Shown here: piece by piece, positions 1-64,000 of the stretch
Layout of the letters: each line of letters begins with the position of its first letter
Position numbering within the stretch: the stretch's first letter is position 1
Source: a candidate division FCPU426 bacterium
GTDB taxonomy: Bacteria > Oederibacteriota > PGYV01 > Palsa-1178
Direction: 5' to 3'
Length of the DNA stretch: 64,000 nt
Assembly: GCA_963840035.1 (NCBI GenBank)
Contig: CAWIXE010000002.1
Span: 781,685 to 845,684, forward strand
The notes under the pieces: generated by a model
The model's database searches: none
What the model saw: only the letters and a program-made list of their open reading frames with translations
Told to the model about the DNA's origin: nothing
Translations under genes and position numbers: made by a program

Positions 1-566
1 TCATCAGCGGCTTTGCGCTGGTCATATAGCATATAAGCGGTAAACCCGGATAATCCGATGTCAAGAAGCGCAATCCCGGTGCTTTTCCAGTAATCGAAAC
101 CGGGCGCGTCATTTTTTTGCGCTTCAGCCAATATTACTTTTTTTTCCTCGTTTTTTCCGGTTATCAGCAGTTCTATGCGCCTGTTCGAACTCCGCCCCTG
201 TTCAGTTGAATTATCGCCTATAAAATTAGAGGCTCCGAGGCCCCGTGCGGTGAAATACTCGCCGCTTAAGCCCCTGTCTTTATATTTATCAAGGATAAAC
301 ATCATTATTGACATGGCTCTGGCCTGGGAGAGTATTATATTGTGTTCCGGAGTGCCGGTATTATCAGTATAACCGTCAATGCGTATCGACGGTATTTCCC
401 TCTTTTCAAGGAAATCACCGATAACATCAGTCAGCCTGTTAAGCTCACTGAAATATTCAGCGGGTATGACTGAACTGTCGATTGCGAAAGTCAGAGCCCG
501 TGAAAATATCGGCATTAAGAATAATGCAAAGATAAACAAACATATACGTGTCTGCCTTGAATACAT
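1..566 (-). CDS. OmpA/MotB-family peptidoglycan-associated protein, 3' end outside window
   Basis: Absent from the ORF track because no stop lies in the window. Hand translation of the minus strand from ATG ~566 (AAGGGG SD upstream) gives MYSRQTRICLFIFALFLMPIFS (signal-like). It continues ...IRIDGYTDNTGTPEHNIILSQARA...GDNSTEQGRSSNRRIELLI, an OmpA C-terminal-like motif set. Confidence 0.75.
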   Translation of the reverse strand, partial: MYSRQTRICLFIFALFLMPIFSRALTFAIDSSVIPAEYFSELNRLTDVIGDFLEKREIPSIRIDGYTDNTGTPEHNIILSQARAMSIMMFILDKYKDRGLSGEYFTARGLGASNFIGDNSTEQGRSSNRRIELLITGKNEEKKVILAEAQKNDAPGFDYWKSTGIALLDIGLSGFTAYMLYDQRKAAD

Positions 567-608
567 TAATATCCCCTTATATTATTACAATGTTTTGGCG
601 TTAGTGTG

Positions 609-3224
609 TTATTCGTTTTTTCCGCAGCACTTCTTGTATTTTTTTCCCGACCCGCATGGGCATGCGTCGTTTCTGCCTACTTTGGGCTTATCACGGCGTA
701 TTGTTTCCACCTTTGCCTCGCCTTCAGGCGAGTTGGCGTACATTTCCCTTTCGTCCATGGGCGGCGGCCCGTTCTGCGCCGCCGGCAGCCTGAACTCAGG
801 CCTTGATTCCTTCATCTCTGAGGCAAACTGCCTTCTTGTGAGCTGGGATTCATTAACTACCTGAACCCTGAAGAGGAACTCTATTACCTCGGTTTCAGTG
901 GAAACTATCATATCCTGGAAAAGCTTGAAGGCTTCTTTTTTGTATTCAAGCAGCGGGTCTTTCTGCGCGTAAGCGCGCAGCCCGATGCCTTCCTTTAAGT
1001 GGTCCATGGCGTAGAGGTGCTCGCGCCATTTGGTGTCAACAACCTGAAGCACTATGTTCCTCTCGATGTCGCGCATGAGTTCAGAACCGAGCAGGTTTTC
1101 TTTCCTGTCATATTCTTCCTTTAGTTTATCAAAAATATCGCTTTCCAGAAGTTCGGGCGTAAGCTGGCTTATATCCTGTTTTGTTTTATCTATGGCATAC
1201 TCGACGCCATATACGCTTTTGATTTTTTCGCGCATCATATCAAAGTCCCATTCCTCGGGGTATGTCTTTTCCGGGGCCACTTCATATACGATATCCTTTA
1301 CAACTTCGGAAAGCATTTCCATGACAGAGTCCTTAAGGTTCCTGCCTTCGAGTACGGCAACGCGGCGGCCGTATACTACCGAGCGCTGGTTGTTCAAAAC
1401 GTCGTCAAAATCGAGCAGGTGTTTTCTTATTGAAAAATTATGGCCTTCCACGGTTTTCTGCGCGCGTTCTATTGATTTTGATATCCATGGATGCTCGACC
1501 CTGTCTTCGTCAGTCATTCCCATGGTTTCCATAACGCCTTTAATCTTGTCTGAGCCGAAAATCCTCATTAAGTCGTCCTCGAGCGAAACAAAAAATCTTG
1601 ATTCGCCCTCGTCTCCCTGTCTTCCTGAACGGCCGCGGAGCTGGTTGTCGATTCGCCGTGATTCATGGCGCTCGGTGCCTATGACATAAAGCCCGCCTAA
1701 TGCCTTGACGCCTTCGCCTAAAACTATGTCGGTGCCTCGGCCTGCCATATTGGTGGCTACTGTGACCGCGTCTTTCTGCCCGGCTTTTGAGACAATCTCA
1801 GCCTCGCGTTCATGGTTCTTGGCATTCAGGAGTTCGTGTTTAATACCTCTTTTATTGAGCATTTCGCTTAACATTTCATTTTTTGAAATAGAAGTGGTTC
1901 CTACAAGCACGGGCTGCCCGAGCTTGTGTCTTTCCACTATTTCGCCCGCTATGGCCCGGTACTTGCCTTTTTCATTTTTATAAATGGCATCAGCACCGTC
2001 TATCCTTATCATGGGGTTGTTTGTCGGCACTGTAATGACGTCAAGCTTGTATATCTGCCAGAACTCCTCGGCCTCGGTCTGGGCCGTACCTGTCATACCG
2101 GCAATTTTTTCATATATCCTGAAATAGTTCTGAAGCGTTATGGTGGCAAGCGTCTGGTTCTCACGCTCGATTTTCACCCTTTCTTTTGCTTCCACTGCCT
2201 GGTGAAGCCCGTCAGACCACCTGCGTCCCGGCATTAAACGGCCGGTGAATTCGTCAACTATTGTGACCTTGCCGTCCTTTACGATATAATCCTTATCCCT
2301 TTTGAAAAGCGTGTGAGCCTTTAGTCCCTGGTTAACATGGTGGATAATCTCAATGTTCTGCGGGTCATACAGGTTTGGCTTATTCAGCAACGCCTCACAC
2401 TTTGCCACGCCTGCCTCGGTTAAGAATGCGGAATGCGCTTTTTCATCTATTTGATAGTCAGTTTCCTTGAATAATTTCGGTATAATCCTGTCTATGGTGT
2501 AATAAAGCTCCGTGGATTCTTCCGCCGGACCGGAAATAATGAGCGGGGTCCTTGCCTCGTCGATTAGGATGGAGTCAACTTCGTCAATGATGGCGTAATG
2601 AAGCGAGCGCTGCACCCTTTCCTGGGGGTAAACAGCCATATTATCGCGCAGGTAGTCAAAACCATATTCGTTATTTGTCCCGTAGGTCACGTCCGCGGCG
2701 TATGCGGCCTGCCGTTCTTCAGTGGAAGAGCCGTTCTTTATGCATCCGACGGTAAGGCCGAGGAAGTTATGAATGGTTCCCATGCCCTTAAAGTTGCCTT
2801 TTCCGAGCGAGTCGCGCTCAGCCAGGTAGTCATTAACCGTAATAACATGCACGCCTTTTCCTGTAAGCGCGTTTAAGTACGTGGGCAGTGTGGCAACAAG
2901 GGTTTTTCCTTCGCCGGTGCGCATCTCTGATATTTTACCCTGGTGAAGCACTATGCCGCCCATGAGCTGAACATCAAAGTGGCGCATTCCCATTACCCTT
3001 TTTGAGGCCTCGCGCACAACCGCGAAAGCAGCCGGAAGTATGTCATCTAAGGTCTCGCCATTGGCGAGCCGCCCTTTAAACTCGGTTGTTTTTGCCTTTA
3101 ATTCCTCATCAGAGAGTTTCTGGATCTCCTCTTCCATGGAATTAATTAGATCGACAAGAGGCTGTAGTTTCTTTATCTCCCGTTCATTCCTGGTCCCGAA
3201 TATTTTTTTTATAAACCCGAACAT
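609..3224 (-). CDS. secA: preprotein translocase ATPase SecA
   Basis: 871 aa. SecA-type N-terminus and DEAD-like motor motifs ([34 protein letters not shown]). C-terminal zinc-binding tail [14 protein letters not shown]. Confidence 0.97.
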
Positions 3225-3320
3225 AGTTGCTCCTTTACAGCTGATTAATCAGCATGCGGTTAAGTTTGAAAACAAGTAAAATATTAGATATTAAACGCTT
3301 TTACGCGCCCGTTAGTTTTT

Positions 3321-4163
3321 TTACTTGATCTCGAAATCGTAATCTTTCTTGCGCCTTGACGAATCTCCGCCTCTCCTGGCTATGAGGATTATGATAAGTA
3401 TGAGAAGCAGCAATCCCACCCCGATGATTATGTAAAGAAGGTAAGGGCTCTCCGGCTCGACGGAAATGTCGAGCGGGAAATCTTTTTCCATGGCTGAATA
3501 CTTCATCTTTAATGTCAGCGGAAGCCTGGCGTCGCCGTCATAACTGCCGAGAATCAGTATCTCGAAAGTAAGTTCTCTTTTATCGCCTGCCAATACGGTC
3601 TGCAGGTCTTTGTCCTTATCTTTATCGGAAATAATAATGCTTGTATGGCCGCTTAAGAGGCTTGCGGATGTGTAAAAAGATGGCTGCTCGCCGGTATTCT
3701 GCAGGGTAAATATCATCCTGAATTTCCTGTCCCTGTCTAAAACCCCGAAATAATTCCCAAAGTTCCTTTTCTTCGCTATTTCCTCTGCTGAAGCGGCTAC
3801 TATACTGAACTCAGCCTGCCTTCCGGCGGGTGTGGGTGCTGCTGTCGGATAAGGAGTAGGTACAGGCGTGGGCTGTTTTTTTACGATTTTTTTAGGCGTG
3901 GGTTTCGCTGTAGCTTTCGGGGCCGGTTTCTCAGTCGGTTTGGGTGTGGGCGCAACAGTGGGTTCGTCGGTCGGAACTTCTGTCGGGACAGCGGTAGGCT
4001 TATCCACCTTGTCTACTGTGCCAGAATCAAGCAGGCTCCCGGTGTCATGTTTATTGACCTGGTCTGTTTCCAGAAAGTCGCTGTCGCTTTCATCCTCTGC
4101 CATGCTGAAAGCCGGAAATAGTATAAAAACCGCGATAATAAATGATAATAAAATTTTTTTCAT
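3321..4163 (-). CDS. hypothetical exported protein, Pro/Thr-rich linker, C-terminal membrane anchor
   Basis: 280 aa. N-terminal signal peptide, PTxxPT low-complexity stretch, hydrophobic helix near the C-terminus followed by a basic tail. Confidence 0.6.
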   Translation of the reverse strand: MKKILLSFIIAVFILFPAFSMAEDESDSDFLETDQVNKHDTGSLLDSGTVDKVDKPTAVPTEVPTDEPTVAPTPKPTEKPAPKATAKPTPKKIVKKQPTPVPTPYPTAAPTPAGRQAEFSIVAASAEEIAKKRNFGNYFGVLDRDRKFRMIFTLQNTGEQPSFYTSASLLSGHTSIIISDKDKDKDLQTVLAGDKRELTFEILILGSYDGDARLPLTLKMKYSAMEKDFPLDISVEPESPYLLYIIIGVGLLLLILIIILIARRGGDSSRRKKDYDFEIK

Positions 4164-4271
4164 TTCAATCCTCCGTAAATTGGTTTTTTACCCTTTATAT
4201 ATTATCATATTTTGACACTTTTTCAACAGATATAAACCAATATTGAGGGTTAAATTGCCGCTTGTAAGGAG

Positions 4272-4469
4272 TTATTTTTTGCCTGTTTTTTTAGTTTTTT
4301 TTGTCTTTGTATTCTTCGGGGCAGATATTTTTTCTTCCCCGTCCTTTAAGCCTTTTTCAAATTCGCCTTTTGCCTTTCCAAGCGAGCGCGCGATCTTCGG
4401 TATGGCTGCCGCACCGAATAAAAGCAGTACTATGAGACCTATTACGATTATTTCCTGAAGTCCTATCAT
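4272..4469 (-). CDS. tatA: twin-arginine translocase subunit TatA/E
   Basis: MIGLQEIIVIGLIVLLLFGAAAIPKIARSLGKAKGEFEKG is the TatA TM plus amphipathic helix pattern. I placed the start at the internal ATG (4469), which has a GGAGGG SD 5 nt upstream. Confidence 0.85.
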   Translation of the reverse strand: MIGLQEIIVIGLIVLLLFGAAAIPKIARSLGKAKGEFEKGLKDGEEKISAPKNTKTKKTKKTGKK

Positions 4470-4485
4470 GTTTCCCTCCTGTTTT

Positions 4486-5229
4486 TTAAGTGCCTGTGGC
4501 AAGCCGCTCGATGAGCTCGCGCGGCATGCCCAGTTTTATCATTTTCTCCTGAGTGGCTTTATAGTTATAGCTAATTCTTTTGAATGTCAGTGTGCATGAT
4601 TTTGTATCATAAAAAACAACGCATGCCGATGGCTTGTAATCCCTTGGCTGTCCGACAGATCCGACATTTATTATGTACTTTTTGTCCTGGGCTAAGTTGA
4701 TTATTTCCAGGTCCTCATCAAGGTTCATGCAAAGGCCGTGCGCTTTTGACATGTCGTAAATGTAAATAAGGGGGTGGTGGGTGTGCCCTACAAAACACAC
4801 TTTTTCTGGGAAATAACTCATGTTTTCCCTGAATTTTTCCACGAGAAAAAGGTATTCATTCAGGCAGTCCCTGGGCGAGCCGTGGACAAAACGTACGTCG
4901 TTTTCAGATATGAATTCATCAAGCATAAGCAGGTAGTTTTTATCCTCTTCAGTCATCATTTTCAGGTTGGCGGCAAGAGATGCTTTTGCGGGTTCGTTAA
5001 AATCAAAGTCAGATATCCTGCCTGACGCCGCCGCATCGTGGTTGCCCGCCACTGAGCGGAAATTTGTAAGGCTTTTGACAGCGTCAATGCAAAGGCGCGG
5101 GTCAGGCCCGTAGCCTATTATATCGCCGCATGATATGATTTTGTCCACGGGGTTTGTTTTTAAATAGTCAAGGACAGCGGTGAGGGCTTCATAATTTGAA
5201 TGAATATCTGAAATAACGCAATATCTCAT
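4486..5229 (-). CDS. metallophosphoesterase (YfcE/MJ0936-like)
   Basis: 247 aa with the ordered motifs DIHSN, GDIIGYG, GNHD, VHGSP, GHTHH. Confidence 0.85.
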   Translation of the reverse strand: MRYCVISDIHSNYEALTAVLDYLKTNPVDKIISCGDIIGYGPDPRLCIDAVKSLTNFRSVAGNHDAAASGRISDFDFNEPAKASLAANLKMMTEEDKNYLLMLDEFISENDVRFVHGSPRDCLNEYLFLVEKFRENMSYFPEKVCFVGHTHHPLIYIYDMSKAHGLCMNLDEDLEIINLAQDKKYIINVGSVGQPRDYKPSACVVFYDTKSCTLTFKRISYNYKATQEKMIKLGMPRELIERLATGT

Positions 5230-5246
5230 CTTCCCTCCATCCGGGT

Positions 5247-6179
5247 TTACTTAGTTCCTGATTGTTTGTTGCCTGACATTTCATTTATGTTTTTTATCTT
5301 CTTTTTTGTTTTGGAAATGTTATCGAGGATCTTTTCATCGCCCGGTGTCAGTATCAGGACCTTTTCCCAGAGGGCGATGGCTTCGTCATATTTCCATCCT
5401 GTATATTTTTCCACGGCCGCGATATTGAGCCTGTCAGCCTCATTTTTTATCCTGATATCCATGGACTCAAGTGTCGAAGCCGCCATTGTATTGCCCGGGT
5501 CGAGTTCGCCTATTTTTCTTAAGGCGTATACTGATTCTGTTATCAGCCCTTTTTTTTCATTGGAAACGGAATCGGCAAAGAGCGCGTCTATGGCTGCCGA
5601 ATAGGCTTCTTCAGCTGCTTTTAAAAGTGCTGCCGCGTCACCGTTTCCCGGATTAAGTTTGAGCGCCTGTTTATACGCGTCGCAGGAAGCGCGGTAACTG
5701 CCATTTTTTGAGAGTTTAAGCCCTTTACTTAAAAGTTCCTTGAATTTTTTTTCGTTTTTTGCCAGTTCATTCCGGCACTTATTCATGGAGGTTTTAAGGG
5801 TTTTAGGCTTGTTTTTATCTGTAAAGAGCATATCAGCGGATGTTAATTCATCAAGAGCTGATCTATAATTGCCGTTTTTCATAAGCGCGGCAGCTTTGTC
5901 GAAATGTCCCTGCGCTTCTTTAATGGAAGTATCCTCAGGAGTTTCCGCGACAGCCTGTGCCGCAGCGGTTTTTGTGGATGTTTTTTCTTCCGGAAGCGCC
6001 GGCTCGTTGCCGGTTAAGTCTTCCTTTACGTCAGGCATTTCCGGCTCGTCTTTAATGACCGGAAGCGCAGCGGGTTCCTCTGCAGAAATATCAACTATGT
6101 CAGCCGGATCCGATGATATGACAGCTGACGGCATAGCGGCCAGGAGCAGTATCATGGCCGGTAATAAATACCGGTGCAT
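5247..6179 (-). CDS. hypothetical secreted TPR-like helical repeat protein
   Basis: 310 aa. Signal peptide, acidic/Pro-rich linker, then Ala/Lys-rich helical repeats resembling TPR. Confidence 0.55.
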   Translation of the reverse strand: MHRYLLPAMILLLAAMPSAVISSDPADIVDISAEEPAALPVIKDEPEMPDVKEDLTGNEPALPEEKTSTKTAAAQAVAETPEDTSIKEAQGHFDKAAALMKNGNYRSALDELTSADMLFTDKNKPKTLKTSMNKCRNELAKNEKKFKELLSKGLKLSKNGSYRASCDAYKQALKLNPGNGDAAALLKAAEEAYSAAIDALFADSVSNEKKGLITESVYALRKIGELDPGNTMAASTLESMDIRIKNEADRLNIAAVEKYTGWKYDEAIALWEKVLILTPGDEKILDNISKTKKKIKNINEMSGNKQSGTK

Positions 6180-6180
6180 G

Positions 6181-6717
6181 TTAATACCTTTCTTCCTTTG
6201 TCATTATTCCGGTTTCATCAAACTGGCGTATCTGAAGAAGTTTGCCTTTTTTATATACCGCGTCGGTTTTTACGCGGCCGGTGCCGTAGTATTCCCTGAC
6301 GACCCCGTCTAAAATGCCGTTTACGTATGTTTCCTCGGCTTCCACCATGCCTGTCTCAAAATACATCCGGAAAAGTCCGGCGCGTTTGCCTTTCTTGAAG
6401 GCGCCTTCAATCTTCAAACTTCCGGTTTCGTGAAATTGTTTCCAGTAGCCGTCTAGCTCGTTCTGCCTGAAGGCCCCTTCCTCGTCTATTTTTCCCTGTT
6501 CGGATAAAAGCAGGTACCTGCCGTTAAGTTCATTATTTTTATATGTCATTTCAGATGACAGCATGCCCGAAGGATGATACATGCGCACTATGCCTGATAT
6601 CTTTTTTCCTTCTTTTTTAATAGTGCCGTTATCGTCATATATCCAGCGGGCTATTTCCTTCCTGTCTTTGTAAAAAAACTGTATGTTTGCTGTCATTGAA
6701 GCGGTCAGTTCGTCCAT
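6181..6717 (-). CDS. MORN-repeat-variant (YwqK-like) protein
   Basis: 178 aa with repeated G-x-W-x-x-[FY]-x-x-x-G/EG units (ELNGRYLLLSEQGK, LDGYWKQFHETGS, KRAGLFRMYFETG, ILDGVVREYYGTG). Confidence 0.7.
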   Translation of the reverse strand: MDELTASMTANIQFFYKDRKEIARWIYDDNGTIKKEGKKISGIVRMYHPSGMLSSEMTYKNNELNGRYLLLSEQGKIDEEGAFRQNELDGYWKQFHETGSLKIEGAFKKGKRAGLFRMYFETGMVEAEETYVNGILDGVVREYYGTGRVKTDAVYKKGKLLQIRQFDETGIMTKEERY

Positions 6718-6757
6718 AAGTACCCCTTTTTAACTGTAATATGCTATTTTAACACAA

Positions 6758-7888
6758 TTATTCCCCGCCAATAACTATTATTTTTGACTTTTTTGCCAGT
6801 TCGCGTTTTTTTCTTCGTTTTTTCATGTTTATGACAAATATGGCGGTTAAAGCCGCGAGTATGGCCAGTAATATGACAATAGTAATGCCCTTAAAGTTCC
6901 TGTTGGCCAGCAGCCCTTTTAATGCCCATATTTTCAGGGATCCGTCCCTGCATGCCGTTGCAAGGTATTCCGAACCCGGGGAAACTGAGACTGAATATAC
7001 CTCGTCGTTGTGGCCGCTTATTACCTCGGAGAGCCTTCCGGTTTTGGCGTCCCATATTTTTGTCAGAGTGTCTTTGCCGGATGAAATCAGGAGGCTGCCG
7101 TCCGGAGAGAATACCAGGCCCCATATGATGTTTTCGTGCGCTACGTTTGTCCATATGAGAAGGCCGTCTTCAGCCCTCCAGAATTTCAAAAACCGGTTCT
7201 CGCCTCCCGCCGCCACATACTGCGAGTCCGCGGAGAAAGCCGCCGCGTAGACAAGCGAACCGTGGTTTAGTACCCTTGCCTGCTTAAATGAGACGCCGCC
7301 TTTGCCGAGGATGGAGTTGATAAGATTCTTATGGTCTATCTCCCATAAGATGACTGATTGGCCGCAACCGGCAGCCATGAACTTACCGTCATTTGAAAAC
7401 TTTATTGACCTCGCGTACAGGTCGCCTATTGGAACTTCAAAATATTTTTTTCCGTCCTTCACTCCAAAGACCGAAATGTTGCGGTAGGTTCCTACCGCTA
7501 AAAGCTTTGAATCGCTGGAAAACGCCGCCGAATAAAGAGGCTCCTTAAAAACATCAAAAGCTTTGATGAGGTTTCCGCCGGTTGTTTCCCAGAGTTTTAA
7601 GGTGTTATCGCGGCCGGCGGTGGCGAAATATTTGGCGTCCGGAGAAAACACGGCGCACTCTACCGCGGCCCCGTGGTTTATGGACAAAAGACATGTATTC
7701 CTGTCCACGTCCCATATCTTAACAGCGCCGCCTAAATCAGCCGAGAGCAGGTATGAGGTCTTTTGCGAGAAATCCACGGATGAAACGGACATCGTATGCC
7801 CTTTTAAGTCCCTGTAAAGGACTGCGGAAGCAGATAATGATGAGAAAAATGTTGTTAATGTTATAAATAAAAGTAAAAAATTCTTCAT
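6758..7888 (-). CDS. WD40 repeat protein with signal peptide and C-terminal TM anchor
   Basis: 376 aa. Repeated ...GH...V..V.FSPDG..L.S.S.D.T.K.W units (e.g. ISGHNDEVYSVSVSPGSEYLATACRDGSLKIW). Hydrophobic helix plus KKRRKKR tail. Confidence 0.85.
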   Translation of the reverse strand: MKNFLLLFITLTTFFSSLSASAVLYRDLKGHTMSVSSVDFSQKTSYLLSADLGGAVKIWDVDRNTCLLSINHGAAVECAVFSPDAKYFATAGRDNTLKLWETTGGNLIKAFDVFKEPLYSAAFSSDSKLLAVGTYRNISVFGVKDGKKYFEVPIGDLYARSIKFSNDGKFMAAGCGQSVILWEIDHKNLINSILGKGGVSFKQARVLNHGSLVYAAAFSADSQYVAAGGENRFLKFWRAEDGLLIWTNVAHENIIWGLVFSPDGSLLISSGKDTLTKIWDAKTGRLSEVISGHNDEVYSVSVSPGSEYLATACRDGSLKIWALKGLLANRNFKGITIVILLAILAALTAIFVINMKKRRKKRELAKKSKIIVIGGE

Positions 7889-7945
7889 GTTGTCTCCTTG
7901 TACGTTAAGTAATAAGTTATAAACCGGAAGTGTTTTTTACGGTGC

Positions 7946-8017
7946 TGGTAGCCGCGGCCTTTAGGCTGCGCAAGGGCGCAATGCCGGCCTTTCGCAACCT
8001 GAAGGTTGCGGCTACCA
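7946..8017. repeat. REP-like palindromic intergenic element, copy 1
   Basis: TGGTAGCCGCGGCCTTTAGGCTGCG...GCCGGCCTTTCGCAACCTGAAGGTTGCGGCTACC. Near-identical copy at 20242-20305. Outer arms GGTAGCCGC/GCGGCTACC pair. Confidence 0.8.
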
Positions 8018-8060
8018 ATACACAAAAACGCGTCCCTTTCCGCCATTATATTTCATGCTT

Positions 8061-11000
8061 TTATCTGTTCTTCTTCTCTTCAATCGTCTTTGACAGTTCC
8101 GGCTTTAATTCCAGCGCTTTTGCGAACGCTTTTTCAGCTTCTTTATGTTTGTTTTGTTCGTGAAAAAGGAAGCCTATTCGCATGTGTGTCTCGGCATGGC
8201 CCGGGTTTAAATCAAGGGCTTTTTTGAATTCTTTTTCAGCCACGTCATACCTGGTCTCGTCATGATAAATCTCACCCAGGCTTAAATGAAGCTTATAATC
8301 GCCGGGCTTAAGGGCGATGGCTTTCCTGAAGTACTCTTTTGCGTCATCATATTTTACAAGCCTGAAGCATATATTTCCAAGAAGCGAATAAATTGCCGGG
8401 TTTGATTCCTGTTTTTCAAGCATGGCCAGCAGCAGGGCTGAGGATTCATCAAAGCGCCTGGCCTCGTATAGGGCTGAGGCAAGGCTGTATTTCAGCGTTG
8501 TGTCGTCCGGCTTTAATCCGGAAAGTTTTTTAAGCTCGTCAATGGCTTTCTCCGGCCTTTTAACGGCGGTATAAAAAGTATAAAGGCTGAAGTGCGCTTT
8601 ATAATCATCCGGGAACATTTCAAGGATGTTTAAGTAAGCGGCTTCGGCTTCATCTTTTTTTCCGGCTTTCATCAGTGATGAGGCGCAGTTGTGCATTATT
8701 TTTACGTCATTGGGCTTGAGCACGCAGGCTTTTTTAAATGTCTCGGAGGCTGTTTCAAAACTTCCGTTATTGTAATACAGCTGAGCCAGCTGGTCGTAAG
8801 CCTCGGCGGAATCGGGTTTTAATTCAAGTATCCTCTGGTATTCTTTTTCGGCGTTGTTGAAATCGCCTCTATTGTAGTATATCTGGCCGAGGTTTAAGTG
8901 CACGTTCAGGTTGTCAGGCTCAAGCTCGACGGCTTTTTTAAGTTCCGCCTCGGTTTCTTTTTCCCTGGAAGGGCCGGATTTCTGTATGGCGACCGCCAGC
9001 CCGGCGTGGGCTTCAGCGTTTGACGGGTTTATGGATATGGATTTTCTGTAACATTCCTCTGATTTATCCGTTTGCCCCGACTGAAGAAAACATGCTCCGA
9101 GGCTGTACCAGGTTTCCGCGTTACCGGAGTCAAGCCCGGCTGCCTTTTCAAGCAGCGGCTCTGCTTCGGCGTACATGGATTTTTGAAGGAGAAAAGTTCC
9201 GTAATTGTGCAGGGCCTGCGGGTCCTCCGGATTAAGTTCCGTACCCCTTTTTAAATATGTTTCCGCTTCTGCCACGTTACCCTGCCTGCTGTAAATAAGC
9301 CCGAGAAGGCTTAATGCGCGGCCGTTTTCCGCCTCGGCAGAAAGAATGGCCTTGCATTCCGTTTCTGCCTGGGAATAAACATTGTGTTTAAAAAAGAAGA
9401 GCGCGAGGTCGTATCTGGCCCGCAGGTTATTCGGGTTCGCCGTAAGTATCCTGGAAAGTGTTTCCTGCGCCTCTTTATCGCGCCCGCTTTTCAGGCATCC
9501 GGAAATGAACAGGTCGAGGGCCTCTGTGTGATTGGGGTTAATCAAGACCAGTTTCTTCAGGGTTTTAATCGCGTCGTCATCCCTTCCCTGGGCGTAAATT
9601 GAAAGCGCCATCCTGTACATCGCGTCGAGGTTCATCCTGTCGAGTTCAATGGTCTTTTTAAAGGCTTCTTCGCTTTCGGGGTATTGTTTTAGTTCCAGCA
9701 GGCATAGCCCCTTTTCATAAGGCGCTGTTTTGTCGGCGGGATCAAGTTTCATCACTTCGTCGAACTGATGGCCGGCATTGGTATACTTTTTTTCCTTCAT
9801 CAGGGTTACACCGAGCCTCAAATACGCGTCTTTATATGCGGGCTCCGTTTTTACGGCTTTTTCATAATTTTTTGCTGCTTCAGCGTAGTTTTCCTGCTCG
9901 AAGTAAATGCCGGCCAGCGCGTAATACGCCCGCGAATTGGCCGCGTCCAGCGAGAGTTCCTTTTTAAATGACGCTTCAGCCTCGGCCTTTTGTCCCATGT
10001 TGTAATAGGCCATGCCGAGCGCGTAATTAACCCTGGAAAAACCCGGCTTAATTTCAGAGAGTTTTTTCAGGGCTGCCGCGGATTCCGCGAACTTTTTTAT
10101 TGTGTACCTTGCCACGCCGAGGTTGTACCAGGCGTTGTAATTGTCCTTTGCGTATTCGGTGGTCTTAAGGAAATACTCCTCAGCATCCTCGTTTCTGCCT
10201 TCGCTGCGCGCGATAAGCCCCAGGTTATACCATGCCTGGGCGTGCGCCGGGTCGTTGGCCAGGAGTTTTTTATATATCTCCCCTGCTTCGCTGAATTTTT
10301 TGTTGTCATAATATATCATGGCAAGCGTGCTGTATGATTCCGAGTGGGCCGGATTTTTCTCTATGGCGTCGCGGAAAAAGCTTTCGGCTTTATCATATTC
10401 CTTGTTGTTATAATACATAAGGCCTATGGAATAGTAAGCGTCATCATGGCCCGGGTTCGCGCCTATGGCCCTTGAAAAAGCTTCTTTTGCCTCTTCTGAT
10501 TTGCCTTCTTTGGTATATATGTGTCCAAGCAGATACCACGCGTCCGCGTTCATGGGGCTGATATCAACGGCTTTTTTAAAGGCGTTTTCCGCGTCTTTTA
10601 ACCTGTCCAGGTCGTAATATATCTGGCCCAGAAGGCTGAAAGTCTCGGAATATCCCGGGTTTATCCTGATGGACTTGTTGAGCAGGTCAATGGCGTTTTC
10701 ATGGCTGCCCGTGCCTTCAAAAAAGCGCGCCATCTGGGTCAACAATATGCCGGCGGTGTTTATGTGTTCCAGGGTGCGTTTGTATATGATCTCTTCCCTG
10801 GGCGCCTGGGTAAACGGGTGCTGTACGCCCTTGTCCCTCATGTTTATGTTTATCTTGGTGGAGCCGTCGTCATAACGCAGAAAGAAGTGGCCGGGCGCCA
10901 CCGAACCGTACACGGGCATATATACGGCGTCGGCTATCAGAAGGTATATCAGAGATAAAGTGATGCATACGCCTTCTTTTTCCTTCATGACGCGGTAAAT

Positions 11001-11339
11001 GGAAAAGTATTTCAAAACCTCGTCGGCGTTGGTTACCTGCTTTTTCTTGGCTGAATTGAAAAAGAACTTGTCCCAGCGTTCGTTGAACTTAAAGCCTTTA
11101 TCACGGAAGAAATAACTGCTTAAAAAGTTTATCTGCTCCCGCGGCGAGTCAGCCTTGTTTAATTCCGGACGGAATTCCTTTACCATGGAGTTAATCATTT
11201 CGGCGCACAGGTCCTGGTCAAAATCATTTTCCATCAGGCCAAAAAGGCCGAAAATAGTCTTGTTTAATTCGAACGAATGGGCGTCGTCCGGAAATATCCT
11301 GTTAAGCTTTTCTGAAAATGTTTCTTCGTTTTTTTGCAT
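8061..11339 (-). CDS. large TPR-repeat protein with N-terminal transglutaminase-like (SirB1/YchA-type) module
   Basis: 1092 aa. N-terminal GVCITLSLIYLLIADAVYMPVYGSVAPGHFFLRY block, followed by more than 20 TPR units. Confidence 0.85.
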   Translation of the reverse strand: MQKNEETFSEKLNRIFPDDAHSFELNKTIFGLFGLMENDFDQDLCAEMINSMVKEFRPELNKADSPREQINFLSSYFFRDKGFKFNERWDKFFFNSAKKKQVTNADEVLKYFSIYRVMKEKEGVCITLSLIYLLIADAVYMPVYGSVAPGHFFLRYDDGSTKININMRDKGVQHPFTQAPREEIIYKRTLEHINTAGILLTQMARFFEGTGSHENAIDLLNKSIRINPGYSETFSLLGQIYYDLDRLKDAENAFKKAVDISPMNADAWYLLGHIYTKEGKSEEAKEAFSRAIGANPGHDDAYYSIGLMYYNNKEYDKAESFFRDAIEKNPAHSESYSTLAMIYYDNKKFSEAGEIYKKLLANDPAHAQAWYNLGLIARSEGRNEDAEEYFLKTTEYAKDNYNAWYNLGVARYTIKKFAESAAALKKLSEIKPGFSRVNYALGMAYYNMGQKAEAEASFKKELSLDAANSRAYYALAGIYFEQENYAEAAKNYEKAVKTEPAYKDAYLRLGVTLMKEKKYTNAGHQFDEVMKLDPADKTAPYEKGLCLLELKQYPESEEAFKKTIELDRMNLDAMYRMALSIYAQGRDDDAIKTLKKLVLINPNHTEALDLFISGCLKSGRDKEAQETLSRILTANPNNLRARYDLALFFFKHNVYSQAETECKAILSAEAENGRALSLLGLIYSRQGNVAEAETYLKRGTELNPEDPQALHNYGTFLLQKSMYAEAEPLLEKAAGLDSGNAETWYSLGACFLQSGQTDKSEECYRKSISINPSNAEAHAGLAVAIQKSGPSREKETEAELKKAVELEPDNLNVHLNLGQIYYNRGDFNNAEKEYQRILELKPDSAEAYDQLAQLYYNNGSFETASETFKKACVLKPNDVKIMHNCASSLMKAGKKDEAEAAYLNILEMFPDDYKAHFSLYTFYTAVKRPEKAIDELKKLSGLKPDDTTLKYSLASALYEARRFDESSALLLAMLEKQESNPAIYSLLGNICFRLVKYDDAKEYFRKAIALKPGDYKLHLSLGEIYHDETRYDVAEKEFKKALDLNPGHAETHMRIGFLFHEQNKHKEAEKAFAKALELKPELSKTIEEKKNR

Positions 11340-12380
11340 TTATTTTTTCCTTTTACGGTTTAGTTCTTCCAGCGCGGCGGCGGCAAGCCGGTTATTCGGG
11401 TCAATGTTAAGCGCCTTTTCCAGGTTGTTTTCAGCCAGCAGCCAGCGCCCCTGCTCTGTATAAAGCGACGCCAGGTTTACATATCCGTTTGAGTAATTTG
11501 GGAAGAGGCGCAGCGACTCGGTAAATTCCGCCTCGGCCTTTTCATATTGTTTTTTTTGGTCGTATATCAGCCCCAGGTTGTTATGCGTTTCCGGGAAATC
11601 CGGCAGCATTTCAATTGATTTCTCAAGCATTATTTCGGCTTTTGGGATGGCGCCGGTGCGCATCAGCAGAATTCCCATATTATTTAAAGCCGCTGCTACC
11701 GTGTCGTAGCGCGACAGGGGTTTGTTATAAATAACTTTTGACGCGTCTATGAAGCCTGTGTTTGTTAATTCCTTATAGCCATAGTACTCGACTCCGCCGA
11801 AAGTGGTCTCGGAGTTTATGCCGGAGTGGCCCGGTTCCTGGTAGCGCACAAAAATATGGCCCGGAACAAGCACTCCGTATATCGGCAGTTTAAGTTTATC
11901 CGCTATCATCAGGTATATAAGCGACAGCGAAAGGCAAATGCCCTGCCTGCGTTCCAGGACGCGCGGTATGGAGTTGAAATTGAGAAAATCATCGGCCGAT
12001 ATGGCTGCAAGTTCGCTGCCGGACATAAAAGCGTTCGCTTTTTCATCAAAACGGAACCCTTTATCTTTAAATATGAAATTATTGATGTTATTCATTACCG
12101 CGTCAGCGCGTATGTCGTCCATTATTACGGGCTTCAATTCAGCTGTCATTGCCGATATTTCGTCAGATGCCTTCTTATAATCGGATTCCGGATCTATGAT
12201 GGACGAAAGGCCCAGAACTACGGAAGTAAAGTCAAAGTTGTCTTTATCCTTTGGCAGGACGTTTTCCAGCTGTTCCCTGAACCGGCGTTCTTCTTTTAGT
12301 GAAGACCCGCTGTTAAGCCACCAGCTCATTAACAAAAAACCGGCCAGTATACCGATTATGAATTTTAAAGTTTTTGACAT
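11340..12380 (-). CDS. SirB1/YchA-like transglutaminase-fold plus TPR protein (paralog of downstream gene)
   Basis: 346 aa. TM/signal N-terminus, then GICLSLSLIYLMIADKLKLPIYGVLVPGHIFVRY and C-terminal TPRs. Its stop abuts the start of the 1092-aa paralog. Confidence 0.8.
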   Translation of the reverse strand: MSKTLKFIIGILAGFLLMSWWLNSGSSLKEERRFREQLENVLPKDKDNFDFTSVVLGLSSIIDPESDYKKASDEISAMTAELKPVIMDDIRADAVMNNINNFIFKDKGFRFDEKANAFMSGSELAAISADDFLNFNSIPRVLERRQGICLSLSLIYLMIADKLKLPIYGVLVPGHIFVRYQEPGHSGINSETTFGGVEYYGYKELTNTGFIDASKVIYNKPLSRYDTVAAALNNMGILLMRTGAIPKAEIMLEKSIEMLPDFPETHNNLGLIYDQKKQYEKAEAEFTESLRLFPNYSNGYVNLASLYTEQGRWLLAENNLEKALNIDPNNRLAAAALEELNRKRKK

Positions 12381-12460
12381 TTCCCCTCCGGAAACGAAAA
12401 AATATGATTTCTAATTATATAAGTACTTTTCTTGTTCTTATATTATCCACCCACTACCCG

Positions 12461-12903
12461 CTATTCAATCCGTATTTTCTTTATCTTCGCGCCTTTATAA
12501 TAATACCGCAGTATCTCGTCGTAATACCTGCCTTCGTCAGCCATCTGACGGGCGCCTTCCTGGGACATGCCCACGCCGTGGCCCCAGCCTTTACCGGTGA
12601 AGTAAAACATGTCCCCGCGCTTCTGGACCTCAAAATTAGTCGACTTGAGCTGGTCAACTCCTATGTAGGCGCGCAGGTCCTTGCCTTTTATTGGGGCGTC
12701 CCTGTTTACCCCGTGTATTATTGCGTTCTTTACCCTGTCGCTTGACGTCCTTTCAGTCACGCTTATGTCGTTTATGTATCCCGTATCCAGCCCGTTTTTG
12801 GCAAAGAGTTTGCCCAGCTTATCAGCGTCAATGGAATACTCCCATTTGAACTTTTTAGCGTTGGTGCTGTACGGGTCATCCACGCCCTGCAGATAGGTCA
12901 TGT
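12461..12903 (-). pseudogene. SpoIID/LytB-family protein, C-terminal fragment after frameshift
   Basis: The frame carries DMTYLQGVDDPYS...GKGWGHGVGMSQEGARQMADEGRYYDEILRYYY, the SpoIID C-terminal signature. The upstream part of track ORF 12461..13012 is out-of-frame overlap. Confidence 0.8.
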
Positions 12904-13685
12904 CTGCCTCCCCACACTTCCTCTGATGACGCGGTCCTCCCGCCTGAATTGGCGTGAAAAAATGCCTGTATGACTTCGCCGTTGTATGAAAGCACCTCTC
13001 CGGCTGTTTCATCTATGGCGCTGTTTGTCGGCGCGGCTTCGACGTCCCTGCCGCTATACACTTGAGAAGCGACTGAACAATCCAGGTCATATTCAGGGGT
13101 TTTATTCTTGAGCCTGTTATATATGGCAAAAGACCTTGCCGCTACCGCCTGCGCTTTTAAAACTTCCTTTTCCCAGCTGTAGGATACTTCCGAAGGAAGC
13201 ACACCGTAAAGGTATTGTTCAAGTTCCAGCTTGTTTACCAGCATTAATGTGCCGCTTTTTAGAAAAACCATGAAAGAACCGCGGTATGATTTTTTATTAA
13301 AGACGAGGTATCCGTCTTTACATGTAATTTCGAGTAATTTTTTACCGGTGTCGTCCCCGTTAATTGATATGAAGCCATCAGGCAGCGCGGTAATGACGAA
13401 CTTCTTCCCTTCAGCCACGGATGAATCGGCAATTGATGCCTGTCCGCTGGAGGAAACTCCAAGAGGGCCTGATGATTTGGCGAGAAGGACTTTAACCATT
13501 ATGACTTTTGAGTGTTCGTCCGGCTGCTCCGAAGCGTTATAGGTTTTGACTTCCTTGGATTTGAGTTCTTCTTTTGTTATTTTGACAGTTCTTCCTGTGC
13601 CCAGGTTTCTTGTAGACATGGAAACGCATGAAGTAAGCATGGCCAGAGCGCAGGCTGAAACAATCAGGATTGAAGGCCTGTTCAT
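12876..13685 (-). pseudogene. SpoIID/LytB-family protein, N-terminal fragment before frameshift
   Basis: Signal/lipobox N-terminus. YLYGVLPSEVSYSWEKEVLKAQAVAARSFA and FHANSGGRTASSEEVWGG are SpoIID motifs. The frame terminates 9 codons after WGG. Confidence 0.8.
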
Positions 13686-13897
13686 TTTTTGCCCACAAAA
13701 TAGAAGATAACGGACAGTATAATACTGATTATTATGGAAGTGGTTATGGGAAAGTAAAATGAGGTGTTTCCGTTTTCTATGCGTATGTCGCCGGGCAGCT
13801 TTCCCAGCGGAATCCCCTTGAAGAAAACAAGAACCACGCCGGCGATAATAAGCAGCGCGCCGAGCGCTATGAGGAATTTGCCGGTTTGTTCTGGCAT
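13682..13897 (-). CDS. DUF2905-family small membrane protein
   Basis: 71 aa, two TM helices, LPGDIRIE..N.SFYFPI motif typical of DUF2905. Confidence 0.7.
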   Translation of the reverse strand: MPEQTGKFLIALGALLIIAGVVLVFFKGIPLGKLPGDIRIENGNTSFYFPITTSIIISIILSVIFYFVGKK

Positions 13898-13898
13898 G

Positions 13899-15602
13899 TT
13901 ATCCGGCTGTCGCTGAAATAACTTCGTCTATGGTTGTCATGCCGCGCAGCATTTTTGCCACGGCAGACTGGCGAAGCGATCTCATTCCGCTTTTTAAAGC
14001 CATTTCCTTTATGACAGTGGCGTCAGAGCCTTTTAATATGGTCTTTTTCAGATCATCGCCGATTTCCATGAGCTCATATATGGCGACCCTGCCTTTATAA
14101 CCCGAGCCGTTGCATGTCGGGCAACCCTGGCCTTTCATGAACGTGGCGCCCTTTGCCATCTCAGCTGTAATGCCGACAGATTCCAGAAGTTCAGGCGTAA
14201 GCTGGATTGGCTGTCCGCAATCCCTGCAGACCTTTCTTACAAGCCTCTGGGCGAGTACGAGTATTACGGCAGAGCCGATATAGAAAGGCTCTATGCCCAT
14301 GTCTTCGAGCCTGCTTATGGTCGTGGGCGCGTCATTTGTGTGAAGCGTGGATATTACAAGGTGGCCGGTTAAGGCGGCTTTTATGGCGATCTCGGCTGTT
14401 TCCTGGTCCCTGATTTCTCCGACCATTATTACATCCGGGTCCTGCCTTAAGAAAGAGCGCAGCGTGCTGGCGAAGGTGAGTTCGGCCTCCGGGTTCATCT
14501 GCACCTGGTTGATGTTTGGAAGGTTATATTCGACCGGGTCTTCTGCGGTCATGATATTTATGTCCGGGCTGTTTATGGTGGAAAGCGCCGAATAAAGCGT
14601 GGTAGTCTTACCGCTTCCCGTGGGCCCCGTTACAAGCAATATGCCGTAGGGCGCGTTAATGGCTTTCTGGAATTTTGTAAGTTCTTCCGGCTCAAAGCCG
14701 AGTTTTGTCAGGTCGAGCTGGAGGTTGGTCTGGTCCAAAATACGCATGACTATCTTTTCGCCCCAGACTGTCGGCAGCGTCGATACGCGCAGGTCAATGG
14801 TGCGGTCCTTTACTTTTATCTTGATCCTGCCGTCCTGAGGTTTTCTTTTCTCAATGATATCAAGGCGCGCCATAACTTTATAGCGCGATGTTAATGCCCT
14901 TTTATATGACACTGGCGGAGATGGCTGTTCTATGAGCGAGCCGTCTATCCTGTAGCGTATTTTTATCTCTTTTTCAAATGGTTCGACATGGATATCAGAG
15001 GCGCCCTTACCCACGGCGTCGGCAATGAGTGAGTTACAAAGCCTGATAACAGGCGCTTCATCCACGGATTCAGAGTCTTCAGCCTGTTGCTGCTGGTCCT
15101 TTAGAATCTCAAGTTCGTCTTCCCCTGAACCGGACATTTCTTTAAGCGTTTCGGCTGTTGCGCTTTTGTCCTCTTTTTTCATTCCCTGGTCTATTGCAAG
15201 TTTGATATATGATTCAGGCGCCATGCCGAGTTCCACTTCAGCGCCGCCTTTGAACTTGAATTCTTTCATGAAAGAGGAAAGCTCAGGGTGCATGGGATCG
15301 GCGCACGCGAATATGATGGCGCTGCCTTCCCTGCGTATCGGGAAAATGCTGAGGGCTTCAGCTTTGGAACGAGGTATTATTGAAAGCAATGTGGGGTCGA
15401 CTTCCACGGCCATTAAGTCTATATAATCAACTCCGTAATGGTTGGCGAGCCGCTTTGTTATCTCTTCCTCGTCAGCCCCCAAAAGAGCGAGGTTAAATCC
15501 CACACCCGATTTATTCTGAGCCTGCATTTCTTTGGCTTTGTCATACATTTCATCGGAGATAAGCCCGTCGTCGATAAGTTTTTTCCAGATGCCGGTCGCC
15601 AT
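13899..15602 (-). CDS. GspE/PilB-family type II secretion / type IV pilus assembly ATPase
   Basis: 567 aa. Walker A GPTGSGKTTTLYS, Asp/His boxes, tetracysteine CRDCG...CPTCNGSGYKGR, N-terminal T2SSE_N-like domain. No other pilus genes are adjacent. Confidence 0.9.
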   Translation of the reverse strand: MATGIWKKLIDDGLISDEMYDKAKEMQAQNKSGVGFNLALLGADEEEITKRLANHYGVDYIDLMAVEVDPTLLSIIPRSKAEALSIFPIRREGSAIIFACADPMHPELSSFMKEFKFKGGAEVELGMAPESYIKLAIDQGMKKEDKSATAETLKEMSGSGEDELEILKDQQQQAEDSESVDEAPVIRLCNSLIADAVGKGASDIHVEPFEKEIKIRYRIDGSLIEQPSPPVSYKRALTSRYKVMARLDIIEKRKPQDGRIKIKVKDRTIDLRVSTLPTVWGEKIVMRILDQTNLQLDLTKLGFEPEELTKFQKAINAPYGILLVTGPTGSGKTTTLYSALSTINSPDINIMTAEDPVEYNLPNINQVQMNPEAELTFASTLRSFLRQDPDVIMVGEIRDQETAEIAIKAALTGHLVISTLHTNDAPTTISRLEDMGIEPFYIGSAVILVLAQRLVRKVCRDCGQPIQLTPELLESVGITAEMAKGATFMKGQGCPTCNGSGYKGRVAIYELMEIGDDLKKTILKGSDATVIKEMALKSGMRSLRQSAVAKMLRGMTTIDEVISATAG

Positions 15603-15783
15603 GAAGCCTCCTCAAGGTTGATACTTGGTGAAGTCAAATGTCAAAAGTCAAAACTCAAAAGTGGAACTTGAAGTCAAAATCCCCAGAAACAATTATAAAT
15701 GGCAAATCGTAAATATATTAGTATTATATAAGGTTTTTAGGTGAAAGTAAAGTGCGATATAATTGGTGGTATTGTATATAATA

Positions 15784-15952
15784 GTGTGTAAATTCATTTT
15801 GGCCGTAAAATATGTTTGTTTCCATTATAAACGACTTCCCCCTCTCCTCTTAGGAGAGGGGCCGGGGTGAGGTGAAACCAATTGGTTTGTTCCCCTCACC
15901 CTACCCTCTCCCAAGGGGAGAGGGAAAAAAGAACAAAACAATTTACACACAA
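15784..15952. repeat. ~170-bp imperfect palindrome centred on AACCAATTGGTT, with nested CCCTCTCC/GGAGAGGG hairpins
   Basis: Outer arms TGTGTAAATT/AATTTACACA, then GTTTGTTTC/GAACAAAAC. Inner hairpins CCCCTCTCCTCTTAGGAGAGGGG, GGGGTGAGG...CCTCACCC and CCCTCTCCCAAGGGGAGAGGG. Confidence 0.8.
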
Positions 15953-16077
15953 TTCTTGACAATATCATAATTGGTTCGATATTTTTGATTTTCGCAGTGG
16001 CGAGCCGGCTTGCGCGTTGAGCAACAGCGAAAACGTGTGGCTCGTCAGGGTTTATGGTTTGTTTGATTTTGCCTTTC

Positions 16078-16102
16078 GTAGAGCCGCCGCTTGCTGCGGC
16101 TC
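16078..16102. repeat. 25-nt hairpin element GTAGAGCCGCCGCTTGCTGCGGCTC
   Basis: Perfect reverse complement of 16549-16573. Itself a GAGCCGC/GCGGCTC hairpin. Lies ~27 nt downstream of the lipoprotein gene stop. Confidence 0.85.
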
Positions 16103-16128
16103 AGACGAGGTCTTAACTTATCGCGGAT

Positions 16129-16536
16129 TTAGTAGTTGTTGGTTTTATTTCTTTCCAGTTTTTCGTAAATCTTTTCCTTTTTCATCTGCACTTCGTTTTC
16201 CCTTATTCTTCTGTATTCGGATAAGATTTTAGCGTCTGTTTCCCATTCGAAATCAGAAATTAAGTATGTGATTATAGCGGTTAATCCAAATCCTGCGGCT
16301 GTTAAGGCTAAAAATGTTGGCTTCAATTCTTCTGGTGCGGCCATAGTGATTCCCGAACCAATAACACCGACGCTAATTGCAAACATACTGGAAAACATTG
16401 CTTGTTGTTGTGTTTTTTGTGTAATGATTTCTTCCTGGTACTTTTTATCCATGTTGTAATAGCTTGTAGGCAAATGTGCGCAGCCTGACAATAATAAAAT
16501 TGTTGTAATAGTTATTGCGTGTTTTAAGATTTTCAT
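16129..16536 (-). CDS. hypothetical lipoprotein with two internal hydrophobic helices
   Basis: Start chosen at MKILKHAITITTILLLSGC (lipobox LSGC) with a GGGGA SD. No recognisable family. Confidence 0.6.
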   Translation of the reverse strand: MKILKHAITITTILLLSGCAHLPTSYYNMDKKYQEEIITQKTQQQAMFSSMFAISVGVIGSGITMAAPEELKPTFLALTAAGFGLTAIITYLISDFEWETDAKILSEYRRIRENEVQMKKEKIYEKLERNKTNNY

Positions 16537-16548
16537 CGTTTCCCCATT

Positions 16549-16573
16549 GAGCCGCAGCAAGCGGCGGCTCTAC
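16549..16573. repeat. 25-nt hairpin element, inverted copy of 16078-16102
   Basis: GAGCCGCAGCAAGCGGCGGCTCTAC. Sits immediately upstream of the lipoprotein gene RBS. Confidence 0.85.
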
Positions 16574-16657
16574 AAAAACGTTTTGTTTTGAATTGTCAAT
16601 CGACAATCGTTAATAAATGCAGTTAATTGAAAATTGAAAATATAAAATTGAAAATTA

Positions 16658-18577
16658 TCACTTTTTCCACGTAAACCATACATTCCCCGGCCCTGCCACC
16701 TGTTCGAGCTGGTGGATTACGTCTTCGGTCACGTTTATTCTGCTTTCCTCGCTTAGCGTCATGTCAACTTCCTTGTTGTCCCTGGTCATGACGTGCATTA
16801 TTACCGTTGATTCGCCCTTGTTGCGGGCTATTATGTTGTTTATTTCCTTGGCTGTGGTTTCTTCCAGGCCTATTTCGCGCAGTTTGATGTGCACGTATTT
16901 TCCCAGCGTGTGGTAGGCTTCTTTCATGGGGATTACACTTTCTAAAAACATTATGGCGTCGTCTCCGTAGAAGTTTGCCCTGGCTTTTATCATGAAGACG
17001 GCGTTTTCCTCAAAGACCGGTTTTTCTTTGCGCGTCTTTTCGCTCACTATGACTTCGATTTTATCCGTTAAATCTTCGAGTATGAAGTGGAGCGTTTCCT
17101 CGCCTTTTGAGTTTATCTTGTTCTGCAGATCGTGGATGATGCCGCCTGTTATGACAAATCCGGCTGACGGTCCCTCGCCTTTTTTGATTTCCTTGATGGT
17201 TGTTGAAACGTTCGCCAGCAGTTTCTGGTATTTCATCAGCGGGTGCGTGGATATGTATGTGCCGAGCACTTCTCGCTCAAAGGTCAGGCGCTGGCTCTCG
17301 GGCCATTCGCCAACGTCCGGCATCTGTACTTTTTCATCGGAAACTTCAAAAAGGCTGAACTGCCCTATTGCGGCGTCCTTCTGGAAACCTTCCGCTTTTT
17401 TCATGGCAAGCGGTACGGCGGCGTACAGGCTTGCCCGGTCCTGGTAAATGGTATCAAACGCGCCGGCTTTAACGAGCGACTCTATGGTTTTTGAATTTAC
17501 TATCCTGCCGTTTATCCTCCGGCAGAAGTCAAAAATGTCTGTGTAATCCCCTTTTTCTTTGCGTTCCCTGGCTATTTCCTCGGCGGCGCCGACGCCTACA
17601 TTCTTAATGGCGGCAAGGGCGTATCTTATCATGCCGCGCTCGACTGAAAACTCAGCTTCGCTTTTATTAACGTCAGGCGGAAGTATTTTTACGCCATTGT
17701 TCCTGCAGTCGTCCACGTAAAATGACGACTTGTCTATGCTTCCCATGATGCTTGTCAAAAGCGCGGCCATGTATTCGCCGGTAAAATGCGTTTTTAAGTA
17801 TGCCGTCTGATATGCCAGAACCGCGTAAGCGGCCGCGTGTGATTTATTGAAGCCGTACTGCGAGAACTGGTTGAGCTTTTCAAAGAGTTCCTCTGCCTTG
17901 TCCTCGGGTATGTTGTTCTTTTCCTTCGCGCCTTTTACGAATTCCACGCGTATCTTTTTCATTTCCTTTTCTTTTTTCTTTGACATGGCCCTTCTGAGAT
18001 TGTCAGCTTTTGTCACGGTAAAGCCCGCCACTTCAACGGCTATCTGCATTACCTGCTCCTGATAAACGGCAATGCCGTATGTTTCCTTTAAGACCTTTTC
18101 CAGTATGGGAAAGTCATACGTGACCGGCAGTAACCCCTTTTTACGCTTGATAAACTCATCTATGTACTTCATGGGCCCGGGCCTGAAAAGCGATATGATG
18201 GCTATAATATCCTCAAAAACAGTGGGTTTCATCTTGGTCAGAATGTCCCTCATGCCCTCGCTTTCAAGCTGAAACACGCCCTGGGTGTTACCCGCTGATA
18301 AGAGGTCATATATTTTCGGGTCCGTATAATCGTCTTCTTTTAGGGTTATGACAACCCCGGTATTCTTTTTGACCAGTTCAATTGTCTTTTTAATAACGGT
18401 AAGGTTGCGCAATCCCAGGATATCGAACTTTATAATGCCGATCTTTTCAAGGGACTCCATCTGGTACTGTGTCATGTATCCCAGCGTGGATGTGCCGTCA
18501 GCTTCCACATCGCGCGGAACCGCGAGCGGAACGAAATCAGTGAGCGCCGTTGGCGCGATGGCGACCCCGGCTCGCAT
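16658..18577 (-). CDS. dnaE: DNA polymerase III alpha subunit DnaE, C-terminal part (frameshift-separated)
   Basis: 639 aa: ...AGVAIAPTALTDFVPL..., fingers/thumb and beta-binding region, HhH (GVGAAEEI), OB-fold tail. Confidence 0.9.
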   Translation of the reverse strand: MRAGVAIAPTALTDFVPLAVPRDVEADGTSTLGYMTQYQMESLEKIGIIKFDILGLRNLTVIKKTIELVKKNTGVVITLKEDDYTDPKIYDLLSAGNTQGVFQLESEGMRDILTKMKPTVFEDIIAIISLFRPGPMKYIDEFIKRKKGLLPVTYDFPILEKVLKETYGIAVYQEQVMQIAVEVAGFTVTKADNLRRAMSKKKEKEMKKIRVEFVKGAKEKNNIPEDKAEELFEKLNQFSQYGFNKSHAAAYAVLAYQTAYLKTHFTGEYMAALLTSIMGSIDKSSFYVDDCRNNGVKILPPDVNKSEAEFSVERGMIRYALAAIKNVGVGAAEEIARERKEKGDYTDIFDFCRRINGRIVNSKTIESLVKAGAFDTIYQDRASLYAAVPLAMKKAEGFQKDAAIGQFSLFEVSDEKVQMPDVGEWPESQRLTFEREVLGTYISTHPLMKYQKLLANVSTTIKEIKKGEGPSAGFVITGGIIHDLQNKINSKGEETLHFILEDLTDKIEVIVSEKTRKEKPVFEENAVFMIKARANFYGDDAIMFLESVIPMKEAYHTLGKYVHIKLREIGLEETTAKEINNIIARNKGESTVIMHVMTRDNKEVDMTLSEESRINVTEDVIHQLEQVAGPGNVWFTWKK

Positions 18578-20084
18578 GGGTTGAATCCTGTCTCAGCATA
18601 CCTTCTATTTTCAAAGCGTAGGTCAGTATTTCATCCGCCCATTTTTCGTTGTTTACAAAATTCCTGAAAGCTTCGTCTTTCAGGACGTCCTTAAATGATA
18701 TTGTCGGGCCGTCCGGCACCAGCTTGGCAAGCCTGTTTACGTCAAATAATTTCACGTCCAAAACCCTGCCTACGTCGCGTATGGCCTGTTTTGGTTTTAA
18801 CTGCTGAAAAGTGGCAATCTGCGCGACCCTGTCCCTGCCGAATTTATCAACGATGAATTTGATGACCTTGTCGCGGTCATTGTCGGCAAAGTCCGAGTCT
18901 ATATCGGGCGGGGATACCCTGTCCGGGTTAAGGAAGCGTTCGAACAGCAGGTTGTATTTAAGCGGATTGATGCTTGTGATGCCCAGGACGTATGAAACAA
19001 GGCTTCCTGCGGCGCTGCCTCTGCCCGGGCCTACGGGTATGTCGTTCTCCCTGGCAAAGTTTATGATATCCCTGACTATCAGGAAGTAACCGGCGTACCC
19101 CAACTGTTTGATTATCTTTATCTCGTGCTCGAGGCGTTCTGTCAATACACTCTCGGGGGCCGGGAACTTTTTCTCAAATAACTTGCGCGCCAGTTTCTCC
19201 ATGGCGTCATCGTAGGATTTTTCCTCGCCGAGTTCATATGAAGGCATGTGCGGTTTTTTGTTTAACTGCAGCTCGAAAACGCACTTTTCCGCCACGTCAG
19301 ACGTGCGCAGGAGCGCCTCTTCGTCATCCGGAAATGCCAGTTTCATCTCTGCCAGGTTTTTAAAATAGAATTCATCGGTCTTAAATGAGAGCCTGTCAGT
19401 TTCTGCCAGTTTTTTCCCGGTTTTTATGCATACCAGGACGTCCTGGGCTTTCGCGTCGTCCTTTGTCATGTAATGCGCGTCGTTTGAAGCCACCAGCGGA
19501 ATGGACGTCTTTTTTGAAAGTTCGCGCAGGCCGCGGTTCATGATTATTTCTTCCTCAAGGCCGTGGTTCTGCATTTCCAGGTAAAAATTGCCTTCGCCGA
19601 ACATCTTCACATACTCCTGCGCGGCGTGTAATGCCGCGTCAGGGTCGTTATTTATGATAGCCCTTGGTACTTCGCCCTGCATGCATGCCGAGAGCGCTAT
19701 AAGGCCGTTTGCGTGGTCTTTAAGGAAGGCTTTGTCCACTGTGGGTTTGTAATAAAAACCTTCAGTGGAAGCAAAGGTGGCTATTTTCAGGAGGTTCTTA
19801 TAACCTTCTTCGTTTTTTACAAGCAAAACAAGGTGGTTTTTTTCGCGTGATTTATCGGCGATCTTATCCACGAGATAGGTTTCCAGCCCGATAATGGGCC
19901 TAATGCCGGCGGCCGCCAGCGTGCTGTAAAATTCCACCACTCCGTACATATATCCGTGGTCGGTTATGGCGCATGAGTGCATGTTGTTTAAGCGGCATGT
20001 CTCAATAATGTCATCAAACCGGCACATGCCGTCTAACAGGCTGTATTTGCTGTGCAGGTGAAGGTGGATGAAGTTGCTTTTCAA
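18537..20084 (-). CDS. dnaE: DNA polymerase III alpha subunit DnaE, N-terminal PHP/palm part (frameshift-separated)
   Basis: 515 aa: FIHLHLHSKYSLLDG PHP start, GPGRGSAAGSLVSY, PDIDSDF catalytic motif. Ends ...RQDSTHA followed by 11 out-of-frame codons. Confidence 0.9.
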   Translation of the reverse strand: MKSNFIHLHLHSKYSLLDGMCRFDDIIETCRLNNMHSCAITDHGYMYGVVEFYSTLAAAGIRPIIGLETYLVDKIADKSREKNHLVLLVKNEEGYKNLLKIATFASTEGFYYKPTVDKAFLKDHANGLIALSACMQGEVPRAIINNDPDAALHAAQEYVKMFGEGNFYLEMQNHGLEEEIIMNRGLRELSKKTSIPLVASNDAHYMTKDDAKAQDVLVCIKTGKKLAETDRLSFKTDEFYFKNLAEMKLAFPDDEEALLRTSDVAEKCVFELQLNKKPHMPSYELGEEKSYDDAMEKLARKLFEKKFPAPESVLTERLEHEIKIIKQLGYAGYFLIVRDIINFARENDIPVGPGRGSAAGSLVSYVLGITSINPLKYNLLFERFLNPDRVSPPDIDSDFADNDRDKVIKFIVDKFGRDRVAQIATFQQLKPKQAIRDVGRVLDVKLFDVNRLAKLVPDGPTISFKDVLKDEAFRNFVNNEKWADEILTYALKIEGMLRQDSTHASRGRHRANGAH

Positions 20085-20241
20085 AATGTCTCCTTAAGTA
20101 AACTCAAAATTCAAAAGTCAAAACCTAAAAGCGGACCTAAATAAAAACTTTAACTAAACACAAATTATATAAAATATTACCACATTTGTTGTTTTTGTTA
20201 AAGCGTTAGATTGTGTCGATTGGATTTGTTTTAAATATGAA

Positions 20242-20305
20242 TTGGTAGCCGCAGCCTTTAGGCTGCGTCGCGCCGGCCTTTCGCAGCCTTAAGGTTGCGG
20301 CTACC
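20242..20305. repeat. REP-like palindromic intergenic element, copy 2
   Basis: TGGTAGCCGCAGCCTTTAGGCTGCGTCGCGCCGGCCTTTCGCAGCCTTAAGGTTGCGGCTACC. Its distal arm overlaps the prmC stop codon. Confidence 0.8.
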
Positions 20306-21176
20306 GGAGCCTAAAAACCAGCACCCTTTCCTTGCCTCTAAAATCATTAAACCCGCCTTCAAATTTCCAGCTGTCTGCCGGGAATAGGCGCTTTACGCGT
20401 TTACTCATGTTATCACCTATTTCAACGGCTAAAAAACCGCCTTTTTTAAGCATCTTTGGTCCGCATTGGGCGAAGCGTTCATAGAAAGAAAGGCCCTGGC
20501 TTCCGTCCGTTAAAGCCATGCGCGGTTCCTGTAGTACCTCTTTTTGCAGGGTTTTTAGGGCCTTTAAGCGTATGTAAGGCGGGTTTGATACTATGAGGTC
20601 AAACCTGTGGTGATTGCGCCTGCAAAGGCTAAAGAAGTCGCCTTTCAGGGGTTTTAGACGGCGGCTCACACCGTGTTTTATAGCGTTGGTTAAAGTCAGG
20701 TTAATGGCTTTGGGGTTTTTATCAAAGCTGTAGAATCTGGATATCAGGTCAAGTTCCTTTAAAAGAGTCACAGGTATGATGCCTGAGCCTGAACCGCAGT
20801 CAGCGGCTATTGTCCCCGCCGGCAGGCTGCTTTTAAGGGATTTCACTGCGTCAATAAGCGCTTCAGTGTCGGGTCTTGGTATGAAGACGCCTTTTTTGAC
20901 CATGAATTCCCTGCCGTAGAAACATTCAGAACCGGTTATGTACTGCAGGGGCAGGTGTTTTAACCTTGCCTGTATAAGTTTCATGAATTTTTTTTGGAGG
21001 GCTGCGGGGATTTCATCCCTGTAGAGTGTATATAGTTTTTCCCGTGTAAGCCCCGACGAAAACAAAAAGATGGCTTCTGCCTCGCGGAAAGCCGAGCCGG
21101 AGTTACGGATGATTTTTTTAAGTTTTTCCCTGGCTAAAGCCAGGCACTGAAAATAAGTGGAGGGGTTCTTTTTCAT
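20301..21176 (-). CDS. prmC: release factor glutamine N5-methyltransferase PrmC/HemK
   Basis: 291 aa. SAM-binding DCGSGSG, catalytic NPPY (LIVSNPPYI). Same operon as prfA. Confidence 0.9.
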   Translation of the reverse strand: MKKNPSTYFQCLALAREKLKKIIRNSGSAFREAEAIFLFSSGLTREKLYTLYRDEIPAALQKKFMKLIQARLKHLPLQYITGSECFYGREFMVKKGVFIPRPDTEALIDAVKSLKSSLPAGTIAADCGSGSGIIPVTLLKELDLISRFYSFDKNPKAINLTLTNAIKHGVSRRLKPLKGDFFSLCRRNHHRFDLIVSNPPYIRLKALKTLQKEVLQEPRMALTDGSQGLSFYERFAQCGPKMLKKGGFLAVEIGDNMSKRVKRLFPADSWKFEGGFNDFRGKERVLVFRLR

Positions 21177-21745
21177 TTGCCCGGGCCCATGGATATTTTT
21201 TTAATGCTGACTTTAATCCTTCCGATAATGCTCATGCGTTTATTGATGAGCCCTTTTATGAAATCGTTTTTGGCAAGGTCCATGGCTGTGCGTCCCGCTT
21301 TATTCATCCTGTCCGGGTGTGCCCCGGCCGAAAGCAGGTCCATAACTATGCCGTCATGTCCCATAATGGCCGCTTCCATAAGCGCGGTATTGCCGTCGTC
21401 GTTTGCCAGGTCAGCTTCAGCTCCGGAATCAAGAAGCAGTTTTGCGATATCGCGTTTTCCAAACCATGCCGCTTCTATTAAGGCGGTGTAACCCCGGGTT
21501 GATTGTATGTTGAGACCTGCTTTGGAGTTTATGAGAAATTTGGCGGCGTCAAAATGGCCGCTGCGTACAGCCATCATAAGAGGTGTATGTTTATAAGGCG
21601 ATAGGTTGTCGCGCGTATTGATATCAGCGCCCTTCTCAATGCACTCCCTGAGGGCATCAAGGTCGCCCCGTCCGGCCACGTCAATGAGCCTATCATTAAG
21701 TTCGGATGACATATAACCCCTTTTAGGACAATTGACGATTGACAA
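21173..21745 (-). CDS. ankyrin-repeat protein
   Basis: 190 aa. At least four ANK units (TPLMMAVRSGHFDAAKFLINSKAGLN, GYTALIEAAWFGKRDIAKLLLDSGAEAD, GNTALMEAAIMGHDGIVMDLLSAGAHPD). TTG start. 4-nt overlap with prmC. Confidence 0.85.
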   Translation of the reverse strand: MSIVNCPKRGYMSSELNDRLIDVAGRGDLDALRECIEKGADINTRDNLSPYKHTPLMMAVRSGHFDAAKFLINSKAGLNIQSTRGYTALIEAAWFGKRDIAKLLLDSGAEADLANDDGNTALMEAAIMGHDGIVMDLLSAGAHPDRMNKAGRTAMDLAKNDFIKGLINKRMSIIGRIKVSIKKISMGPGK

Positions 21746-21814
21746 TTGTCTATTGACGATTTAGTTCTAAGTCCATTAATTGACAATCGACAATTGTTAA
21801 TCGTCAATTAGTCT

Positions 21815-22888
21815 TTAAGCCCCTTGTTCCAAAAGTTTCTGTTTATAATCCTGGTCCAGTTTTTCAAGGAAGTCGTCTATCTGGCCCTGCATAACAGCTT
21901 CCAGGTTGTAAATGGTAAGCCCTATCCTGTGGTCTGTGACCCTGTTTTGCGGGTAGTTATAGGTCCTTATTTTTTCGCTCCTGTCGCCTGAGCCTATCTG
22001 AGCTTTGCGGTTGGAGTCGAGTTTGGCTTTTTCATCGCCTTCGAGCTTGTTTTTAACCCTGGCGCGCAGGATGGTCATGGCTTTTTCCTTGTTCTTTATC
22101 TGCGACCTGCCGTCCTGGCAGTAAACTTCAAGCATGGTCGGAAGGTGGACTATCCTTACGGCTGATTCCGTCTTATTCACGTGCTGCCCGCCGGCTCCTG
22201 AGGCCCTGCAGACTTCGATCTTTAAGTCGTCCGGTTTCAGTTCGACGTCGACCTCTTCCTGTTCCGGAAGCACTGCCACTGTGGCGGCCGAGGTGTGTAT
22301 CCTTCCGCTTGTTTCCGTGTCAGGCACCCTCTGAACCCTGTGCGTGCCGCTTTCAAATTTCATCTTTGCGTAGGCGTTATCGCCGCTTACCATGAAAATG
22401 ATTTCCTTAACCCCGCCGATTTCAGTGGGCGCGGACTCCAATACCTCGAGTTTAAAGTTATGCGTGTCGCAGTATTTTGTGTACATTTTATACAGGTCGC
22501 CCGCGAAAAGGCCGGCTTCATCGCCGCCTGTGCCGGCGCGAATTTCCACTATCGCGTTCTTTTTATCATTTGGGTCCTTGGGAAGCATGGCGTATTCGAG
22601 CTCTTTTTCAAGCCTGGAAAGCTTGATCCTGCTTTCCTCTATTTCCTGCTCTGCCATCTGCCTCATCTCGGGGTCTTCTTCGGTGGTCAAAATATGCTGG
22701 GATTCCATCATGGCCCGTTCCGCTTTAATATAATCGTCAAACCTGTCCATGATGGGACGCAGTTCAGCGTGGTTTTTCATCTTGTTAGTATACATTTCCC
22801 TGTTTCCTATGGTGGAGCTTTCGGAAAGCTCGACATTGAGCCTCTCAAAAGTCTCCTTCATCTTGAGCAGTTTTTCCCTGAAAATCAT
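21815..22888 (-). CDS. prfA: peptide chain release factor 1
   Basis: 357 aa. GGQ motif (SGAGGQHVNKTESAVR) and an RF1-type P-x-T tripeptide (RVPDTET). Confidence 0.95.
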   Translation of the reverse strand: MIFREKLLKMKETFERLNVELSESSTIGNREMYTNKMKNHAELRPIMDRFDDYIKAERAMMESQHILTTEEDPEMRQMAEQEIEESRIKLSRLEKELEYAMLPKDPNDKKNAIVEIRAGTGGDEAGLFAGDLYKMYTKYCDTHNFKLEVLESAPTEIGGVKEIIFMVSGDNAYAKMKFESGTHRVQRVPDTETSGRIHTSAATVAVLPEQEEVDVELKPDDLKIEVCRASGAGGQHVNKTESAVRIVHLPTMLEVYCQDGRSQIKNKEKAMTILRARVKNKLEGDEKAKLDSNRKAQIGSGDRSEKIRTYNYPQNRVTDHRIGLTIYNLEAVMQGQIDDFLEKLDQDYKQKLLEQGA

Positions 22889-23871
22889 TATTTTTTGGCC
22901 TTCTTTGTTTTTTTAGAGTGCAGTTTAATATATTTGTTTTCAAGCGCAACCACCGTGTTTAAGGATTTAACCGATACTTCGACCATGTCCTTGTCCGGTT
23001 CTTTAGTGGTCAGCCTCTGGAACGCCAGGCCCGGGGCTATTAAGATCTTCATAAAGAAGTTGTCCCGGAATTTGTGCGAGAGCTTAAGTATCTCGTAGGA
23101 TATGCCTATAATCGGAAGAAGCAGGGGTATTTCAAATAACAGCCTTTGGAATATATTAAGTTCCGCGGGAAGGAATATAAAGAAAATTACAAGGCTTATC
23201 GCCACAGTAATGATGATGAACGCGGTGCCGCACCTCGGGTGCCTTGTGGAATATGGCTTAATGTTGGCGTATGTCAGTTTTTTTCCGTCTTCAAAGGCGT
23301 ATATGCACTTATGCTCGGCGCCGTGGTACTGGAAGAGCCTTTTTACGTCCTCAAGCTTTGATATTGCCCAGACATAAAGAAAAAACATGAGAAATTTGAA
23401 TACGACCATTCCCAGGTTGAAGTAAAACCTGTTAGTGTTTATCTCGGGCAGCACTTTGCCGATTAATTTATTGATGCCAAAAGGTATAAGGAAAAACAAT
23501 ACCAGGGCCATTACAATTGCCAGCGCGATGGATATGATCATCTCCATGCCGTTGTCTTTTGCTTTTGCCTTTGCCCCTTTTTTTACGCCGTTCTTTTTAT
23601 TCTCCGCGGCTTCCATGTCTTTTTCCATCAGGTCCGCTGACCATGTAAGCGAGCTCATGCCCATGGACATGGATTCCCACATGGAAAGGATGCCGCGCAT
23701 TAAGGGCCATTTCCAGAACTTGTGTTTTTCAGAGACAGAGTTGACAGTCCCGGATGTGACAGATATCTTTTTATCCGCGCGCCTTACCGCAATCGCGTAA
23801 TAATGGGGCGACCTCATCATGACGCCTTCAATGACGGCCTCGCCACCTACGTTGTATTGTGGTTTTTTCAT
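22888..23871 (-). CDS. DUF1385 (YqhQ-like) membrane protein
   Basis: 327 aa. GGEAVIEGVMMRS start, YHGAEHKCI motif, several TM helices. The usual neighbour of prfA/prmC. Confidence 0.8.
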   Translation of the reverse strand: MKKPQYNVGGEAVIEGVMMRSPHYYAIAVRRADKKISVTSGTVNSVSEKHKFWKWPLMRGILSMWESMSMGMSSLTWSADLMEKDMEAAENKKNGVKKGAKAKAKDNGMEMIISIALAIVMALVLFFLIPFGINKLIGKVLPEINTNRFYFNLGMVVFKFLMFFLYVWAISKLEDVKRLFQYHGAEHKCIYAFEDGKKLTYANIKPYSTRHPRCGTAFIIITVAISLVIFFIFLPAELNIFQRLLFEIPLLLPIIGISYEILKLSHKFRDNFFMKILIAPGLAFQRLTTKEPDKDMVEVSVKSLNTVVALENKYIKLHSKKTKKAKK

Positions 23872-23908
23872 TTTTGTCCTTTCGGTTAAAACAGATTTTT
23901 TAAATGGC

Positions 23909-24015
23909 TGTCATTGCGAGGAGCCGTTTTTGTTTCAAGGCGACGAAGCAATCCTGCTGTTGTTAAACGAGATTGCTTCGTCGGCGGGAGGCAAAAACGC
24001 CTCCTCGCAATGACA
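23909..24015. repeat. ~107-nt nested hairpin element (CATTGCGAGGAG...CGACGAAGCAATC type)
   Basis: Outer stem TGTCATTGCGAGGAGCCGTTTTTG / CAAAAACGCCTCCTCGCAATGACA (1 mismatch). Inner stem CGACGAAGCAATC / GATTGCTTCGTCG. Confidence 0.8.
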
Positions 24016-24037
24016 TCAAAGCCCCTTACAAAAAAAC

Positions 24038-24084
24038 AACCGGTCCGGCACTTGCCGCCATAAGCAGCAGATACCGGACCGGTT
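24038..24084 (-). terminator. intrinsic terminator downstream of rpmE
   Basis: AACCGGTCCGG...CCGGACCGGTT stem followed on the minus strand by GTTTTTTT. Confidence 0.65.
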
Positions 24085-24097
24085 TATTTAAAAAGTG

Positions 24098-24316
24098 CTA
24101 AGCTTCTTTTTTAGGTGCTGCCTTGCCTGCCCTTTTCCTGAATTTCTCGACTCTTCCGTCAGTGTCCATGAACTTCTGGACGCCTGAGAAGAACGGATGG
24201 CATGAGGAGCAAACTTCCACCTTTATGTCCCCTATCGTCGACCTTGTTTCAAACGAGTTGCCGCAGGCGCATGCTACCTTGGCATTTTTGTATTCCGGGT
24301 GAATTCCTTTTTTCAT
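24098..24316 (-). CDS. rpmE: 50S ribosomal protein L31
   Basis: 72 aa. MKKGIHPEY start and CxC...CxxCHPFF(S/T)G zinc-ribbon pattern. Confidence 0.95.
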
Positions 24317-24397
24317 TACCTGTCTCCTTTATGTTGTTTAAAGTCTTTTAAGCGGTTTTAATTGTAAATGGTAAAGGGCAAATTGTAAATAGTTTTT

Positions 24398-25651
24398 TTA
24401 GTCAATATTCATGGCGTCTATGAACGCCTTGTTGGTCTTTCTTTTGTTCATTTCCTCGTTTAAGAACTCGATAATGTCAACCGGCTTCATTTTGGACAGG
24501 AGGGCTTTCCTTAAGATCCAGACCTTTTTAAGGGTTTCCTTTTCCAGCAGGAGCTCTTCTTTCCTGGTGCCTGACTTGCTTATGTCTATGGCCGGGAAGA
24601 GCCTTTTATCCGCGAGTTCGCGCGAGAGCAGAATTTCGCTGTTGCCTGTTCCCTTGAATTCTTCAAATATGACGTCGTCCATCTTTGAGCCGGTCTCTAC
24701 AAGCGCCGTGGCTATGATGGTAAGCGAGCCGCCCTCTTCTATGGCGCGGGCCGCTCCGAAGAACCTTTTGGGTTTTTGCAGGGCGTTAGAGTCTATACCG
24801 CCGGTTAAAACCTTGCCTGAGCTCGGCGCCACGGCATTATATGCCCTGGCAAGCCTGGTAATTGAGTCGAGCAGGATGACAACGTCTTTTTTATGTTCAA
24901 CGAGCCTTTTTGCCTTTTCTATGACCATCTCGGCTACCTGTATGTGGCGTGTCGGAGGTTCGTCAAAAGTCGAGCTTACTACCTCGCCTTTTACAGTCCT
25001 TTCCATGTCTGTTACTTCCTCGGGCCTTTCGTCTATCAGAAGCACTATGAGGAATATTTCCGGGTGGTTCTCCGTGATTGAGTTTGCTATCTTCTGAAGC
25101 AGCACTGTCTTACCTGTCCTGGGCGGGGCTACTATCAGCCCTCTCTGTCCTTTTCCGAGCGGTGTTAAAAGGTCCATGATCCTCATCGACGGGTCTTTGT
25201 CCTTATTCTCAAGGATAATATGCTGCTCGGGGTAAAGCGGGGTAAGGTTATCAAAGAATGTTTTGTCTTTGATTTTTTCCGGGTCATCGCTGTTTATGGT
25301 TTCGACTTTTAAAAGCGCAAAGTATTTTTCGCCTTCCTTGGGGGGCCTCACCTGTCCGGCGATCATGTCGCCTGTGCGCAGGTCGAACTTTCTTATCTGT
25401 GAAGGCGAGACGTATATATCGTCCGGTCCCGGAAGATAGTTGTAATTCGGCGAACGGAGAAATCCGAAGCCGTCCGGAAGTATTTCAAGAACTCCCTCCC
25501 CGAAAATAAGCCCGTTGCTTTTTGTGTCGGTTTCGAGGATTTTAAATATGAGTTCCTGTTTTTTAAGGGTTGAGGTTTCTTCCAGTTTCAGGTCTTTCGC
25601 GATTTTCTGAAGTTCGGTGAGTTTCTTAAGCTTTAAATCCTGTAGATTCAT
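24398..25651 (-). CDS. rho: transcription termination factor Rho
   Basis: 417 aa. N-terminal RNA-binding domain (GFGFLR), Walker [11 protein letters not shown] loops. Confidence 0.97.
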
Positions 25652-25842
25652 TGAATGTATTACCTCCTGGGGTAATTTGAGTTTTTTGTTATTTTAAAAC
25701 ATAACAAGCAGATGTGTTGGAAGACTAATTAGGGATTTTCCTCCTGGCTGACTTGTTTAACTGATATAAATATATATCTTTTTAGCCTGTTTGTCAACAT
25801 AAAATAAAAAGTTTTATGAAATTTCCCCAGACGTTTATATTA

Positions 25843-25917
25843 TGGTACCGCTATGGAGAATCGAACTCCAATTACAGGATTGAGAACCCCGTGTCCTAAC
25901 CGTTAGACGATAGCGGC
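25843..25917 (-). tRNA. tRNA-Glu (anticodon CUC), CCA encoded
   Basis: Hand fold: acceptor GCCGCTA/TAGCGGT (G1-U72), D stem GTCT/GGAC, anticodon stem CGGGG/TCCTG with loop TTCTCAA, T arm TGGAG-TTCGATT-CTCCA, then discriminator A plus CCA. Confidence 0.85.
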
Positions 25918-25986
25918 ACTTATTGGCTGGAGAAAATTTATCATAATAATATTTAACAGTCAATATCTAATTATATGAGATGATTG

Positions 25987-26337
25987 TTATTCTTCTATTA
26001 TTTTATTAATGATTTCTTTGTCCTCTTCCTTAAGTGCCAGGAACTCCAGGCCGAACTGGTCCGCGTTTCCCTGTTTTCTCTGCCATTTGATCTCGGCAAA
26101 AGCTACAATCGGCTCTTCTTTTTGGTCTGTCTTAAACTCCACTTTAATTACATCGCCCGTAGTCCCTATGGAGAGTCCTTCTACCCTGACTCCGCCGGCG
26201 CTTAAATCCGTGCTTTTGCCTTCTTTTTTAAGGGCTTCCATGGAACTGTCCTTGGGCATTAACTTGTATTTGACGGTATATGAGACTGTTGCCCTCTTAT
26301 GTTTCCTTTTCTCTATGAACATATTCCCTTCAGGCAT
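25987..26337 (-). CDS. stand-alone PilZ-domain protein
   Basis: 116 aa. EKRKHKR ... DLSAGGVRVE (RxxxR / DxSxxG c-di-GMP binding motifs). Confidence 0.85.
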   Translation of the reverse strand: MPEGNMFIEKRKHKRATVSYTVKYKLMPKDSSMEALKKEGKSTDLSAGGVRVEGLSIGTTGDVIKVEFKTDQKEEPIVAFAEIKWQRKQGNADQFGLEFLALKEEDKEIINKIIEE

Positions 26338-26432
26338 TTTTGTCCCCCTGCGTTATTTGATAACAATAAAATAGTATCATAAAACAGTGAAAAATCAAGG
26401 AATTGTTCCCTGTTTTGTGTTATATTATTCTC

Positions 26433-27392
26433 ATGAAAAATACAAACGCGGATAAAAGCTGTAAATACCACGGCCACGATGAAGCACACGGCCATGAACA
26501 TGATCATGGCCAGGGGCATCACCACCATGGCAGCGGGGATGAAAAGTCGCTGTTAATATCCATAATCCTTAACTTTGCCATAACCGCCGCGCAGATAGCC
26601 GGCGGGCTTATATCGGGGTCGCTTGCCCTTTTATCAGACGCCTTTCATAACCTTTCTGACGCTGTTTCGCTTGTCATTTCATACATTGCCATATTAATTG
26701 GCAAAAAAACCAAGTCGGCGACCAAGACATATGGGTATAAAAGGGCTGAGATACTGGCTGCGCTGGCAAATGTGGTTACCCTGTTTTTGGTATGCGCTTA
26801 TATTATTTATGAGGCCATTATCAGGCTTCAAAAGCCGCAGCCAATTAATACCGGGATAATGCTGGCCGTGGCTTTTCTCGGGCTCTTAGGCAACGGCATA
26901 TCCGTGCTGATGCTTTTTAAAAGCGCAAAGGAAAATATAAATATTAAAAGCGCCTTTTTGCACCTTATTGGCGATACGGTTTCGTCTGTCGGGGTAATTT
27001 TAATAGCGATTGTACTCCGTTTTCAGCCATGGTATTTTCTGGACGCTGTAGTATCGGTGCTCATTGCCGCATATATTATCAAAGAAAGCCTGTCCATATT
27101 TATGGAGAGCCTTAATATACTGATGCAGGGAGCGCCTAAAGGCCTTGATAAGGATAAAATAATTGAAAAAATAATTGCCATACGGGGAATTAAATTCAAA
27201 GACATACATCACATACATATGTGGGATATAACGCCCGGCAAAACCGTCTTTGACGCGCACATAGTCATAGACAAAAAAGAGCTCAAAAATACGGACAGTA
27301 TTATTAAAAGGATTAATAAGGTTTTAAAAGATGATTTTCACATAAGCCACTCCACGCTGCGAGCTGGAGTCAGGCGACGCGAGCCAGTGTAA
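26433..27392 (+). CDS. czcD: cation diffusion facilitator (CzcD/ZitB-like) with His-rich N-terminus
   Basis: HGHDEAHGHEHDHGQGHHHH tail, TM2 HNLSD and TM5 HLIGD metal-site motifs. Start placed at ATG 26433. The 3' end may be frameshifted (see findings). Confidence 0.9.
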   Translation: MKNTNADKSCKYHGHDEAHGHEHDHGQGHHHHGSGDEKSLLISIILNFAITAAQIAGGLISGSLALLSDAFHNLSDAVSLVISYIAILIGKKTKSATKTYGYKRAEILAALANVVTLFLVCAYIIYEAIIRLQKPQPINTGIMLAVAFLGLLGNGISVLMLFKSAKENINIKSAFLHLIGDTVSSVGVILIAIVLRFQPWYFLDAVVSVLIAAYIIKESLSIFMESLNILMQGAPKGLDKDKIIEKIIAIRGIKFKDIHHIHMWDITPGKTVFDAHIVIDKKELKNTDSIIKRINKVLKDDFHISHSTLRAGVRRREPV

Positions 27393-27510
27393 GACTTGTG
27401 ACCTATAAAACCAATCACATATCCCAAATCACAAATCCCAAAGAAAAAGGAAATCGATAATACAATTTGATTATTCAAAAACTGTTTGTGATTTGATTAT
27501 GATTTTTTTT

Positions 27511-27586
27511 GTGATTTGGGACTTGTGATTTGGGACTTGTGATTTGGGACTTGTGATTTGGGACTTGTGATTTGGGACTTGGGATT
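27511..27586. repeat. perfect tandem repeat, 14-nt unit GTGATTTGGGACTT x5 plus a partial unit
   Basis: Read directly. Ends a few nt before the PilZ gene stop. Complementary words (CCCAAATCACAA) lie at 27411-27442. Confidence 0.9.
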
Positions 27587-27589
27587 ATC

Positions 27590-27943
27590 TTATTTGCCTA
27601 ACAACTCTTCCAGCGTAGCCGCCTCTTCTTCCCTTAAGCCGACGAATTTTACGCCGAATTCATATTTCTTGTCTATCTTTTTAACCCACCTGACCTCGGC
27701 TAACACGGTCACATTGTCCTTCGGGTCAGTGCCGAATATTTCCACCCTGAGAATGTCGCCTGTTTCCGCCGGAACTACGCCGTCTAATTTAACGCCGCCA
27801 AGGCTTATATCAAGGGATTTCCCGGGGCCTCTTTCGGTCTCCGCGCTGACCTTTTTTGGCATGACCTTATAGTGTATGGTTAATTCTTTTACCATTCTTA
27901 TGTGAGTTCTTTTTTCGAGGTAAATTTTGCCTTTAGGTTCCAT
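27590..27943 (-). CDS. stand-alone PilZ-domain protein
   Basis: EKRTHIR ... DISLGGVKLD motifs. Start moved to ATG 27943, which has a GGAGG SD. Confidence 0.85.
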   Translation of the reverse strand: MEPKGKIYLEKRTHIRMVKELTIHYKVMPKKVSAETERGPGKSLDISLGGVKLDGVVPAETGDILRVEIFGTDPKDNVTVLAEVRWVKKIDKKYEFGVKFVGLREEEAATLEELLGK

Positions 27944-27967
27944 AGCGCCTCCCTGTCCTAACAAATA

Positions 27968-27996
27968 TTATAATCAGCTTTACCGGAGATTTCAAG
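27968..27996 (-). promoter_or_regulatory. sigma70-type promoter for the PilZ gene
   Basis: Minus strand reads TTGAAA - 17 nt - TATAAT, about 20 nt upstream of the SD/ATG. Confidence 0.6.
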
Positions 27997-29631
27997 TTAA
28001 TTCACCGTGTATTTCTGAATCTCCTGCGGAACATACCATTGTATCTGATTATAAAAGATTCCGGAGGCTTCCGGTTTAATATTCTGAACCCTTTTATGCA
28101 CCGTTACAAGGCTTAAGGGCGAATACAGGAAGATGTATGGCGCGTCATCCACGATAAGGGCATGAATCCTATTGTAAATGGCGGCGCGTTTGACCGGATT
28201 AAATATGATCCTGCCTTCTTCCGCCAGGGTATCAACCTCCGGATTCGAGTATGATACAAAGTTAAACTCGCCTTCTTTTGTTTTTGATGAATGCCAAAGA
28301 TCATAGCAGTCGGGGTCAAGCGACATTGACCAGCCCATTACAATCGCGTCAAAGTTCTTTTTGTCAACAAACTGGGTTATGAAAATATTCCAGGCTAGCA
28401 CTCTTACTTCAGCGGAAATGCCGAGTTTCGACCATTGCTGCTGGGCAATTACCGCGATTTGTTCCCGTTGTTTATTTCCCTGGTTCGTATAAAGAATAAA
28501 TTTGAACTTTTTTCCGTTTTTTTCCAATATTCCATCGCTGCCTTTTACCCAACCTTCACTTTTTAATAATTCCGCGGCTTTTCCGGGGTTGTATGGGTAG
28601 CCTTTTACTTTGTTATTGTAAGCAGGTGTACCCGGAATAAAGGGGCCGGTTACCGGCTTTGCCAGCCCCAGCATGACGCCTTCAATTATTTCACCTGTAT
28701 TTATCGCATATGAAAGAGCCTGCCTAACTTTTTTTGATGCAAAAAGAGGGTTTTTCATATTGAATCCGATATATGTATACTGAAAAGCGGAATAGGCGTA
28801 TTTGTTAAATGAATCATTAAATTCCGGGGACCCTGTCTTTTTCAGGTACTGGTCAGGTGAAAGCGACATCATATCGAGATTTCCTGACTGCAGGTTCATA
28901 AACTGTACTGACTGGTCCGGAATGATCCGGTACATTATTCCGGTAATATAAGGCCTGCCTTCGAAATAATTCTTGTTTGATATGAGTTCTATACTCTGGT
29001 TTGAAGTCCATTTTTTAAAGATATAAGGTCCGGTGCCGATTGGCTTTCTGGAAAACGGGGATTTATTCAGGTCTGTGCCCTTTAACAGGTGCGCAGGTAT
29101 TATATATGTGGACTGCCATGTATCAAGCGTCGGAGCATATGGCTTTTTGTAACGCACAATCACAGTGTATTTGTCGGGAGTTTCAATTTTATCCACCATT
29201 TCAAAATATCCTCTATAGGCGGTTTTTACAGACGGGTCCATAAATGAATCGTAGGTAAACTTAACATCATCGGAATTAAATTCAACGCCGTCCTGCCACT
29301 TGATTCCCCGGCGCAGGTGAAATGTTAATGTTTTCCCATCCCCTGAAATATCCCAGCTTTTTGCAAGTTCCCCTTCAAGTTTCAGGTTCTTATCATAACG
29401 GATGAGTCTTCCGAAGACGAGCCCTATGATGTCAAAAGAAGCGGAATCAGAAGCAAGTACCGGGTTTAAATTTGCGGGTTCGCCTATGGACGCCTGTATA
29501 AGCATGTCACCGTACGCGGGTTTGTCGATAAAATCCTTTTTCAGGACGTAGGTTTGTTTGGGTTTGCATGATTGCACTATGATAATTATGAATATGAAGA
29601 TAATAACAGCAAGAAATTTTCTCATAGCCAC
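27997..29631 (-). CDS. ABC transporter substrate-binding protein, family 5 (peptide/nickel type), orphan
   Basis: 544 aa. Signal anchor, then LAKSWDISGDGKTLTFHLRRGIKWQDGVEFNSDDVKFTYD, typical of DppA/OppA-like SBPs. No permease or ATPase genes nearby. Confidence 0.85.
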   Translation of the reverse strand: MAMRKFLAVIIFIFIIIIVQSCKPKQTYVLKKDFIDKPAYGDMLIQASIGEPANLNPVLASDSASFDIIGLVFGRLIRYDKNLKLEGELAKSWDISGDGKTLTFHLRRGIKWQDGVEFNSDDVKFTYDSFMDPSVKTAYRGYFEMVDKIETPDKYTVIVRYKKPYAPTLDTWQSTYIIPAHLLKGTDLNKSPFSRKPIGTGPYIFKKWTSNQSIELISNKNYFEGRPYITGIMYRIIPDQSVQFMNLQSGNLDMMSLSPDQYLKKTGSPEFNDSFNKYAYSAFQYTYIGFNMKNPLFASKKVRQALSYAINTGEIIEGVMLGLAKPVTGPFIPGTPAYNNKVKGYPYNPGKAAELLKSEGWVKGSDGILEKNGKKFKFILYTNQGNKQREQIAVIAQQQWSKLGISAEVRVLAWNIFITQFVDKKNFDAIVMGWSMSLDPDCYDLWHSSKTKEGEFNFVSYSNPEVDTLAEEGRIIFNPVKRAAIYNRIHALIVDDAPYIFLYSPLSLVTVHKRVQNIKPEASGIFYNQIQWYVPQEIQKYTVN

Positions 29632-29632
29632 C

Positions 29633-29668
29633 TCAAAAAAAATCCCCGGTTTTTGAAACCGGGGATTT
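29633..29668 (-). terminator. intrinsic terminator downstream of secG
   Basis: AATCCCCGGTT/AACCGGGGATT stem followed on the minus strand by T8. Confidence 0.75.
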
Positions 29669-29737
29669 GCTTTTATTTGGGATCTGTGATTCCATGTCCG
29701 TCGAAGCTTCGCGAAGACGGATGGGATCTGTGATTAA

Positions 29738-30094
29738 TTACTTATCAGCTTTAGGCTGGTTTGAAGCAGGCTGGGCCTGCTGCGCTGCCGGCTGGTCCGT
29801 TGCCGGTACTGCGGGCGCTTCGGTCTTCATCTTGTCCATGACGCCTTTATAACCGCCGGCCTTTTTGACCTGAAAAAGCGCCAGAAAGATCGAAGTGGTC
29901 ATGAAAAGCACGGCCAGTATGATGGTTAAGCGTGTGATGAATGTCTTGCCTCCGCCCGAACCAAACATGGTCTGTGCCGCGCCCGCGCCGAACGCGAAGC
30001 CGACCTCAGAACCTTTCCCCGTCTGTATCAGAACAACAACTATGAGGAGGACTACGTTTATTACGTGTATTGCCCAAACGATATTATATAACAT
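29738..30094 (-). CDS. secG: preprotein translocase subunit SecG
   Basis: 118 aa. Two TM helices with LIQTGKGSEVG...FGSGG signature. Sits downstream of tpiA as in many bacteria. Confidence 0.85.
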   Translation of the reverse strand: MLYNIVWAIHVINVVLLIVVVLIQTGKGSEVGFAFGAGAAQTMFGSGGGKTFITRLTIILAVLFMTTSIFLALFQVKKAGGYKGVMDKMKTEAPAVPATDQPAAQQAQPASNQPKADK

Positions 30095-30112
30095 TTAAAA
30101 CCCCTTCCCTAT

Positions 30113-30874
30113 CTATCGATAGAATTTTACTATTGCTTCAAATGAGTCTGCCTTAAGCGCGGCTCCGCCAACCAGGGCGCCGTCAATGTCGGGCATATTC
30201 ATCAAAGTCTTTGCGTTATCCGGTTTTACCGAACCGCCGTACTGTATGCGCACTGACTGCGCTGTTGCTTCATCATAAAGGGACGCGAGGGTCTCCCTTA
30301 TGAATTTGTGTACTTCCTGGGCCTGGTCCGGCGTGGCTGTCTTTCCTGTGCCTATTGCCCATACAGGTTCATACGCTATGACAACGTTTGCCATTTTGTC
30401 CTTGGGTATGCCCGCGAGTCCGCCTACCACATGGTCTTTTACAACATCCTTCATGATTCCTTTTTCCCTTTCTTCAAGCTTTTCGCCGACGCAGAGAATC
30501 GGGAAAAGGCCGTACTCGAGGGCCATCTTCACTTTCTTATTGATATCTTCGTTTGATTCCTTGAAATACTGCCTTCTTTCCGAATGGCCGATAATGACAT
30601 AGTGAACGCCTACGGAGCGCAGCATCAGCGGCGATATCTCGCCTGTGAAAGCGCCTTCCTGGGCAGCGTACATGTTCTGCGCGCCAAGCTTGATGTTAGA
30701 GCCTTTTACAATGGCGGCGACTGCCTGCAGGTCCACGTATGGCGGGCAGATGGCAACTTCGGCTTTGTCAGCCGCAACGTCCTTTAAAACATTTTTAAGC
30801 GAATTGGCAAGCTCTGCCGCTTCTGTTACGTCCTTATACATCTTCCAGTTTCCAGCAATTAACGGTATGCGCAT
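30113..30874 (-). CDS. tpiA: triosephosphate isomerase
   Basis: IAGNWKMY, IIGHSERR, AYEPVWAIGTG motifs. Start moved to ATG 30874 (GGAGG SD). Confidence 0.95.
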   Translation of the reverse strand: MRIPLIAGNWKMYKDVTEAAELANSLKNVLKDVAADKAEVAICPPYVDLQAVAAIVKGSNIKLGAQNMYAAQEGAFTGEISPLMLRSVGVHYVIIGHSERRQYFKESNEDINKKVKMALEYGLFPILCVGEKLEEREKGIMKDVVKDHVVGGLAGIPKDKMANVVIAYEPVWAIGTGKTATPDQAQEVHKFIRETLASLYDEATAQSVRIQYGGSVKPDNAKTLMNMPDIDGALVGGAALKADSFEAIVKFYR

Positions 30875-30967
30875 TACAAAAACCTCCATGTTTTTAAGTG
30901 GTATGTGTCGTGTGCTATGTGTTATGTGAAATTCACATACCACTCACCACCCGCCACTTAGCACGTT

Positions 30968-32188
30968 TTACTTATTCGTTAAAGCCGCTACTCCCGGCAG
31001 TTCCGTGCCTTCCATGAATTCCATGGAAGCTCCGCCGCCTGTGGATACATGCGTCATTTTATCCGCGAGTTTGAGTTTCTTGACAGCCGATGCCGAGTCT
31101 CCGCCGCCTACGACCGACACAGCGCCTGAATCGGCGATTGCCTGGGCGACTCCGAGCGTGCCTTTTGAGAACTGGTCTATCTCAAATACGCCCATGGGGC
31201 CGTTCCAAAAAATTGTTTTTGATTTGGATATGATGTTCTTGAATTTTTCTATGGTGTTTGTGCCTACGTCAACGCCTTCCCATCCCACGTCAATTGAATC
31301 CCTGAGTACGGTTTTATACTCGGCGGTTTTAAGCGCGGTCATAAAATCCTCGCCTTTTGCCGGGGTTTTGGCCACTACGTGGTCCAGGGGCAGGTATATG
31401 GAAACATTTTTGTCCATGGCTTTTTTCATTATGTTTTTGGCTGTTTCTATTTTATCCTTTTCGCACAATGAATCGCCTATTTCGCGCCCTTTGGCCGCCA
31501 GGAACGTGTAGGCCATGCCGCCGCCGATGATAATACCATCGACTATGTTAAGCAGGTTTTCTATAACCATGATCTTGTCGCTGACTTTTGCCCCGCCAAG
31601 TATCGCTATGAATGGCTTGCCCGGGTTGGCGAGAAGCTGTCCCAAAAATTTTAATTCTTTTTCCATAAGGAAACCCGCGGCGCATCTTTTAATGAACTTG
31701 CATACGCCTTCCGTGGACGCGTGCGCCCTGTGAGCGGTTCCAAAAGCGTCGTTTATATATATCTCGCCGAGTGATGCGAGCTTTTTCGCGAATTCAGGGT
31801 CATTGCCCTCTTCTTCCTTATAGAAACGCAGATTTTCCAGGAGCATTACTTCGCCGTCCTGAAGTGAATCCGCCATTTTTTTGACATCATCGCCGATGCA
31901 GTCAGAAGCGAACTTAACCGGCTTGCCGAGGAGTTCCGCAAGCTTAACCGCGACTACGTCCAGTGAGAACTCAGGCGCTTTCTTTCCTTTTGGCCTTCCT
32001 AAATGTGACATCAGAATGAGCCTGCCGCCTTTTTCCATGACGTACTTTATGGAAGGAAGCGACGCGCTTATCCTTTTGTCGGAAGTAATGGCCCTTTTTT
32101 CGTCCAGGGGCACGTTAAAATCAACGCGCATGAGCACTTTTTTGCCTTTAAGTTCTCCGGAAAGGTCTTCAATAGCGAGTTTTGCCAT
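30968..32188 (-). CDS. pgk: phosphoglycerate kinase
   Basis: 406 aa. RVDFNVPL, SHLGRPKG, GGGDSA/STGGGASMEF motifs. Confidence 0.97.
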   Translation of the reverse strand: MAKLAIEDLSGELKGKKVLMRVDFNVPLDEKRAITSDKRISASLPSIKYVMEKGGRLILMSHLGRPKGKKAPEFSLDVVAVKLAELLGKPVKFASDCIGDDVKKMADSLQDGEVMLLENLRFYKEEEGNDPEFAKKLASLGEIYINDAFGTAHRAHASTEGVCKFIKRCAAGFLMEKELKFLGQLLANPGKPFIAILGGAKVSDKIMVIENLLNIVDGIIIGGGMAYTFLAAKGREIGDSLCEKDKIETAKNIMKKAMDKNVSIYLPLDHVVAKTPAKGEDFMTALKTAEYKTVLRDSIDVGWEGVDVGTNTIEKFKNIISKSKTIFWNGPMGVFEIDQFSKGTLGVAQAIADSGAVSVVGGGDSASAVKKLKLADKMTHVSTGGGASMEFMEGTELPGVAALTNK

Positions 32189-32290
32189 GTTTTCACTCCT
32201 TATTATTGTTTCTTATTAAATTCCAGAGGCGTTGTTCATCACAACGCCCCTGGTATCGTAAATTAGTAATCGGTAATTTGAAATTGGAAA

Positions 32291-33334
<1,044 letters not shown>

Positions 33335-33712
33335 TTATTATGAACGTGCTTAAATATCCGCTAAATTATATTATAATACTGAAATTTGTCAATATGAAAC
33401 TGTCTTTGAACTTTAAATCACAAAGAGGGATATCTTTACGTTTCTTTATGATTTAAGCAGTTTTATATGGCGTTTTATTAAACGCGAACTTAAACATTGA
33501 TGCGATTCTTGTATTTTCACTTCTATGAAACCCACTGAACGATTTCCATTAAGACATGCAACATCGGCTTTGAAGGTATAATTGCCGTTGTTATATGAAG
33601 TATCACCCGCTCATTTTTTCTGTTTTCCAGAGTTGTGGTATCAGAAAAGACCAGTGAACCGTTATAAATCATTGTAATTAATTAGCCTAGTAATTTGATA
33701 AGATACCAATGG

Positions 33713-34744
33713 TTATTTCTTTATCTCTTTTGCCTTAAGCAGCGATTTAGCTGCCAGGCATACCTCTTCGGCGGTGATTCTTTCCACCGCGTCCATATTC
33801 TTTTCACGGAATTTCTTTGAGCCGATATCAATGCCTTCCCTGATAAATTCATCCAGGTGGGATATTTTTATATGGCCGTCTTCTTCCTTATACGGGTGCC
33901 ATTCAACCGGATTTTCAGGGCCGAATAGCGTTATGGTTTTAACGCCCAGGGCTGCCGCGATGTGGCGCGGCCCGGAATCGTTGCCGATAAATATCCTGAG
34001 TTTATTTAAAAAGAAACCAAGCCTTAAAAAATCAAGCCCGCTGTAAAGTTTTGCTTTTTCACCGATGCCGGACACGATTATTTCGCCCAATGGTTTCTCG
34101 GCTTTTGAGCAGAAAACAGCTATGTTATAGCCCTCTTCAGACAGTTTCCTTCCGGTTTCAATGAAGCGCTCTTTCGGCCACATTTTGTTCGGCCTTTTAG
34201 CGCCGATGCCGAAGCCGACGGTCAGGGATACGTCTTCATCGCCGATGTACCTGGTATAGTCTTCGTTCAGTATGAGGCGTGTTTTTTTCATTTCTTCCGT
34301 GATAGGGTCGAGTTTCAGCGGGTTTAATGTATCGAGGTCCCGCTCTATTATGGATTTCTGTGATGACTCCGTAATGCCGAGAGGAACCGAGGTAAAATAA
34401 TCCCTGCCGCTGTGGTTGTGGACCAGCCTTAATTTGGCGCCGGATAAAAATGTGATAAAGGCGCTTCTCCATGTGGCGTGAAGGTTTACGGCAATGTCAA
34501 AGTTGTATTTTCTGAGCTTGAAAATGAGCCTGAAAAAGTCAAAAGGGTCGTTTTTATCGTATGTTATGACCTCTTTGACATACGGCAGGAGGTATTTGAA
34601 GTTCTCATATTCTTTTTTAAGGACATAAATTATTTCGGGGGTGGCGCAGTTGTGATCGAGCACTTTCAGAACGGGCGTGGAAAGGACTATATCGCCTATG
34701 TCGCGCAGCTTGATTACAAGTATTTTTTTTATTGATTTTAACAT
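33713..34744 (-). CDS. glycosyltransferase family 9 (LPS heptosyltransferase-like)
   Basis: 343 aa. KILVIKLRDIGDIV start and GNDSGPRHIAAALG motif. Confidence 0.85.
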   Translation of the reverse strand: MLKSIKKILVIKLRDIGDIVLSTPVLKVLDHNCATPEIIYVLKKEYENFKYLLPYVKEVITYDKNDPFDFFRLIFKLRKYNFDIAVNLHATWRSAFITFLSGAKLRLVHNHSGRDYFTSVPLGITESSQKSIIERDLDTLNPLKLDPITEEMKKTRLILNEDYTRYIGDEDVSLTVGFGIGAKRPNKMWPKERFIETGRKLSEEGYNIAVFCSKAEKPLGEIIVSGIGEKAKLYSGLDFLRLGFFLNKLRIFIGNDSGPRHIAAALGVKTITLFGPENPVEWHPYKEEDGHIKISHLDEFIREGIDIGSKKFREKNMDAVERITAEEVCLAAKSLLKAKEIKK

Positions 34745-34834
34745 TTATTCTTGTCTCCAGAGTGATCATGCTTTTAGGTATAAAGTTTAAGCTGTTAGCT
34801 TATAGCCGATATTGATTTCCTGTTTTACAAAAAC

Positions 34835-34862
34835 AAAACCGCCCTTTTTATCGGGCGGTTTT
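34835..34862 (-). terminator. intrinsic terminator
   Basis: AAAACCGCCC/GGGCGGTTTT stem with flanking T-run. Downstream of the 34879 stop. Confidence 0.75.
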
Positions 34863-34878
34863 ATGTTTTTACGGGTCT

Positions 34879-35658
34879 TTATGGTTTATACAGTTCGTAG
34901 TGGTCGTTTAAGAGTTTGTTAACCCTCTCGTCTTTAGTCCTGACCATGTCCTGATATTTCTGAACATAGCTTTCAAAGAGGTTGTTAAATTTATCAAGGT
35001 CCTTTTTCAGGAAGAACATCTCTTCCTTGTTTGATTCGTGTTTTTTCATGACCTCGTCAGTGCGCATGATTTTAAGCCTGAATTTTCTGAGCAGTTCTTC
35101 CACCCTGCGCTGGTTCTTGCCCATAAGCTTATATTCTTCCTTGAATTCATTGTTCCATTCTTCGGCTAAGGCCAGCGAGTGTTCGGCGCCGTCAACCTTT
35201 TCTTCCCACGCGAATTCAACCTGGTCGCGTTTGTCTACAAGCCCTTCGGTGTGCATGGAAGCGACAACGCTTCCCATTTCATTTAAGCTCTTCATGAAGT
35301 CTTTCCTGAAAGTGGCCTCATAACGTACAAGGTCTTTTTTAGACCTGTTTATCATGGATTTGGTATCGGTTAAAGCCTGCCAAACTTCTATTTCAGGGGT
35401 TTTGAATGAATAATTAGGCGTTGATGTGGGCACCGGAGTTGAGATAAGCGATTCATCATCAAAATGAACAGCCTCTGTACCGGGCCCTTTTGCGCCGCCT
35501 AAATTAACCTGGCCTTTTTCGCTTCTGCTGGTGCTGGGCGCTTCGGATTTTTTTTCTTCTTTTTTAGGCGAAGGAGCGCCTCCGTGCGCGGCATATGCGG
35601 ATGAAGAAATAAAAACAATGATTAGCAACGATACTGCGTATTTTAATACGGAACGCAT
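34879..35658 (-). CDS. hypothetical secreted coiled-coil protein
   Basis: Start at MRSVLKYAVSLLIIVFISSSAYA (AGGAGG SD). Lys/Glu-rich helical C-terminal half. No family recognised. Confidence 0.55.
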   Translation of the reverse strand: MRSVLKYAVSLLIIVFISSSAYAAHGGAPSPKKEEKKSEAPSTSRSEKGQVNLGGAKGPGTEAVHFDDESLISTPVPTSTPNYSFKTPEIEVWQALTDTKSMINRSKKDLVRYEATFRKDFMKSLNEMGSVVASMHTEGLVDKRDQVEFAWEEKVDGAEHSLALAEEWNNEFKEEYKLMGKNQRRVEELLRKFRLKIMRTDEVMKKHESNKEEMFFLKKDLDKFNNLFESYVQKYQDMVRTKDERVNKLLNDHYELYKP

Positions 35659-35785
35659 AAAACCTCCTGTTAAATATGAAGTATTTGTTATTTTAACGGA
35701 CGTGGTGGGAATTGTCAATATGTATTAATTTGTGTAAGATATAATTAAAAAAAATAATTTAAAAAAACATATTTTATATTATGAA

Positions 35786-35815
35786 AAAAGCCGGGGACAT
35801 ACCCCCGGCTTTTTT
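35786..35815 (-). terminator. intrinsic (bidirectional-looking) terminator
   Basis: AAAAGCCGGGG/CCCCGGCTTTT stem flanked by A/T runs. Downstream of the 35873 stop. Confidence 0.75.
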
Positions 35816-35872
35816 CATAATATCTCACGTGTGAATAACACGCGCGTTTTAACTATCTGGTAGCAGTAATTT

Positions 35873-36205
35873 TTACTTAATTACCTCAACTTCCACGGTA
35901 TGTGTTGTAATGGTAACGAAACTCCCGATCATGGTTATAAGATAGTCAAGTACCGTCATTGTCGTCTTTACTCTGACAATTTCCTTAGGTTTTATCATAT
36001 CACCTGTTGAATTATCAGTTATTGGGATTAATCCGTACAGAACGTAAAACACCATCTTCGACCTAGTGGTTTTTGCTTTTGGCTGTCCGTTATTGTCCGG
36101 AGCCAGAAAAGCATACCCTCCTTTGCAGTTAATCTTTACAGTAGAACATGAAACAAGTGTAAAAGCAAAACAAAGCAGCAACAGAACCACTACAAGTTTC
36201 TTCAT
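35873..36205 (-). CDS. Bor/Iss-like small outer-membrane lipoprotein
   Basis: MKKLVVVLLLLCFAFTLVSC lipobox. FYVLYGLIPI...VRVKTTMTVLDYLITMIGSFVTITTHTVEV resembles the Bor-family core. Start at ATG 36205 (GGGAGG SD). Confidence 0.5.
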   Translation of the reverse strand: MKKLVVVLLLLCFAFTLVSCSTVKINCKGGYAFLAPDNNGQPKAKTTRSKMVFYVLYGLIPITDNSTGDMIKPKEIVRVKTTMTVLDYLITMIGSFVTITTHTVEVEVIK

Positions 36206-36263
36206 TCCCGCCTCCCATTTTTTTTTGCATTTTTTAACGCCCATCCTGATAACTTTATCCCGT

Positions 36264-37091
36264 TCAGAACGCAAAACCGATGTTTGTGCCTAAAGTTGGC
36301 AAAATAATCCCGAGTTTTACTTCCATGTCCCCAAATTTTATGAGTCCGCTTGTGATATATGCAAGCCCCACAATACCGTCCAAGGATATTCCGTTTTCAA
36401 AAATCCATCTGTAGCCTAGATGCGCCCCGGCAGACATTATGGAAACACTTGTTTTATTTTCAACCACTGTGCCATATGAATCAGAAACGGTTACATTTAT
36501 ATTTGCCCCGTAAAAATAGCACTCCGGTCCAAAAAACAGCCCTGATAAAGCATTGCCGTCTATGAACCAGTTAATCCTGCTTCCAAGGTTATAACCAAAA
36601 CCGGAAACTTTGCTGCCGGCGCTGGCAAGCGATAAAAATGACATTGAATAAGCTATGCCGCCTTCCACGCCGGCGCTTAAATGGCTGAATATACGCCTCT
36701 CATAATAAAGGCTGAAAAATCCTGACAGCAGAACTGACGGGTTTACTGCTATCATGTTTGACCTGTTTGCTGCCGGATTTGGCTGATTTTCAGACTCTTC
36801 CTTAATTCCCAATTTTTCTGCGTAATTGTAATATGACATAGATTTTTCGACCTGTCCTGTCTCACGCAAGCAATCTGCCATAGCGGAAAAATATTTCCCT
36901 TCTTTTGGCTTCAATTTTATCGCTGAATTGTAATATTTGATGGCATTCGCGCAGTTCCCCCTGGCAGATTCCTTTACACCGGCGTTATAATAATCTTCAG
37001 CGGTATAAGAAAATCCTGTTACGGGAATGGAAACAAATAAAATAATTATTATGATTAGAAATCGTTTTTTTTGCCCTTTTTGTATTATCAT
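36264..37091 (-). CDS. hypothetical outer-membrane protein: N-terminal TPR pair plus C-terminal beta-barrel-like region
   Basis: 275 aa. Signal peptide, TPR-like AEDYYNAGV...AIKYYNSAIKLKP. The C-terminal half has alternating hydrophobic residues and ends ...NIGFAF (terminal Phe). Confidence 0.55.
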   Translation of the reverse strand: MIIQKGQKKRFLIIIIILFVSIPVTGFSYTAEDYYNAGVKESARGNCANAIKYYNSAIKLKPKEGKYFSAMADCLRETGQVEKSMSYYNYAEKLGIKEESENQPNPAANRSNMIAVNPSVLLSGFFSLYYERRIFSHLSAGVEGGIAYSMSFLSLASAGSKVSGFGYNLGSRINWFIDGNALSGLFFGPECYFYGANINVTVSDSYGTVVENKTSVSIMSAGAHLGYRWIFENGISLDGIVGLAYITSGLIKFGDMEVKLGIILPTLGTNIGFAF

Positions 37092-37244
37092 ATGAATTAT
37101 GTTATATGATTTCGACTAAAATGTCAATTTGATTCGAATTACTTGATGTAATTAAAAATTTGGAATTGCGGAAGTTCTACGAGCATTTTATGATAAAAAG
37201 TGCATAAGCACACAAAAATTCTAAATTTTTAATTATTTGAATAT

Positions 37245-37445
37245 TTACATAGCCCTTTCTACGCGGTATACACACTCGTTATCTATCCAATCGTGTATTG
37301 AAGACTTGTTAAAACGCCAGCATCCGGAAACTTTAACGCCGGGAATCATGGAAAGGCTCAGGAGTTTGTAAACGGTGACAGGCTTTACTTTAAGCATGAC
37401 GGCCACTTCTTTTATAGTGAGGTAATCGCTTGCTGCGCCGGGCAA
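37245..37445 (-). CDS. excisionase-family (MerR-superfamily HTH_17) DNA-binding protein
   Basis: 66 aa. LTIKEVAVMLKVKPVTVYKLL...WRFNKSSIHDWI. Confidence 0.7.
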   Translation of the reverse strand: MPGAASDYLTIKEVAVMLKVKPVTVYKLLSLSMIPGVKVSGCWRFNKSSIHDWIDNECVYRVERAM

Positions 37446-37446
37446 T

Positions 37447-37821
37447 TTACATGGCCCTTGTTTGTGCTGTGATGTATTCGTTTAAATGCTCTGCGTCCTC
37501 TTCCTTCAGGGCTATGAAACTCAATCCTATTTCAAAGGTATCATCAGCTGAGGTTTTCTGGCACCATTGAACCTCGCAAAAAGCCTTTATTGATTTGGCG
37601 CTTGAGCTGACTACCGGAAGCTCAAGCCTGATTACATTGCCTTCGTTAATCTTGTGGGTTGTCACAAGGCATACTCCGCCTTTTGATATGTTTTTTGTTT
37701 TTGCGGTTTCATAATTAAGGGAGGCTCTTGGGTCGCTGTCCGAAAGAATCTTGTATTTTGCTTCTTCCATTATTTCTGCCCTGGTATCAATTCTTTTCTC
37801 CATGTTTCCCGCTGCCGGCAT
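37447..37821 (-). CDS. stand-alone PilZ-domain protein
   Basis: 124 aa. NISKGGVCLVT (DxSxxG-like) and the same C-terminal F.L.F..LKEED tail as the other two PilZ genes. Confidence 0.75.
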   Translation of the reverse strand: MPAAGNMEKRIDTRAEIMEEAKYKILSDSDPRASLNYETAKTKNISKGGVCLVTTHKINEGNVIRLELPVVSSSAKSIKAFCEVQWCQKTSADDTFEIGLSFIALKEEDAEHLNEYITAQTRAM

Positions 37822-37870
37822 GCTGCTCGCCTCCTGAAATTATTTGAACTGGTTCAAATATAAAATATTA

Positions 37871-37889
37871 TAAGCATTAATCGTGCCAA
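37871..37889 (-). promoter_or_regulatory. sigma54 (-24/-12) promoter upstream of PilZ-HTH genes
   Basis: Minus strand reads TTGGCACGATTAATGCTTA, i.e. TGGCAC-N5-(A)TGC with exact GG/GC spacing. About 50 nt upstream of ATG 37821, which has an AGGAGG SD. Confidence 0.7.
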
Positions 37890-37943
37890 GGATAGTTGTT
37901 GATAATATAGCGATTTATTGAATGGAATGAGCGAAAAATGTCC

Positions 37944-39338
37944 CTACAGGGCCTTTTTTGTGTTCCTTGTCCTTACAGGGACAATATCATTGATGTTGTG
38001 TTTTTCTATCTTATTCATTATCATTTTTCGGGTTATCCCCAGAAGTTTCGCCGCTTTCGTCTGATTGCCCTTTGTTTTTATAAGGGCGTTTACTATGGAT
38101 TTTTTTTCGACTTCTGCCAGCGGAGCGTCAGCGGATATGCCTGAATCAGATTTCGTGTCAGCATAGCGTTCATATGACATGTTGAGCATATCCGGGCCTA
38201 TCAGGTTGGTGTTTGAAACAACGATTGCTTCTTCTATTACGTTCCTGAGTTCCCTGATATTTCCGGGCCAGCCATATTGCATAAGCCTCTCAAGCGCGGA
38301 ATCTGTAAATGTTTTTTCCTCCATGCTGTTGCGAAGGCATATCTCACGGAGGAAATAATTGGTAAGCAGGGGGATATCAGCTTTTCTTTCCCTTAATGGA
38401 GGCATGTGCAGGGATATAACGTTAAGCCTGTAATAAAGATCCTCGCGGAAGCGGCCGTTCTCGATATCGGCTTTGAGCTCGGAATTAGTCGCGCTGATGA
38501 TCCTTAAGTCCACAGGCCTGGATTTATTTGAGCCAAGAGGCTCAATCCTGCGGTCTTCAAGAACCCGTAATAATTTAGCCTGGACGCGGTAATTGATATT
38601 TCCTATTTCGTCCAGAAATATTGTGCCTTTGTCAGCGGCTTCGAATTTTCCCTGTTTCGCGGTGTAAGCCCCGGTAAAAGCGCCTTTTTCATATCCAAAG
38701 AGTTCTGATTCCTGAAGCCCTTCGGGGATTGCGGCTAAGTTCATGGATATCATCTTGTTGCTGGAGCGCTTGGACAGGTTGTGTATGGCGCGCGCGGCCA
38801 TTTCCTTGCCTGTGCCCGACTCGCCGGTAATTAATACGGTGGAATCGGTCTTTGCTATATTGGAAATCTTTTTGAAGAGCTCACGCATTTTCTTTGACTT
38901 GCCTATCATGTTCTCAAATATATTCTCGCCGTGAAGCTCGCCCTTTAAAAGAGCCAGGTCTTCTTTTAGCTCTGTTTTTTCAAATATTTTGGCGATGGTC
39001 ATTTTCAGTTCGTCAAAATTAAGAGGCTTCTGCAGGTAGTTTTCTATGCCAAGTTTCATTGCCTGTACGGCTGATTCCACGGTGCCATAGGCTGTCATCA
39101 TAATTACCGAGACGGAACCGTCTATTTCCCTTATCCGCTTAAAAAGTTCTATGCCGTCCATTTCCGGCATTTTAAGGTCCAGCATTATCAGGTGCATTGT
39201 TTCCTTGCGGAGCATTTCCAGGGCTTCAGCCGGCGATGACGCCGTATATACTGCGTAGTTATCCTGCGTCAATATGGCGCTTACGACCTTTAGGGTTGAT
39301 TTATTATCGTCTATTACCAGTATCCGCCTCTTATTCAT
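37944..39338 (-). CDS. sigma54-dependent response regulator (NtrC family)
   Basis: REC domain (ILVIDDNK...DLKMPEMDG), AAA+ (GESGTGKE, GAFTGA, FLDEIG), C-terminal Fis-type HTH. The track ORF starts 7 codons earlier. Confidence 0.93.
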   Translation of the reverse strand: MNKRRILVIDDNKSTLKVVSAILTQDNYAVYTASSPAEALEMLRKETMHLIMLDLKMPEMDGIELFKRIREIDGSVSVIMMTAYGTVESAVQAMKLGIENYLQKPLNFDELKMTIAKIFEKTELKEDLALLKGELHGENIFENMIGKSKKMRELFKKISNIAKTDSTVLITGESGTGKEMAARAIHNLSKRSSNKMISMNLAAIPEGLQESELFGYEKGAFTGAYTAKQGKFEAADKGTIFLDEIGNINYRVQAKLLRVLEDRRIEPLGSNKSRPVDLRIISATNSELKADIENGRFREDLYYRLNVISLHMPPLRERKADIPLLTNYFLREICLRNSMEEKTFTDSALERLMQYGWPGNIRELRNVIEEAIVVSNTNLIGPDMLNMSYERYADTKSDSGISADAPLAEVEKKSIVNALIKTKGNQTKAAKLLGITRKMIMNKIEKHNINDIVPVRTRNTKKAL

Positions 39339-40044
39339 CGTTTTTTTGCCTCTTTTCAAGGGGGATTATTATGGTAAATTCAGAGCCTTTGCCGGGCGCT
39401 GATTTCACGGTTATCCTGCCGCCGTGTTTGCTTACAATTGATTTTGATATCGCCAGACCTATGCCCAAGCCCGATTCTTTTGTCGTATAAAAAGGGACAA
39501 ATACCGATTTCATTTCCTTTTTTGTCATGCCTTTTCCGTTATCTTTAAGCGATATATACGCGTGTTTTTTATCCGCGTTTATTATAACTTCGGCCCTGGG
39601 ATCGGTTATACCCGAGAGGGCGTCCTTGGCGTTTGAGAAAAAGTTAACCATGACCTGTCTCATCTGTTCAGGGTCTATATATACTTCAGGTATGTCCTTT
39701 TTTTTGATTGTTACCTTAATTTCCGCGGGAAAACCGTGTTTGGTTATCATTATCATGCCTGTGACAAAACTTTCCAGGTTGGTGGCCTTAAGTTTCAGCG
39801 TCATGCCCCTGGAAAAACTTATGAATTCGTTTAAGTAGCGTTCAAGCCGGTTAATCTCCTCTATTATTATGCCTGTGAATTCCCTGATGTCGTTATTTTC
39901 CTTATATGTGTCGAAAAGGTACTGGCTGGCGCCTTTCATTGAGTTCAAAGGGTTCTTTATCTCGTGCGCAAGCGCCGCGACCATGCGTTCGGTGCGTTCA
40001 TGCTGGTCGTGTGTGATTTTTGTGTTTTTTACGGCTTTAGACAT
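39331..40044 (-). CDS. cytoplasmic histidine kinase (DHp plus HATPase_c only)
   Basis: 237 aa. H-box LAHEIKNPLNS, N-box FFSNAKDA, G-boxes DNGKGM / GLGIGLAISK. No sensor or TM domain. Confidence 0.9.
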   Translation of the reverse strand: MSKAVKNTKITHDQHERTERMVAALAHEIKNPLNSMKGASQYLFDTYKENNDIREFTGIIIEEINRLERYLNEFISFSRGMTLKLKATNLESFVTGMIMITKHGFPAEIKVTIKKKDIPEVYIDPEQMRQVMVNFFSNAKDALSGITDPRAEVIINADKKHAYISLKDNGKGMTKKEMKSVFVPFYTTKESGLGIGLAISKSIVSKHGGRITVKSAPGKGSEFTIIIPLEKRQKNDE

Positions 40045-40756
40045 TTTTCATCGCCTTAAGCATTTCTTTTATAGCCCTGTCAAGTCCTACCAATACCGCC
40101 CTCGCGATGATATTGTGTCCGGTATTTAAGTCCTCGATCTGCTTTATGGAAGCAATCCTCGCGCTGTTTTTATATGTCAGGCCATGGCCCGCGTTTACGC
40201 GCAATCCTAATGAAGCGGCGAGCTCAGCGCCCTTCTTAATTATGTTGAATTCCCTGTCAAGTTCCTTTCTGTTTTTTGCCGCGGCATATTTTCCGGTATG
40301 GATTTCTATGAAGTCGGCCCCGGATAGTTTTGAGGCTTTAATCTGGGCGGGGTCGGCGTCAATGAAGAGGCTGACAATAATTCCCTTTTTTTTAAGCTTT
40401 GAAACGACAGCTGATATGTTCTTTAGGTTGCCTGCCACGTCAAGTCCGCCCTCGGTGGTCAATTCCCGCCTTTTTTCAGGGACGAGCGTTGCTTCGTCAG
40501 GCACCACCTGCAGGGCCCTGCGGATTACATCGGGTGCGATTGACATTTCGAGGTTCAGTTTTTTCTTTACAATTTTTTTTAGGCGTATCACATCGCTGTC
40601 GTTGATGTGGCGCCTGTCCTCGCGCAGGTGGACTGTTATACCCACGGCGCCTGTTCTTTCGACTATGCGGGCCGCGTCCACCGGGTCAGGCACCACATCG
40701 CGCCTGGCCTGCCTTACAGTCGCCACGTGGTCTATGTTTACGCATAATTTAGCCAT
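40037..40756 (-). CDS. pdxJ: pyridoxine 5'-phosphate synthase
   Basis: LCVNIDHVATVRQARR, HLREDRRHI, ELHTG-like IEIHTG motifs. Start at the internal ATG 40756. Confidence 0.93.
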   Translation of the reverse strand: MAKLCVNIDHVATVRQARRDVVPDPVDAARIVERTGAVGITVHLREDRRHINDSDVIRLKKIVKKKLNLEMSIAPDVIRRALQVVPDEATLVPEKRRELTTEGGLDVAGNLKNISAVVSKLKKKGIIVSLFIDADPAQIKASKLSGADFIEIHTGKYAAAKNRKELDREFNIIKKGAELAASLGLRVNAGHGLTYKNSARIASIKQIEDLNTGHNIIARAVLVGLDRAIKEMLKAMKNV

Positions 40757-40757
40757 G

Positions 40758-41177
40758 TTATTTTTTCCCTTCCCCGGACTGGCTGTTGTTGGTTTTTTCA
40801 AACTCAATTTCAACCTGATAGGGTGTAATTGACTTAATATCAAGGCCCCTGGGAAGCGACACTATTACGGCCGGCGATATCCTGTAGATGTTCTTGCCTT
40901 CTTTGGCGGTTTTTAAGTTCAGGGTTACTTTTACATTTTTTTTGTTTATGTTATTTACTATGTCGCGCCTGCCGGTGACCATGACATCCACGGCGTTCTC
41001 AACTTTGTTGATCATGCGCATTTCCGAGGGAAAATTATTCAGCTCCACAGGCAGGTTCAATACGACAGTGAGGTTCTGCTCGCTCGCGATATAAAACCAC
41101 AGCGTGACTGCCGCAAGAAGCGCGCCGAGCTTGTACTGCCAGTTCTTGAAAAACAACGATTTAAAAAATTCTTTCAT
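40758..41177 (-). CDS. YbbR-domain protein (short CdaR-like)
   Basis: 139 aa. N-terminal TM, single YbbR-like beta domain. Directly downstream of cdaA. Confidence 0.65.
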   Translation of the reverse strand: MKEFFKSLFFKNWQYKLGALLAAVTLWFYIASEQNLTVVLNLPVELNNFPSEMRMINKVENAVDVMVTGRRDIVNNINKKNVKVTLNLKTAKEGKNIYRISPAVIVSLPRGLDIKSITPYQVEIEFEKTNNSQSGEGKK

Positions 41178-41194
41178 AAAACCCTCCGTTTAAC

Positions 41195-41283
41195 TTAAAA
41201 TTTAAAATTTAAAACTGAAAGTTGGATCCGATGTATTAATTTTTAACTTTCAGTTTTAAGCTTTAAGCTTTAAGCTTTAAGTT
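41195..41283. repeat. word-repeat hairpin between cdaA and the YbbR gene
   Basis: Perfect 13-bp arms AAAACTGAAAGTT / AACTTTCAGTTTT. Flanked by 7-nt tandem words (TAAAATT x2-3 on the left, AAGCTTT x4 on the right). Confidence 0.85.
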
Positions 41284-41287
41284 GTAT

Positions 41288-42064
41288 TTATCTTATCTTC
41301 GGCGCGTATAAGGACAGAATTTCCAGCAGTGTCTCGCCGTTTATGTCAGGCGTTATCTTTCCGCCTATGGCGAGCGATATGGATTTTCTCTCCTCGGACA
41401 CTATTATCGTGATAGCGTCCGTTTCTTCCGATATTCCTATGGCGGCCCTGTGCCGCATGCCGTATTTTTTATCTATGTCGTCTTTTTGCGTCAGCGGAAG
41501 TATGCAGCCGGCCGCGGCGATCCTGCCCTCCCTGATGATGACCGCGCCGTCGTGCAGCGGGGATTTCGGGTTAAAGATGGATATAAGAAGCTCAGATGAT
41601 GTTTCCGAGTCTATGACCGTGCCTGTTTCAATGAAACTTTTCAGGTTTACTTCGCGTTCAAGTACGATAAGCGCACCGGTTTTCTTCTTGGCCAGTATTT
41701 CCGCGGTTACCTTTATTTCCCTGTAAAGCTGGGCGTGTTCCTTAAATATGAATTTGAAGAACTTATTCTGGCCGAACTCGACTAAGGCCCTGCGGAGTTC
41801 CGGCTGGAAGACTATGATAAAAGCGATAATCCATATGGCGGATAAGCCTGTTAATATCCATGACATGGTATCAAGCCTTAAAAGCCTTGAGACAAGGACA
41901 AGTACGAGTATTATTGCAAAGCCTTTAAGCATCTGTATGGCCCGCGTTTCGTGCAGGAGTATGAATACATAATAAAGGACAAACGAAACAAGTATGATGT
42001 CTATGACGTCGTTCCATCTCATTCCCGAGAAAGTGCTGACTAATGTGGAAAAAAAGTTTTCCAT
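41288..42064 (-). CDS. cdaA: diadenylate cyclase CdaA
   Basis: 258 aa. Three N-terminal TM helices, DAC domain with HDGAVII and GMRHRAAIGISEETDA motifs. Confidence 0.93.
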   Translation of the reverse strand: MENFFSTLVSTFSGMRWNDVIDIILVSFVLYYVFILLHETRAIQMLKGFAIILVLVLVSRLLRLDTMSWILTGLSAIWIIAFIIVFQPELRRALVEFGQNKFFKFIFKEHAQLYREIKVTAEILAKKKTGALIVLEREVNLKSFIETGTVIDSETSSELLISIFNPKSPLHDGAVIIREGRIAAAGCILPLTQKDDIDKKYGMRHRAAIGISEETDAITIIVSEERKSISLAIGGKITPDINGETLLEILSLYAPKIR

Positions 42065-42921
42065 TATTTTTCCTCCTTTTTGCGGTAATTGGACACGGCA
42101 TAGGCCATGTCCGCTGTCTCTTTCATTTCCTTAACGTCATGCACCCTGATTAAATCCGCGCCCTTTGCCACGGCTATAGCCACTGTCGCGGCCGTGCCGT
42201 AAACCCGTTTGTCAGGGTTCAAATTAAGCACTTTCCCTATGAGGGATTTGCGCGAAGTCCCCAAAAGCAACGGGACGCCAAATTTTTTAAAACTATCAAG
42301 GCTGTCGAGTATCTCAAAGTTGTGTTTTAGCGTTTTGCCGAAACCGATTCCCGGATCGAGTATAAGGTTTTCCTTTTTTATCCCGGAAGCCAGCGCGGCT
42401 TTTATGCGCTCTTCAAAGAACAATAATATATCATTCACCGGGCCTTTTTCAGAGTACACCGGGTTGTCCTGCATTGTGCCCGGGGTTCCCAGCATGTGCA
42501 TTATTACGTAGCCAGCTCCATATTCAGCGGCGACATTCATGATTTCGGGGTCGATAGTCCCGCCTGAGATGTCATTTATTATGGAGGCGCCCGCTTCAAG
42601 GGCTTTGCGGGCTGTTTTTGATTTGTAGGTGTCGGTTGATATCAGTGCCTTAGCTCCCGCTTTAACAAGCCCTTCGATTACAGGTATAACCCTTGCGGAT
42701 TCCTCATCAGCCGGGACGCTTTTTGCCCCGGGTTTTGTGGATTCCCCGCCGATGTCTATAATATCAGCGCCTTCTTTTTCCATCCCGAGCCCGCGCGCGA
42801 TTGCTTTTCCGGCATCAAAATATTCCCCGCCGTCAGAAAAAGAATCCGGGGTTACGTTTAGTACCCCCATGATAAGGGTGCGGTTAAGGGAAAGCTTTTT
42901 ACCCCGGCAAATTAATTCCAT
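42064..42921 (-). CDS. folP: dihydropteroate synthase
   Basis: 285 aa. IMGVLNVTPDSFSDGG, DIGGESTKPG, ISTDTYK motifs. Confidence 0.95.
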   Translation of the reverse strand: MELICRGKKLSLNRTLIMGVLNVTPDSFSDGGEYFDAGKAIARGLGMEKEGADIIDIGGESTKPGAKSVPADEESARVIPVIEGLVKAGAKALISTDTYKSKTARKALEAGASIINDISGGTIDPEIMNVAAEYGAGYVIMHMLGTPGTMQDNPVYSEKGPVNDILLFFEERIKAALASGIKKENLILDPGIGFGKTLKHNFEILDSLDSFKKFGVPLLLGTSRKSLIGKVLNLNPDKRVYGTAATVAIAVAKGADLIRVHDVKEMKETADMAYAVSNYRKKEEK

Positions 42922-43032
42922 CCCGCACCTCCTTAGACTGCAATTACTAATTTATGATTTCTAATTTCTAATTGAATACAAAAACGCTAACACCGCTGTC
43001 TTTGTCTCTGTTTCTAATTATAAATTAGAAAT

Positions 43033-43611
43033 TTACTTGCTTATCAACTCCAGCGCTTCTTTCCTCGTTGACTCGTTCTTCCTGAATATGCCGCGTATCG
43101 CGGATGTTATCATTTTTGAGCCGGGTTTTTTTACGCCCCTCATGGTCATGCACAGGTGTTCCGCCTCTATAATCACAAGCACACCCAGCGGGTTTACTAT
43201 TTCCATCATAGTGTCGGCTATCTGCGATGTCAGGCGCTCCTGAAGCTGAAGCCTTTTGGCGTATAACTCGACTATGCGCGCCAATTTTGACAATCCCAGA
43301 AGCTTGTTTTTCCTGGGGATATAGGCTATATGCGCTTTGCCAAGGAACGGCAGCAGATGGTGCTCGCATACCGAGTAAAACGGGATATCTTTTAAGATGA
43401 CCATCTCGTCATGTTCCTCGGTTTCAAATATCTTTACAACGTCTTTTACATCCTTGCCCGTGCCCGAGAAAATGTCTTCATACATGTCCGCCACACGCCG
43501 CGGTGTCTCTTTTAAACCCTCGCGGTTTATGTCGTCGCCTATCGCCTCTATTATCAGCCTTACAGCCTTTTCTATGGCCGGTTTATCAAACGCTTTTTTT
43601 CTTTTTGCCAT
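43033..43611 (-). CDS. folE: GTP cyclohydrolase I
   Basis: [21 protein letters not shown] zinc/catalytic motif. Start chosen at ATG 43611 (GGAG 10 nt upstream). Confidence 0.93.
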
Positions 43612-45430
43612 TTTTAGCATACTCCAGATACATTTTTTCGTACTCCGGCCCCTCAAGAGTCTCTTTTTCGATAAGGGCTTTTGCCACTATGTCCAGGAAC
43701 TTCCTGTTGGTCTTTAAAAGCTTGGTAGCGTTCGTATAGGCTTTATCAATAATGGATTTGACTTCCTCATCGATCAGCTTGGCGGTATCCTCGCTGTAAT
43801 TTTTTTCTTTCATGAAATCCCTGCCGAGGAATACTTCCTGCGAATCTCCGCCCCAGTTCACCATGCCGAGTTTTTCGCTCATTCCGTATTTGCAGACAAA
43901 TTCATGCGCCATCCTGGTGGCGTTTATGATGTCGCTTGCGGAACCGGTGTCGGTTATCTTATAAACCAGCACGTCAGCTGCCCTGCCTCCCATGGCCATG
44001 GTTATGGAGTTTATGTACTCTTCCTTTGTCATGTTGTATTTATCCGTAGTAGGCACGACCCATGTTACGCCGAGAGTCCTGCCCCTTTGTAATATGGTTA
44101 TTTTATGCACTGGGTCTGTACCCAAAAGGAACCTGTTTACTACGGCGTGTCCGGCTTCATGGTAGGCTACGCGCAGTTTTTCCTTGTTGGTCAGTATCCT
44201 GCTTTTCTTTTCCGGCCCCGCCCAGACCCTGTCGCTTGCTTCTTCAAGTTCATTCATTGATACTTCCTGCTTATTGTTCCTTGCGGCTAAAAGAGCGGCT
44301 TCATTTATAAGGTTGGCAAGGTCGGCGCCTGAGAAGCCAATGGTCTTGCGCGCAACTGCGGTTAAGTCAACTTCCTTTGCAAGCGGTACTTTTTTAGAGT
44401 GTACTTTTAAGATCATTTCCCTACCTTTTAAGTCGGGTTTATCCACCACTATCTGCCTGTCAAATCTTCCCGGCCTTAATAATGCCGGATCAAGTACGTC
44501 AGGTCTGTTTGTCGCAGCTACTATTATAACGCCTGTATTTGTCTCGAAACCGTCCATTTCAACAAGCAGCGCGTTTAAAGTCTGTTCCCGTTCGTCGTGT
44601 CCGCCGCCCATGCCTGCGCCGCGATGGCGGCCGACAGCGTCTATTTCGTCTATGAATATTATGCACGGCGCGCTGCGTTTTCCCTGTTCGAAAAGGTCCC
44701 TGACCCTTGCTGCGCCAACGCCTACAAACATCTCAACGAAATCAGAGCCTGATATGGAAAAGAACGGCACTCCTGCCTCGCCTGCGACGGCTCTGGCCAA
44801 GAGTGTCTTTCCGGTACCCGGAGAGCCTAACAACAGCACTCCCTTAGGAATTTTGCCTCCGAGTTTCTGGAATTTTTTCGGTTCTTTTAAGAAAGCTATG
44901 ACTTCCTGAAGTTCTTCTTTTGCTTCATCAACACCCGCGACATCCGCAAATGTAACCTTTCCACCGGGTTCCGCAAGTTTTGCCTTGCTTTTTCCAAAGC
45001 TCATGGCTCCGCCGCCGTTTTGAGAGCGGTTCATAACAAAGAACCAAAAAATGATTATCAGTATGAAGGGGCCCCAGGTAAAAAAGAACATTTTTAGCGC
45101 GCCGCCAAAACTGGTAACCGGGCCTTTTGCCGTTATTTTTACATTTGCAGCATGCAGGATTTTATATAACTCCGGGTCTTCCACCGGTGAAGTCGAAATG
45201 TATTTAATCTTATCTTTTCCTGTTCCTTCCAGGTTGTTCAGCCCGTCTTCGTTCTTTGAAATTATGACATCGCTTATTTCGCCTTTTTGAACGGATTCCA
45301 AAAACGCGGAGTAAACGACTTTTTTTGGAGGTTCTTCTTTCATGTATTTCAAATTCATGTTGTAAATAAAAATTATGGCCACAGCAATAAAAATCCAGAA
45401 TGAAATTGAAATATTGTTCTTGTTTTTCAT
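43586..45430 (-). CDS. ftsH: ATP-dependent zinc metalloprotease FtsH
   Basis: Walker [18 protein letters not shown] zinc motif. Start at MKNKNN (AAGGAG SD). Confidence 0.97.
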
Positions 45431-45655
45431 GTAAAAAGTCTCCTTTTTCACCAAACGAAATGCCAATTGTCCCAAAAGGGACATCGGGAAGAATATTTTA
45501 TAATAAAACAGGGTAAAAGACAATAGTTATATAGTATAAATGATTGGTTGGTGTTTTGTTTGAATTACTAATTACCAATTACTAATTAGTTCGGTTCTAA
45601 CATTTAACGCAACACTTTGATAGGATTATACTTTCAAAGGAGGCGTTAATAATCA

Positions 45656-46105
45656 ATGAAGAATCCGAACTACAAGAGGTTAAGTTTCGAAGAACGGGAA
45701 GAAATTAGCAGGTATTTAGCAAGTGGTCTAAAAGCTGGCCGAATAGCAATGTTGATAGGTAGAAATAGAAGCACCATAACGAGAGAAATAAGAAAGGGTT
45801 TTAAAACAAATACATATCGCGCGGTACAGGCGAATAATAGAGCCAAAAGAAACGCCAAAAGGCGAAGGTTCGGAAAACGTAAGATAGATAAGTGTAAAAG
45901 ATTAAAAAGGTTCATTGAAAAGCATCTCTGGTTAAAGTGGTCACCGGAACAGATTGCAGAAAAATTGAAAATAGAGTATCCTACGGACATGGACATGAGA
46001 ATATCACCCGAGAGTATTTATGCATATTTGTATGTGAAGCCCAAAAGCCACTTGAAAAGAGAAGCTGCTAAAGCAGTTTCGGCAAAAGCATTCCAGGCGG
46101 TTTAA
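45656..46105 (+). pseudogene. IS30-family transposase, N-terminal HTH part
   Basis: 149 aa. LSFEEREEISRYLASG...RNRSTITREIRK HTH. Confidence 0.8.
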
Positions 46106-46661
46106 AAGGAATGCCAGAATGACCGGAATTGCAAAGGATTTAGAAGATATAACAAGCATAGATGAACGGCCTGCGGAAGTTGAAACACGAGAGATTCCCG
46201 GACACTGGGAAGGCGACTTAATGATTGGCAGACTTCGGCAGTCAGCCATCGGAACGCTTGTTGAAAGAAAAACAAGGTATTTACGGATTGTCCGGTTAAA
46301 AAACAGGACGGCAAAAGAAGTCAAGAAACAATTTGAAGCTACGTTTAAGAAACACCCTAAACAACTTAGATTGAGCATGACATATGACCAAGGCAGAGAA
46401 ATGGCGGATCATAAAGCTCTAAGTAAGGCGTTAAATATTAAGATATATTTTGCGCACAAGAGAAGCCCGTGGGAACGTGGAACAAATGAAAACACAAATG
46501 GGTTAATACGGCAGTTTTTCCCTAAAGGCACAGACTTCAATAAGATAAGTTTAAAAGAACTCAGGTATGCAGAAAGACTGTTAAATCAAAGACCCAGAAA
46601 AACTTTGGGCTGGAAAACACCCGAAGAGGCGTTTTATCAAGATGTTGCGTTAAATACTTGA
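46050..46661 (+). pseudogene. IS30-family transposase, DDE catalytic part (+1 frame)
   Basis: The frame is open from ~46050 (KEKLLKQFRQKHSRRFKRN...). It contains IDERPAEVETREIPGHWEGDLMIG, MTYDQGREM and PWERGTNENTNGLIRQFFPKG. Confidence 0.8.
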
Positions 46662-46765
46662 AACCAAGTTACTAAATATAACGCTTCGCGTATATTATAA
46701 TAAGTGCAACAGCACACCTTAATCAGTAATTGGTAATTAGTAATTATTAATTTCGTTCTGAAAAA

Positions 46766-47254
46766 TTAATCCTCGTGATGCTGTCCGCGGGGGTTTGCGA
46801 TTTTTGTTTTTAACAGTTCGTATTTGGCGCTTTCATTTTTGACGATATTATCAAGCACGCCGTTGACAAAACTTCCGGATTTCTCATCCCCAAAGCGTTT
46901 TGCCAGCTCTATGGCTTCATTAATAGTGACTTTATAAGGAATGTCATTGCGGTAAAGCAGTTCGGCAACGCCTATCCTTAAGATATTCCTGTCAAGCGAC
47001 AGGATGCGGTCATATTTCCAGTTCTTAAGGTATTTGGGTATTATTTCATCAAGTTCCTTCAGGTTATCCGTGACAGTCTTGACCAGTTCCTTTGCAAATT
47101 CCTTTGACTTGTCGATGAATTTTTCCTCAGAGCCCAAATTCTGCATGGAATATGTGTCGATAAACTCCTCGATTTCCAGCGGAGTGCTTGCTGCGATCTC
47201 TACCTGATACAAACTCTGAAGAGCGATGATGCGTCCCGCACGTCTGATTCCCAT
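46766..47254 (-). CDS. nusB: transcription antitermination factor NusB
   Basis: 162 aa. [16 protein letters not shown] and the [18 protein letters not shown] signature. Downstream of ribH as is common. Confidence 0.92.
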
Positions 47255-47352
47255 TAATACCTCTCAATTTTAAATTTTCAATTTTGAATTTTAAATTAGA
47301 ATCAAAGACCTGTTCGGCATTTAATTGAAAATTTAAAATATAAAATTTAGAA

Positions 47353-47814
47353 TTAGATTTTATCTATTAGATCCGTCATTTCCAGCGTCGAAAGCGCCGA
47401 GTCAAAGCCTTTATTCCCGCTTTTTACCCCTGCCCTGTCTTTTGCCTGTTCTGCGGTGTCAGCGGTTATTATGCCAAAACCTATGGGGATGCCCGAGCTA
47501 ATGCTCAGAGAAGCGATGCCCTTTGTAACTTCCGAAGCGATGAAGTCAAAATGAGGCGTTTCCCCGCGGATGATGACGCCGAGAGCTATCATTCCGGTAT
47601 ATTTCTTCTTTTTAAGTATGTTTGAAAGCGCTGTGGGTATCTCGAAGGAACCCGGAGTCCAGTAAACATCGATGGAAGACTCAGCCACGCCATGCCTTAC
47701 CAGGCAGTCTATGGCGCCGTTAAGAAGATTTTTTCCTATGGCTTCATTGAACTTTGATATGACTATGCCGAATTTCTTGCCTTTGCCGATGTAAGAGCCT
47801 TTGATTTCCTTCAT
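47353..47814 (-). CDS. ribH: 6,7-dimethyl-8-ribityllumazine synthase
   Basis: 153 aa. FGIVISKFNE, VPGSFEIP-like TPGSFEIP, GVIIRGETPHFDF. Confidence 0.95.
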   Translation of the reverse strand: MKEIKGSYIGKGKKFGIVISKFNEAIGKNLLNGAIDCLVRHGVAESSIDVYWTPGSFEIPTALSNILKKKKYTGMIALGVIIRGETPHFDFIASEVTKGIASLSISSGIPIGFGIITADTAEQAKDRAGVKSGNKGFDSALSTLEMTDLIDKI

Positions 47815-47935
47815 GTTAATACCTCCTGTATGTTAATGATAATAATTCATAATAACAGTGATTTGGTGCGGTGTCAATAAAAATAGCCGTCCCGTTAATC
47901 CGGCTAATTTTAAAAAGAATCTAAAGTTCAAAGTT

Positions 47936-48049
47936 TTATTTGATTATAACGATTTTTTTTACAACCTTATTTTTACCTGCAACAATCTCATAAAAATATG
48001 TGCCGTTTCCCGCCCATTTACCCGCGTCATTTCTTAAGTCCTGTCCTGC
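47936..48049 (-). pseudogene. orphan 37-codon C-terminal fragment of a FlgD-Ig / T9SS-CTD-like beta-sandwich tail
   Basis: Hand translation gives AGQDLRNDAGKWAGNGTYFYEIVAGKNKVVKKIVIIK*. It has no start codon and begins exactly at the left IR of the 2.75-kb mobile element. Confidence 0.6.
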
Positions 48050-48069
48050 CTGTCAATTATTGTCACTTT

Positions 48070-48927
48070 TTACCCCGCAAATTGGTTGACATTTTGTTCT
48101 CCGGATTTGATCAAACACAACCCCATATCTACAACTGATTTTACCACGGCCTTCCTCACAACGTCAAGTTTATCCAGTCCCGGTATTTTCTGTTTTTCAA
48201 TTTCCGCAATCGCATTTTCAGCTTTTTTAATTAGCTCATGCTTTTCTTCGTTTTTGTATATTTCTCCGTTTTTGAAAACTTCAGCGCTTGTTTTGCCGTC
48301 AAATATACGCCGCGGCATTTCGTGATTAATCTCATAAATCGCTCTTTCAAATTTGGCGTATACTTTTTCGTAATTTAACCCTCCTTTTTCAGTTTTCAGA
48401 TATTTCTCAAATATCTGATTTTCGCGCTCCAGTTTCCCGTTGAAAAGCGGATAATGCCCGGGGCTGGGCATCGTGAGAATCTCTTTTTCTTTCAAATAAC
48501 TTATTAATACTTCGTTCTGAAACTCAGAACCCCTGTCAGTTTTAACCACAAGCGGTTTTATTCCCTGCTCGTTCATCACGCGTTCAAGCAGGATTTTCGC
48601 CTTTTCACCGGTATTTGAATAACTCATAATCCAACCAAGCACACACCTTGAGTACTCCTCAAATACCAGCTGAACATACACATACCCTTCTTCGCAGCGT
48701 ATTTTAATCGTATCTAGCGCCCAGCTGACATGCTTTTTTAGCCATTCAACTGACTTGTACTCTTTCTTTCCCGCTTTTTGCTTTTTCCTGGGCCCAAAAT
48801 ACTCATAAACTATTTTTGCAACGCTGCTTGGCGATATACCCGCTTTTATTGCCAAAACATAATTAGTTGATATTTCCGAAAACCTCCGTTTTAATTCCAG
48901 CACCCGGAGTATTGTTTCACCAGACAA
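48070..48927 (-). CDS. IS3-family OrfB (rve/DDE integrase core); frame open upstream to the A9 site
   Basis: DDE residues in WALDT, KTDRGSEF, GKLERENQ. The same frame stays open back to 49119 in the -1 frame relative to orfA. Confidence 0.85.
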   Translation of the reverse strand: MSGETILRVLELKRRFSEISTNYVLAIKAGISPSSVAKIVYEYFGPRKKQKAGKKEYKSVEWLKKHVSWALDTIKIRCEEGYVYVQLVFEEYSRCVLGWIMSYSNTGEKAKILLERVMNEQGIKPLVVKTDRGSEFQNEVLISYLKEKEILTMPSPGHYPLFNGKLERENQIFEKYLKTEKGGLNYEKVYAKFERAIYEINHEMPRRIFDGKTSAEVFKNGEIYKNEEKHELIKKAENAIAEIEKQKIPGLDKLDVVRKAVVKSVVDMGLCLIKSGEQNVNQFAG

Positions 48928-49034
48928 GGCCCACGGCGCATGTTTCGGCCCTGTCTTTTGGGGTTCCAGGGTATCTTTCTTTTTCCACGCATAATAATAC
49001 TCCCTTGGAACCCCGATTGAATCAAAATACGCCT

Positions 49035-49541
49035 TTATACTTCCTCCGTTTTGTACGGTTTCTTCGGCACTTCTGAGTATATTTCTTTTAACACTTTCCG
49101 CATATTGGCGTTTTTTTTTGCGCCGTCTTCATCGTTTTTTTCAAAGAAGCTCGTTGCTTTCCTGGCTATCTGCAGTTCCTGTGTCGCCTTTTTCTTTTCT
49201 TCCTCCAGTATCCGGATCTTTTCCTCCAGCTTCCGCTGTTCTTCCTGCGCCTTTGTCACTGTTTCCCTCAGATCCTCTTCCTTCACGTAGTTCTTCGGCT
49301 TCCTGCCTCTCTTCTCCGTCTTCAGGAACGCCCTGGCTATCCCTTCCAGCGCTATTTTCTTCCACTCCCGGAACGTCTCCCTCGATATATCCATCTCCTC
49401 GCAGACCTGTTTCACCTTCTTTTCCTTTGCCATTACTTTCAGTACTGCCTGAAACTTCACCTCGTATGGGATTTCCCTGTAGTACTTCGTGGATTTCTGT
49501 TCCATCATTTCCTGCTGAATTTTCTCCTGTTCCATTTTCAA
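49035..49541 (-). CDS. IS3-family OrfA (HTH plus leucine-zipper)
   Basis: 168 aa. VKQVCEEMDISRETFREWKK HTH, heptad-rich EEQRKLEEKIRILEEEKKKATQELQIARKATSFFEK, then the A9 slippery run. Confidence 0.8.
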   Translation of the reverse strand: MKMEQEKIQQEMMEQKSTKYYREIPYEVKFQAVLKVMAKEKKVKQVCEEMDISRETFREWKKIALEGIARAFLKTEKRGRKPKNYVKEEDLRETVTKAQEEQRKLEEKIRILEEEKKKATQELQIARKATSFFEKNDEDGAKKNANMRKVLKEIYSEVPKKPYKTEEV

Positions 49542-50715
49542 TTACCCCCTTATTTTCTTTATTTTCCTTTTTTTCCTCCACTGCATCTAACCCCTCAACC
49601 ATAACACTTCCTTCTTTTGCTATTACCCGTATTTCTTTTCCGCCTATTTTTCCGATTAAATACATAGGCTCTTTTAATTTTCTCGGGTCAACAATTAGCG
49701 CGTCTTTTACCATTCCTGCCCCTTTTTCCATAACTTCACGCACCGACTTTTCAACGCTGAAAAACCTGTCAGCAGGCAGTAACCCATCAATCCCCTGATG
49801 CGGCCTTTTGAAGTTATACCATTCCACCCATTTTCCTATCTTTTCCTGCGCGTCTTCAAAGCTGGATATCGGCTCTTTACTTAGTAATTCCTGGTACATA
49901 TTCCGCCAGAGCGATTCAACTTTTCCGCAGGTTTGGGGATGATACGGCCGGCTTCTCAAATGGCTTATTCCGCTTCTTGTAAGGAATTTTTGAAATGTGC
50001 TTTTCCCCCTCCAACTGGCAAACTGCCTGCCGTTATCAGTAAGCACTTCTTTTGGCATGCCGTACTTTTCTATCGCGTTTTTTAGCACATCCAGGACCCT
50101 GTCGCTGGTTTGGTTCCGAAATACCCCTATACTGACGACAAACCGCGAATAATCATCCAGACATGCTATTACATATATCCGGTACAGCCCCTGCAGCATA
50201 AATGTCATTATATCCATCTGGTACATGTCGCCGGGTTTGCTTCTTTCAAAACGCTGCGGTTCCTTTTGACTATTTCCATGCCGCAGGCTTTTTTCCTGTA
50301 CCATTGTTGCTGTCTGAGGGTCGGTTCGGAGGACTTTTTCAATACCGTCGCGGCATACTTTTACGAACTTATTGCGCATCAAATAATCCCCGATTTTCTT
50401 AACTCCAATTCCGGGATTTTCCAGCTTTAATTTGACTATTTCCGCTTTTACCGCTTCCGGTACTTCCTGCGCTACTTTGCCGCCGCGGTTATCTTCCAGC
50501 CCCTCTTCACCGCCTGTTTTGTACCTTTCTTGCCAGCTTTTAAAAGTACCGACGCCCATTCCATACCACTTACAGAACATAGTAATAGGCGCACCTATCT
50601 GTTCAAATTCTTTTAGCAGTTTTAGTTTTTCTTCTTTTGAGTAGATTTTACCGGCGGAGTCGCTTTTTGTGTATTTTCTCTTTCCCTTTTCTTTCTTTTT
50701 CTTCATGAACCACAT
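49141..50715 (-). CDS. IS481-like DDE transposase; last ~130 codons are probably read-through
   Basis: N-terminal HTH. DDE residues in YQMDIMTF, LTDNGRQF, GKVESLWRN, plus YNFKRPHQGI. The C-terminal G/E-rich tail overlaps orfA out of frame. Confidence 0.8.
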   Translation of the reverse strand: MWFMKKKKEKGKRKYTKSDSAGKIYSKEEKLKLLKEFEQIGAPITMFCKWYGMGVGTFKSWQERYKTGGEEGLEDNRGGKVAQEVPEAVKAEIVKLKLENPGIGVKKIGDYLMRNKFVKVCRDGIEKVLRTDPQTATMVQEKSLRHGNSQKEPQRFERSKPGDMYQMDIMTFMLQGLYRIYVIACLDDYSRFVVSIGVFRNQTSDRVLDVLKNAIEKYGMPKEVLTDNGRQFASWRGKSTFQKFLTRSGISHLRSRPYHPQTCGKVESLWRNMYQELLSKEPISSFEDAQEKIGKWVEWYNFKRPHQGIDGLLPADRFFSVEKSVREVMEKGAGMVKDALIVDPRKLKEPMYLIGKIGGKEIRVIAKEGSVMVEGLDAVEEKKENKENKGVIENGTGENSAGNDGTEIHEVLQGNPIRGEVSGSTESNGKGKEGETGLRGDGYIEGDVPGVEENSAGRDSQGVPEDGEERQEAEELREGRGSEGNSDKGAGRTAEAGGKDPDTGGRKEKGDTGTADSQESNELL

Positions 50716-50775
50716 ATATTTTACCTCCTCTTTCGTTGAATTTCCAGAGGTAAAATGTCAACCTATTTCAATGGG

Positions 50776-53700
50776 TTAGCAGTTATGATAATTGACGGCT
50801 AGGATAATGAAAAGCGCCAGGTCATAACTGCCGTTTGCCAGCGATGATATGTCCCACACAGCCAGTTTGCCGCCGCTGTTTATCTGCATGTTCTTTGCAG
50901 TGGTTGTCACGGCGCCTCCGGTGTATTCCTCTGGCAGTTCCAGATATGTGTATCCTTCATCAGGATTTCCGTTTTCATCCATAACCACATAGTCAGACGG
51001 CCTGTATCCGAGCATATATCCCCTGAAAGCCTCGCCGCCGGTGGCGATCCCGGTCACTGCAAGAGTATCACCGTCTGCCTCCGCGTTTAACACCATATCA
51101 TCAGAGGCGGCTTTTCCGCCTATCTGGTTTATCTGCGGCACTATCCTTCCTTTTACTATATAGCACGTGCCGGCGCATTCATTGCCGAAAACATCCTGAA
51201 CGCGTATTTCCGCCCTGTAAACGCCGTCAGGTACATATCCGTAACCGCTCCCCATATCGCCCATGCCGTCCCATGTGATGCCGTTAACCGGCGCTGAAAG
51301 CACACTGCGGTATTGTGAAGTATTCGCTGTATCCGTCAGGAAGTTATAAAAATAATATTTTTCTCCCCTGTACTCGTCTATGTCGCCGTATATGCCTGAG
51401 TAGCGCAGGGTTATGGCTTCCTTTTTTTCTATGCCGTCGTATAATTCCCTGACGACCTTTCTCTGCGACGGATTGCTTTCATTTGTGGTAATTCTTACAT
51501 CAGCGTATACATACTTTGAAGTGGCTGCCATGGGCGTAAAGTATATGGCTGTGCATGTCCTGCCCTTTGACTCCTCTTCAGGGTTGAAAATAAACGGAGA
51601 GGCATACGGAGGGTAGCGCAGTACAGGCGGTTTGTCTGCCGGAAGAAGATAGTACTTTCCTTTTGCCTGAGCCACCTTTGTCATGGCAGTATAAGCGCCG
51701 GCAGGCTTCTGCGTCCCGGCTATGAGCGCCCTTGCTGTGGTGGTGACGCACTGCGCGCCGCATGTATTGCTCTCTGTCTCGTTATATATACCCAGATTAT
51801 CAGCGATTATACTTTTTGCCTTTGCCTTTTCATCCGCGTACACATAATCAGCCGAACCTGATGACAATCCAAATATGGAATCAAGCCCGGGTATGTCAAG
51901 GTCTTCATCAGTGTATCTTATGGTTATCTGCAGAGGCTCCGCATTATCGTACAGCAGTGTTGTATCCAGCGCGGGATATATGCCGTACTTGGATGTTATG
52001 GCGCTGTACATATCCGACATAAGCGGCGGGCTGCAGGGTATGTTTTCAGAGTAGACATTTACGTACTGTGTATCCTTTACTTTCCACGCAGGAACAAAAA
52101 GCTCAAACTTTATGTACGGGTCTGTCACTATGGTGCCTGCCGTGTTTGATACGTCTATAGGCGTGCCTATGGTCAGCTGCGCCCTGTCAACTTCCGCGTC
52201 CGCGCAGTCAGAGACGTAGTCATATCCCATGTTCACGTCGCTTATGGTAGTGCGTATGGTGTACTTGCCGTAGAGCCTTTTTGACCACACGTCCCATGCG
52301 GTCATAACCTGAAATAACGGCCCTTCTTTCCTCTGATTTGAGGCTGTTATGCCGCCGTCAGTAGAAAAATATGTGCAGGAAGTATTTGCTTTATCTATCC
52401 AGCCGGGCGCGTATTCCATGCGCCACTCGCTTAGCTTTAGCGCGTCAGCGCCTCCCATGGCTGTGATAAATGACCTTCCGGTATATCTGCTTTTAAGCTT
52501 AAACCTAAACTGCCCGGAAGCGGGCACTTTATTGTCTGTGATTTCAGACCCGTTTATATCTGCCATGACAAGGTCAGGGTTTATAGTGTCGTCAGGATAG
52601 GTTACCCTCACGTCTTTTCCGCCGCATCCGGCCGCGGTTATGACATCGCTCATGGCGCTTTCCCCGAGCCGTGCTGAAAGGAAATTAATGATACCTCCGC
52701 CCTGAGCCGCGATACTCGCGCCTATCCCGAACAAGCCGTTATCATATGCCTTCCACTTGTATGATGTCATGGGCACAGCGCGCGAGCCGTCCTGCGGGAA
52801 GGATGTACCTGCAAGGTATGCTGTGAATTTCTTTTCCACTGTATACCCTCCGGCGTTCATGGTCCAGACATTTATGTTGTTTTTCCCGGCGTGCGGCAGG
52901 GGTATGTCCAGCGCCCAGTCAGCCTTGCCGCGCTTGCCGTCTGCCGTGGTCATCAGGGTGGTGTCTATTTTCAGGATTGTTGTTACCACCGGGCCGTTAT
53001 CAGCCTGCCCGTACACCTGTATGAACTGCGGGAAGTAATCAGAGGCCCACCCTTCCACATGCAGTATGGCCCTGTCAGTGCTTACCCCGCGTATAGCACC
53101 ATCATAACTCTCCAGCGGCTTTTCCGCCTGCGGCCTGTAGGGATAAAAGACCCCTATTTCACCCGGCTCATCTATATCCTTCATAATCTGCTCGGGGTTC
53201 ATCTGCTGACCCTTACCGTAGCTTAAGGAACTCAGCATTTCATTTAGCAGTTCACCGAGGAACGGTATGAAATCAAGCTTTATGGGTATGGGCAGTTCCA
53301 GCTTCGGGAAATCAGGAAGTTTTAGTTCCTTCATTATTGCCGTGCCTTTTTTCGACACCTCATCACGCATGTTTTTTATAACCGGATTGTCGCTTCCAAG
53401 CTGATTTTGCACTGTATTCAAGAGATTTCCGGGTTTTGTATTAAATATTGAAACTATTATTGGCCCTATGTTTGTAATGCCGCTTGTTATTGGCTCAGGT
53501 ACATAGTGTAACATTTTCAATAAATCACCTATCAGACCCATCATTTCTTCATCCAGTGTCACAGGAGCCTTATCAGAACCGCCGCTTGCCTTTATGGTAA
53601 GTCTTTTTAGTTTTGAAAGGTTCGCGGATACAGCGGATAAATTCCTGTTACTGAATGTATCAAGCCATTTCCCGCCTTTTTGTATATCACTCTTTGTGCC

Positions 53701-55641
53701 GTCATACTTTTCTATATAGTCTGCCACCTTTGTAGCCATGTCCCATATCTCTTTTTCCCAGTCTATGTCTTTTAAATCAGGTATAGAACTTGATTCACAA
53801 CCGCCCAGTATGGACTTGGTTACAGTCTCAGAGCTTATCATGCTCTCTAACTGACTTGCTGTTATTTTATTTCCGCCAAACCCGGGAAAATTATTTCCAC
53901 CCGGTATTTTATCTGTCAGTTTATCAAGCTCTGATGCACCTGCTTCCATGGCTTTACTTACTGCCCCATCTACTGCTTTAAAAGCATAGGCTTTTATGGT
54001 TCCCTCTGCCCATGTCTTGCCGTATCCGATGGCCCCCTGTAAAAGGTACTGAGCAAATCCCGGATTAGAAGTCATCTGCAATCCGCCAAGCAGAGCCATG
54101 CCTATGCTTACCTTATTTGCTATTTTCTGGAATTCCATAACCCTGTCTATGGCTTCCTGATCTATCCCGCCCGCGCCGAGAAATGCGCCCGCGATGGCCA
54201 CGCTTGCCAGGTCATCTGCCATTTGCATGTTATTTGTATTTCCCATGCCGTTGGGGTCTGTTAAGTAATTTAATACAGCGTTTCCGGACATACCGTCTGC
54301 TATTATCTTTGAGTTTGCGGGCGTATCTTCTGCATTGCCTTTTGGCATTATCATGTTCATAGCCCCGTCTAAGCCGGTGTCTATGGTATCACACGCGTTA
54401 AATTTTATATTATCAAGACCTTTGCTCATGTCGAGCTTGACGAAAAGAAGCTGGGGCGGTTTTACCCCCCTGAAATTCAGGCTTAAGTTAAACATCCCGG
54501 ATAACTGCTTCCATACATCCGGCCCCTGAAGCTTATCAGGAAACCAGGCTATCTTCCACTTGGATAAATCCAGCCCCCATTTAAGTCCGCGTAAATCAGG
54601 CCGTGGTATTGCTTTTAATATCCCGGACAAATCAGGAACCTGCATACCAGGTATCCTGAATAACTTCCACAAATCAATCCCCGATAACTGCGGTAATATG
54701 CACAAATCCTGCCCCTGGTCATTTTTTAATCCAAGGTCACTTATAAAAGAAGCTAGCGTTGCCCCTGAAGCTATTTTCCCCGCCACAAAATCCGCGCTTT
54801 GCATGTTCACGCTTTTTAATCTTAACTTGTCACTTTCAGACATACAGGACAAATTGAGGTTGGGTAGCAGGTCTTTAATCGCTGCAAGAAGATCAAAACT
54901 GCCGAAGTTGATGTTAAGTTTGCTTAAAAGATCTTTCCAGTTTATTTTTAAGTCAGGAGCCTGGAAATCAAGGTTAAAAGAACTTGAGACCGAAGTCCCG
55001 GTTAAGGGTTTTACGATACCTGTGTAATCCTGTCCTATTTTTTCAGGGTCAGCATCCGCGGATTTTATCATTGAAAATATATTAGTTTCATCCGAGCCAA
55101 GAACGCTGTGCTCATACCCTTCCGCTTCATATAATCCATTATCTTTAAGTACAGGTGATTCTACAACTTGATCATTGAATGCCGCGTTATATTTGTCACT
55201 TACCTGCACGGCCAAAACAATCGGGATAGACTCATTATTTTTAACGTTCGAGAGCAAAGAATCATATTCGGCTTTAGATATTTTTCCTTGGATTATTTCG
55301 GGGTATTCAGGATTATTTTTTATTACATCGTATTTTATTATAGGTACTTCGTTTGCTTTTGGAAACTTTTTGTTCTTTAACGTTATTAATTTAGCGCTTA
55401 ACTCTTCAGTAAAATACAATCTTACGTCTAGGACGTTTTTATTGTCAGCACCTTTTGGCGGCTTTGATGCTTTTACACTTCTCAAAAAAAGATTGTTTTC
55501 AAATTTTACATTACCCCATTCAATCTGATAAACCGGATTACACCCCTGCATTATTTCAACCCGTTTTAGATAAACAGGACGCCACTTATAAAACTTTTCC
55601 AAGATGTCCTCTTCAGACCAATTTTGGTCGCTTAGATACAT
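50776..55641 (-). CDS. giant exported protein, distal 1621-codon segment (end of SpoIID-like module, long unknown region, FlgD-Ig-like domain); 3' end truncated by the mobile element
   Basis: Begins MYLSDQNWSEEDILEKFY, which completes the SpoIID-type GMSxWGA..(M).......IL..(F/Y)Y motif of the upstream ORF. FlgD-Ig-like ASPFIFNP...ITWDGMGDMGSGYGYVPDGVYRAEIRVQD. The last 7 codons (AVNYHNC) are IR-derived. Confidence 0.8.
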   Translation of the reverse strand: MYLSDQNWSEEDILEKFYKWRPVYLKRVEIMQGCNPVYQIEWGNVKFENNLFLRSVKASKPPKGADNKNVLDVRLYFTEELSAKLITLKNKKFPKANEVPIIKYDVIKNNPEYPEIIQGKISKAEYDSLLSNVKNNESIPIVLAVQVSDKYNAAFNDQVVESPVLKDNGLYEAEGYEHSVLGSDETNIFSMIKSADADPEKIGQDYTGIVKPLTGTSVSSSFNLDFQAPDLKINWKDLLSKLNINFGSFDLLAAIKDLLPNLNLSCMSESDKLRLKSVNMQSADFVAGKIASGATLASFISDLGLKNDQGQDLCILPQLSGIDLWKLFRIPGMQVPDLSGILKAIPRPDLRGLKWGLDLSKWKIAWFPDKLQGPDVWKQLSGMFNLSLNFRGVKPPQLLFVKLDMSKGLDNIKFNACDTIDTGLDGAMNMIMPKGNAEDTPANSKIIADGMSGNAVLNYLTDPNGMGNTNNMQMADDLASVAIAGAFLGAGGIDQEAIDRVMEFQKIANKVSIGMALLGGLQMTSNPGFAQYLLQGAIGYGKTWAEGTIKAYAFKAVDGAVSKAMEAGASELDKLTDKIPGGNNFPGFGGNKITASQLESMISSETVTKSILGGCESSSIPDLKDIDWEKEIWDMATKVADYIEKYDGTKSDIQKGGKWLDTFSNRNLSAVSANLSKLKRLTIKASGGSDKAPVTLDEEMMGLIGDLLKMLHYVPEPITSGITNIGPIIVSIFNTKPGNLLNTVQNQLGSDNPVIKNMRDEVSKKGTAIMKELKLPDFPKLELPIPIKLDFIPFLGELLNEMLSSLSYGKGQQMNPEQIMKDIDEPGEIGVFYPYRPQAEKPLESYDGAIRGVSTDRAILHVEGWASDYFPQFIQVYGQADNGPVVTTILKIDTTLMTTADGKRGKADWALDIPLPHAGKNNINVWTMNAGGYTVEKKFTAYLAGTSFPQDGSRAVPMTSYKWKAYDNGLFGIGASIAAQGGGIINFLSARLGESAMSDVITAAGCGGKDVRVTYPDDTINPDLVMADINGSEITDNKVPASGQFRFKLKSRYTGRSFITAMGGADALKLSEWRMEYAPGWIDKANTSCTYFSTDGGITASNQRKEGPLFQVMTAWDVWSKRLYGKYTIRTTISDVNMGYDYVSDCADAEVDRAQLTIGTPIDVSNTAGTIVTDPYIKFELFVPAWKVKDTQYVNVYSENIPCSPPLMSDMYSAITSKYGIYPALDTTLLYDNAEPLQITIRYTDEDLDIPGLDSIFGLSSGSADYVYADEKAKAKSIIADNLGIYNETESNTCGAQCVTTTARALIAGTQKPAGAYTAMTKVAQAKGKYYLLPADKPPVLRYPPYASPFIFNPEEESKGRTCTAIYFTPMAATSKYVYADVRITTNESNPSQRKVVRELYDGIEKKEAITLRYSGIYGDIDEYRGEKYYFYNFLTDTANTSQYRSVLSAPVNGITWDGMGDMGSGYGYVPDGVYRAEIRVQDVFGNECAGTCYIVKGRIVPQINQIGGKAASDDMVLNAEADGDTLAVTGIATGGEAFRGYMLGYRPSDYVVMDENGNPDEGYTYLELPEEYTGGAVTTTAKNMQINSGGKLAVWDISSLANGSYDLALFIILAVNYHNC

Positions 55642-57976
55642 AGCCCCCCCATGCGCTCATACCGCATTTGGAACCATTTAATAAGTCCGGCGGAACAGCT
55701 ACGTCTGCTTCATCGACAATATTTTCATGCAGATATGATTGAGCTTGTTTTATGACATTTTGTGAGCTTTGAATTATAGTATTTTTTGCGTTTTTCCCGG
55801 TTGAGTATCCAAATACGTTAGTTAATAAATACGGAATTACCACTTTGTCATAGACACGCGTTCTTTTGAAATCATCTTTACTCATCAGTATTTTATTGAA
55901 CCAAAAAGCCTTAACGTAGTATCTGATGTTTCCGTCCTGACTGATGGGCTTTGCTATATCATTTATGGCAAGGTTTATTAAATCCTTTGTTTTACTGCTG
56001 CCATAAAATGTTTTATAAGGGATATAGTATTTCTGGCTGTCAGTATAACCATTTACTTTTATGTCCACATCAGAATTATTGTATGATTCATGTAATAATA
56101 AAGTGTAAGCCGCAACAGCAAGCGCTTTAAAGCCATTTAAATATTTCGTGTCAGAAAAATCAGCATCACCAACCAGCCCATATAGTACGCCTTTTAAGTA
56201 ATCTCTGATATCAACATTCAGTATTTCAGGAGACGGAGTCGGTATAGGCACGCCAGTCTGAACAACCGTCGGAGTAATTGTTCCTGTTTCAATACTTGTA
56301 GCCGATGAACATGGTGTTAATAACACGATTTCCGTCGATTCTTCCGTAGGTATTTGATGCAGATCTTTAATAATGACTTTGTTCAGATAAAATACTGTTG
56401 CTGTCGGTGTTGGCACAGTCGGGGTTGTAGTGCCGGACGGAGTTGCAGTGATTTTGCCTGAATATAAAACGAATTCTTTTGGCACTATAACAATTCTATG
56501 ATTAGTATCCGCCCCGCCAAGATTAGTTTCATCTTGATCCTCCTCTGACATTTTGCTCTCATAACTCAGCCATTTTCCGTCAGAAGTTCTTTTTGCAACA
56601 GTCTCTGGATCCCGGTCAAGTTTATCCTGCATAAGACTATGTGCTTCTACAAATAAAAAATATTTGTCACTATATTTCCTCGCTTCTTCATCTGACAACT
56701 CACAACTCCCGGTCCATTTAGTATATACCGTGCCACCGGCATCAACCTCCATCGGGTCGAACCAGCCATCAACAGAATCCGGTTTAAATTCGACAGTAAA
56801 TTTACTATCCTTAGCATTTTTTTTAAGACCAACTGATATTTTCTCTTTTCGCCATTGGCCGTAGTATTTTACAGTCATTGCCTTGCTAAAAAACAGTGTA
56901 ATTCTGATTTTTCCCGAACCAATATTTCCTGTTTTAGTAATGCTCATAGGACCGCGGGCGGTTTCTATTCCGTTCGAGTCTTTCGTTACAGGCCATTCAG
57001 CAGCATACACAGTCTTCCAGTCTGCAGGGGTTTTGTCAACTTTATTAAAATCTTCAAATGTTATCTGTTCTAATTTCACTTTTTTCAAATATGGCGGGGA
57101 CATACGTCGTGGTTTGTAATTTTCACCGCCATCCGATCTTTCTATATTGCATGATTCATAGTTTGCATTTGTTTTTAGTGTATACGCGCAATTAAAGACC
57201 CTCGGCATATTTCCAGACAAATACTGATTATCAGAAGCATCTATCGTGTTTAAGGTATTTGCACTTGGTGGCTCAATCGCAATCGCAACATGATTTTTAT
57301 TAGCTAACGGCCTTATTATTAAGTCTCCGGGTCCTATTTCATTCCACATTAAGGGATCAGAAAAAATATCATTCGCAAGATGTCCTACCCCCGGATGCCA
57401 TGCAATTCCGTTGGTCTTTACTATCAATGGAATTCCATAACAATTTGCAACAAGTCCTGAACAATCAATCCCGGTATAATCATACATTTCATATTCGCCA
57501 TTAATCGGCGGACGATAATTTGGATAAGGAGGATTATTTACAAGGTTCGAATCGTAAATTACGTTATATCCTCCCGCAAGACATTGCGGCCTTCTATTTG
57601 GAGTTAGGTTTGATAACAATTTTCCGCCAGTCAGTTGTCTTCCGCCATCGCCCATGATTTCAAGCGAATCGCGCAAACCATAGCCATATGGGACGCCTGT
57701 ATATAAATATCCTGCAGGAACTACATTGCCGGAATTATCAACCGCACCGACACCGTCGGGGAAGAATGGAAAAGGTGTAGCATTATTTCTATCACTTCCA
57801 TCTACATTGGAAATGTCAGCATGCAATGTATTTGTAAACACCCTGGCGTTTGTTATGGAACACTTCCATTTATGATCACGGTAGCTTTTTGCCACTTCAA
57901 CGACGTCATTCCCGTCTTTGGCAATTAATTCGCTACAAAACACACAAATCAGAAAAAAACTTAATAACTTTCTCAA
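55613..57976 (-). CDS. giant exported protein, proximal 787-codon segment (signal peptide, NlpC/P60-like peptidase, Thr/Pro linkers, SpoIID-like module)
   Basis: MRKLLSFFLICVFCSELIA signal. GIDCSGLV...PGDLII...NHVAIAI...IDAS (NlpC/P60 Cys-His pattern). YLKGVLYGLVG...FKALAVAAYTLLL...CGMSAWGG (SpoIID-like). Confidence 0.8.
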   Translation of the reverse strand: MRKLLSFFLICVFCSELIAKDGNDVVEVAKSYRDHKWKCSITNARVFTNTLHADISNVDGSDRNNATPFPFFPDGVGAVDNSGNVVPAGYLYTGVPYGYGLRDSLEIMGDGGRQLTGGKLLSNLTPNRRPQCLAGGYNVIYDSNLVNNPPYPNYRPPINGEYEMYDYTGIDCSGLVANCYGIPLIVKTNGIAWHPGVGHLANDIFSDPLMWNEIGPGDLIIRPLANKNHVAIAIEPPSANTLNTIDASDNQYLSGNMPRVFNCAYTLKTNANYESCNIERSDGGENYKPRRMSPPYLKKVKLEQITFEDFNKVDKTPADWKTVYAAEWPVTKDSNGIETARGPMSITKTGNIGSGKIRITLFFSKAMTVKYYGQWRKEKISVGLKKNAKDSKFTVEFKPDSVDGWFDPMEVDAGGTVYTKWTGSCELSDEEARKYSDKYFLFVEAHSLMQDKLDRDPETVAKRTSDGKWLSYESKMSEEDQDETNLGGADTNHRIVIVPKEFVLYSGKITATPSGTTTPTVPTPTATVFYLNKVIIKDLHQIPTEESTEIVLLTPCSSATSIETGTITPTVVQTGVPIPTPSPEILNVDIRDYLKGVLYGLVGDADFSDTKYLNGFKALAVAAYTLLLHESYNNSDVDIKVNGYTDSQKYYIPYKTFYGSSKTKDLINLAINDIAKPISQDGNIRYYVKAFWFNKILMSKDDFKRTRVYDKVVIPYLLTNVFGYSTGKNAKNTIIQSSQNVIKQAQSYLHENIVDEADVAVPPDLLNGSKCGMSAWGGYVSKRPKLV

Positions 57977-57990
57977 AAAAACACCTCGGT

Positions 57991-59187
57991 TTATTTATTT
58001 ACTTTGGATAATTTTATAATTCTTAATTTTGCCATACAGTCTTCACTTAAAGGCTTCCAGCATACGCTTTGCACCAAAAAAATTGTTCCATTATCATCAA
58101 TAGTACCGTTTTCATTATATTCTTCTGGAAAAATACCACATGGTCCTACCCAGTCCTTGCCCTTTCGAAACAACTCTGTTTTAATTTTTGAAATTAATCT
58201 GCCATCATTATTGACGACAAAAATACCGCTTAAATCTTTGTCATTGCCAGTATATATATATACGTATATATTCCCGTTTTTGTCATACAGAGCACTATTA
58301 TTGAGTGTTTGACACTGCACAAATTCAAAAATATCTTTTATTGATTCTATGTTAACTCGATAATTATTCTTGTTTTTTCCATAGGCGTTTATCGACGCCG
58401 TGTGTTTTGCCAGACCATTATTTTCTTCTTTTTGAAAAGCTGTTTTACTAATTGTCCTTGAATATCCTAAATCCACAAATCCTTTTTTCATTTGTTTCGC
58501 TAGTTCGTCATTTTCAATCTTTAAATCAACAACCCTGCTGACTAAACCAGCATCGTTTAGCACTTCTACAGTCCTATTAACAGAGTCATACAAATATATC
58601 GACCCGTTCTCAGCGACATGTAACGAGCCTTTATTTATCATGGGTTTCATATTATCTGTTACTTTGTTCTTTTTTAGTTTATAAGGATTGCTTATAAATA
58701 TTTGTTTCAAAAAATTTCCATTTAAATCAAACTTCTGGATTCTCGCATTGCCCTGATCAAGTATGTATATAAACTTGTTCGTAATTTCTACAGCAACTGC
58801 GCTATATATCAAAAAAGTACCCGGTGGGGTTCTGTTATTGCTTGTGTACTCATAAATATCATCATTATTTTTATCGTCCGACCCCATTATTGTCTTACCT
58901 TTATAATGTATTCTGTAACCAGCATCTTTTCCAACAAAAGGCGCGTCCATTATCACCTTGTAATCATACTGCACAGGCAGTTTTGTGTCGTCTATCTCCG
59001 ATAAATTGAGATTTACTGTTATTATCTCGCCATCCGAAGCTGTTCCTGTCAAACTATCGCCAGATGATACCAGTGTTGAGGTTACTGAAACGGCAGTAAT
59101 CTCAGACCCCACAGCTGCCATCCTCCCCTGCGCCATAACAACCGCGCAAAGAAGCGAAATTATACAAATAAAAATGATTTTTTTCAT
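57991..59187 (-). CDS. secreted NHL-repeat-like beta-propeller protein
   Basis: 398 aa. Signal peptide. NHL-like units FIYILDQGNARIQKFDLNGNFLKQI, GSIYLYDSVNRTVEVLNDAGLV, GNIYVYIYTG. Confidence 0.6.
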   Translation of the reverse strand: MKKIIFICIISLLCAVVMAQGRMAAVGSEITAVSVTSTLVSSGDSLTGTASDGEIITVNLNLSEIDDTKLPVQYDYKVIMDAPFVGKDAGYRIHYKGKTIMGSDDKNNDDIYEYTSNNRTPPGTFLIYSAVAVEITNKFIYILDQGNARIQKFDLNGNFLKQIFISNPYKLKKNKVTDNMKPMINKGSLHVAENGSIYLYDSVNRTVEVLNDAGLVSRVVDLKIENDELAKQMKKGFVDLGYSRTISKTAFQKEENNGLAKHTASINAYGKNKNNYRVNIESIKDIFEFVQCQTLNNSALYDKNGNIYVYIYTGNDKDLSGIFVVNNDGRLISKIKTELFRKGKDWVGPCGIFPEEYNENGTIDDNGTIFLVQSVCWKPLSEDCMAKLRIIKLSKVNK

Positions 59188-59204
59188 GTTTCCTCCAGTT
59201 TTAT

Positions 59205-60356
59205 TTACGGTATATATTTTAAAATTTTGCCTTTATTGCTCTGTCTGTACGCAACATATGGCGTTCCGCTATAAACTGCAAGCGAAACAAATTCAGAATA
59301 ATTTGTAATACTACTGTCTGCAAGTTTCGTCCATATAGATTGCGCGTTGTCATATCTGTATAGTATTATTTGATAACTTTTTGCATTTGTCATTCCAAAA
59401 GCCACGTAAGGTATATCATTGTATACATCAATACTAGCTTCGCTAACGTCAGATGATACGTCATTCCCAATTGTGTTCCAAGAACTATTTCCGGTATTAT
59501 ATTTAAATAAATTAGGCACTCCGACATCATCCGTTGCAAAAAATAATGTTCCATTATTTGACGACTTTATGGTTTGAAACAGAAACGATTCTGAAAAACC
59601 ATTTGTTCCAATTGGATTCCAAGCATTCCCGAGGTTATCAAAAGAAACCACCGAACATAAACCATCTGAATTGTTAGAATAAGAAACATAAGGTATATTG
59701 TTATATATATCAATCGCCGTATTAAAAACAGCCCCAGAAGTAATTCCCGGGCTATATAGCGCAGTAAAACTATTTCCTGAAGAATCAAATCTCATGACTG
59801 TTAGTTTATTTGAATTTGCGGCATCCTTGTAGGCGATAAATGGCGTGACACCATCTACAGCAAAGGAATTCTGTTCTGCAACCCCCGCCGAAAATCCGTA
59901 CTTCCCCATTACAGTCCAAGTATTCCCAACACTGTCATACTTCATAACCGTCGCTTTTGAAGAGTTTGCAACGTCACTGAAAGCCACGTACGGTACTCCG
60001 GATGTGTCTAAATCCATGCACACATAATCTGCCTCACCGGGTGATACCGCCTCGGCTCCCACCTGTGTCCACGCGCTTGCGCCGCTCACGAGCTTTTTTA
60101 CCACGGCTTTCTTTGACTGCCCTTCATCTTTATATGCCACATACAGCGTCCCGGCAGAGTCTGCTTTTAAGGTCACATACTTAACATCCGTATCACAGAA
60201 CACCCCTCCGGCCACAGTCTCCCAGTGTACCGGCGTAGGTGAAGGATCCGCCGGAGGCGCTGCCGGGTTATTGTTCTTTTTCCCGCATCCAGGCATAAGA
60301 GCAACCGCGATAAATACAACCAGTAAAACTATTATAACCTTGTTATTTTTTTTCAT
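59205..60356 (-). CDS. lipoprotein with seven ~48-aa repeats (predicted beta-propeller)
   Basis: Lipobox LMPGC, Pro-rich linker, then seven copies of the [GN]xP[YF][VI][AS][YF]..D..N..K.TVMK[YF]D......W..[VI]G..GFS pattern. Confidence 0.65.
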   Translation of the reverse strand: MKKNNKVIIVLLVVFIAVALMPGCGKKNNNPAAPPADPSPTPVHWETVAGGVFCDTDVKYVTLKADSAGTLYVAYKDEGQSKKAVVKKLVSGASAWTQVGAEAVSPGEADYVCMDLDTSGVPYVAFSDVANSSKATVMKYDSVGNTWTVMGKYGFSAGVAEQNSFAVDGVTPFIAYKDAANSNKLTVMRFDSSGNSFTALYSPGITSGAVFNTAIDIYNNIPYVSYSNNSDGLCSVVSFDNLGNAWNPIGTNGFSESFLFQTIKSSNNGTLFFATDDVGVPNLFKYNTGNSSWNTIGNDVSSDVSEASIDVYNDIPYVAFGMTNAKSYQIILYRYDNAQSIWTKLADSSITNYSEFVSLAVYSGTPYVAYRQSNKGKILKYIP

Positions 60357-60366
60357 TTTCCCCTCT

Positions 60367-61485
60367 TTATTTTGTTTTCTTAACCTGCATCCATTTAAAC
60401 TCCACAGGCGTATTTATTTCGTGGTTATTTATTTTTGTTATTATGCGGCTTTTTTCATTTCCCATACCGGACTCAACTTCCGTCTCTTCCGGCAGTTCGA
60501 TTTCCTTTTCGCCCTGTATTGTTTTGAGATATTCCTGATCCCCTTGGGCTGTGAGCTTTGGGCTCTGTTTTCTTATTTTAGACCGCTTTTTCCCCTTCAC
60601 CCTCATATGCCCTATCTTCTCCCCTGCAAGGTTATACATCTCCTGCTCTTCCACCATACCTGTCTTCATGTTTATCTTTTCCACACGTTTTGCTATCATG
60701 CCGCGGATGGCTTTGTCTTTGCTTTTATTAAACCATGCCACAGACTGCTCTTTAAGGGTTTCTCCGGCTTTATTTTTAGCCTTTGAGCTTCTTACTTTTT
60801 CTATGGCCTTATCCCATTCATCATTCATCTTGCCTGTTTTTTTGTCCGTGTACTCCACTTCCGCAAAGTCATCTTTATCTTTCAGAAACCCCAGTAACCC
60901 ACTGCCGCCTTTTTTCCTGCCCTTTACTTTAACGTCGAGTTCATCGGTTTCTATGTGGTTAGTATCAAAGCGTGAGGCATACCCCGCGTCAGTAAAACTC
61001 TTCTTACCGAAAGATGTCCCTGCAAGCGCCGCATACACGCTTCCGCCTTTTCCGTATCCATTGAGCCCGCCGATACCCGCTATCTTCTGCACCTCAGCCT
61101 GTACATCCGCATCCGCGGTGACCCGCACATGCGAGCCGTCTGCCATGAGATAAGTAACGGACATATCGGAAGTATCCACCAGAAACTGCATGGTAAAAAT
61201 TCCATTTGTTGTGACCATCACCTTATTATTCCCGGCGTTGTCAGATTGCATGACGTAGTCATAAGATAAAGCCTGGCTCTTGCCGCCATATTCCGTCAAA
61301 GACTCCACACCCGCTGACAAACTCCGCACATCACCGCTGTTTTGTGACTGCGCATCTATGACATCCGCCACAGTGTATTCGCCTTCGGCGTATGTGTTGG
61401 AGGATAACACGAATGTAAATACAAAAACAAATAATGCAACAGATAATGAAATATTTAAACGCTTTGATAAGTGTTTGACAGTCAT
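60367..61485 (-). CDS. hypothetical secreted protein with Lys-rich C-terminal half; first gene of the operon
   Basis: 372 aa. Signal peptide ...SSNTYAEGE. No family confidently recognised (possibly a LolA-like fold in the N-terminal half). Confidence 0.5.
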   Translation of the reverse strand: MTVKHLSKRLNISLSVALFVFVFTFVLSSNTYAEGEYTVADVIDAQSQNSGDVRSLSAGVESLTEYGGKSQALSYDYVMQSDNAGNNKVMVTTNGIFTMQFLVDTSDMSVTYLMADGSHVRVTADADVQAEVQKIAGIGGLNGYGKGGSVYAALAGTSFGKKSFTDAGYASRFDTNHIETDELDVKVKGRKKGGSGLLGFLKDKDDFAEVEYTDKKTGKMNDEWDKAIEKVRSSKAKNKAGETLKEQSVAWFNKSKDKAIRGMIAKRVEKINMKTGMVEEQEMYNLAGEKIGHMRVKGKKRSKIRKQSPKLTAQGDQEYLKTIQGEKEIELPEETEVESGMGNEKSRIITKINNHEINTPVEFKWMQVKKTK

Positions 61486-61530
61486 TTTTACCCCACCCTT
61501 TTGTGTGTCTTATTGGTTTTACCGCAGATA

Positions 61531-61559
61531 ATTATATGATTTCAAGCAAGTTGCGTCAA
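61531..61559 (-). promoter_or_regulatory. consensus sigma70 promoter of the five-gene exported-protein operon
   Basis: Minus strand reads TTGACG - 17 nt - TATAAT, ~45 nt upstream of ATG 61485, which has an AAGGGTGGGG SD. Confidence 0.65.
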
Positions 61560-61668
61560 GCAGTAATAATGATTTATATTGAGGAATAATTGTAAGGCAC
61601 ATTGGATTTTGACATGCTAAATTATAATATAAATGAATATTCTGAGATTTGCGATTTAAATTATTCGG

Positions 61669-63321
61669 TTAAAATCCGAGGAAATCATAAGTAATTATTC
61701 CTCCCGATATGTTAAAGACGTTCTTAAACCCGTTCTGCATGAGTATCCTCGCCGCGATATATCCGCGTATGCCAACCCTGCAGAATATGCCTATATTGGC
61801 CTCTTTGGGTATCTTATCGAGGTTTTCCCTTAGCGAGTCCACGTGGATGTTTACCGCGCCTTCTACCGAGCCTTTTGAGAATTCCATAGGCGAGCGCACG
61901 TCAAGCAGGAAGCAGTTCCCTTTTTTGCATGCCAGGAATTCTTCCCATGATACATTTTTGACTGTCCCGTGCATGGCGTTGTCAGCCACAAAGCCGGCCA
62001 TGTTAACCGGATCTTTGGCCGACGAGTACGGCGGCGCGTAGGCGTGCTCGAATTCTTCCAGGTCAGCCATGGTGCCATCCTTTGAAATATAGGCGGATAT
62101 GACGTCAATGAGTTTTTCCACCGACTCATAACCCGCGCACTGGGCGCCTAATATCCTTCCTGTGTCGGGCGCGTAAAGCACTTTAAGCGTCAGCATGGTT
62201 GAGCCTGGATAGTAGCCGGCGTGGCTGCCGGGGTGTATCAGGGACACGGCGTATGCCATGGAGGCATTCTTCAGCTGTTTTTCATTGGCGCCGGTGCAGG
62301 CCGCTGTAATGTCGAATATCTTTGCCACGGCAGTGCCTATGGTGCCTTTGTATTTATGCTGATTGCCGTTTAACATGTTAAAGGCGGCAATCCTTCCCTG
62401 TTTGTTGGCGGGCCCTGCCAGAGGTACGACATTGTATTTTTTTAGAATGGGATTATAAGTTTCGACAGCGTCGCCGACCGCGTATATGTCAGGGTCGGAT
62501 GTCTGCATGAATTCATTTACGGAAATGGACTTTTTTGATCCGAGTTTAAGGCCGCAATTCTCGGCAAGTGAACTCTCAGGCACAACCCCTATGGAGAGTA
62601 TCGCCATGTCAGCTTCAATTGACTCATCTGAATCCAGGTTGACTTTCAGCGAGTGTTTCGCTTTTTCAAAAGATACTACTTTTGAGCCCACCTTAAGATC
62701 CACACCTTTTGTAAAAAGAACCTCTTTGATAATGCCGGCCATGTCCGGGTCAAAAAGGTTCAGTACCTGTTTTGTGGATTCTATCAGGGTTACTTTCATC
62801 CCGTGTTTATGCAGGTTCTCGGCCATTTCCAGGCCTATGAAACCGGCGCCGATGACGACCGCGCTGATGGGCTTTGATTTACTTATGAAACTCATAATCC
62901 TGTCAGTGTCCTCAATGCTGCGAAGGGTGAAAATGCCGGGGGTGTTTATGCCCGGAAGTTCCGGAACCATGGGGTGCGCGCCCGGCGAAAGCAGGAGTTT
63001 GTCGTATTTTTCATCGTATTGCTTACCGGATTTCACGTCCATGACTTTAACGGTTTTTGTTTCCCTGTTTATGGATAAGACTTCATGCCCTGTCCTTACA
63101 TCGACATTAAATCTGTTTTTAAATGATTCAGGTGTCTGGAGGAAAAGCGATTCGCGGGCCTTGATCTCGCCGCCTATGAAGTATGGCAGGCCGCAGTTGG
63201 CGAAAGATACGCAGCAGCCGCGTTCAAATACTATTATCTCTTCCTTTTCAGAAAGCCGCCTTAACCTGGCAGCCGTAGACATGCCGCCGGCAACTCCTCC
63301 AACAATAAGAAACCTCGCCAT
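61669..63321 (-). CDS. CoA-disulfide reductase / NADH oxidase family flavoprotein with C-terminal rhodanese domain
   Basis: 550 aa. FAD GxGxxG (IVGGVAGG), redox Cys SFANCGLPY, second Rossmann VIGAGFIGLE. Rhodanese active site FCRVGIRG. Confidence 0.9.
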   Translation of the reverse strand: MARFLIVGGVAGGMSTAARLRRLSEKEEIIVFERGCCVSFANCGLPYFIGGEIKARESLFLQTPESFKNRFNVDVRTGHEVLSINRETKTVKVMDVKSGKQYDEKYDKLLLSPGAHPMVPELPGINTPGIFTLRSIEDTDRIMSFISKSKPISAVVIGAGFIGLEMAENLHKHGMKVTLIESTKQVLNLFDPDMAGIIKEVLFTKGVDLKVGSKVVSFEKAKHSLKVNLDSDESIEADMAILSIGVVPESSLAENCGLKLGSKKSISVNEFMQTSDPDIYAVGDAVETYNPILKKYNVVPLAGPANKQGRIAAFNMLNGNQHKYKGTIGTAVAKIFDITAACTGANEKQLKNASMAYAVSLIHPGSHAGYYPGSTMLTLKVLYAPDTGRILGAQCAGYESVEKLIDVISAYISKDGTMADLEEFEHAYAPPYSSAKDPVNMAGFVADNAMHGTVKNVSWEEFLACKKGNCFLLDVRSPMEFSKGSVEGAVNIHVDSLRENLDKIPKEANIGIFCRVGIRGYIAARILMQNGFKNVFNISGGIITYDFLGF

Positions 63322-63348
63322 TAGTGCCCCCTGAATTTTAAATTTTAG

Positions 63349-63431
63349 ATTTTATATTTTAGATTTAATGTGCGCTTATGCGCGTATTATTATAATAAAG
63401 TGCGAAGCACATTAAATCTAAAATATAAAAT
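63349..63431. repeat. long AT-rich hairpin with perfect 25-bp arms
   Basis: ATTTTATATTTTAGATTTAATGTGC ...33 nt... GCACATTAAATCTAAAATATAAAAT. Downstream of the SemiSWEET gene. Confidence 0.85.
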
Positions 63432-63451
63432 TGAAAATATAAAATTAAGTC

Positions 63452-63715
63452 CTACCCGTTCCCCTTATATAAAAACTTCTGTATTATCACTATCATATTG
63501 CAGGTTATGGCAAAACTATTTGCCAGGATCATCGGCATTTCCTTTAACATTATGCCATAAATGAGCCATAAAATCATCCCTAATACCAGCAGTACCGGCT
63601 GCCAGAGCGCCACGTCATCCACTTTTTTTGTTACAAACCCCTTTATCATCTGAGGCATAAAGCCTATGGATGATAACAGTCCTGCCGCGTATCCGATAAT
63701 TGTTACGTCTTTCAT
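63452..63715 (-). CDS. SemiSWEET / PQ-loop family transporter
   Basis: 87 aa, three TM helices, PQ motif (GFMPQMIKGF). Confidence 0.8.
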   Translation of the reverse strand: MKDVTIIGYAAGLLSSIGFMPQMIKGFVTKKVDDVALWQPVLLVLGMILWLIYGIMLKEMPMILANSFAITCNMIVIIQKFLYKGNG

Positions 63716-63815
63716 GAAGTCTCCTTTTTTAGTGAGTGGCGAGCGGCGGGTGGTGATTAGCAGTCAAAATTGTTTCTGTCTGCTACCCACTACTCACCAC
63801 TCACAACCCACAGGT

Positions 63816-64000
63816 TATGTGTATTTGTCCTTAAGCTCTTTAAGCCGCAGAAGCGCGTCTACCGGGGCCATTTTGTCCGGTTCTATTTCCTTAAGTTCTG
63901 ATATTATCCTGCTGTCGGCTGCCGAGAAAAGATCCAGCTGCGCGGTATCGTTCCTGTTATCGCTGCCTATTTTGGCCTTGCCGTCTTTTGTATAATTGGC
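63816..64000 (-). CDS. mutS: DNA mismatch repair protein MutS, C-terminal end (5' part outside window)
   Basis: Hand translation gives ...TAQLDLFSAADSRIISELKEIEPDKMAPVDALLRLKELKDKYT*, the typical MutS C-terminal QLxLF ... (M)TP.EAL..L..LK tail. Confidence 0.75.

Follow-up and report, generated by a model that had tools for sequence, protein, structure and literature searches.

The window, by which we mean the whole 64-kb stretch of DNA analysed, carries a series of minus-strand genes that ends in the remains of a giant gene, flanked by a CoA-disulfide-reductase-like gene and by ribH-nusB. The features discussed below are as follows.

61531–61559, minus strand: putative promoter, a sequence match to the sigma-70-like pattern TTGACG-17 nt-TATAAT, 46 nt 5′ of gene A.
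60367–61485, minus strand: gene A, conserved at the head of the cassette and encoding a 372-aa exported protein with a predicted LolA-superfamily half-barrel plus helical insertions rich in Lys.
59205–60356, minus strand: gene for a 383-aa lipoprotein with seven kelch-like repeats; a lineage-specific insertion outside the conserved core.
57991–59187, minus strand: gene B, type B1, which is conserved in second place in the cassette and encodes a 398-aa exported beta-propeller built of NHL repeats.
55613–57976, minus strand: 5′ ORF of the giant gene (gene G), 787 aa, with signal peptide, NlpC/P60-like head, beta-rich domain, Pro/Thr linker and most of a SpoIID-like module.
55644–55650, no strand assigned: G7 run at the ORF junction, by which this copy is frameshifted +1 against the family (the in-frame G6 reads TGG GGG GCT, Trp-Gly-Ala).
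50776–55641, minus strand: continuation ORF of the giant gene in the other frame, 1,621 aa (1,612 homologous codons, the homologous part starting from 50804).
48044–50803, minus strand: probable IS481-family element of 2.76 kb with ORFs of 524 aa (50715–49141) and 285 aa (48927–48070), both transposase-like.
47936–48043, minus strand: remnant of the 3′ end of the giant gene, QDLRNDAGKWAGNGTYFYEIVAGKNKVVKKIVIIK*, which corresponds to the final strands of a Por_Secre_tail/FlgD_ig sorting domain.

Four of these ORFs lie in tandem on the minus strand with intergenic gaps of 10, 17 and 14 nt, and the coordinates bear out the gene order, strand and 10–17 nt spacing described in the initial annotation. 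The promoter-like site that it proposed matches at 11 of 12 positions and is the joint-best sigma-70-like site in a scan of 47.8–63.5 kb, the other 11/12 site being at 47877, upstream of ribH. Reading of the products also agrees with the export signals it had claimed, with signal peptides in the 372-, 398- and 787-aa proteins and a lipobox (LMPGC) in the 383-aa protein, and the housekeeping nature of the flanking genes stands as well. The view of the locus as accessory cargo bordered by IS elements does not hold, as the IS481-type element is on one side only and lies inside the giant gene; a second, IS30-like element is found farther along, between ftsH and nusB. Two other genes in this window are likewise split, dnaE at about 18,570 and a housekeeping SpoIID gene at about 12,905, by frameshifts that are not within long homopolymers.

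The giant gene had been described as encoding a single protein of at least 2,400 aa, but there are two overlapping ORFs in different frames that meet at the G7 run. The product of the first begins with a signal peptide, read as MRKLLSFFLICVFCSELIA/KD and coinciding with a hydropathy peak at residues 1–19, and the giant protein has no lipobox by reading. The 787-aa ORF stops nine codons past the frameshift, and the continuation ORF completes the SpoIID-like module and goes on to encode an alpha-helical region that has hydrophobic stretches rich in Gly, a beta-rich conserved core and Ig-like domains. Membrane spans in the core were considered and rejected, the hydropathy profile showing the signal peptide and only weak peaks of 1.3–1.4 elsewhere. 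Removal of one G from the run restores a single 2,399-aa frame, reading CGMSAWGAMYLS at the junction. The junction motif is in frame at all 20 of the related loci scanned that carry it, and locus L007 has the in-frame G6 at the same codons.

A second lesion lies at the other end of the gene. Homology to the giant family ends exactly at 50803, where the terminal repeat of the IS element starts, and the final nine codons and stop of the giant ORF are IS sequence. The element scores 218.7 bits against the IS481 transposase family (NF033577 transpos_IS481; cut-off 224), contains rve domains and is bounded by 52-bp imperfect terminal inverted repeats (48044–48095 and 50752–50804). Inspection of the junctions revealed no target-site duplication, and the join is out of frame; a Logan contig of sequencing run ERR11594406 breaks at 50780. 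The window giant up to 50803 is 49–52% identical to four of its relatives (the P0003, P0015, L002 and L004 giants), and the IS occupies the place of about 3,200 further codons in relatives. Beyond the element, ∼31 codons from the very end of a sorting domain for type IX secretion (T9SS) persist, separated from the giant ORF: the best local alignments of the remnant are to the extreme C-termini of P0003 (5454–5484 of 5485) and P0015 (5271–5302 of 5302), with scores of 66 and 73, compared with 34 ± 4 (maximum 49) for shuffled sequences. Judged from its nucleotide sequence, the copy of the giant gene here is broken, by one frameshift and an IS-adjacent deletion. With the frame shifted and ∼3,200 codons gone, it cannot give rise to a complete apparatus, and a secreted 787-aa NlpC/P60 fragment is at most what it could yield. 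The 2,400-aa multi-domain protein is therefore better annotated as a fragment of a 16-kb gene, now a pseudogene, and the locus illustrates how such genes die, through a homopolymer slip and an IS-linked deletion.

The giant family is rare, with 40 matches among 1.84 billion representative proteins; a 1,000-aa slice of the giant used as query matched three. Related loci were scanned for with a four-sequence alignment, a nine-sequence alignment being too diverse. Intact relatives are 5,302–5,485 aa long (full-length examples have 5,485, 5,302 and 5,316 aa) and consist of a hydrolase head, a degenerate SpoIID-like module, a core of ∼1,500 aa, Ig-like arrays, four CBM3 domains (CBM_3, E 9e-31), FlgD_ig and a C-terminal Por_Secre_tail. 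In P0003 the Por_Secre_tail scores 40.9 bits (cut-off 27) and is accompanied by FlgD_ig, and the L011 giant carries PF18962. The FlgD-Ig-like sandwich noticed in the window copy is cut mid-domain. The C-terminal ends of the relatives would place the giant in a known export class, T9SS-type cargo. The initial annotation had regarded the gene combination as unplaceable in any described secretion, adhesion, toxin or phage module, and had itself named T9SS cargo as grounds for giving up that view. A Pfam scan of the 38 larger ORFs of the 64-kb window found no T9SS component.

The neighbourhood itself is not a product of chance, since the order A, B, giant recurs on one strand at ∼13 independent metagenomic or MAG loci. 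The proposal of a five-gene system stands in that co-occurring genes recur, but the core comprises three genes. Relatives occur in three GTDB species genomes labelled 'bacterium' or 'uncultured Spirochaetia'; the record of one relative is classified as Aenigmatarchaeota. Searches of the five ORF products against NCBIfam, PHROGs and PADLOC gave as sole match a weak one to NHL, and none of Pfam, NCBIfam, PHROG and PADLOC has a family to which A, B or the giant core could be assigned. Our literature search found no paper on this domain combination, and the A-B-G cassette of uncultured bacteria is apparently undescribed.

A homologue of gene A was found at every related locus; its 24 homologues are all unnamed and none has a Pfam domain. 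The AlphaFold model (pLDDT 77, pTM 0.69) is an open antiparallel beta-barrel with a helical plug, as in the LolA superfamily. Foldseek comparison with the PDB gives as best matches a DUF1329 protein (4z48, E 4e-10) and Porphyromonas gingivalis LolA3 (9tp6, E 7e-9), followed by LolA, LolB and RseB; the best 33 matches are all to DUF1329, LolA, LolB, RseB or MucB, with target-normalised TM scores of 0.5–0.6. A Pfam scan of gene A detected no LolA, LolB or DUF1329 match. As modelled, then, gene A is a LolA-fold exported protein that stays constant whichever head the giant carries. LolA3 has been described in P. gingivalis (9tp6; PMC13103446) and Flavobacterium johnsoniae (PMC11885536), and the F. 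johnsoniae protein shares a Lys-rich segment with gene A, which also carries a Sec signal. The open barrel and internal helix are common to the gene A model and the superfamily (4z48, 9tp6; match probability 1.0), but sequence identity is only ∼10% and gene A has ∼100 extra helical, Lys-rich residues. LolA proteins are moreover linked to lolCDE and lolB, whereas gene A is linked genetically to a giant non-lipoprotein cargo.

Gene B occurs in two types. The B1 profile matches NHL propellers in the PDB, with Thin (6d69, E 2.7e-15) the best and TRIM71 and TRIM2 also found, and B1 homologues lie directly 5′ of P60-type giants at six related loci (L002, L006, L012, L017, L026 and L041). The second gene at other loci is of a shorter type, B2. 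Across 13 loci, including the window, the pairing of B type and giant head is without exception: B1 accompanies a P60-type head in the window and at L002, L006, L012, L017 and L026, and B2 accompanies an M23-type head at L004, L009, L011, L013, L021, L038 and L039. One MAG contains at least three giant-gene loci, two of which have different heads on near-identical backbones. The giants at these two (L002 and L004) are 95–99% identical over residues ∼1100–2600 and 3400–3900 and their A genes are 86% identical, whereas the heads (16–22% identity) and the B genes are unrelated. Residues ∼2700–3400 form a divergent block. The co-variation of head and B could in part reflect two old cassette lineages, but the mosaic structure of L002 and L004 disfavours this reading, although it comes from a single genome.

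The enzymatic assignments of the head and the SpoIID-like module have motifs and profile comparisons in their favour, but both fall below Pfam thresholds. The head scores 13.7–14.7 bits against PF00877 (NLPC_P60; cut-off 23), which also matches weakly in 5 of 11 relatives (best E 0.0023). Its Cys172 and His229, in a DCSG ... H(V/I) arrangement, are invariant in 11 relatives, and the best PDB matches of the head profile are to E. coli Spr/MepS (E 0.055–0.08), aligned on GIDCSG and HVGI. The SpoIID-like module scores 16.8 bits against PF08486 (cut-off 23) and is related to the canonical SpoIID-like domain of P0011 with an hhalign probability of 88% (E 3e-6); a profile search of PDB sequences found no SpoIID. 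In SpoIID/LytB the Glu of the (V/L)xSE(M/V) motif is catalytic. It is present at the S-E position in the canonical SpoIID-like domains of P0011 and of the window's housekeeping SpoIID (LPSEVS), but the module of the window giant has Leu there (GVLYGLVG) and those of its relatives have A, C or T, and by its sequence the module may only bind glycan. The peptidoglycan theme of the initial annotation holds, the heads of different relatives being NlpC/P60-like, M23 or canonical SpoIID-like. For the core (∼1,500 aa in relatives) profile searches gave no Pfam and no PDB sequence match, and its AlphaFold model (1,191 residues, five-row alignment) is of low quality (pLDDT 33, pTM 0.25), leaving about 60% of the window's giant portion without a structural reading.

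The explanation that we favour, and think probable though well short of certain, is that the segment from 47.9 to 61.6 kb is a decayed copy of a conserved three-part A-B-G cassette, in which G would be a T9SS-displayed peptidoglycan-attacking protein with a partner, specific to each head, acting as inhibitor or chaperone. What A and B do, which way G faces on the surface and what the head attacks are the parts of it that we infer. G, at 5,300–5,500 aa, would cross the inner membrane by Sec. B, in the periplasm, would bind the head as an inhibitor or immunity protein or as a dedicated chaperone, and this binding would keep the folded wall hydrolase off the producer's own sacculus. A would escort the constant backbone, or a lipid or other hydrophobic partner. 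The T9SS would then export G and anchor it by its C-terminus through a type-A sorting domain, leaving the head outermost, within reach of peptidoglycan in neighbouring cells or in wall debris, which it could cut. On this reading G has been inactivated here by the +1 slip in the G run and the IS-associated loss of ∼3,200 codons. A bolder version, which we offer only tentatively and consider rather less likely to be right than wrong, is that A-B-G is a new device for contact-dependent antagonism or predation: a T9SS-displayed 'lance' several hundred nanometres long with an exchangeable peptidoglycan-cutting tip and a periplasmic propeller immunity protein, the head and immunity genes being swapped together, independently of T6SS, CDI and T7SS.

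Several described systems share parts of this plan. The gliding adhesin SprB is a giant T9SS cargo with a type-A C-terminal sorting domain. The Aureispira grappling-hook protein is another giant T9SS cargo, used in ixotrophic predation (bioRxiv 10.1101/2024.01.29.577165). Like intact relatives of G, both have a Sec signal, a multi-thousand-residue Ig-like chain and a C-terminal Por_Secre_tail, and G is likely to be displayed on the surface via its C-terminus. G differs from them in its swapped N-terminal hydrolase head, SpoIID-like module, CBM3 domains and upstream LolA-fold and propeller genes, and there is no sequence similarity. Effector-immunity systems include CdiA, Rhs and the T6SS Tae-Tai amidase pairs. 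The TANFOR-domain toxins of Bacteroidetes are polymorphic toxin-immunity systems (PMC7073777). As in polymorphic toxins, A-B-G combines an exchangeable enzymatic module on a long backbone with a co-varying adjacent small exported gene and several copies per genome. The classical arrangement of a C-terminal variable domain and downstream immunity gene is however reversed, with an N-terminal head and an upstream partner; the modules are wall hydrolases only, and there is a third, constant LolA-fold gene.

Two hydrolase pairs offer further parallels. SpoIIP and SpoIID are the engulfment hydrolases of sporulating Firmicutes, a stem-peptide cutter and a SpoIID-type glycan module of the kinds predicted in G, where both are fused in one chain; G differs in having no Glu at the S-E position and in being a predicted giant surface protein with T9SS-type sorting signals. 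The E. coli NlpC/P60 DD-endopeptidase MepS/Spr has the TPR lipoprotein NlpI as its partner, a hydrolase with a dedicated partner as we propose for the G head and B, but the G head is ∼300 residues long with large insertions and its partner would be an NHL propeller rather than a TPR lipoprotein.

Other explanations deserve weighing against this one. G could act on the wall of the cell that makes it, as an autolysin or spacer trimming the peptidoglycan there, for instance during cell separation or to tether the envelope, with B a regulator in the manner of NlpI or EnvC and not an immunity protein. The NlpC/P60, M23 and SpoIID families do also serve housekeeping wall turnover, all components carry Sec signals and housekeeping genes surround the locus. 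However, a length of 5,300 aa with CBM3 domains and a T9SS sorting domain suits a place on the surface, outside the cell's own sacculus; multiple loci with different heads in one MAG fit diversifying rather than housekeeping selection; the giant gene was dispensable enough to decay here; and the window has a separate housekeeping SpoIID gene, although this too is split. On balance we think such self-directed remodelling unlikely. We would give a similarly small chance to G being a giant adhesin or polysaccharide-binding fibre that uses its CBM3 and Ig-like arrays to attach cells to polymers of plants or microbes, with a non-catalytic binding head and with A and B as folding or export helpers. 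The four CBM_3 and many Ig-like and FlgD_ig domains of the relatives, and the SpoIID-like module without its S-E Glu, are what such a fibre would lead one to expect, but P60-type heads keep the same Cys and His in all 11 relatives compared, every alternative head is a peptidoglycan enzyme, and the strict matching of B type to head is hard to square with a passive binder.

The favoured reading of the window copy as a dead gene has to be set against the idea that G is switched or misread, through a phase-variable G run or a sequencing error, and that some cells of the population still make the 2,399-aa exported protein. A change from G6 to G7 is typical of slipped-strand events and L007 has the in-frame G6; the two other frameshifted genes of the window, including the normally essential dnaE, suggest assembly indels and raise the chance that some window frameshifts are of this origin. 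The same G7 at 55644–55650, however, is found in the independent, k-mer-based Logan assembly of ERR11594406, the other two frameshifts are outside long homopolymers, and the IS would deprive even the in-frame protein of ∼3,200 residues and its sorting domain, so that we regard this idea too as improbable. Phage tape-measure proteins often contain M23, lytic transglycosylase or NlpC/P60 domains, and the large size, wall-hydrolase domains and Gly-rich hydrophobic helical region of the giant recall a tail or tape-measure-like module or a prophage remnant; but none of the five ORF products has a PHROG match, no relative was found among 2.9 million viral contigs, the protein has a Sec signal peptide and its relatives a T9SS sorting domain, and the neighbours in the window and at related loci are housekeeping genes. 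A phage origin is accordingly very hard to credit.

If the mechanism proposed for the A-B-G cassette is right, wall-degrading heads swapped together with a partner gene join the abilities of T9SS-type cargo, and the head and its cognate propeller form a directly testable pair (lysis versus rescue in the periplasm). It would also give a first functional context to three unannotated families, namely the LolA3-like carrier, the two propeller types and the ∼1,500-aa core.

The 383-aa lipoprotein, included by the initial annotation in its five-gene system, has seven PY(V/I)A(F/Y)-type repeats by reading, and only weak matches to Kelch/beta-propeller families in Pfam. Among ∼35 related loci homologues are found at only two, L016, where the arrangement is A-P2-P2 and the two copies are 45% and 66% identical to the window protein, and L014 (29%), a distribution by which the lipoprotein is a lineage-specific extra of the cassette.

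The gene layout of exported proteins proposed for this locus in the initial annotation is real, since the ORFs, their 10-17 nt spacing, the promoter-like site, the signal peptides, the lipobox and the flanking genes were all recovered as read. The 372-, 383-, 398- and 787-aa ORFs are separated by 10, 17 and 14 nt, and the promoter-like TTGACG-17-TATAAT (61559-61531) matches at 11 of 12 positions and is joint best in the region scanned.

Features of the cassette locus (window coordinates)
61669-63321, CoA-disulfide-reductase-like (CoADR-like) gene, flank of the locus
61485-60367, minus strand, gene A, 372-aa ORF, signal peptide by direct reading
60356-59205, minus strand, 383-aa lipoprotein ORF, lipobox LMPGC and seven PY(V/I)A(F/Y)-type repeats by direct reading
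59187-57991, minus strand, gene B, 398-aa ORF, signal peptide by direct reading
57976-55613, minus strand, giant gene 5' ORF, 787 aa, TTG start, signal peptide by direct reading
55641-50776, minus strand, giant gene continuation ORF, 1,621 aa, by ORF calling
48043-47936, minus strand, giant-gene 3' remnant just beyond the IS, reads QDLRNDAGKWAGNGTYFYEIVAGKNKVVKKIVIIK followed by a stop
47814-46766, ribH-nusB, other flank of the locus

The giant gene is not the intact gene of about 2,400 aa originally described; the window copy is broken twice, by a frameshift at a G7 run and by an IS insertion at 50803. At the G7 run (55650-55644) the 787-aa ORF shares 29 nt with the 1,621-aa ORF, which is read in another frame; deletion of one G gives a single 2,399-aa frame that reads CGMSAWGAMYLSDQNWSEEDILEKFY. 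An uninterrupted ORF crosses this point in six related genomic loci, and the junction motif is in frame in 20 of the 20 related loci scanned that carry it, one of which has an in-frame G6 at the same codons. The Logan assembly, an independent k-mer assembly of run ERR11594406, matches window positions 63364-50780 at 100% identity and has the G7 as well; we consider it unlikely that the gene is phase-variable or mis-assembled and still expressed. Two other genes in the window, dnaE and the housekeeping SpoIID, are also split, which weakens the case for a real G7 but leaves it standing.

The dnaE gene (DNA polymerase III alpha; 16658-20084, minus strand) lies in two overlapping ORFs of 515 aa (PHP and NTPase domains) and 639 aa (finger and HHH domains), the frame changing close to AGCCGGGG (position about 18570). 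As dnaE is normally essential, the split is unexpected; it might come from an indel in the assembly, from genuine decay in a genome that has another polymerase, or from recoding. The housekeeping SpoIID/LytB gene (12461-13685, minus strand; PF08486, E 6e-26; LPSEVS motif) is divided into ORFs of 269 aa and 183 aa, the latter carrying GVGMSQEGA...ILRYYY, and its frame change near GGCAGAC (about 12905) is not at a homopolymer. Together these splits point either to a decaying genome or to an assembly with indels.

Homology to every relative ends at 50803, where an element of 2.76 kb starts with a 52-bp imperfect terminal repeat; the far repeat is at 48044-48095, and the element encodes a transposase of IS481 type (218.7 bits) together with another rve ORF. 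The Logan contig ends at this terminal repeat. No target-site duplication was found at the element's ends, and its flanks are out of frame with each other. The remnant beyond it aligns best at the C-termini of the relatives of 5,485 aa (score 66) and 5,302 aa (score 73), over their final 31 residues; shuffled sequences score 34 +/- 4. In these relatives the stretch between the two break points is about 3,200 residues long, which is most simply explained by an IS-associated deletion of about 9.6 kb in the window. As judged from the sequence, only a 787-aa secreted fragment could be produced in this genome unless the G run slips back, and slippage would not restore the anchor or the missing stretch of about 3,200 residues.

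With the 787-aa ORF as query, HMMER run exhaustively over 1.84 billion representative proteins gave only 40 matches, of which two are full length (P0003, 5,485 aa, and P0015, 5,302 aa); a third full-length relative of 5,316 aa comes from a JGI metagenome. From the N-terminus they consist of a signal peptide, the head, a Pro/Thr linker, the SpoIID-like module, a core of ~1,500 aa whose identity to the window is 49-57%, a set of Ig-like or FlgD_ig domains, four copies of CBM_3 (E 9e-31) and, at the end, a FlgD_ig/Por_Secre_tail domain (40.9 bits; cut-off 27). The core, helical for about 480 residues and then beta-rich, matched no Pfam family or PDB sequence, also when used as a profile, and its AlphaFold model (pLDDT 33) gave no usable structure. 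Five proteins of 463-491 aa (P0005, P0008, P0009, P0014 and P0020) match only giant residues ~13-473, the P60-type head and next domain, and may represent heads encoded on their own or gene models that end too early. The related P0011 (1,412 aa, from a contig of 12.4 kb) is assigned by NCBI to a Candidatus Aenigmatarchaeota MAG, probably a binning error because it has a signal-peptide-type N-terminus and bacterial relatives.

In the window's type of head, Cys172 and His229 are invariant in 11 relatives. Pfam NLPC_P60 scores under threshold on this head; as a profile against the PDB it matches E. coli Spr/MepS best, with GIDCSG and HVGI as the aligned motifs (E 0.055). Other family members carry a Peptidase_M23 head instead, by Pfam and direct reading. 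The shared SpoIID-like module appears homologous to the canonical SpoIID-like domain (hhalign 88%, E 3e-6) and has Leu, Ala or Cys at the position of the Glu of the S-E motif, which is catalytic; the housekeeping SpoIID has LPSEVS there. P0015 and P0011 contain an additional canonical domain with the S/A-E motif.

None of the 24 homologues of gene A is named or has a Pfam domain. An AlphaFold model built from their alignment (pLDDT 77, pTM 0.69) retrieves with Foldseek DUF1329 (4z48, E 4e-10), P. gingivalis LolA3 (9tp6, E 7e-9), and then LolA, LolB and RseB, which places the model in the LolA superfamily. LolA3 has no known function, and that of F. johnsoniae has a Lys-rich tail (PMC11885536, PMC13103446). 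The gene B product is an NHL-repeat propeller, its profile matching Thin NHL (E 2.7e-15). The 383-aa lipoprotein, with homologues in only two related loci, L016 and L014, is a lineage-specific insertion.

Related loci were gathered in two ways, by scanning genome contigs for the SpoIID-like module and by searching with gene A and taking the encoding contigs and metagenome contigs, and all cassette components were mapped onto every one. In every locus where the DNA extends far enough past A, first B and then the giant come after it on one strand; this arrangement recurs in about 13 non-redundant loci, while in L014 the middle gene is another one. B is of two types, B1 (360-435 aa, NHL-like) and B2 (285-323 aa, weak DUF5711/PD40 matches). 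B1 is always upstream of a P60-type giant (window, L002, L006, L012, L017, L026) and B2 of an M23-type giant (L004, L009, L011, L013, L021, L038, L039). This pairing appears to be more than two old lineages, because L002 and L004, both from MAG USDV_metabat.159, have giants 95-99% identical over aa ~1100-2600 and ~3400-3900 and A genes 86% identical, with unrelated heads (16-22% identity) and B genes of different types. Head and B are exchanged jointly on a common backbone, with A independent of the head. The two giants are only 20-30% identical over about 700 residues (aa ~2700-3400), which may be a second exchangeable module, e.g. for target recognition; this block falls in the part deleted from the window. 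Other genomes seem to have decayed or tandem cassettes as well: in L027 (10963-12447) an 87-aa P60 fragment is all that comes after A-B1, despite about 8 kb more DNA, and in L026 (5700-5888) and L039 (3849-4115) the giant gene is present as a short fragment, with a new A gene beginning a little further on.

The locus is thus very probably a decayed copy of a conserved A-B-giant cassette whose giant protein would be a T9SS-type cargo. Such cargo is exported first by Sec and then passes across the periplasm, where a folded wall hydrolase would endanger its producer, and B, as a head-specific exported partner, would for this reason most readily be understood as either an inhibitor/immunity protein or a chaperone dedicated to its head; we propose the inhibitor/immunity role tentatively, at somewhat under even chances. 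A would bind a constant element, either the backbone or a lipid/hydrophobic ligand, and the C-terminal domain would anchor the giant after export, with the head at the distal tip, the CBM3 modules near the cell, and peptidoglycan of other cells or of debris as the target. This overall picture, of an exported giant with a wall-cutting head and a B partner, decayed in this genome, is reasonably probable. Wall remodelling directed at the cell itself is improbable in our estimation, and we give similarly little weight to a fibre that is mainly adhesive, driven by CBM3, and whose head is non-catalytic; the four CBM_3 domains speak for it, and the invariant Cys and His against it. A phage tail module is very improbable, there being no PHROG match and no relative in viral contigs.

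By analogy, the cassette might function like a cross between giant T9SS surface cargo, such as the Aureispira grappling hooks (bioRxiv 10.1101/2024.01.29.577165), and polymorphic toxin-immunity systems, such as the TANFOR toxins (PMC7073777). It departs from the formal polymorphic toxin layout because the variable module is N-terminal and the partner gene upstream. Literature searches for this domain combination gave no match.

Two AT-rich palindromic repeats (AATTTTAAATTTTAGATTTTATATTTTAG-like, 43-nt arms, 91% complementarity) are intergenic, one after the CoADR-like gene (63331-63449) and the other between ribH and nusB (47246-47354), and may be a terminator or REP-like element family. A second, IS30-like IS (45563-46752; 26-40-nt inverted repeats) lies between ftsH and nusB, its transposase in two pieces (HTH_38 ORF, 45656-46105; rve ORF, 46119-46661). 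Upstream of the housekeeping SpoIID gene is a run of repeat proteins (6181-12380, minus strand): a MORN-repeat protein (178 aa), a WD40 propeller (376 aa), a TPR protein of 1,092 aa whose core is transglutaminase-like, and a paralogue of this last kind (346 aa).

Follow-up and report, generated by a model that had tools for sequence, protein, structure and literature searches.

A seven-guanine tract splits a giant surface-protein gene: probable recent gene decay rather than an evolved phase switch

Homopolymer runs are known sites of slippage. In Campylobacter, poly-G/C tracts are over-represented and cluster at 9-10 G, and switching has been shown for tracts of at least 8; for tracts at the cut-off, the mutation rate may be too low for switching to be efficient (PMC6321876). 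The locus described here resembles the contingency loci of Campylobacter, Neisseria and Haemophilus in that the reading frame of a surface-protein gene contains, on its coding strand, a poly-G tract that is one unit off the length keeping the frame. It was found in an uncultivated Goldbacteria-like bacterium, within a stretch of 64 kb that was analysed as a whole and is called the window in the following.

The only G/C run of at least 7 nt in the window is a C7 on the plus strand (55644-55650), equal to a G7 on the coding strand; the minus strand around the tract reads GCATGGGGGGGCTATG, the G7 being window positions 55650..55644. ORF A terminates shortly behind the tract with ...CGMSAWGGYVSKRPKLV, its final 10 codons (GYVSKRPKLV) representing an out-of-frame read-through. 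ORF B begins with MYLSDQNWSEEDILEKFY and overlaps ORF A by 29 nt in a different frame (Table 1). Removal of one G, thus G6, joins the two into one 2399-codon ORF with the reading ...CGMSAWGAMYLSDQNWSEEDILEKFY..., and tblastn of a homologue of 5,485 aa (P0003) against the window mapped the frame switch to 55643-55647. The first-pass annotation had stated that the G7 splits a giant gene within a conserved motif and that G6 would fuse the ORFs into about 2,400 codons. The former was borne out by the sequence and the frame switch, the latter agrees with the reconstruction and with homologues that are continuous at this position. The frame break interrupts an invariant motif of the family (G196, S198, A202 and M203 of alignment A3), and the apparent start of ORF B is this motif's invariant internal methionine and no real start codon. 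One G7 run per se is not improbable in a sequence of this length; non-random is that the sole run lies exactly at the frame break in an invariant motif. Other G6 runs are located at 25340-25345 and 54465-54470.

Table 1 Features of the giant gene and of the inserted element, in window positions
Feature	Position	Strand	Evidence
G7 homopolymer	55644..55650	-	sequence, tblastn frame switch, homologue reading, Logan contig L001
ORF A, 787 aa, 5' part of giant gene	55613..57976	-	40 homologues
ORF B, 1621 aa	50776..55641	-	sequence
ORF B, gene-derived part, ~1612 codons, +1 frame	50805..55641	-	collinearity with P0003 and P0015
ORF B, last 9 codons and stop (...LAVNYHNC*)	50776..50804	-	encoded by the IS terminal inverted repeat
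IS, ~2.76 kb	48044..50804	-	imperfect inverted repeats and transposase ORFs
IS481-family transposase	49141..50715	-	within IS
HTH ORF	49035..49541	-	within IS
Second rve-domain ORF	48070..48927	-	within IS
3' remnant of giant gene, encoding GQDLRNDAGKWAGNGTYFYEIVAGKNKVVKKIVIIK*	47936..48046	-	local alignment to the C-termini of P0003 and P0015

The protein family was obtained by an exhaustive search of representatives with ORF A as query, yielding 40 homologues; a 309-aa query covering the junction matched a single protein (P0024). Intact members of this giant-protein family were found in Goldbacteria-like MAGs. Nine homologues, among them proteins of 5,485 and 5,302 aa, are uninterrupted across the junction (...GMSAWGAM[YF]LS...ILK.FYHW.PV...) and the homologues read W-G/A-A-M in frame at the site. 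Downstream, the part of ORF B that stems from the gene aligns collinearly to residues 644-2241 of P0003 and, in a second homologue, P0015, to residues 656-2243, at about 51 % identity. As nine homologues read through the site, the G6 of the Trp-Gly-Ala codons (TGG GGG GCT) is the ancestral frame and the G7 a +1 insertion relative to it. Species-representative genome contigs, which do not include the source genome, were scanned with the trimmed alignment A2 for related loci. All seven were open across the site; the shortest frame has 829 codons and the longest more than 4,000. In five of the seven the site is encoded by G3-G4 runs (TGGGCN, TGGGGC, TGGGGA), and a G6 in frame at these codons was encountered solely in a distant paralogue (L007). 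The comparison of related loci recommended in the first-pass annotation thus revealed no conserved G7. Relatives sharing a ribH of at least 90 % amino acid identity have a DNA identity of 67-75 % and lack the entire 15-kb island; they offer no orthologous tract. The ORFs may alternatively have become separate working proteins, an exported one of 787 aa and a second one of 1621 aa. Both are long and uninterrupted, and the G run could serve as a weak Shine-Dalgarno-like sequence before the ATG of ORF B. However, the spacing from G run to ATG is just 2-4 nt, ORF B has neither signal peptide nor sorting tail, the break falls within a folded domain and its invariant motif, and no homologue is organised in this way; we consider such a functional split highly improbable. 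Translation through the G7 into a full-length (IS-truncated) protein, either by RNA-polymerase slippage or by a +1 ribosomal frameshift on GGG-G, is hardly conceivable. Perfect re-pairing of a tRNA-Gly would be feasible once GGG GGG G is read with a +1 shift, but the sequence offers no evident stimulator, be it a slow or stop codon in the A-site or a well-spaced upstream SD-like element, and the homologues use no frameshift at this site. Efficient transcriptional slippage is documented mainly on A/T runs of at least 9 nt, which also counts against recoding.

A miscalled homopolymer was the other explanation offered in the first-pass annotation, and the window assembly indeed carries single-base insertions. 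One additional base, at 12903, disrupts a SpoIID homologue, another one at 27361 alters a cation-efflux gene, and both are absent from contigs of the Logan assembly (L017 and L018, run ERR11594406). The essential dnaE is likewise split by an additional base, at about 18572 and inside the HAAGV motif; among the Logan contigs none spanning this position was found, and the insertion was judged an error on account of the broken motif and by analogy alone. All three of these frame-breaking differences are +1 insertions, the same direction as a change from G6 to G7, and homopolymers are classic error sites. The tract itself is, however, reproduced in the Logan assembly of the same run: contig L001 of 12,585 bp is identical (100 %) to window positions 50780-63364, the G7 included, and stops at 50780 inside an inverted repeat of the IS. 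The demonstrated errors are located in non-homopolymer contexts, and the homopolymers of at least 7 nt agree between the assemblies in 21 of 21 cases within the 22.4 kb compared. Length and identity of the Logan contig suggest accurate reads. Since the Logan assembly keeps the G7 and lacks the two other insertions, an assembler error at this site is unlikely, and the G7 is probably real at the consensus level. Should the 1.7-Mb contig stem from this read set as well, both assemblies would have any systematic homopolymer miscall in common. A true G6, with an unbroken frame at this point and the truncation by the IS unchanged, is accordingly unlikely, but among the alternatives we assign it the most weight.

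The two ORFs are most likely the remains of one giant secreted or surface protein gene, to judge from homologues of about 5,300-5,500 aa. The homologues comprise an N-terminal domain of the peptidoglycan-hydrolase type, a SpoIID-like domain, a long central region, CBM_3 modules and a C-terminal sorting tail of the type IX secretion system (T9SS). ORF A covers a signal-peptide-like N-terminus, a weak NlpC/P60-like region, Thr/Pro linkers and most of the SpoIID-like domain. Searches of Pfam and NCBIfam gave no significant match for either ORF as a whole, and phmmer with ORF A gave no match in the PDB. The first-pass annotation had read the junction as the end motif of the SpoIID family. The predicted GMSAWGAM...IL..FY is present in all homologues found, which supports the motif, but the assignment to SpoIID is weak: Pfam SpoIID (PF08486) scored 18.7 bits (E = 0.003), below the gathering threshold of 23. 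The family profile matched in the PDB only the SpoIID sequences 5txu and 5i1t (E 0.02-0.03), with GMSAWGAM...ILK.FYH aligned to GVGMSQWGAEGM...ILSHYY of 5txu (E 0.024). The best Foldseek match was 5i1t with a probability of 0.85, at a TM of just 0.35 and a model pLDDT of 61, and hhalign of the family against the window's own SpoIID reached 22 % probability. In the weak HMMER alignment, the catalytic Glu of 5txu (GVLAGEM) faces a hydrophobic 'l' of the family consensus (gvllglv). The likeness to the C-terminal motif thus appears real but weak. Two collinear blocks resemble SpoIID/LytB proteins, an N-terminal one, Y[IL]KGV...KA..VAA.T, and the C-terminal GMS.WGA...IL..[FY]Y, where the frameshift sits; SpoIID/LytB is the sole PDB family by sequence profile and the best match by fold. 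Unlike in these proteins, all scores remain under curated thresholds and the domain forms part of a polypeptide exceeding 5,000 aa. A canonical SpoIID gene is present elsewhere in the window (12461..13685). At the C-terminus, P0003 and P0015 carry CBM_3 modules together with a Por_Secre_tail, as giant T9SS type-A cargo proteins do; the tail of P0003 matched PF18962 / TIGR04183 with 44.3 bits (cut-off 23). In contrast, the tail in the window is cut off from its gene by the IS and a gap of about 3,200 codons, thus the encoded product is without the sorting domain. A complete Por_Secre_tail is absent from the window gene; about 30 detached residues are left.

The homology to P0003 stops at 50803, corresponding to residue 2241 of 5485, directly at an insertion sequence bordered by imperfect inverted repeats (50773-50804 / 48044-48075). 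A target-site duplication was not seen at the IS, a second copy was not found within the window, and a plasmid collection gave no match to the element. Several IS lie within 5 kb, IS481-like, IS3-like and IS30-like. Residues 2242-5485 of P0003 had no other match in the window by tblastn at E <= 1e-3. Directly beyond the IS and adjoining ribH, a 3' remnant keeps just ~35 terminal codons of the secretion tail; it corresponds to the T9SS tails of P0003 and P0015 over their final ~30 residues and in where the stop lies. The alignment scores of 66 and 73 compare with 23 +/- 5 for shuffled sequences, and none of 2000 shuffles scored as high. The synteny SWEET ... ribH-nusB-ftsH is retained on both flanks of the island, thus the missing part was not removed by an inversion at this breakpoint. 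An inversion at the IS moving the 3' part away was rejected on this ground and because the extreme 3' end of the gene follows right after the IS. The truncation by the IS with the loss of about 3,000-3,200 codons, some 9.7 kb of the gene, represents a second, irreversible lesion. Further decay downstream had been named in the first-pass annotation as the sign of a fixed pseudogene, and it was encountered here in the form of the IS and about 3,200 lost codons.

Slipped-strand phase variation, in which a population toggles between G6 (ON) and G7 (OFF) and varies the expression of the giant surface protein, was the main suggestion of the first-pass annotation. It would fit a G7 in the 5' third of a giant gene with a signal peptide, one step off the in-frame length, and the in-frame G6 of the distant paralogue at the same codons. 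A run of at least 7 G/C meets the permissive cut-off of PhasomeIt (PMC6321876), and the tract lies exactly at this limit. The ON length G6, however, is below it, and a G9 would add a residue to the invariant motif. The tract is not conserved in homologues, five of seven relatives having G3-G4, nor are such tracts over-represented in the 64-kb window; runs of at least 7 G/C are depleted, one observed against 8.1 +/- 3.3 per window in dinucleotide shuffles. A change in repeat number would not restore an intact functional gene, as the IS truncates it at about residue 2241 of 5485; also the ON protein would still be without about 3,200 residues and the T9SS sorting domain. A single sample has yielded the locus, thus no variation is documented, and the 1.7-Mb contig and L001 both have G7. 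With the tract not conserved, such runs depleted, G6 below the cut-off and the IS lesion present, the proposed switch is not supported, and we regard phase variation as very unlikely. Even more doubtful is the specific case of a working G6/G7 switch that toggles a giant cell-wall-active protein in this bacterium with the IS-truncated form being functional; if true, the reach of phase variation by poly-G would grow to include an environmental candidate phylum and a protein longer than 2,000 aa.

The locus is probably a recent slippage frameshift in a giant gene undergoing loss, thus a recent pseudogene, and not an evolved switch. Because the last ~3,000-3,200 codons were also lost to a mobile element, ordinary gene decay is the most likely reading, not an ON/OFF switch. 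The frame is broken compared with intact homologues, and an additional, independent disabling lesion is present. Replication slippage would have expanded G6 to G7 in the conserved Trp-Gly-Ala codons, which would end translation 10 codons later within the SpoIID-like domain. Independently, about 3,200 codons would have disappeared through an IS481-type element and a deletion associated with it, so that of the sorting tail just ~35 terminal codons persist beside ribH. The frameshift would be fixed, not polymorphic, and presumably no useful full-length product is made; a minority of cells with G6 or G8 may exist in the population. The decay appears recent since 7.2 kb are stop-free apart from the frameshift and the IS lesion. 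Such stop-free ORFs would fit a very recent inactivation, but equally a continued selection on a truncated product. For the annotation, the 'hypothetical proteins' of 787 aa and 1621 aa should become a single entry marked as a disrupted gene, with the start of ORF B being an internal Met and its final nine codons IS-derived. Two frameshifts of the window (SpoIID, cation efflux) did not stand up to the second assembly from this sample, and the G7 did; the case shows how real frameshifts can be sorted from consensus errors in a long-contig MAG. In biological terms, it documents no more than that an IS-rich genome of 1.7 Mb has recently lost a giant surface protein. The intact family, whose members have about 5,400 aa and combine M23 or NlpC/P60-like, SpoIID-like, CBM_3 and T9SS-tail modules, may merit study. 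In comparison with the contingency loci of Campylobacter, Neisseria and Haemophilus, the tract differs in its lengths (OFF 7 and ON 6 versus typically 8-10), in the missing conservation, in the lack of an excess of tracts and in that slippage alone cannot restore the gene. From the frameshift pseudogenes that arise by slippage at short homopolymers in IS-rich genomes that are losing genes, the locus differs in that 7.2 kb are still open, thus the inactivation must be recent. It shares with them the expansion of a coding homopolymer by one base with a stop few codons on, a second disabling lesion made of an IS and an adjacent deletion, and several IS nearby.

The giant gene is split on the minus strand into ORF A, its 5' part, and ORF B, its continuation in the +1 frame, which overlap by 29 nt. 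At 55680-55621 this strand reads ...AAATGCGGTATGAGCGCATGGGGGGGCTATGTATCTAAGCGACC..., with seven G at 55650-55644 (G7; C7 on the plus strand), and deletion of one G from the tract (G6) yields a single ORF of 2399 codons. Re-reading of the window sequence recovered all features described in the first-pass annotation, each at the coordinates given there. Pfam and NCBIfam recognised neither ORF. An exhaustive HMMER search obtained 40 relatives of ORF A; nine reach beyond the junction, and all nine cross it in one frame. The homologous proteins P0003 (5,485 aa) and P0015 (5,302 aa) present AGMSAWGAMFLSAHAFKVDNILKDFYHWAPVYLKK and VGLSAWGAMYLSPNFSTQLILKAFYH there, the same read-through pattern is found in P0010, P0024, P0031, P0007, P0011, P0013 and P0018, and the window read with G6 gives CGMSAWGAMYLSDQNWSEEDILEKFYKWRPVYLKR, in residue-by-residue agreement with the homologues. 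In a tblastn comparison, P0003 followed the ORF A frame with residues 381-645 as far as 55643 and took up the ORF B frame at 55647 with residues 644-2241, thus the frame break lies inside the G run. The homologues indicate that G6 (TGG GGG GCT, Trp-Gly-Ala) is the ancestral length and G7 a +1 insertion. G, S, A and M of the junction motif are invariant in the family alignment, and G9 would insert an extra residue there. The putative initiator of ORF B corresponds to the invariant internal methionine of this motif. A functional split into two genes is highly improbable, and recoding at the frame break is even less probable.

Coordinates of the features in the window
Feature	Position	Strand	Description
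ORF A	55613..57976	minus	787 aa; C-terminal end ...CGMSAWGGYVSKRPKLV, then stop
ORF B	50776..55641	minus	1621 aa; N-terminal start MYLSDQNWSEEDILEKFY
Canonical SpoIID gene (PF08486, E 6e-26)	12461-13685	minus	extra base 12903 in non-homopolymer context; split into 269-aa and 183-aa ORFs
dnaE (essential)	16658-20084	minus	extra base ~18572 in conserved HAAGV motif; split into 515-aa and 639-aa ORFs
Cation-efflux (CDF) gene	26403-27392	plus	extra base 27361 relative to L018; corrupted C-terminus
Insertion element	48044-50804		imperfect inverted repeats 50773-50804/48044-48075 and 50752-50768/48079-48095
3' remnant of giant gene	48046-47936	minus	encodes GQDLRNDAGKWAGNGTYFYEIVAGKNKVVKKIVIIK, then stop; directly past the other IS end

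The window originates from a 1,707,679-bp contig (NCBI, ENA) and was compared with a separate Logan assembly of run ERR11594406. The Logan contig L001 (12,585 bp) was 100 % identical to window 50780-63364, G7 included. The contigs L017 and L018 equalled window 11501-14120 and 20265-27442 save one base each, extra in the window at 12903 and 27361, respectively. Lacking base 12903, L017 encodes an intact 407-aa SpoIID protein (P0065); judged from this comparison, the SpoIID frameshift is a consensus error or a minority variant of the window assembly. The corrected CDF protein ends in ...HISHSTLQLESGDASQCKTCDL and stop. For dnaE, removal of the extra base restored a single 1141-aa ORF; no Logan contig covering ~18572 was found, and this frameshift is very probably another assembly error. 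All three sporadic single-base insertions of the window assembly are located outside homopolymers. The sequence around them includes GCAGC/CTGCAG-like stretches, which might hint at motif-linked basecalling errors. The Logan assembly lacked both checkable insertions (12903, 27361), yet was identical in G7, and 21 of 21 homopolymers of at least 7 nt agreed between the assemblies over the 22.4 kb compared. G7 is very likely the true majority sequence in the one sample from which the giant-gene locus is known, with the reservation that the two assemblies may rest on the same reads and could then share a systematic homopolymer miscall; a sequencing artefact common to both is unlikely.

ORF B is homologous to P0003 and P0015 only down to window 50803, which corresponds to residue 2241 of 5,485 in P0003 (tblastn), and its final nine codons plus stop (LAVNYHNC, then stop) are IS sequence. 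Besides an IS481-family transposase, the insertion element encodes an HTH protein and a second protein with an rve domain. L001 ends at 50780, inside the inverted repeat, the expected behaviour for a multicopy element; the window held no second copy, the plasmid collection gave no match, and a target-site duplication was not visible at the IS ends. The make-up is unusual for a single IS: a 524-aa IS481-family transposase and an IS3-like pair (HTH ORF, rve ORF) share one set of outer inverted repeats and could represent two nested or adjacent elements. The 3' remnant can be aligned to the final ~30 residues of P0003 (...NDRGEEVANGVYLLEVSIQKKTVKKKIVLIN, then stop) and of P0015, with the stop in the same position and scores of 66 and 73 versus 23 ± 5 for shuffled sequences (0 of 2000 shuffles as high). 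The C-terminus of P0003 consists of a CBM_3 module, then a type-IX-secretion sorting domain (PF18962, E 2.5e-9; TIGR04183, 44.3 bits, cut-off 23). Since the remnant just past the IS matches the extreme C-terminus and stop of the homologues, a full-length gene of ~5,400 codons must once have ended just upstream of ribH, and an IS-associated deletion evidently took away ~3,200 codons. This truncation presents the decay of the downstream ORF that the first-pass annotation had named, together with a uniform G7 population, as the sign of a fixed pseudogene. In relatives with the ribH-nusB-ftsH-folE-folP... block, MutS-SWEET immediately precedes ribH. In the window an island of ~15 kb (48044-63400) separates the SWEET gene (63462-63730) from ribH, with intact synteny on either side; the syntenic locus of the relatives L009-L016 lacks it. 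The island comprises a CoA-disulfide reductase with rhodanese domain, three hypothetical genes in one orientation that match NHL/Kelch-type beta-propellers weakly, the giant gene and the IS. An inversion carrying the missing 3' part elsewhere is argued against by the synteny retained on both flanks. Between nusB and ftsH (45656-46661, plus strand), where relatives have no such element, lies an IS30-like transposase in two pieces, an HTH_38 ORF of 149 aa and an rve ORF of 180 aa, whose frames differ through either a real split or another consensus error.

At its N-terminus ORF A resembles a signal peptide and then shows weak similarity to NlpC/P60 (E 0.013), in place of which P0003 has a peptidase M23 domain. 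The frameshifted domain matched Pfam SpoIID in an N-terminal block below the cut-off (E 0.003; 18.7 bits, cut-off 23). A profile of eight family members retrieved only SpoIID structures from the PDB (5txu, E 0.024; 5i1t, E 0.031) in two collinear blocks, with GVGMSQWGAEGM...ILSHYY opposite GMSAWGAM...ILKKFYH; the earlier reading of a SpoIID motif was right in substance. Foldseek placed 5i1t on top (probability 0.85, TM 0.35) for a modest AlphaFold model (pLDDT 61.5). The SpoIID catalytic Glu appears not to be conserved, and we term the domain SpoIID-like for its remote resemblance, without counting it as a member of the SpoIID family. The nearest named relatives belong to Candidatus Goldiibacteriota/Goldbacteria, 'Spirochaetia' MAGs and candidate division FCPU426, with three paralogues in one MAG (USDV_metabat.159). 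P0003, P0015 and the loci L002-L008 represent an uncharacterised protein family whose giant members (5,300-5,500 aa) occur in MAGs of Goldbacteria-like bacteria, FCPU426 and 'Spirochaetia'. Its layout is an N-terminal M23 or NlpC/P60-like region, the SpoIID-like domain, a conserved core of ~1,600 aa without Pfam match, CBM_3 repeats with Thr/Pro linkers between them, and finally a T9SS sorting tail.

The first-pass annotation had proposed a phase-variation switch. A coding-strand poly-G tract that is one unit out of frame and falls within the 5' third of the gene for a surface protein fits this proposal, and seven G reach the permissive cut-off of at least 7 (PMC6321876). However, the tract arises merely as a side effect of Trp-Gly-Ala codons, and it is not conserved: the site reads TGGGCG, TGGGCT (twice), TGGGCC, TGGGGC or TGGGGA in related loci, in-frame G6 occurs in only one of seven, and in all seven the frame stays open without interruption, for 829 to more than 4,000 codons. 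G/C runs are depleted, not enriched, in the window; G7 is the sole run of at least 7 across the 64 kb versus 8.1 ± 3.3 expected from dinucleotide shuffles. In Campylobacter, poly-G tracts occur above chance with a peak at 9-10 G, switching was demonstrated at 8 or more, and tracts that just reach the cut-off may lack the instability needed for efficient switching (PMC6321876). The ON state of the supposed switch would be G6, and a return to G6 by slippage would leave a protein still without 57 % of its length and the secretion tail. True phase variation of this IS-truncated gene is thus distinctly unlikely. We consider it probable that G7 is a genuine +1 slippage mutation and that the giant gene, truncated by the IS, was inactivated recently; slippage during replication would have extended G6 to G7 in a genome whose IS elements are active. 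The main use of the case is a correct annotation and a worked example for separating real frameshifts from consensus errors. Replication slippage at short homopolymers is a textbook mechanism, and the event, of low general interest, is a further instance of a kind already known.
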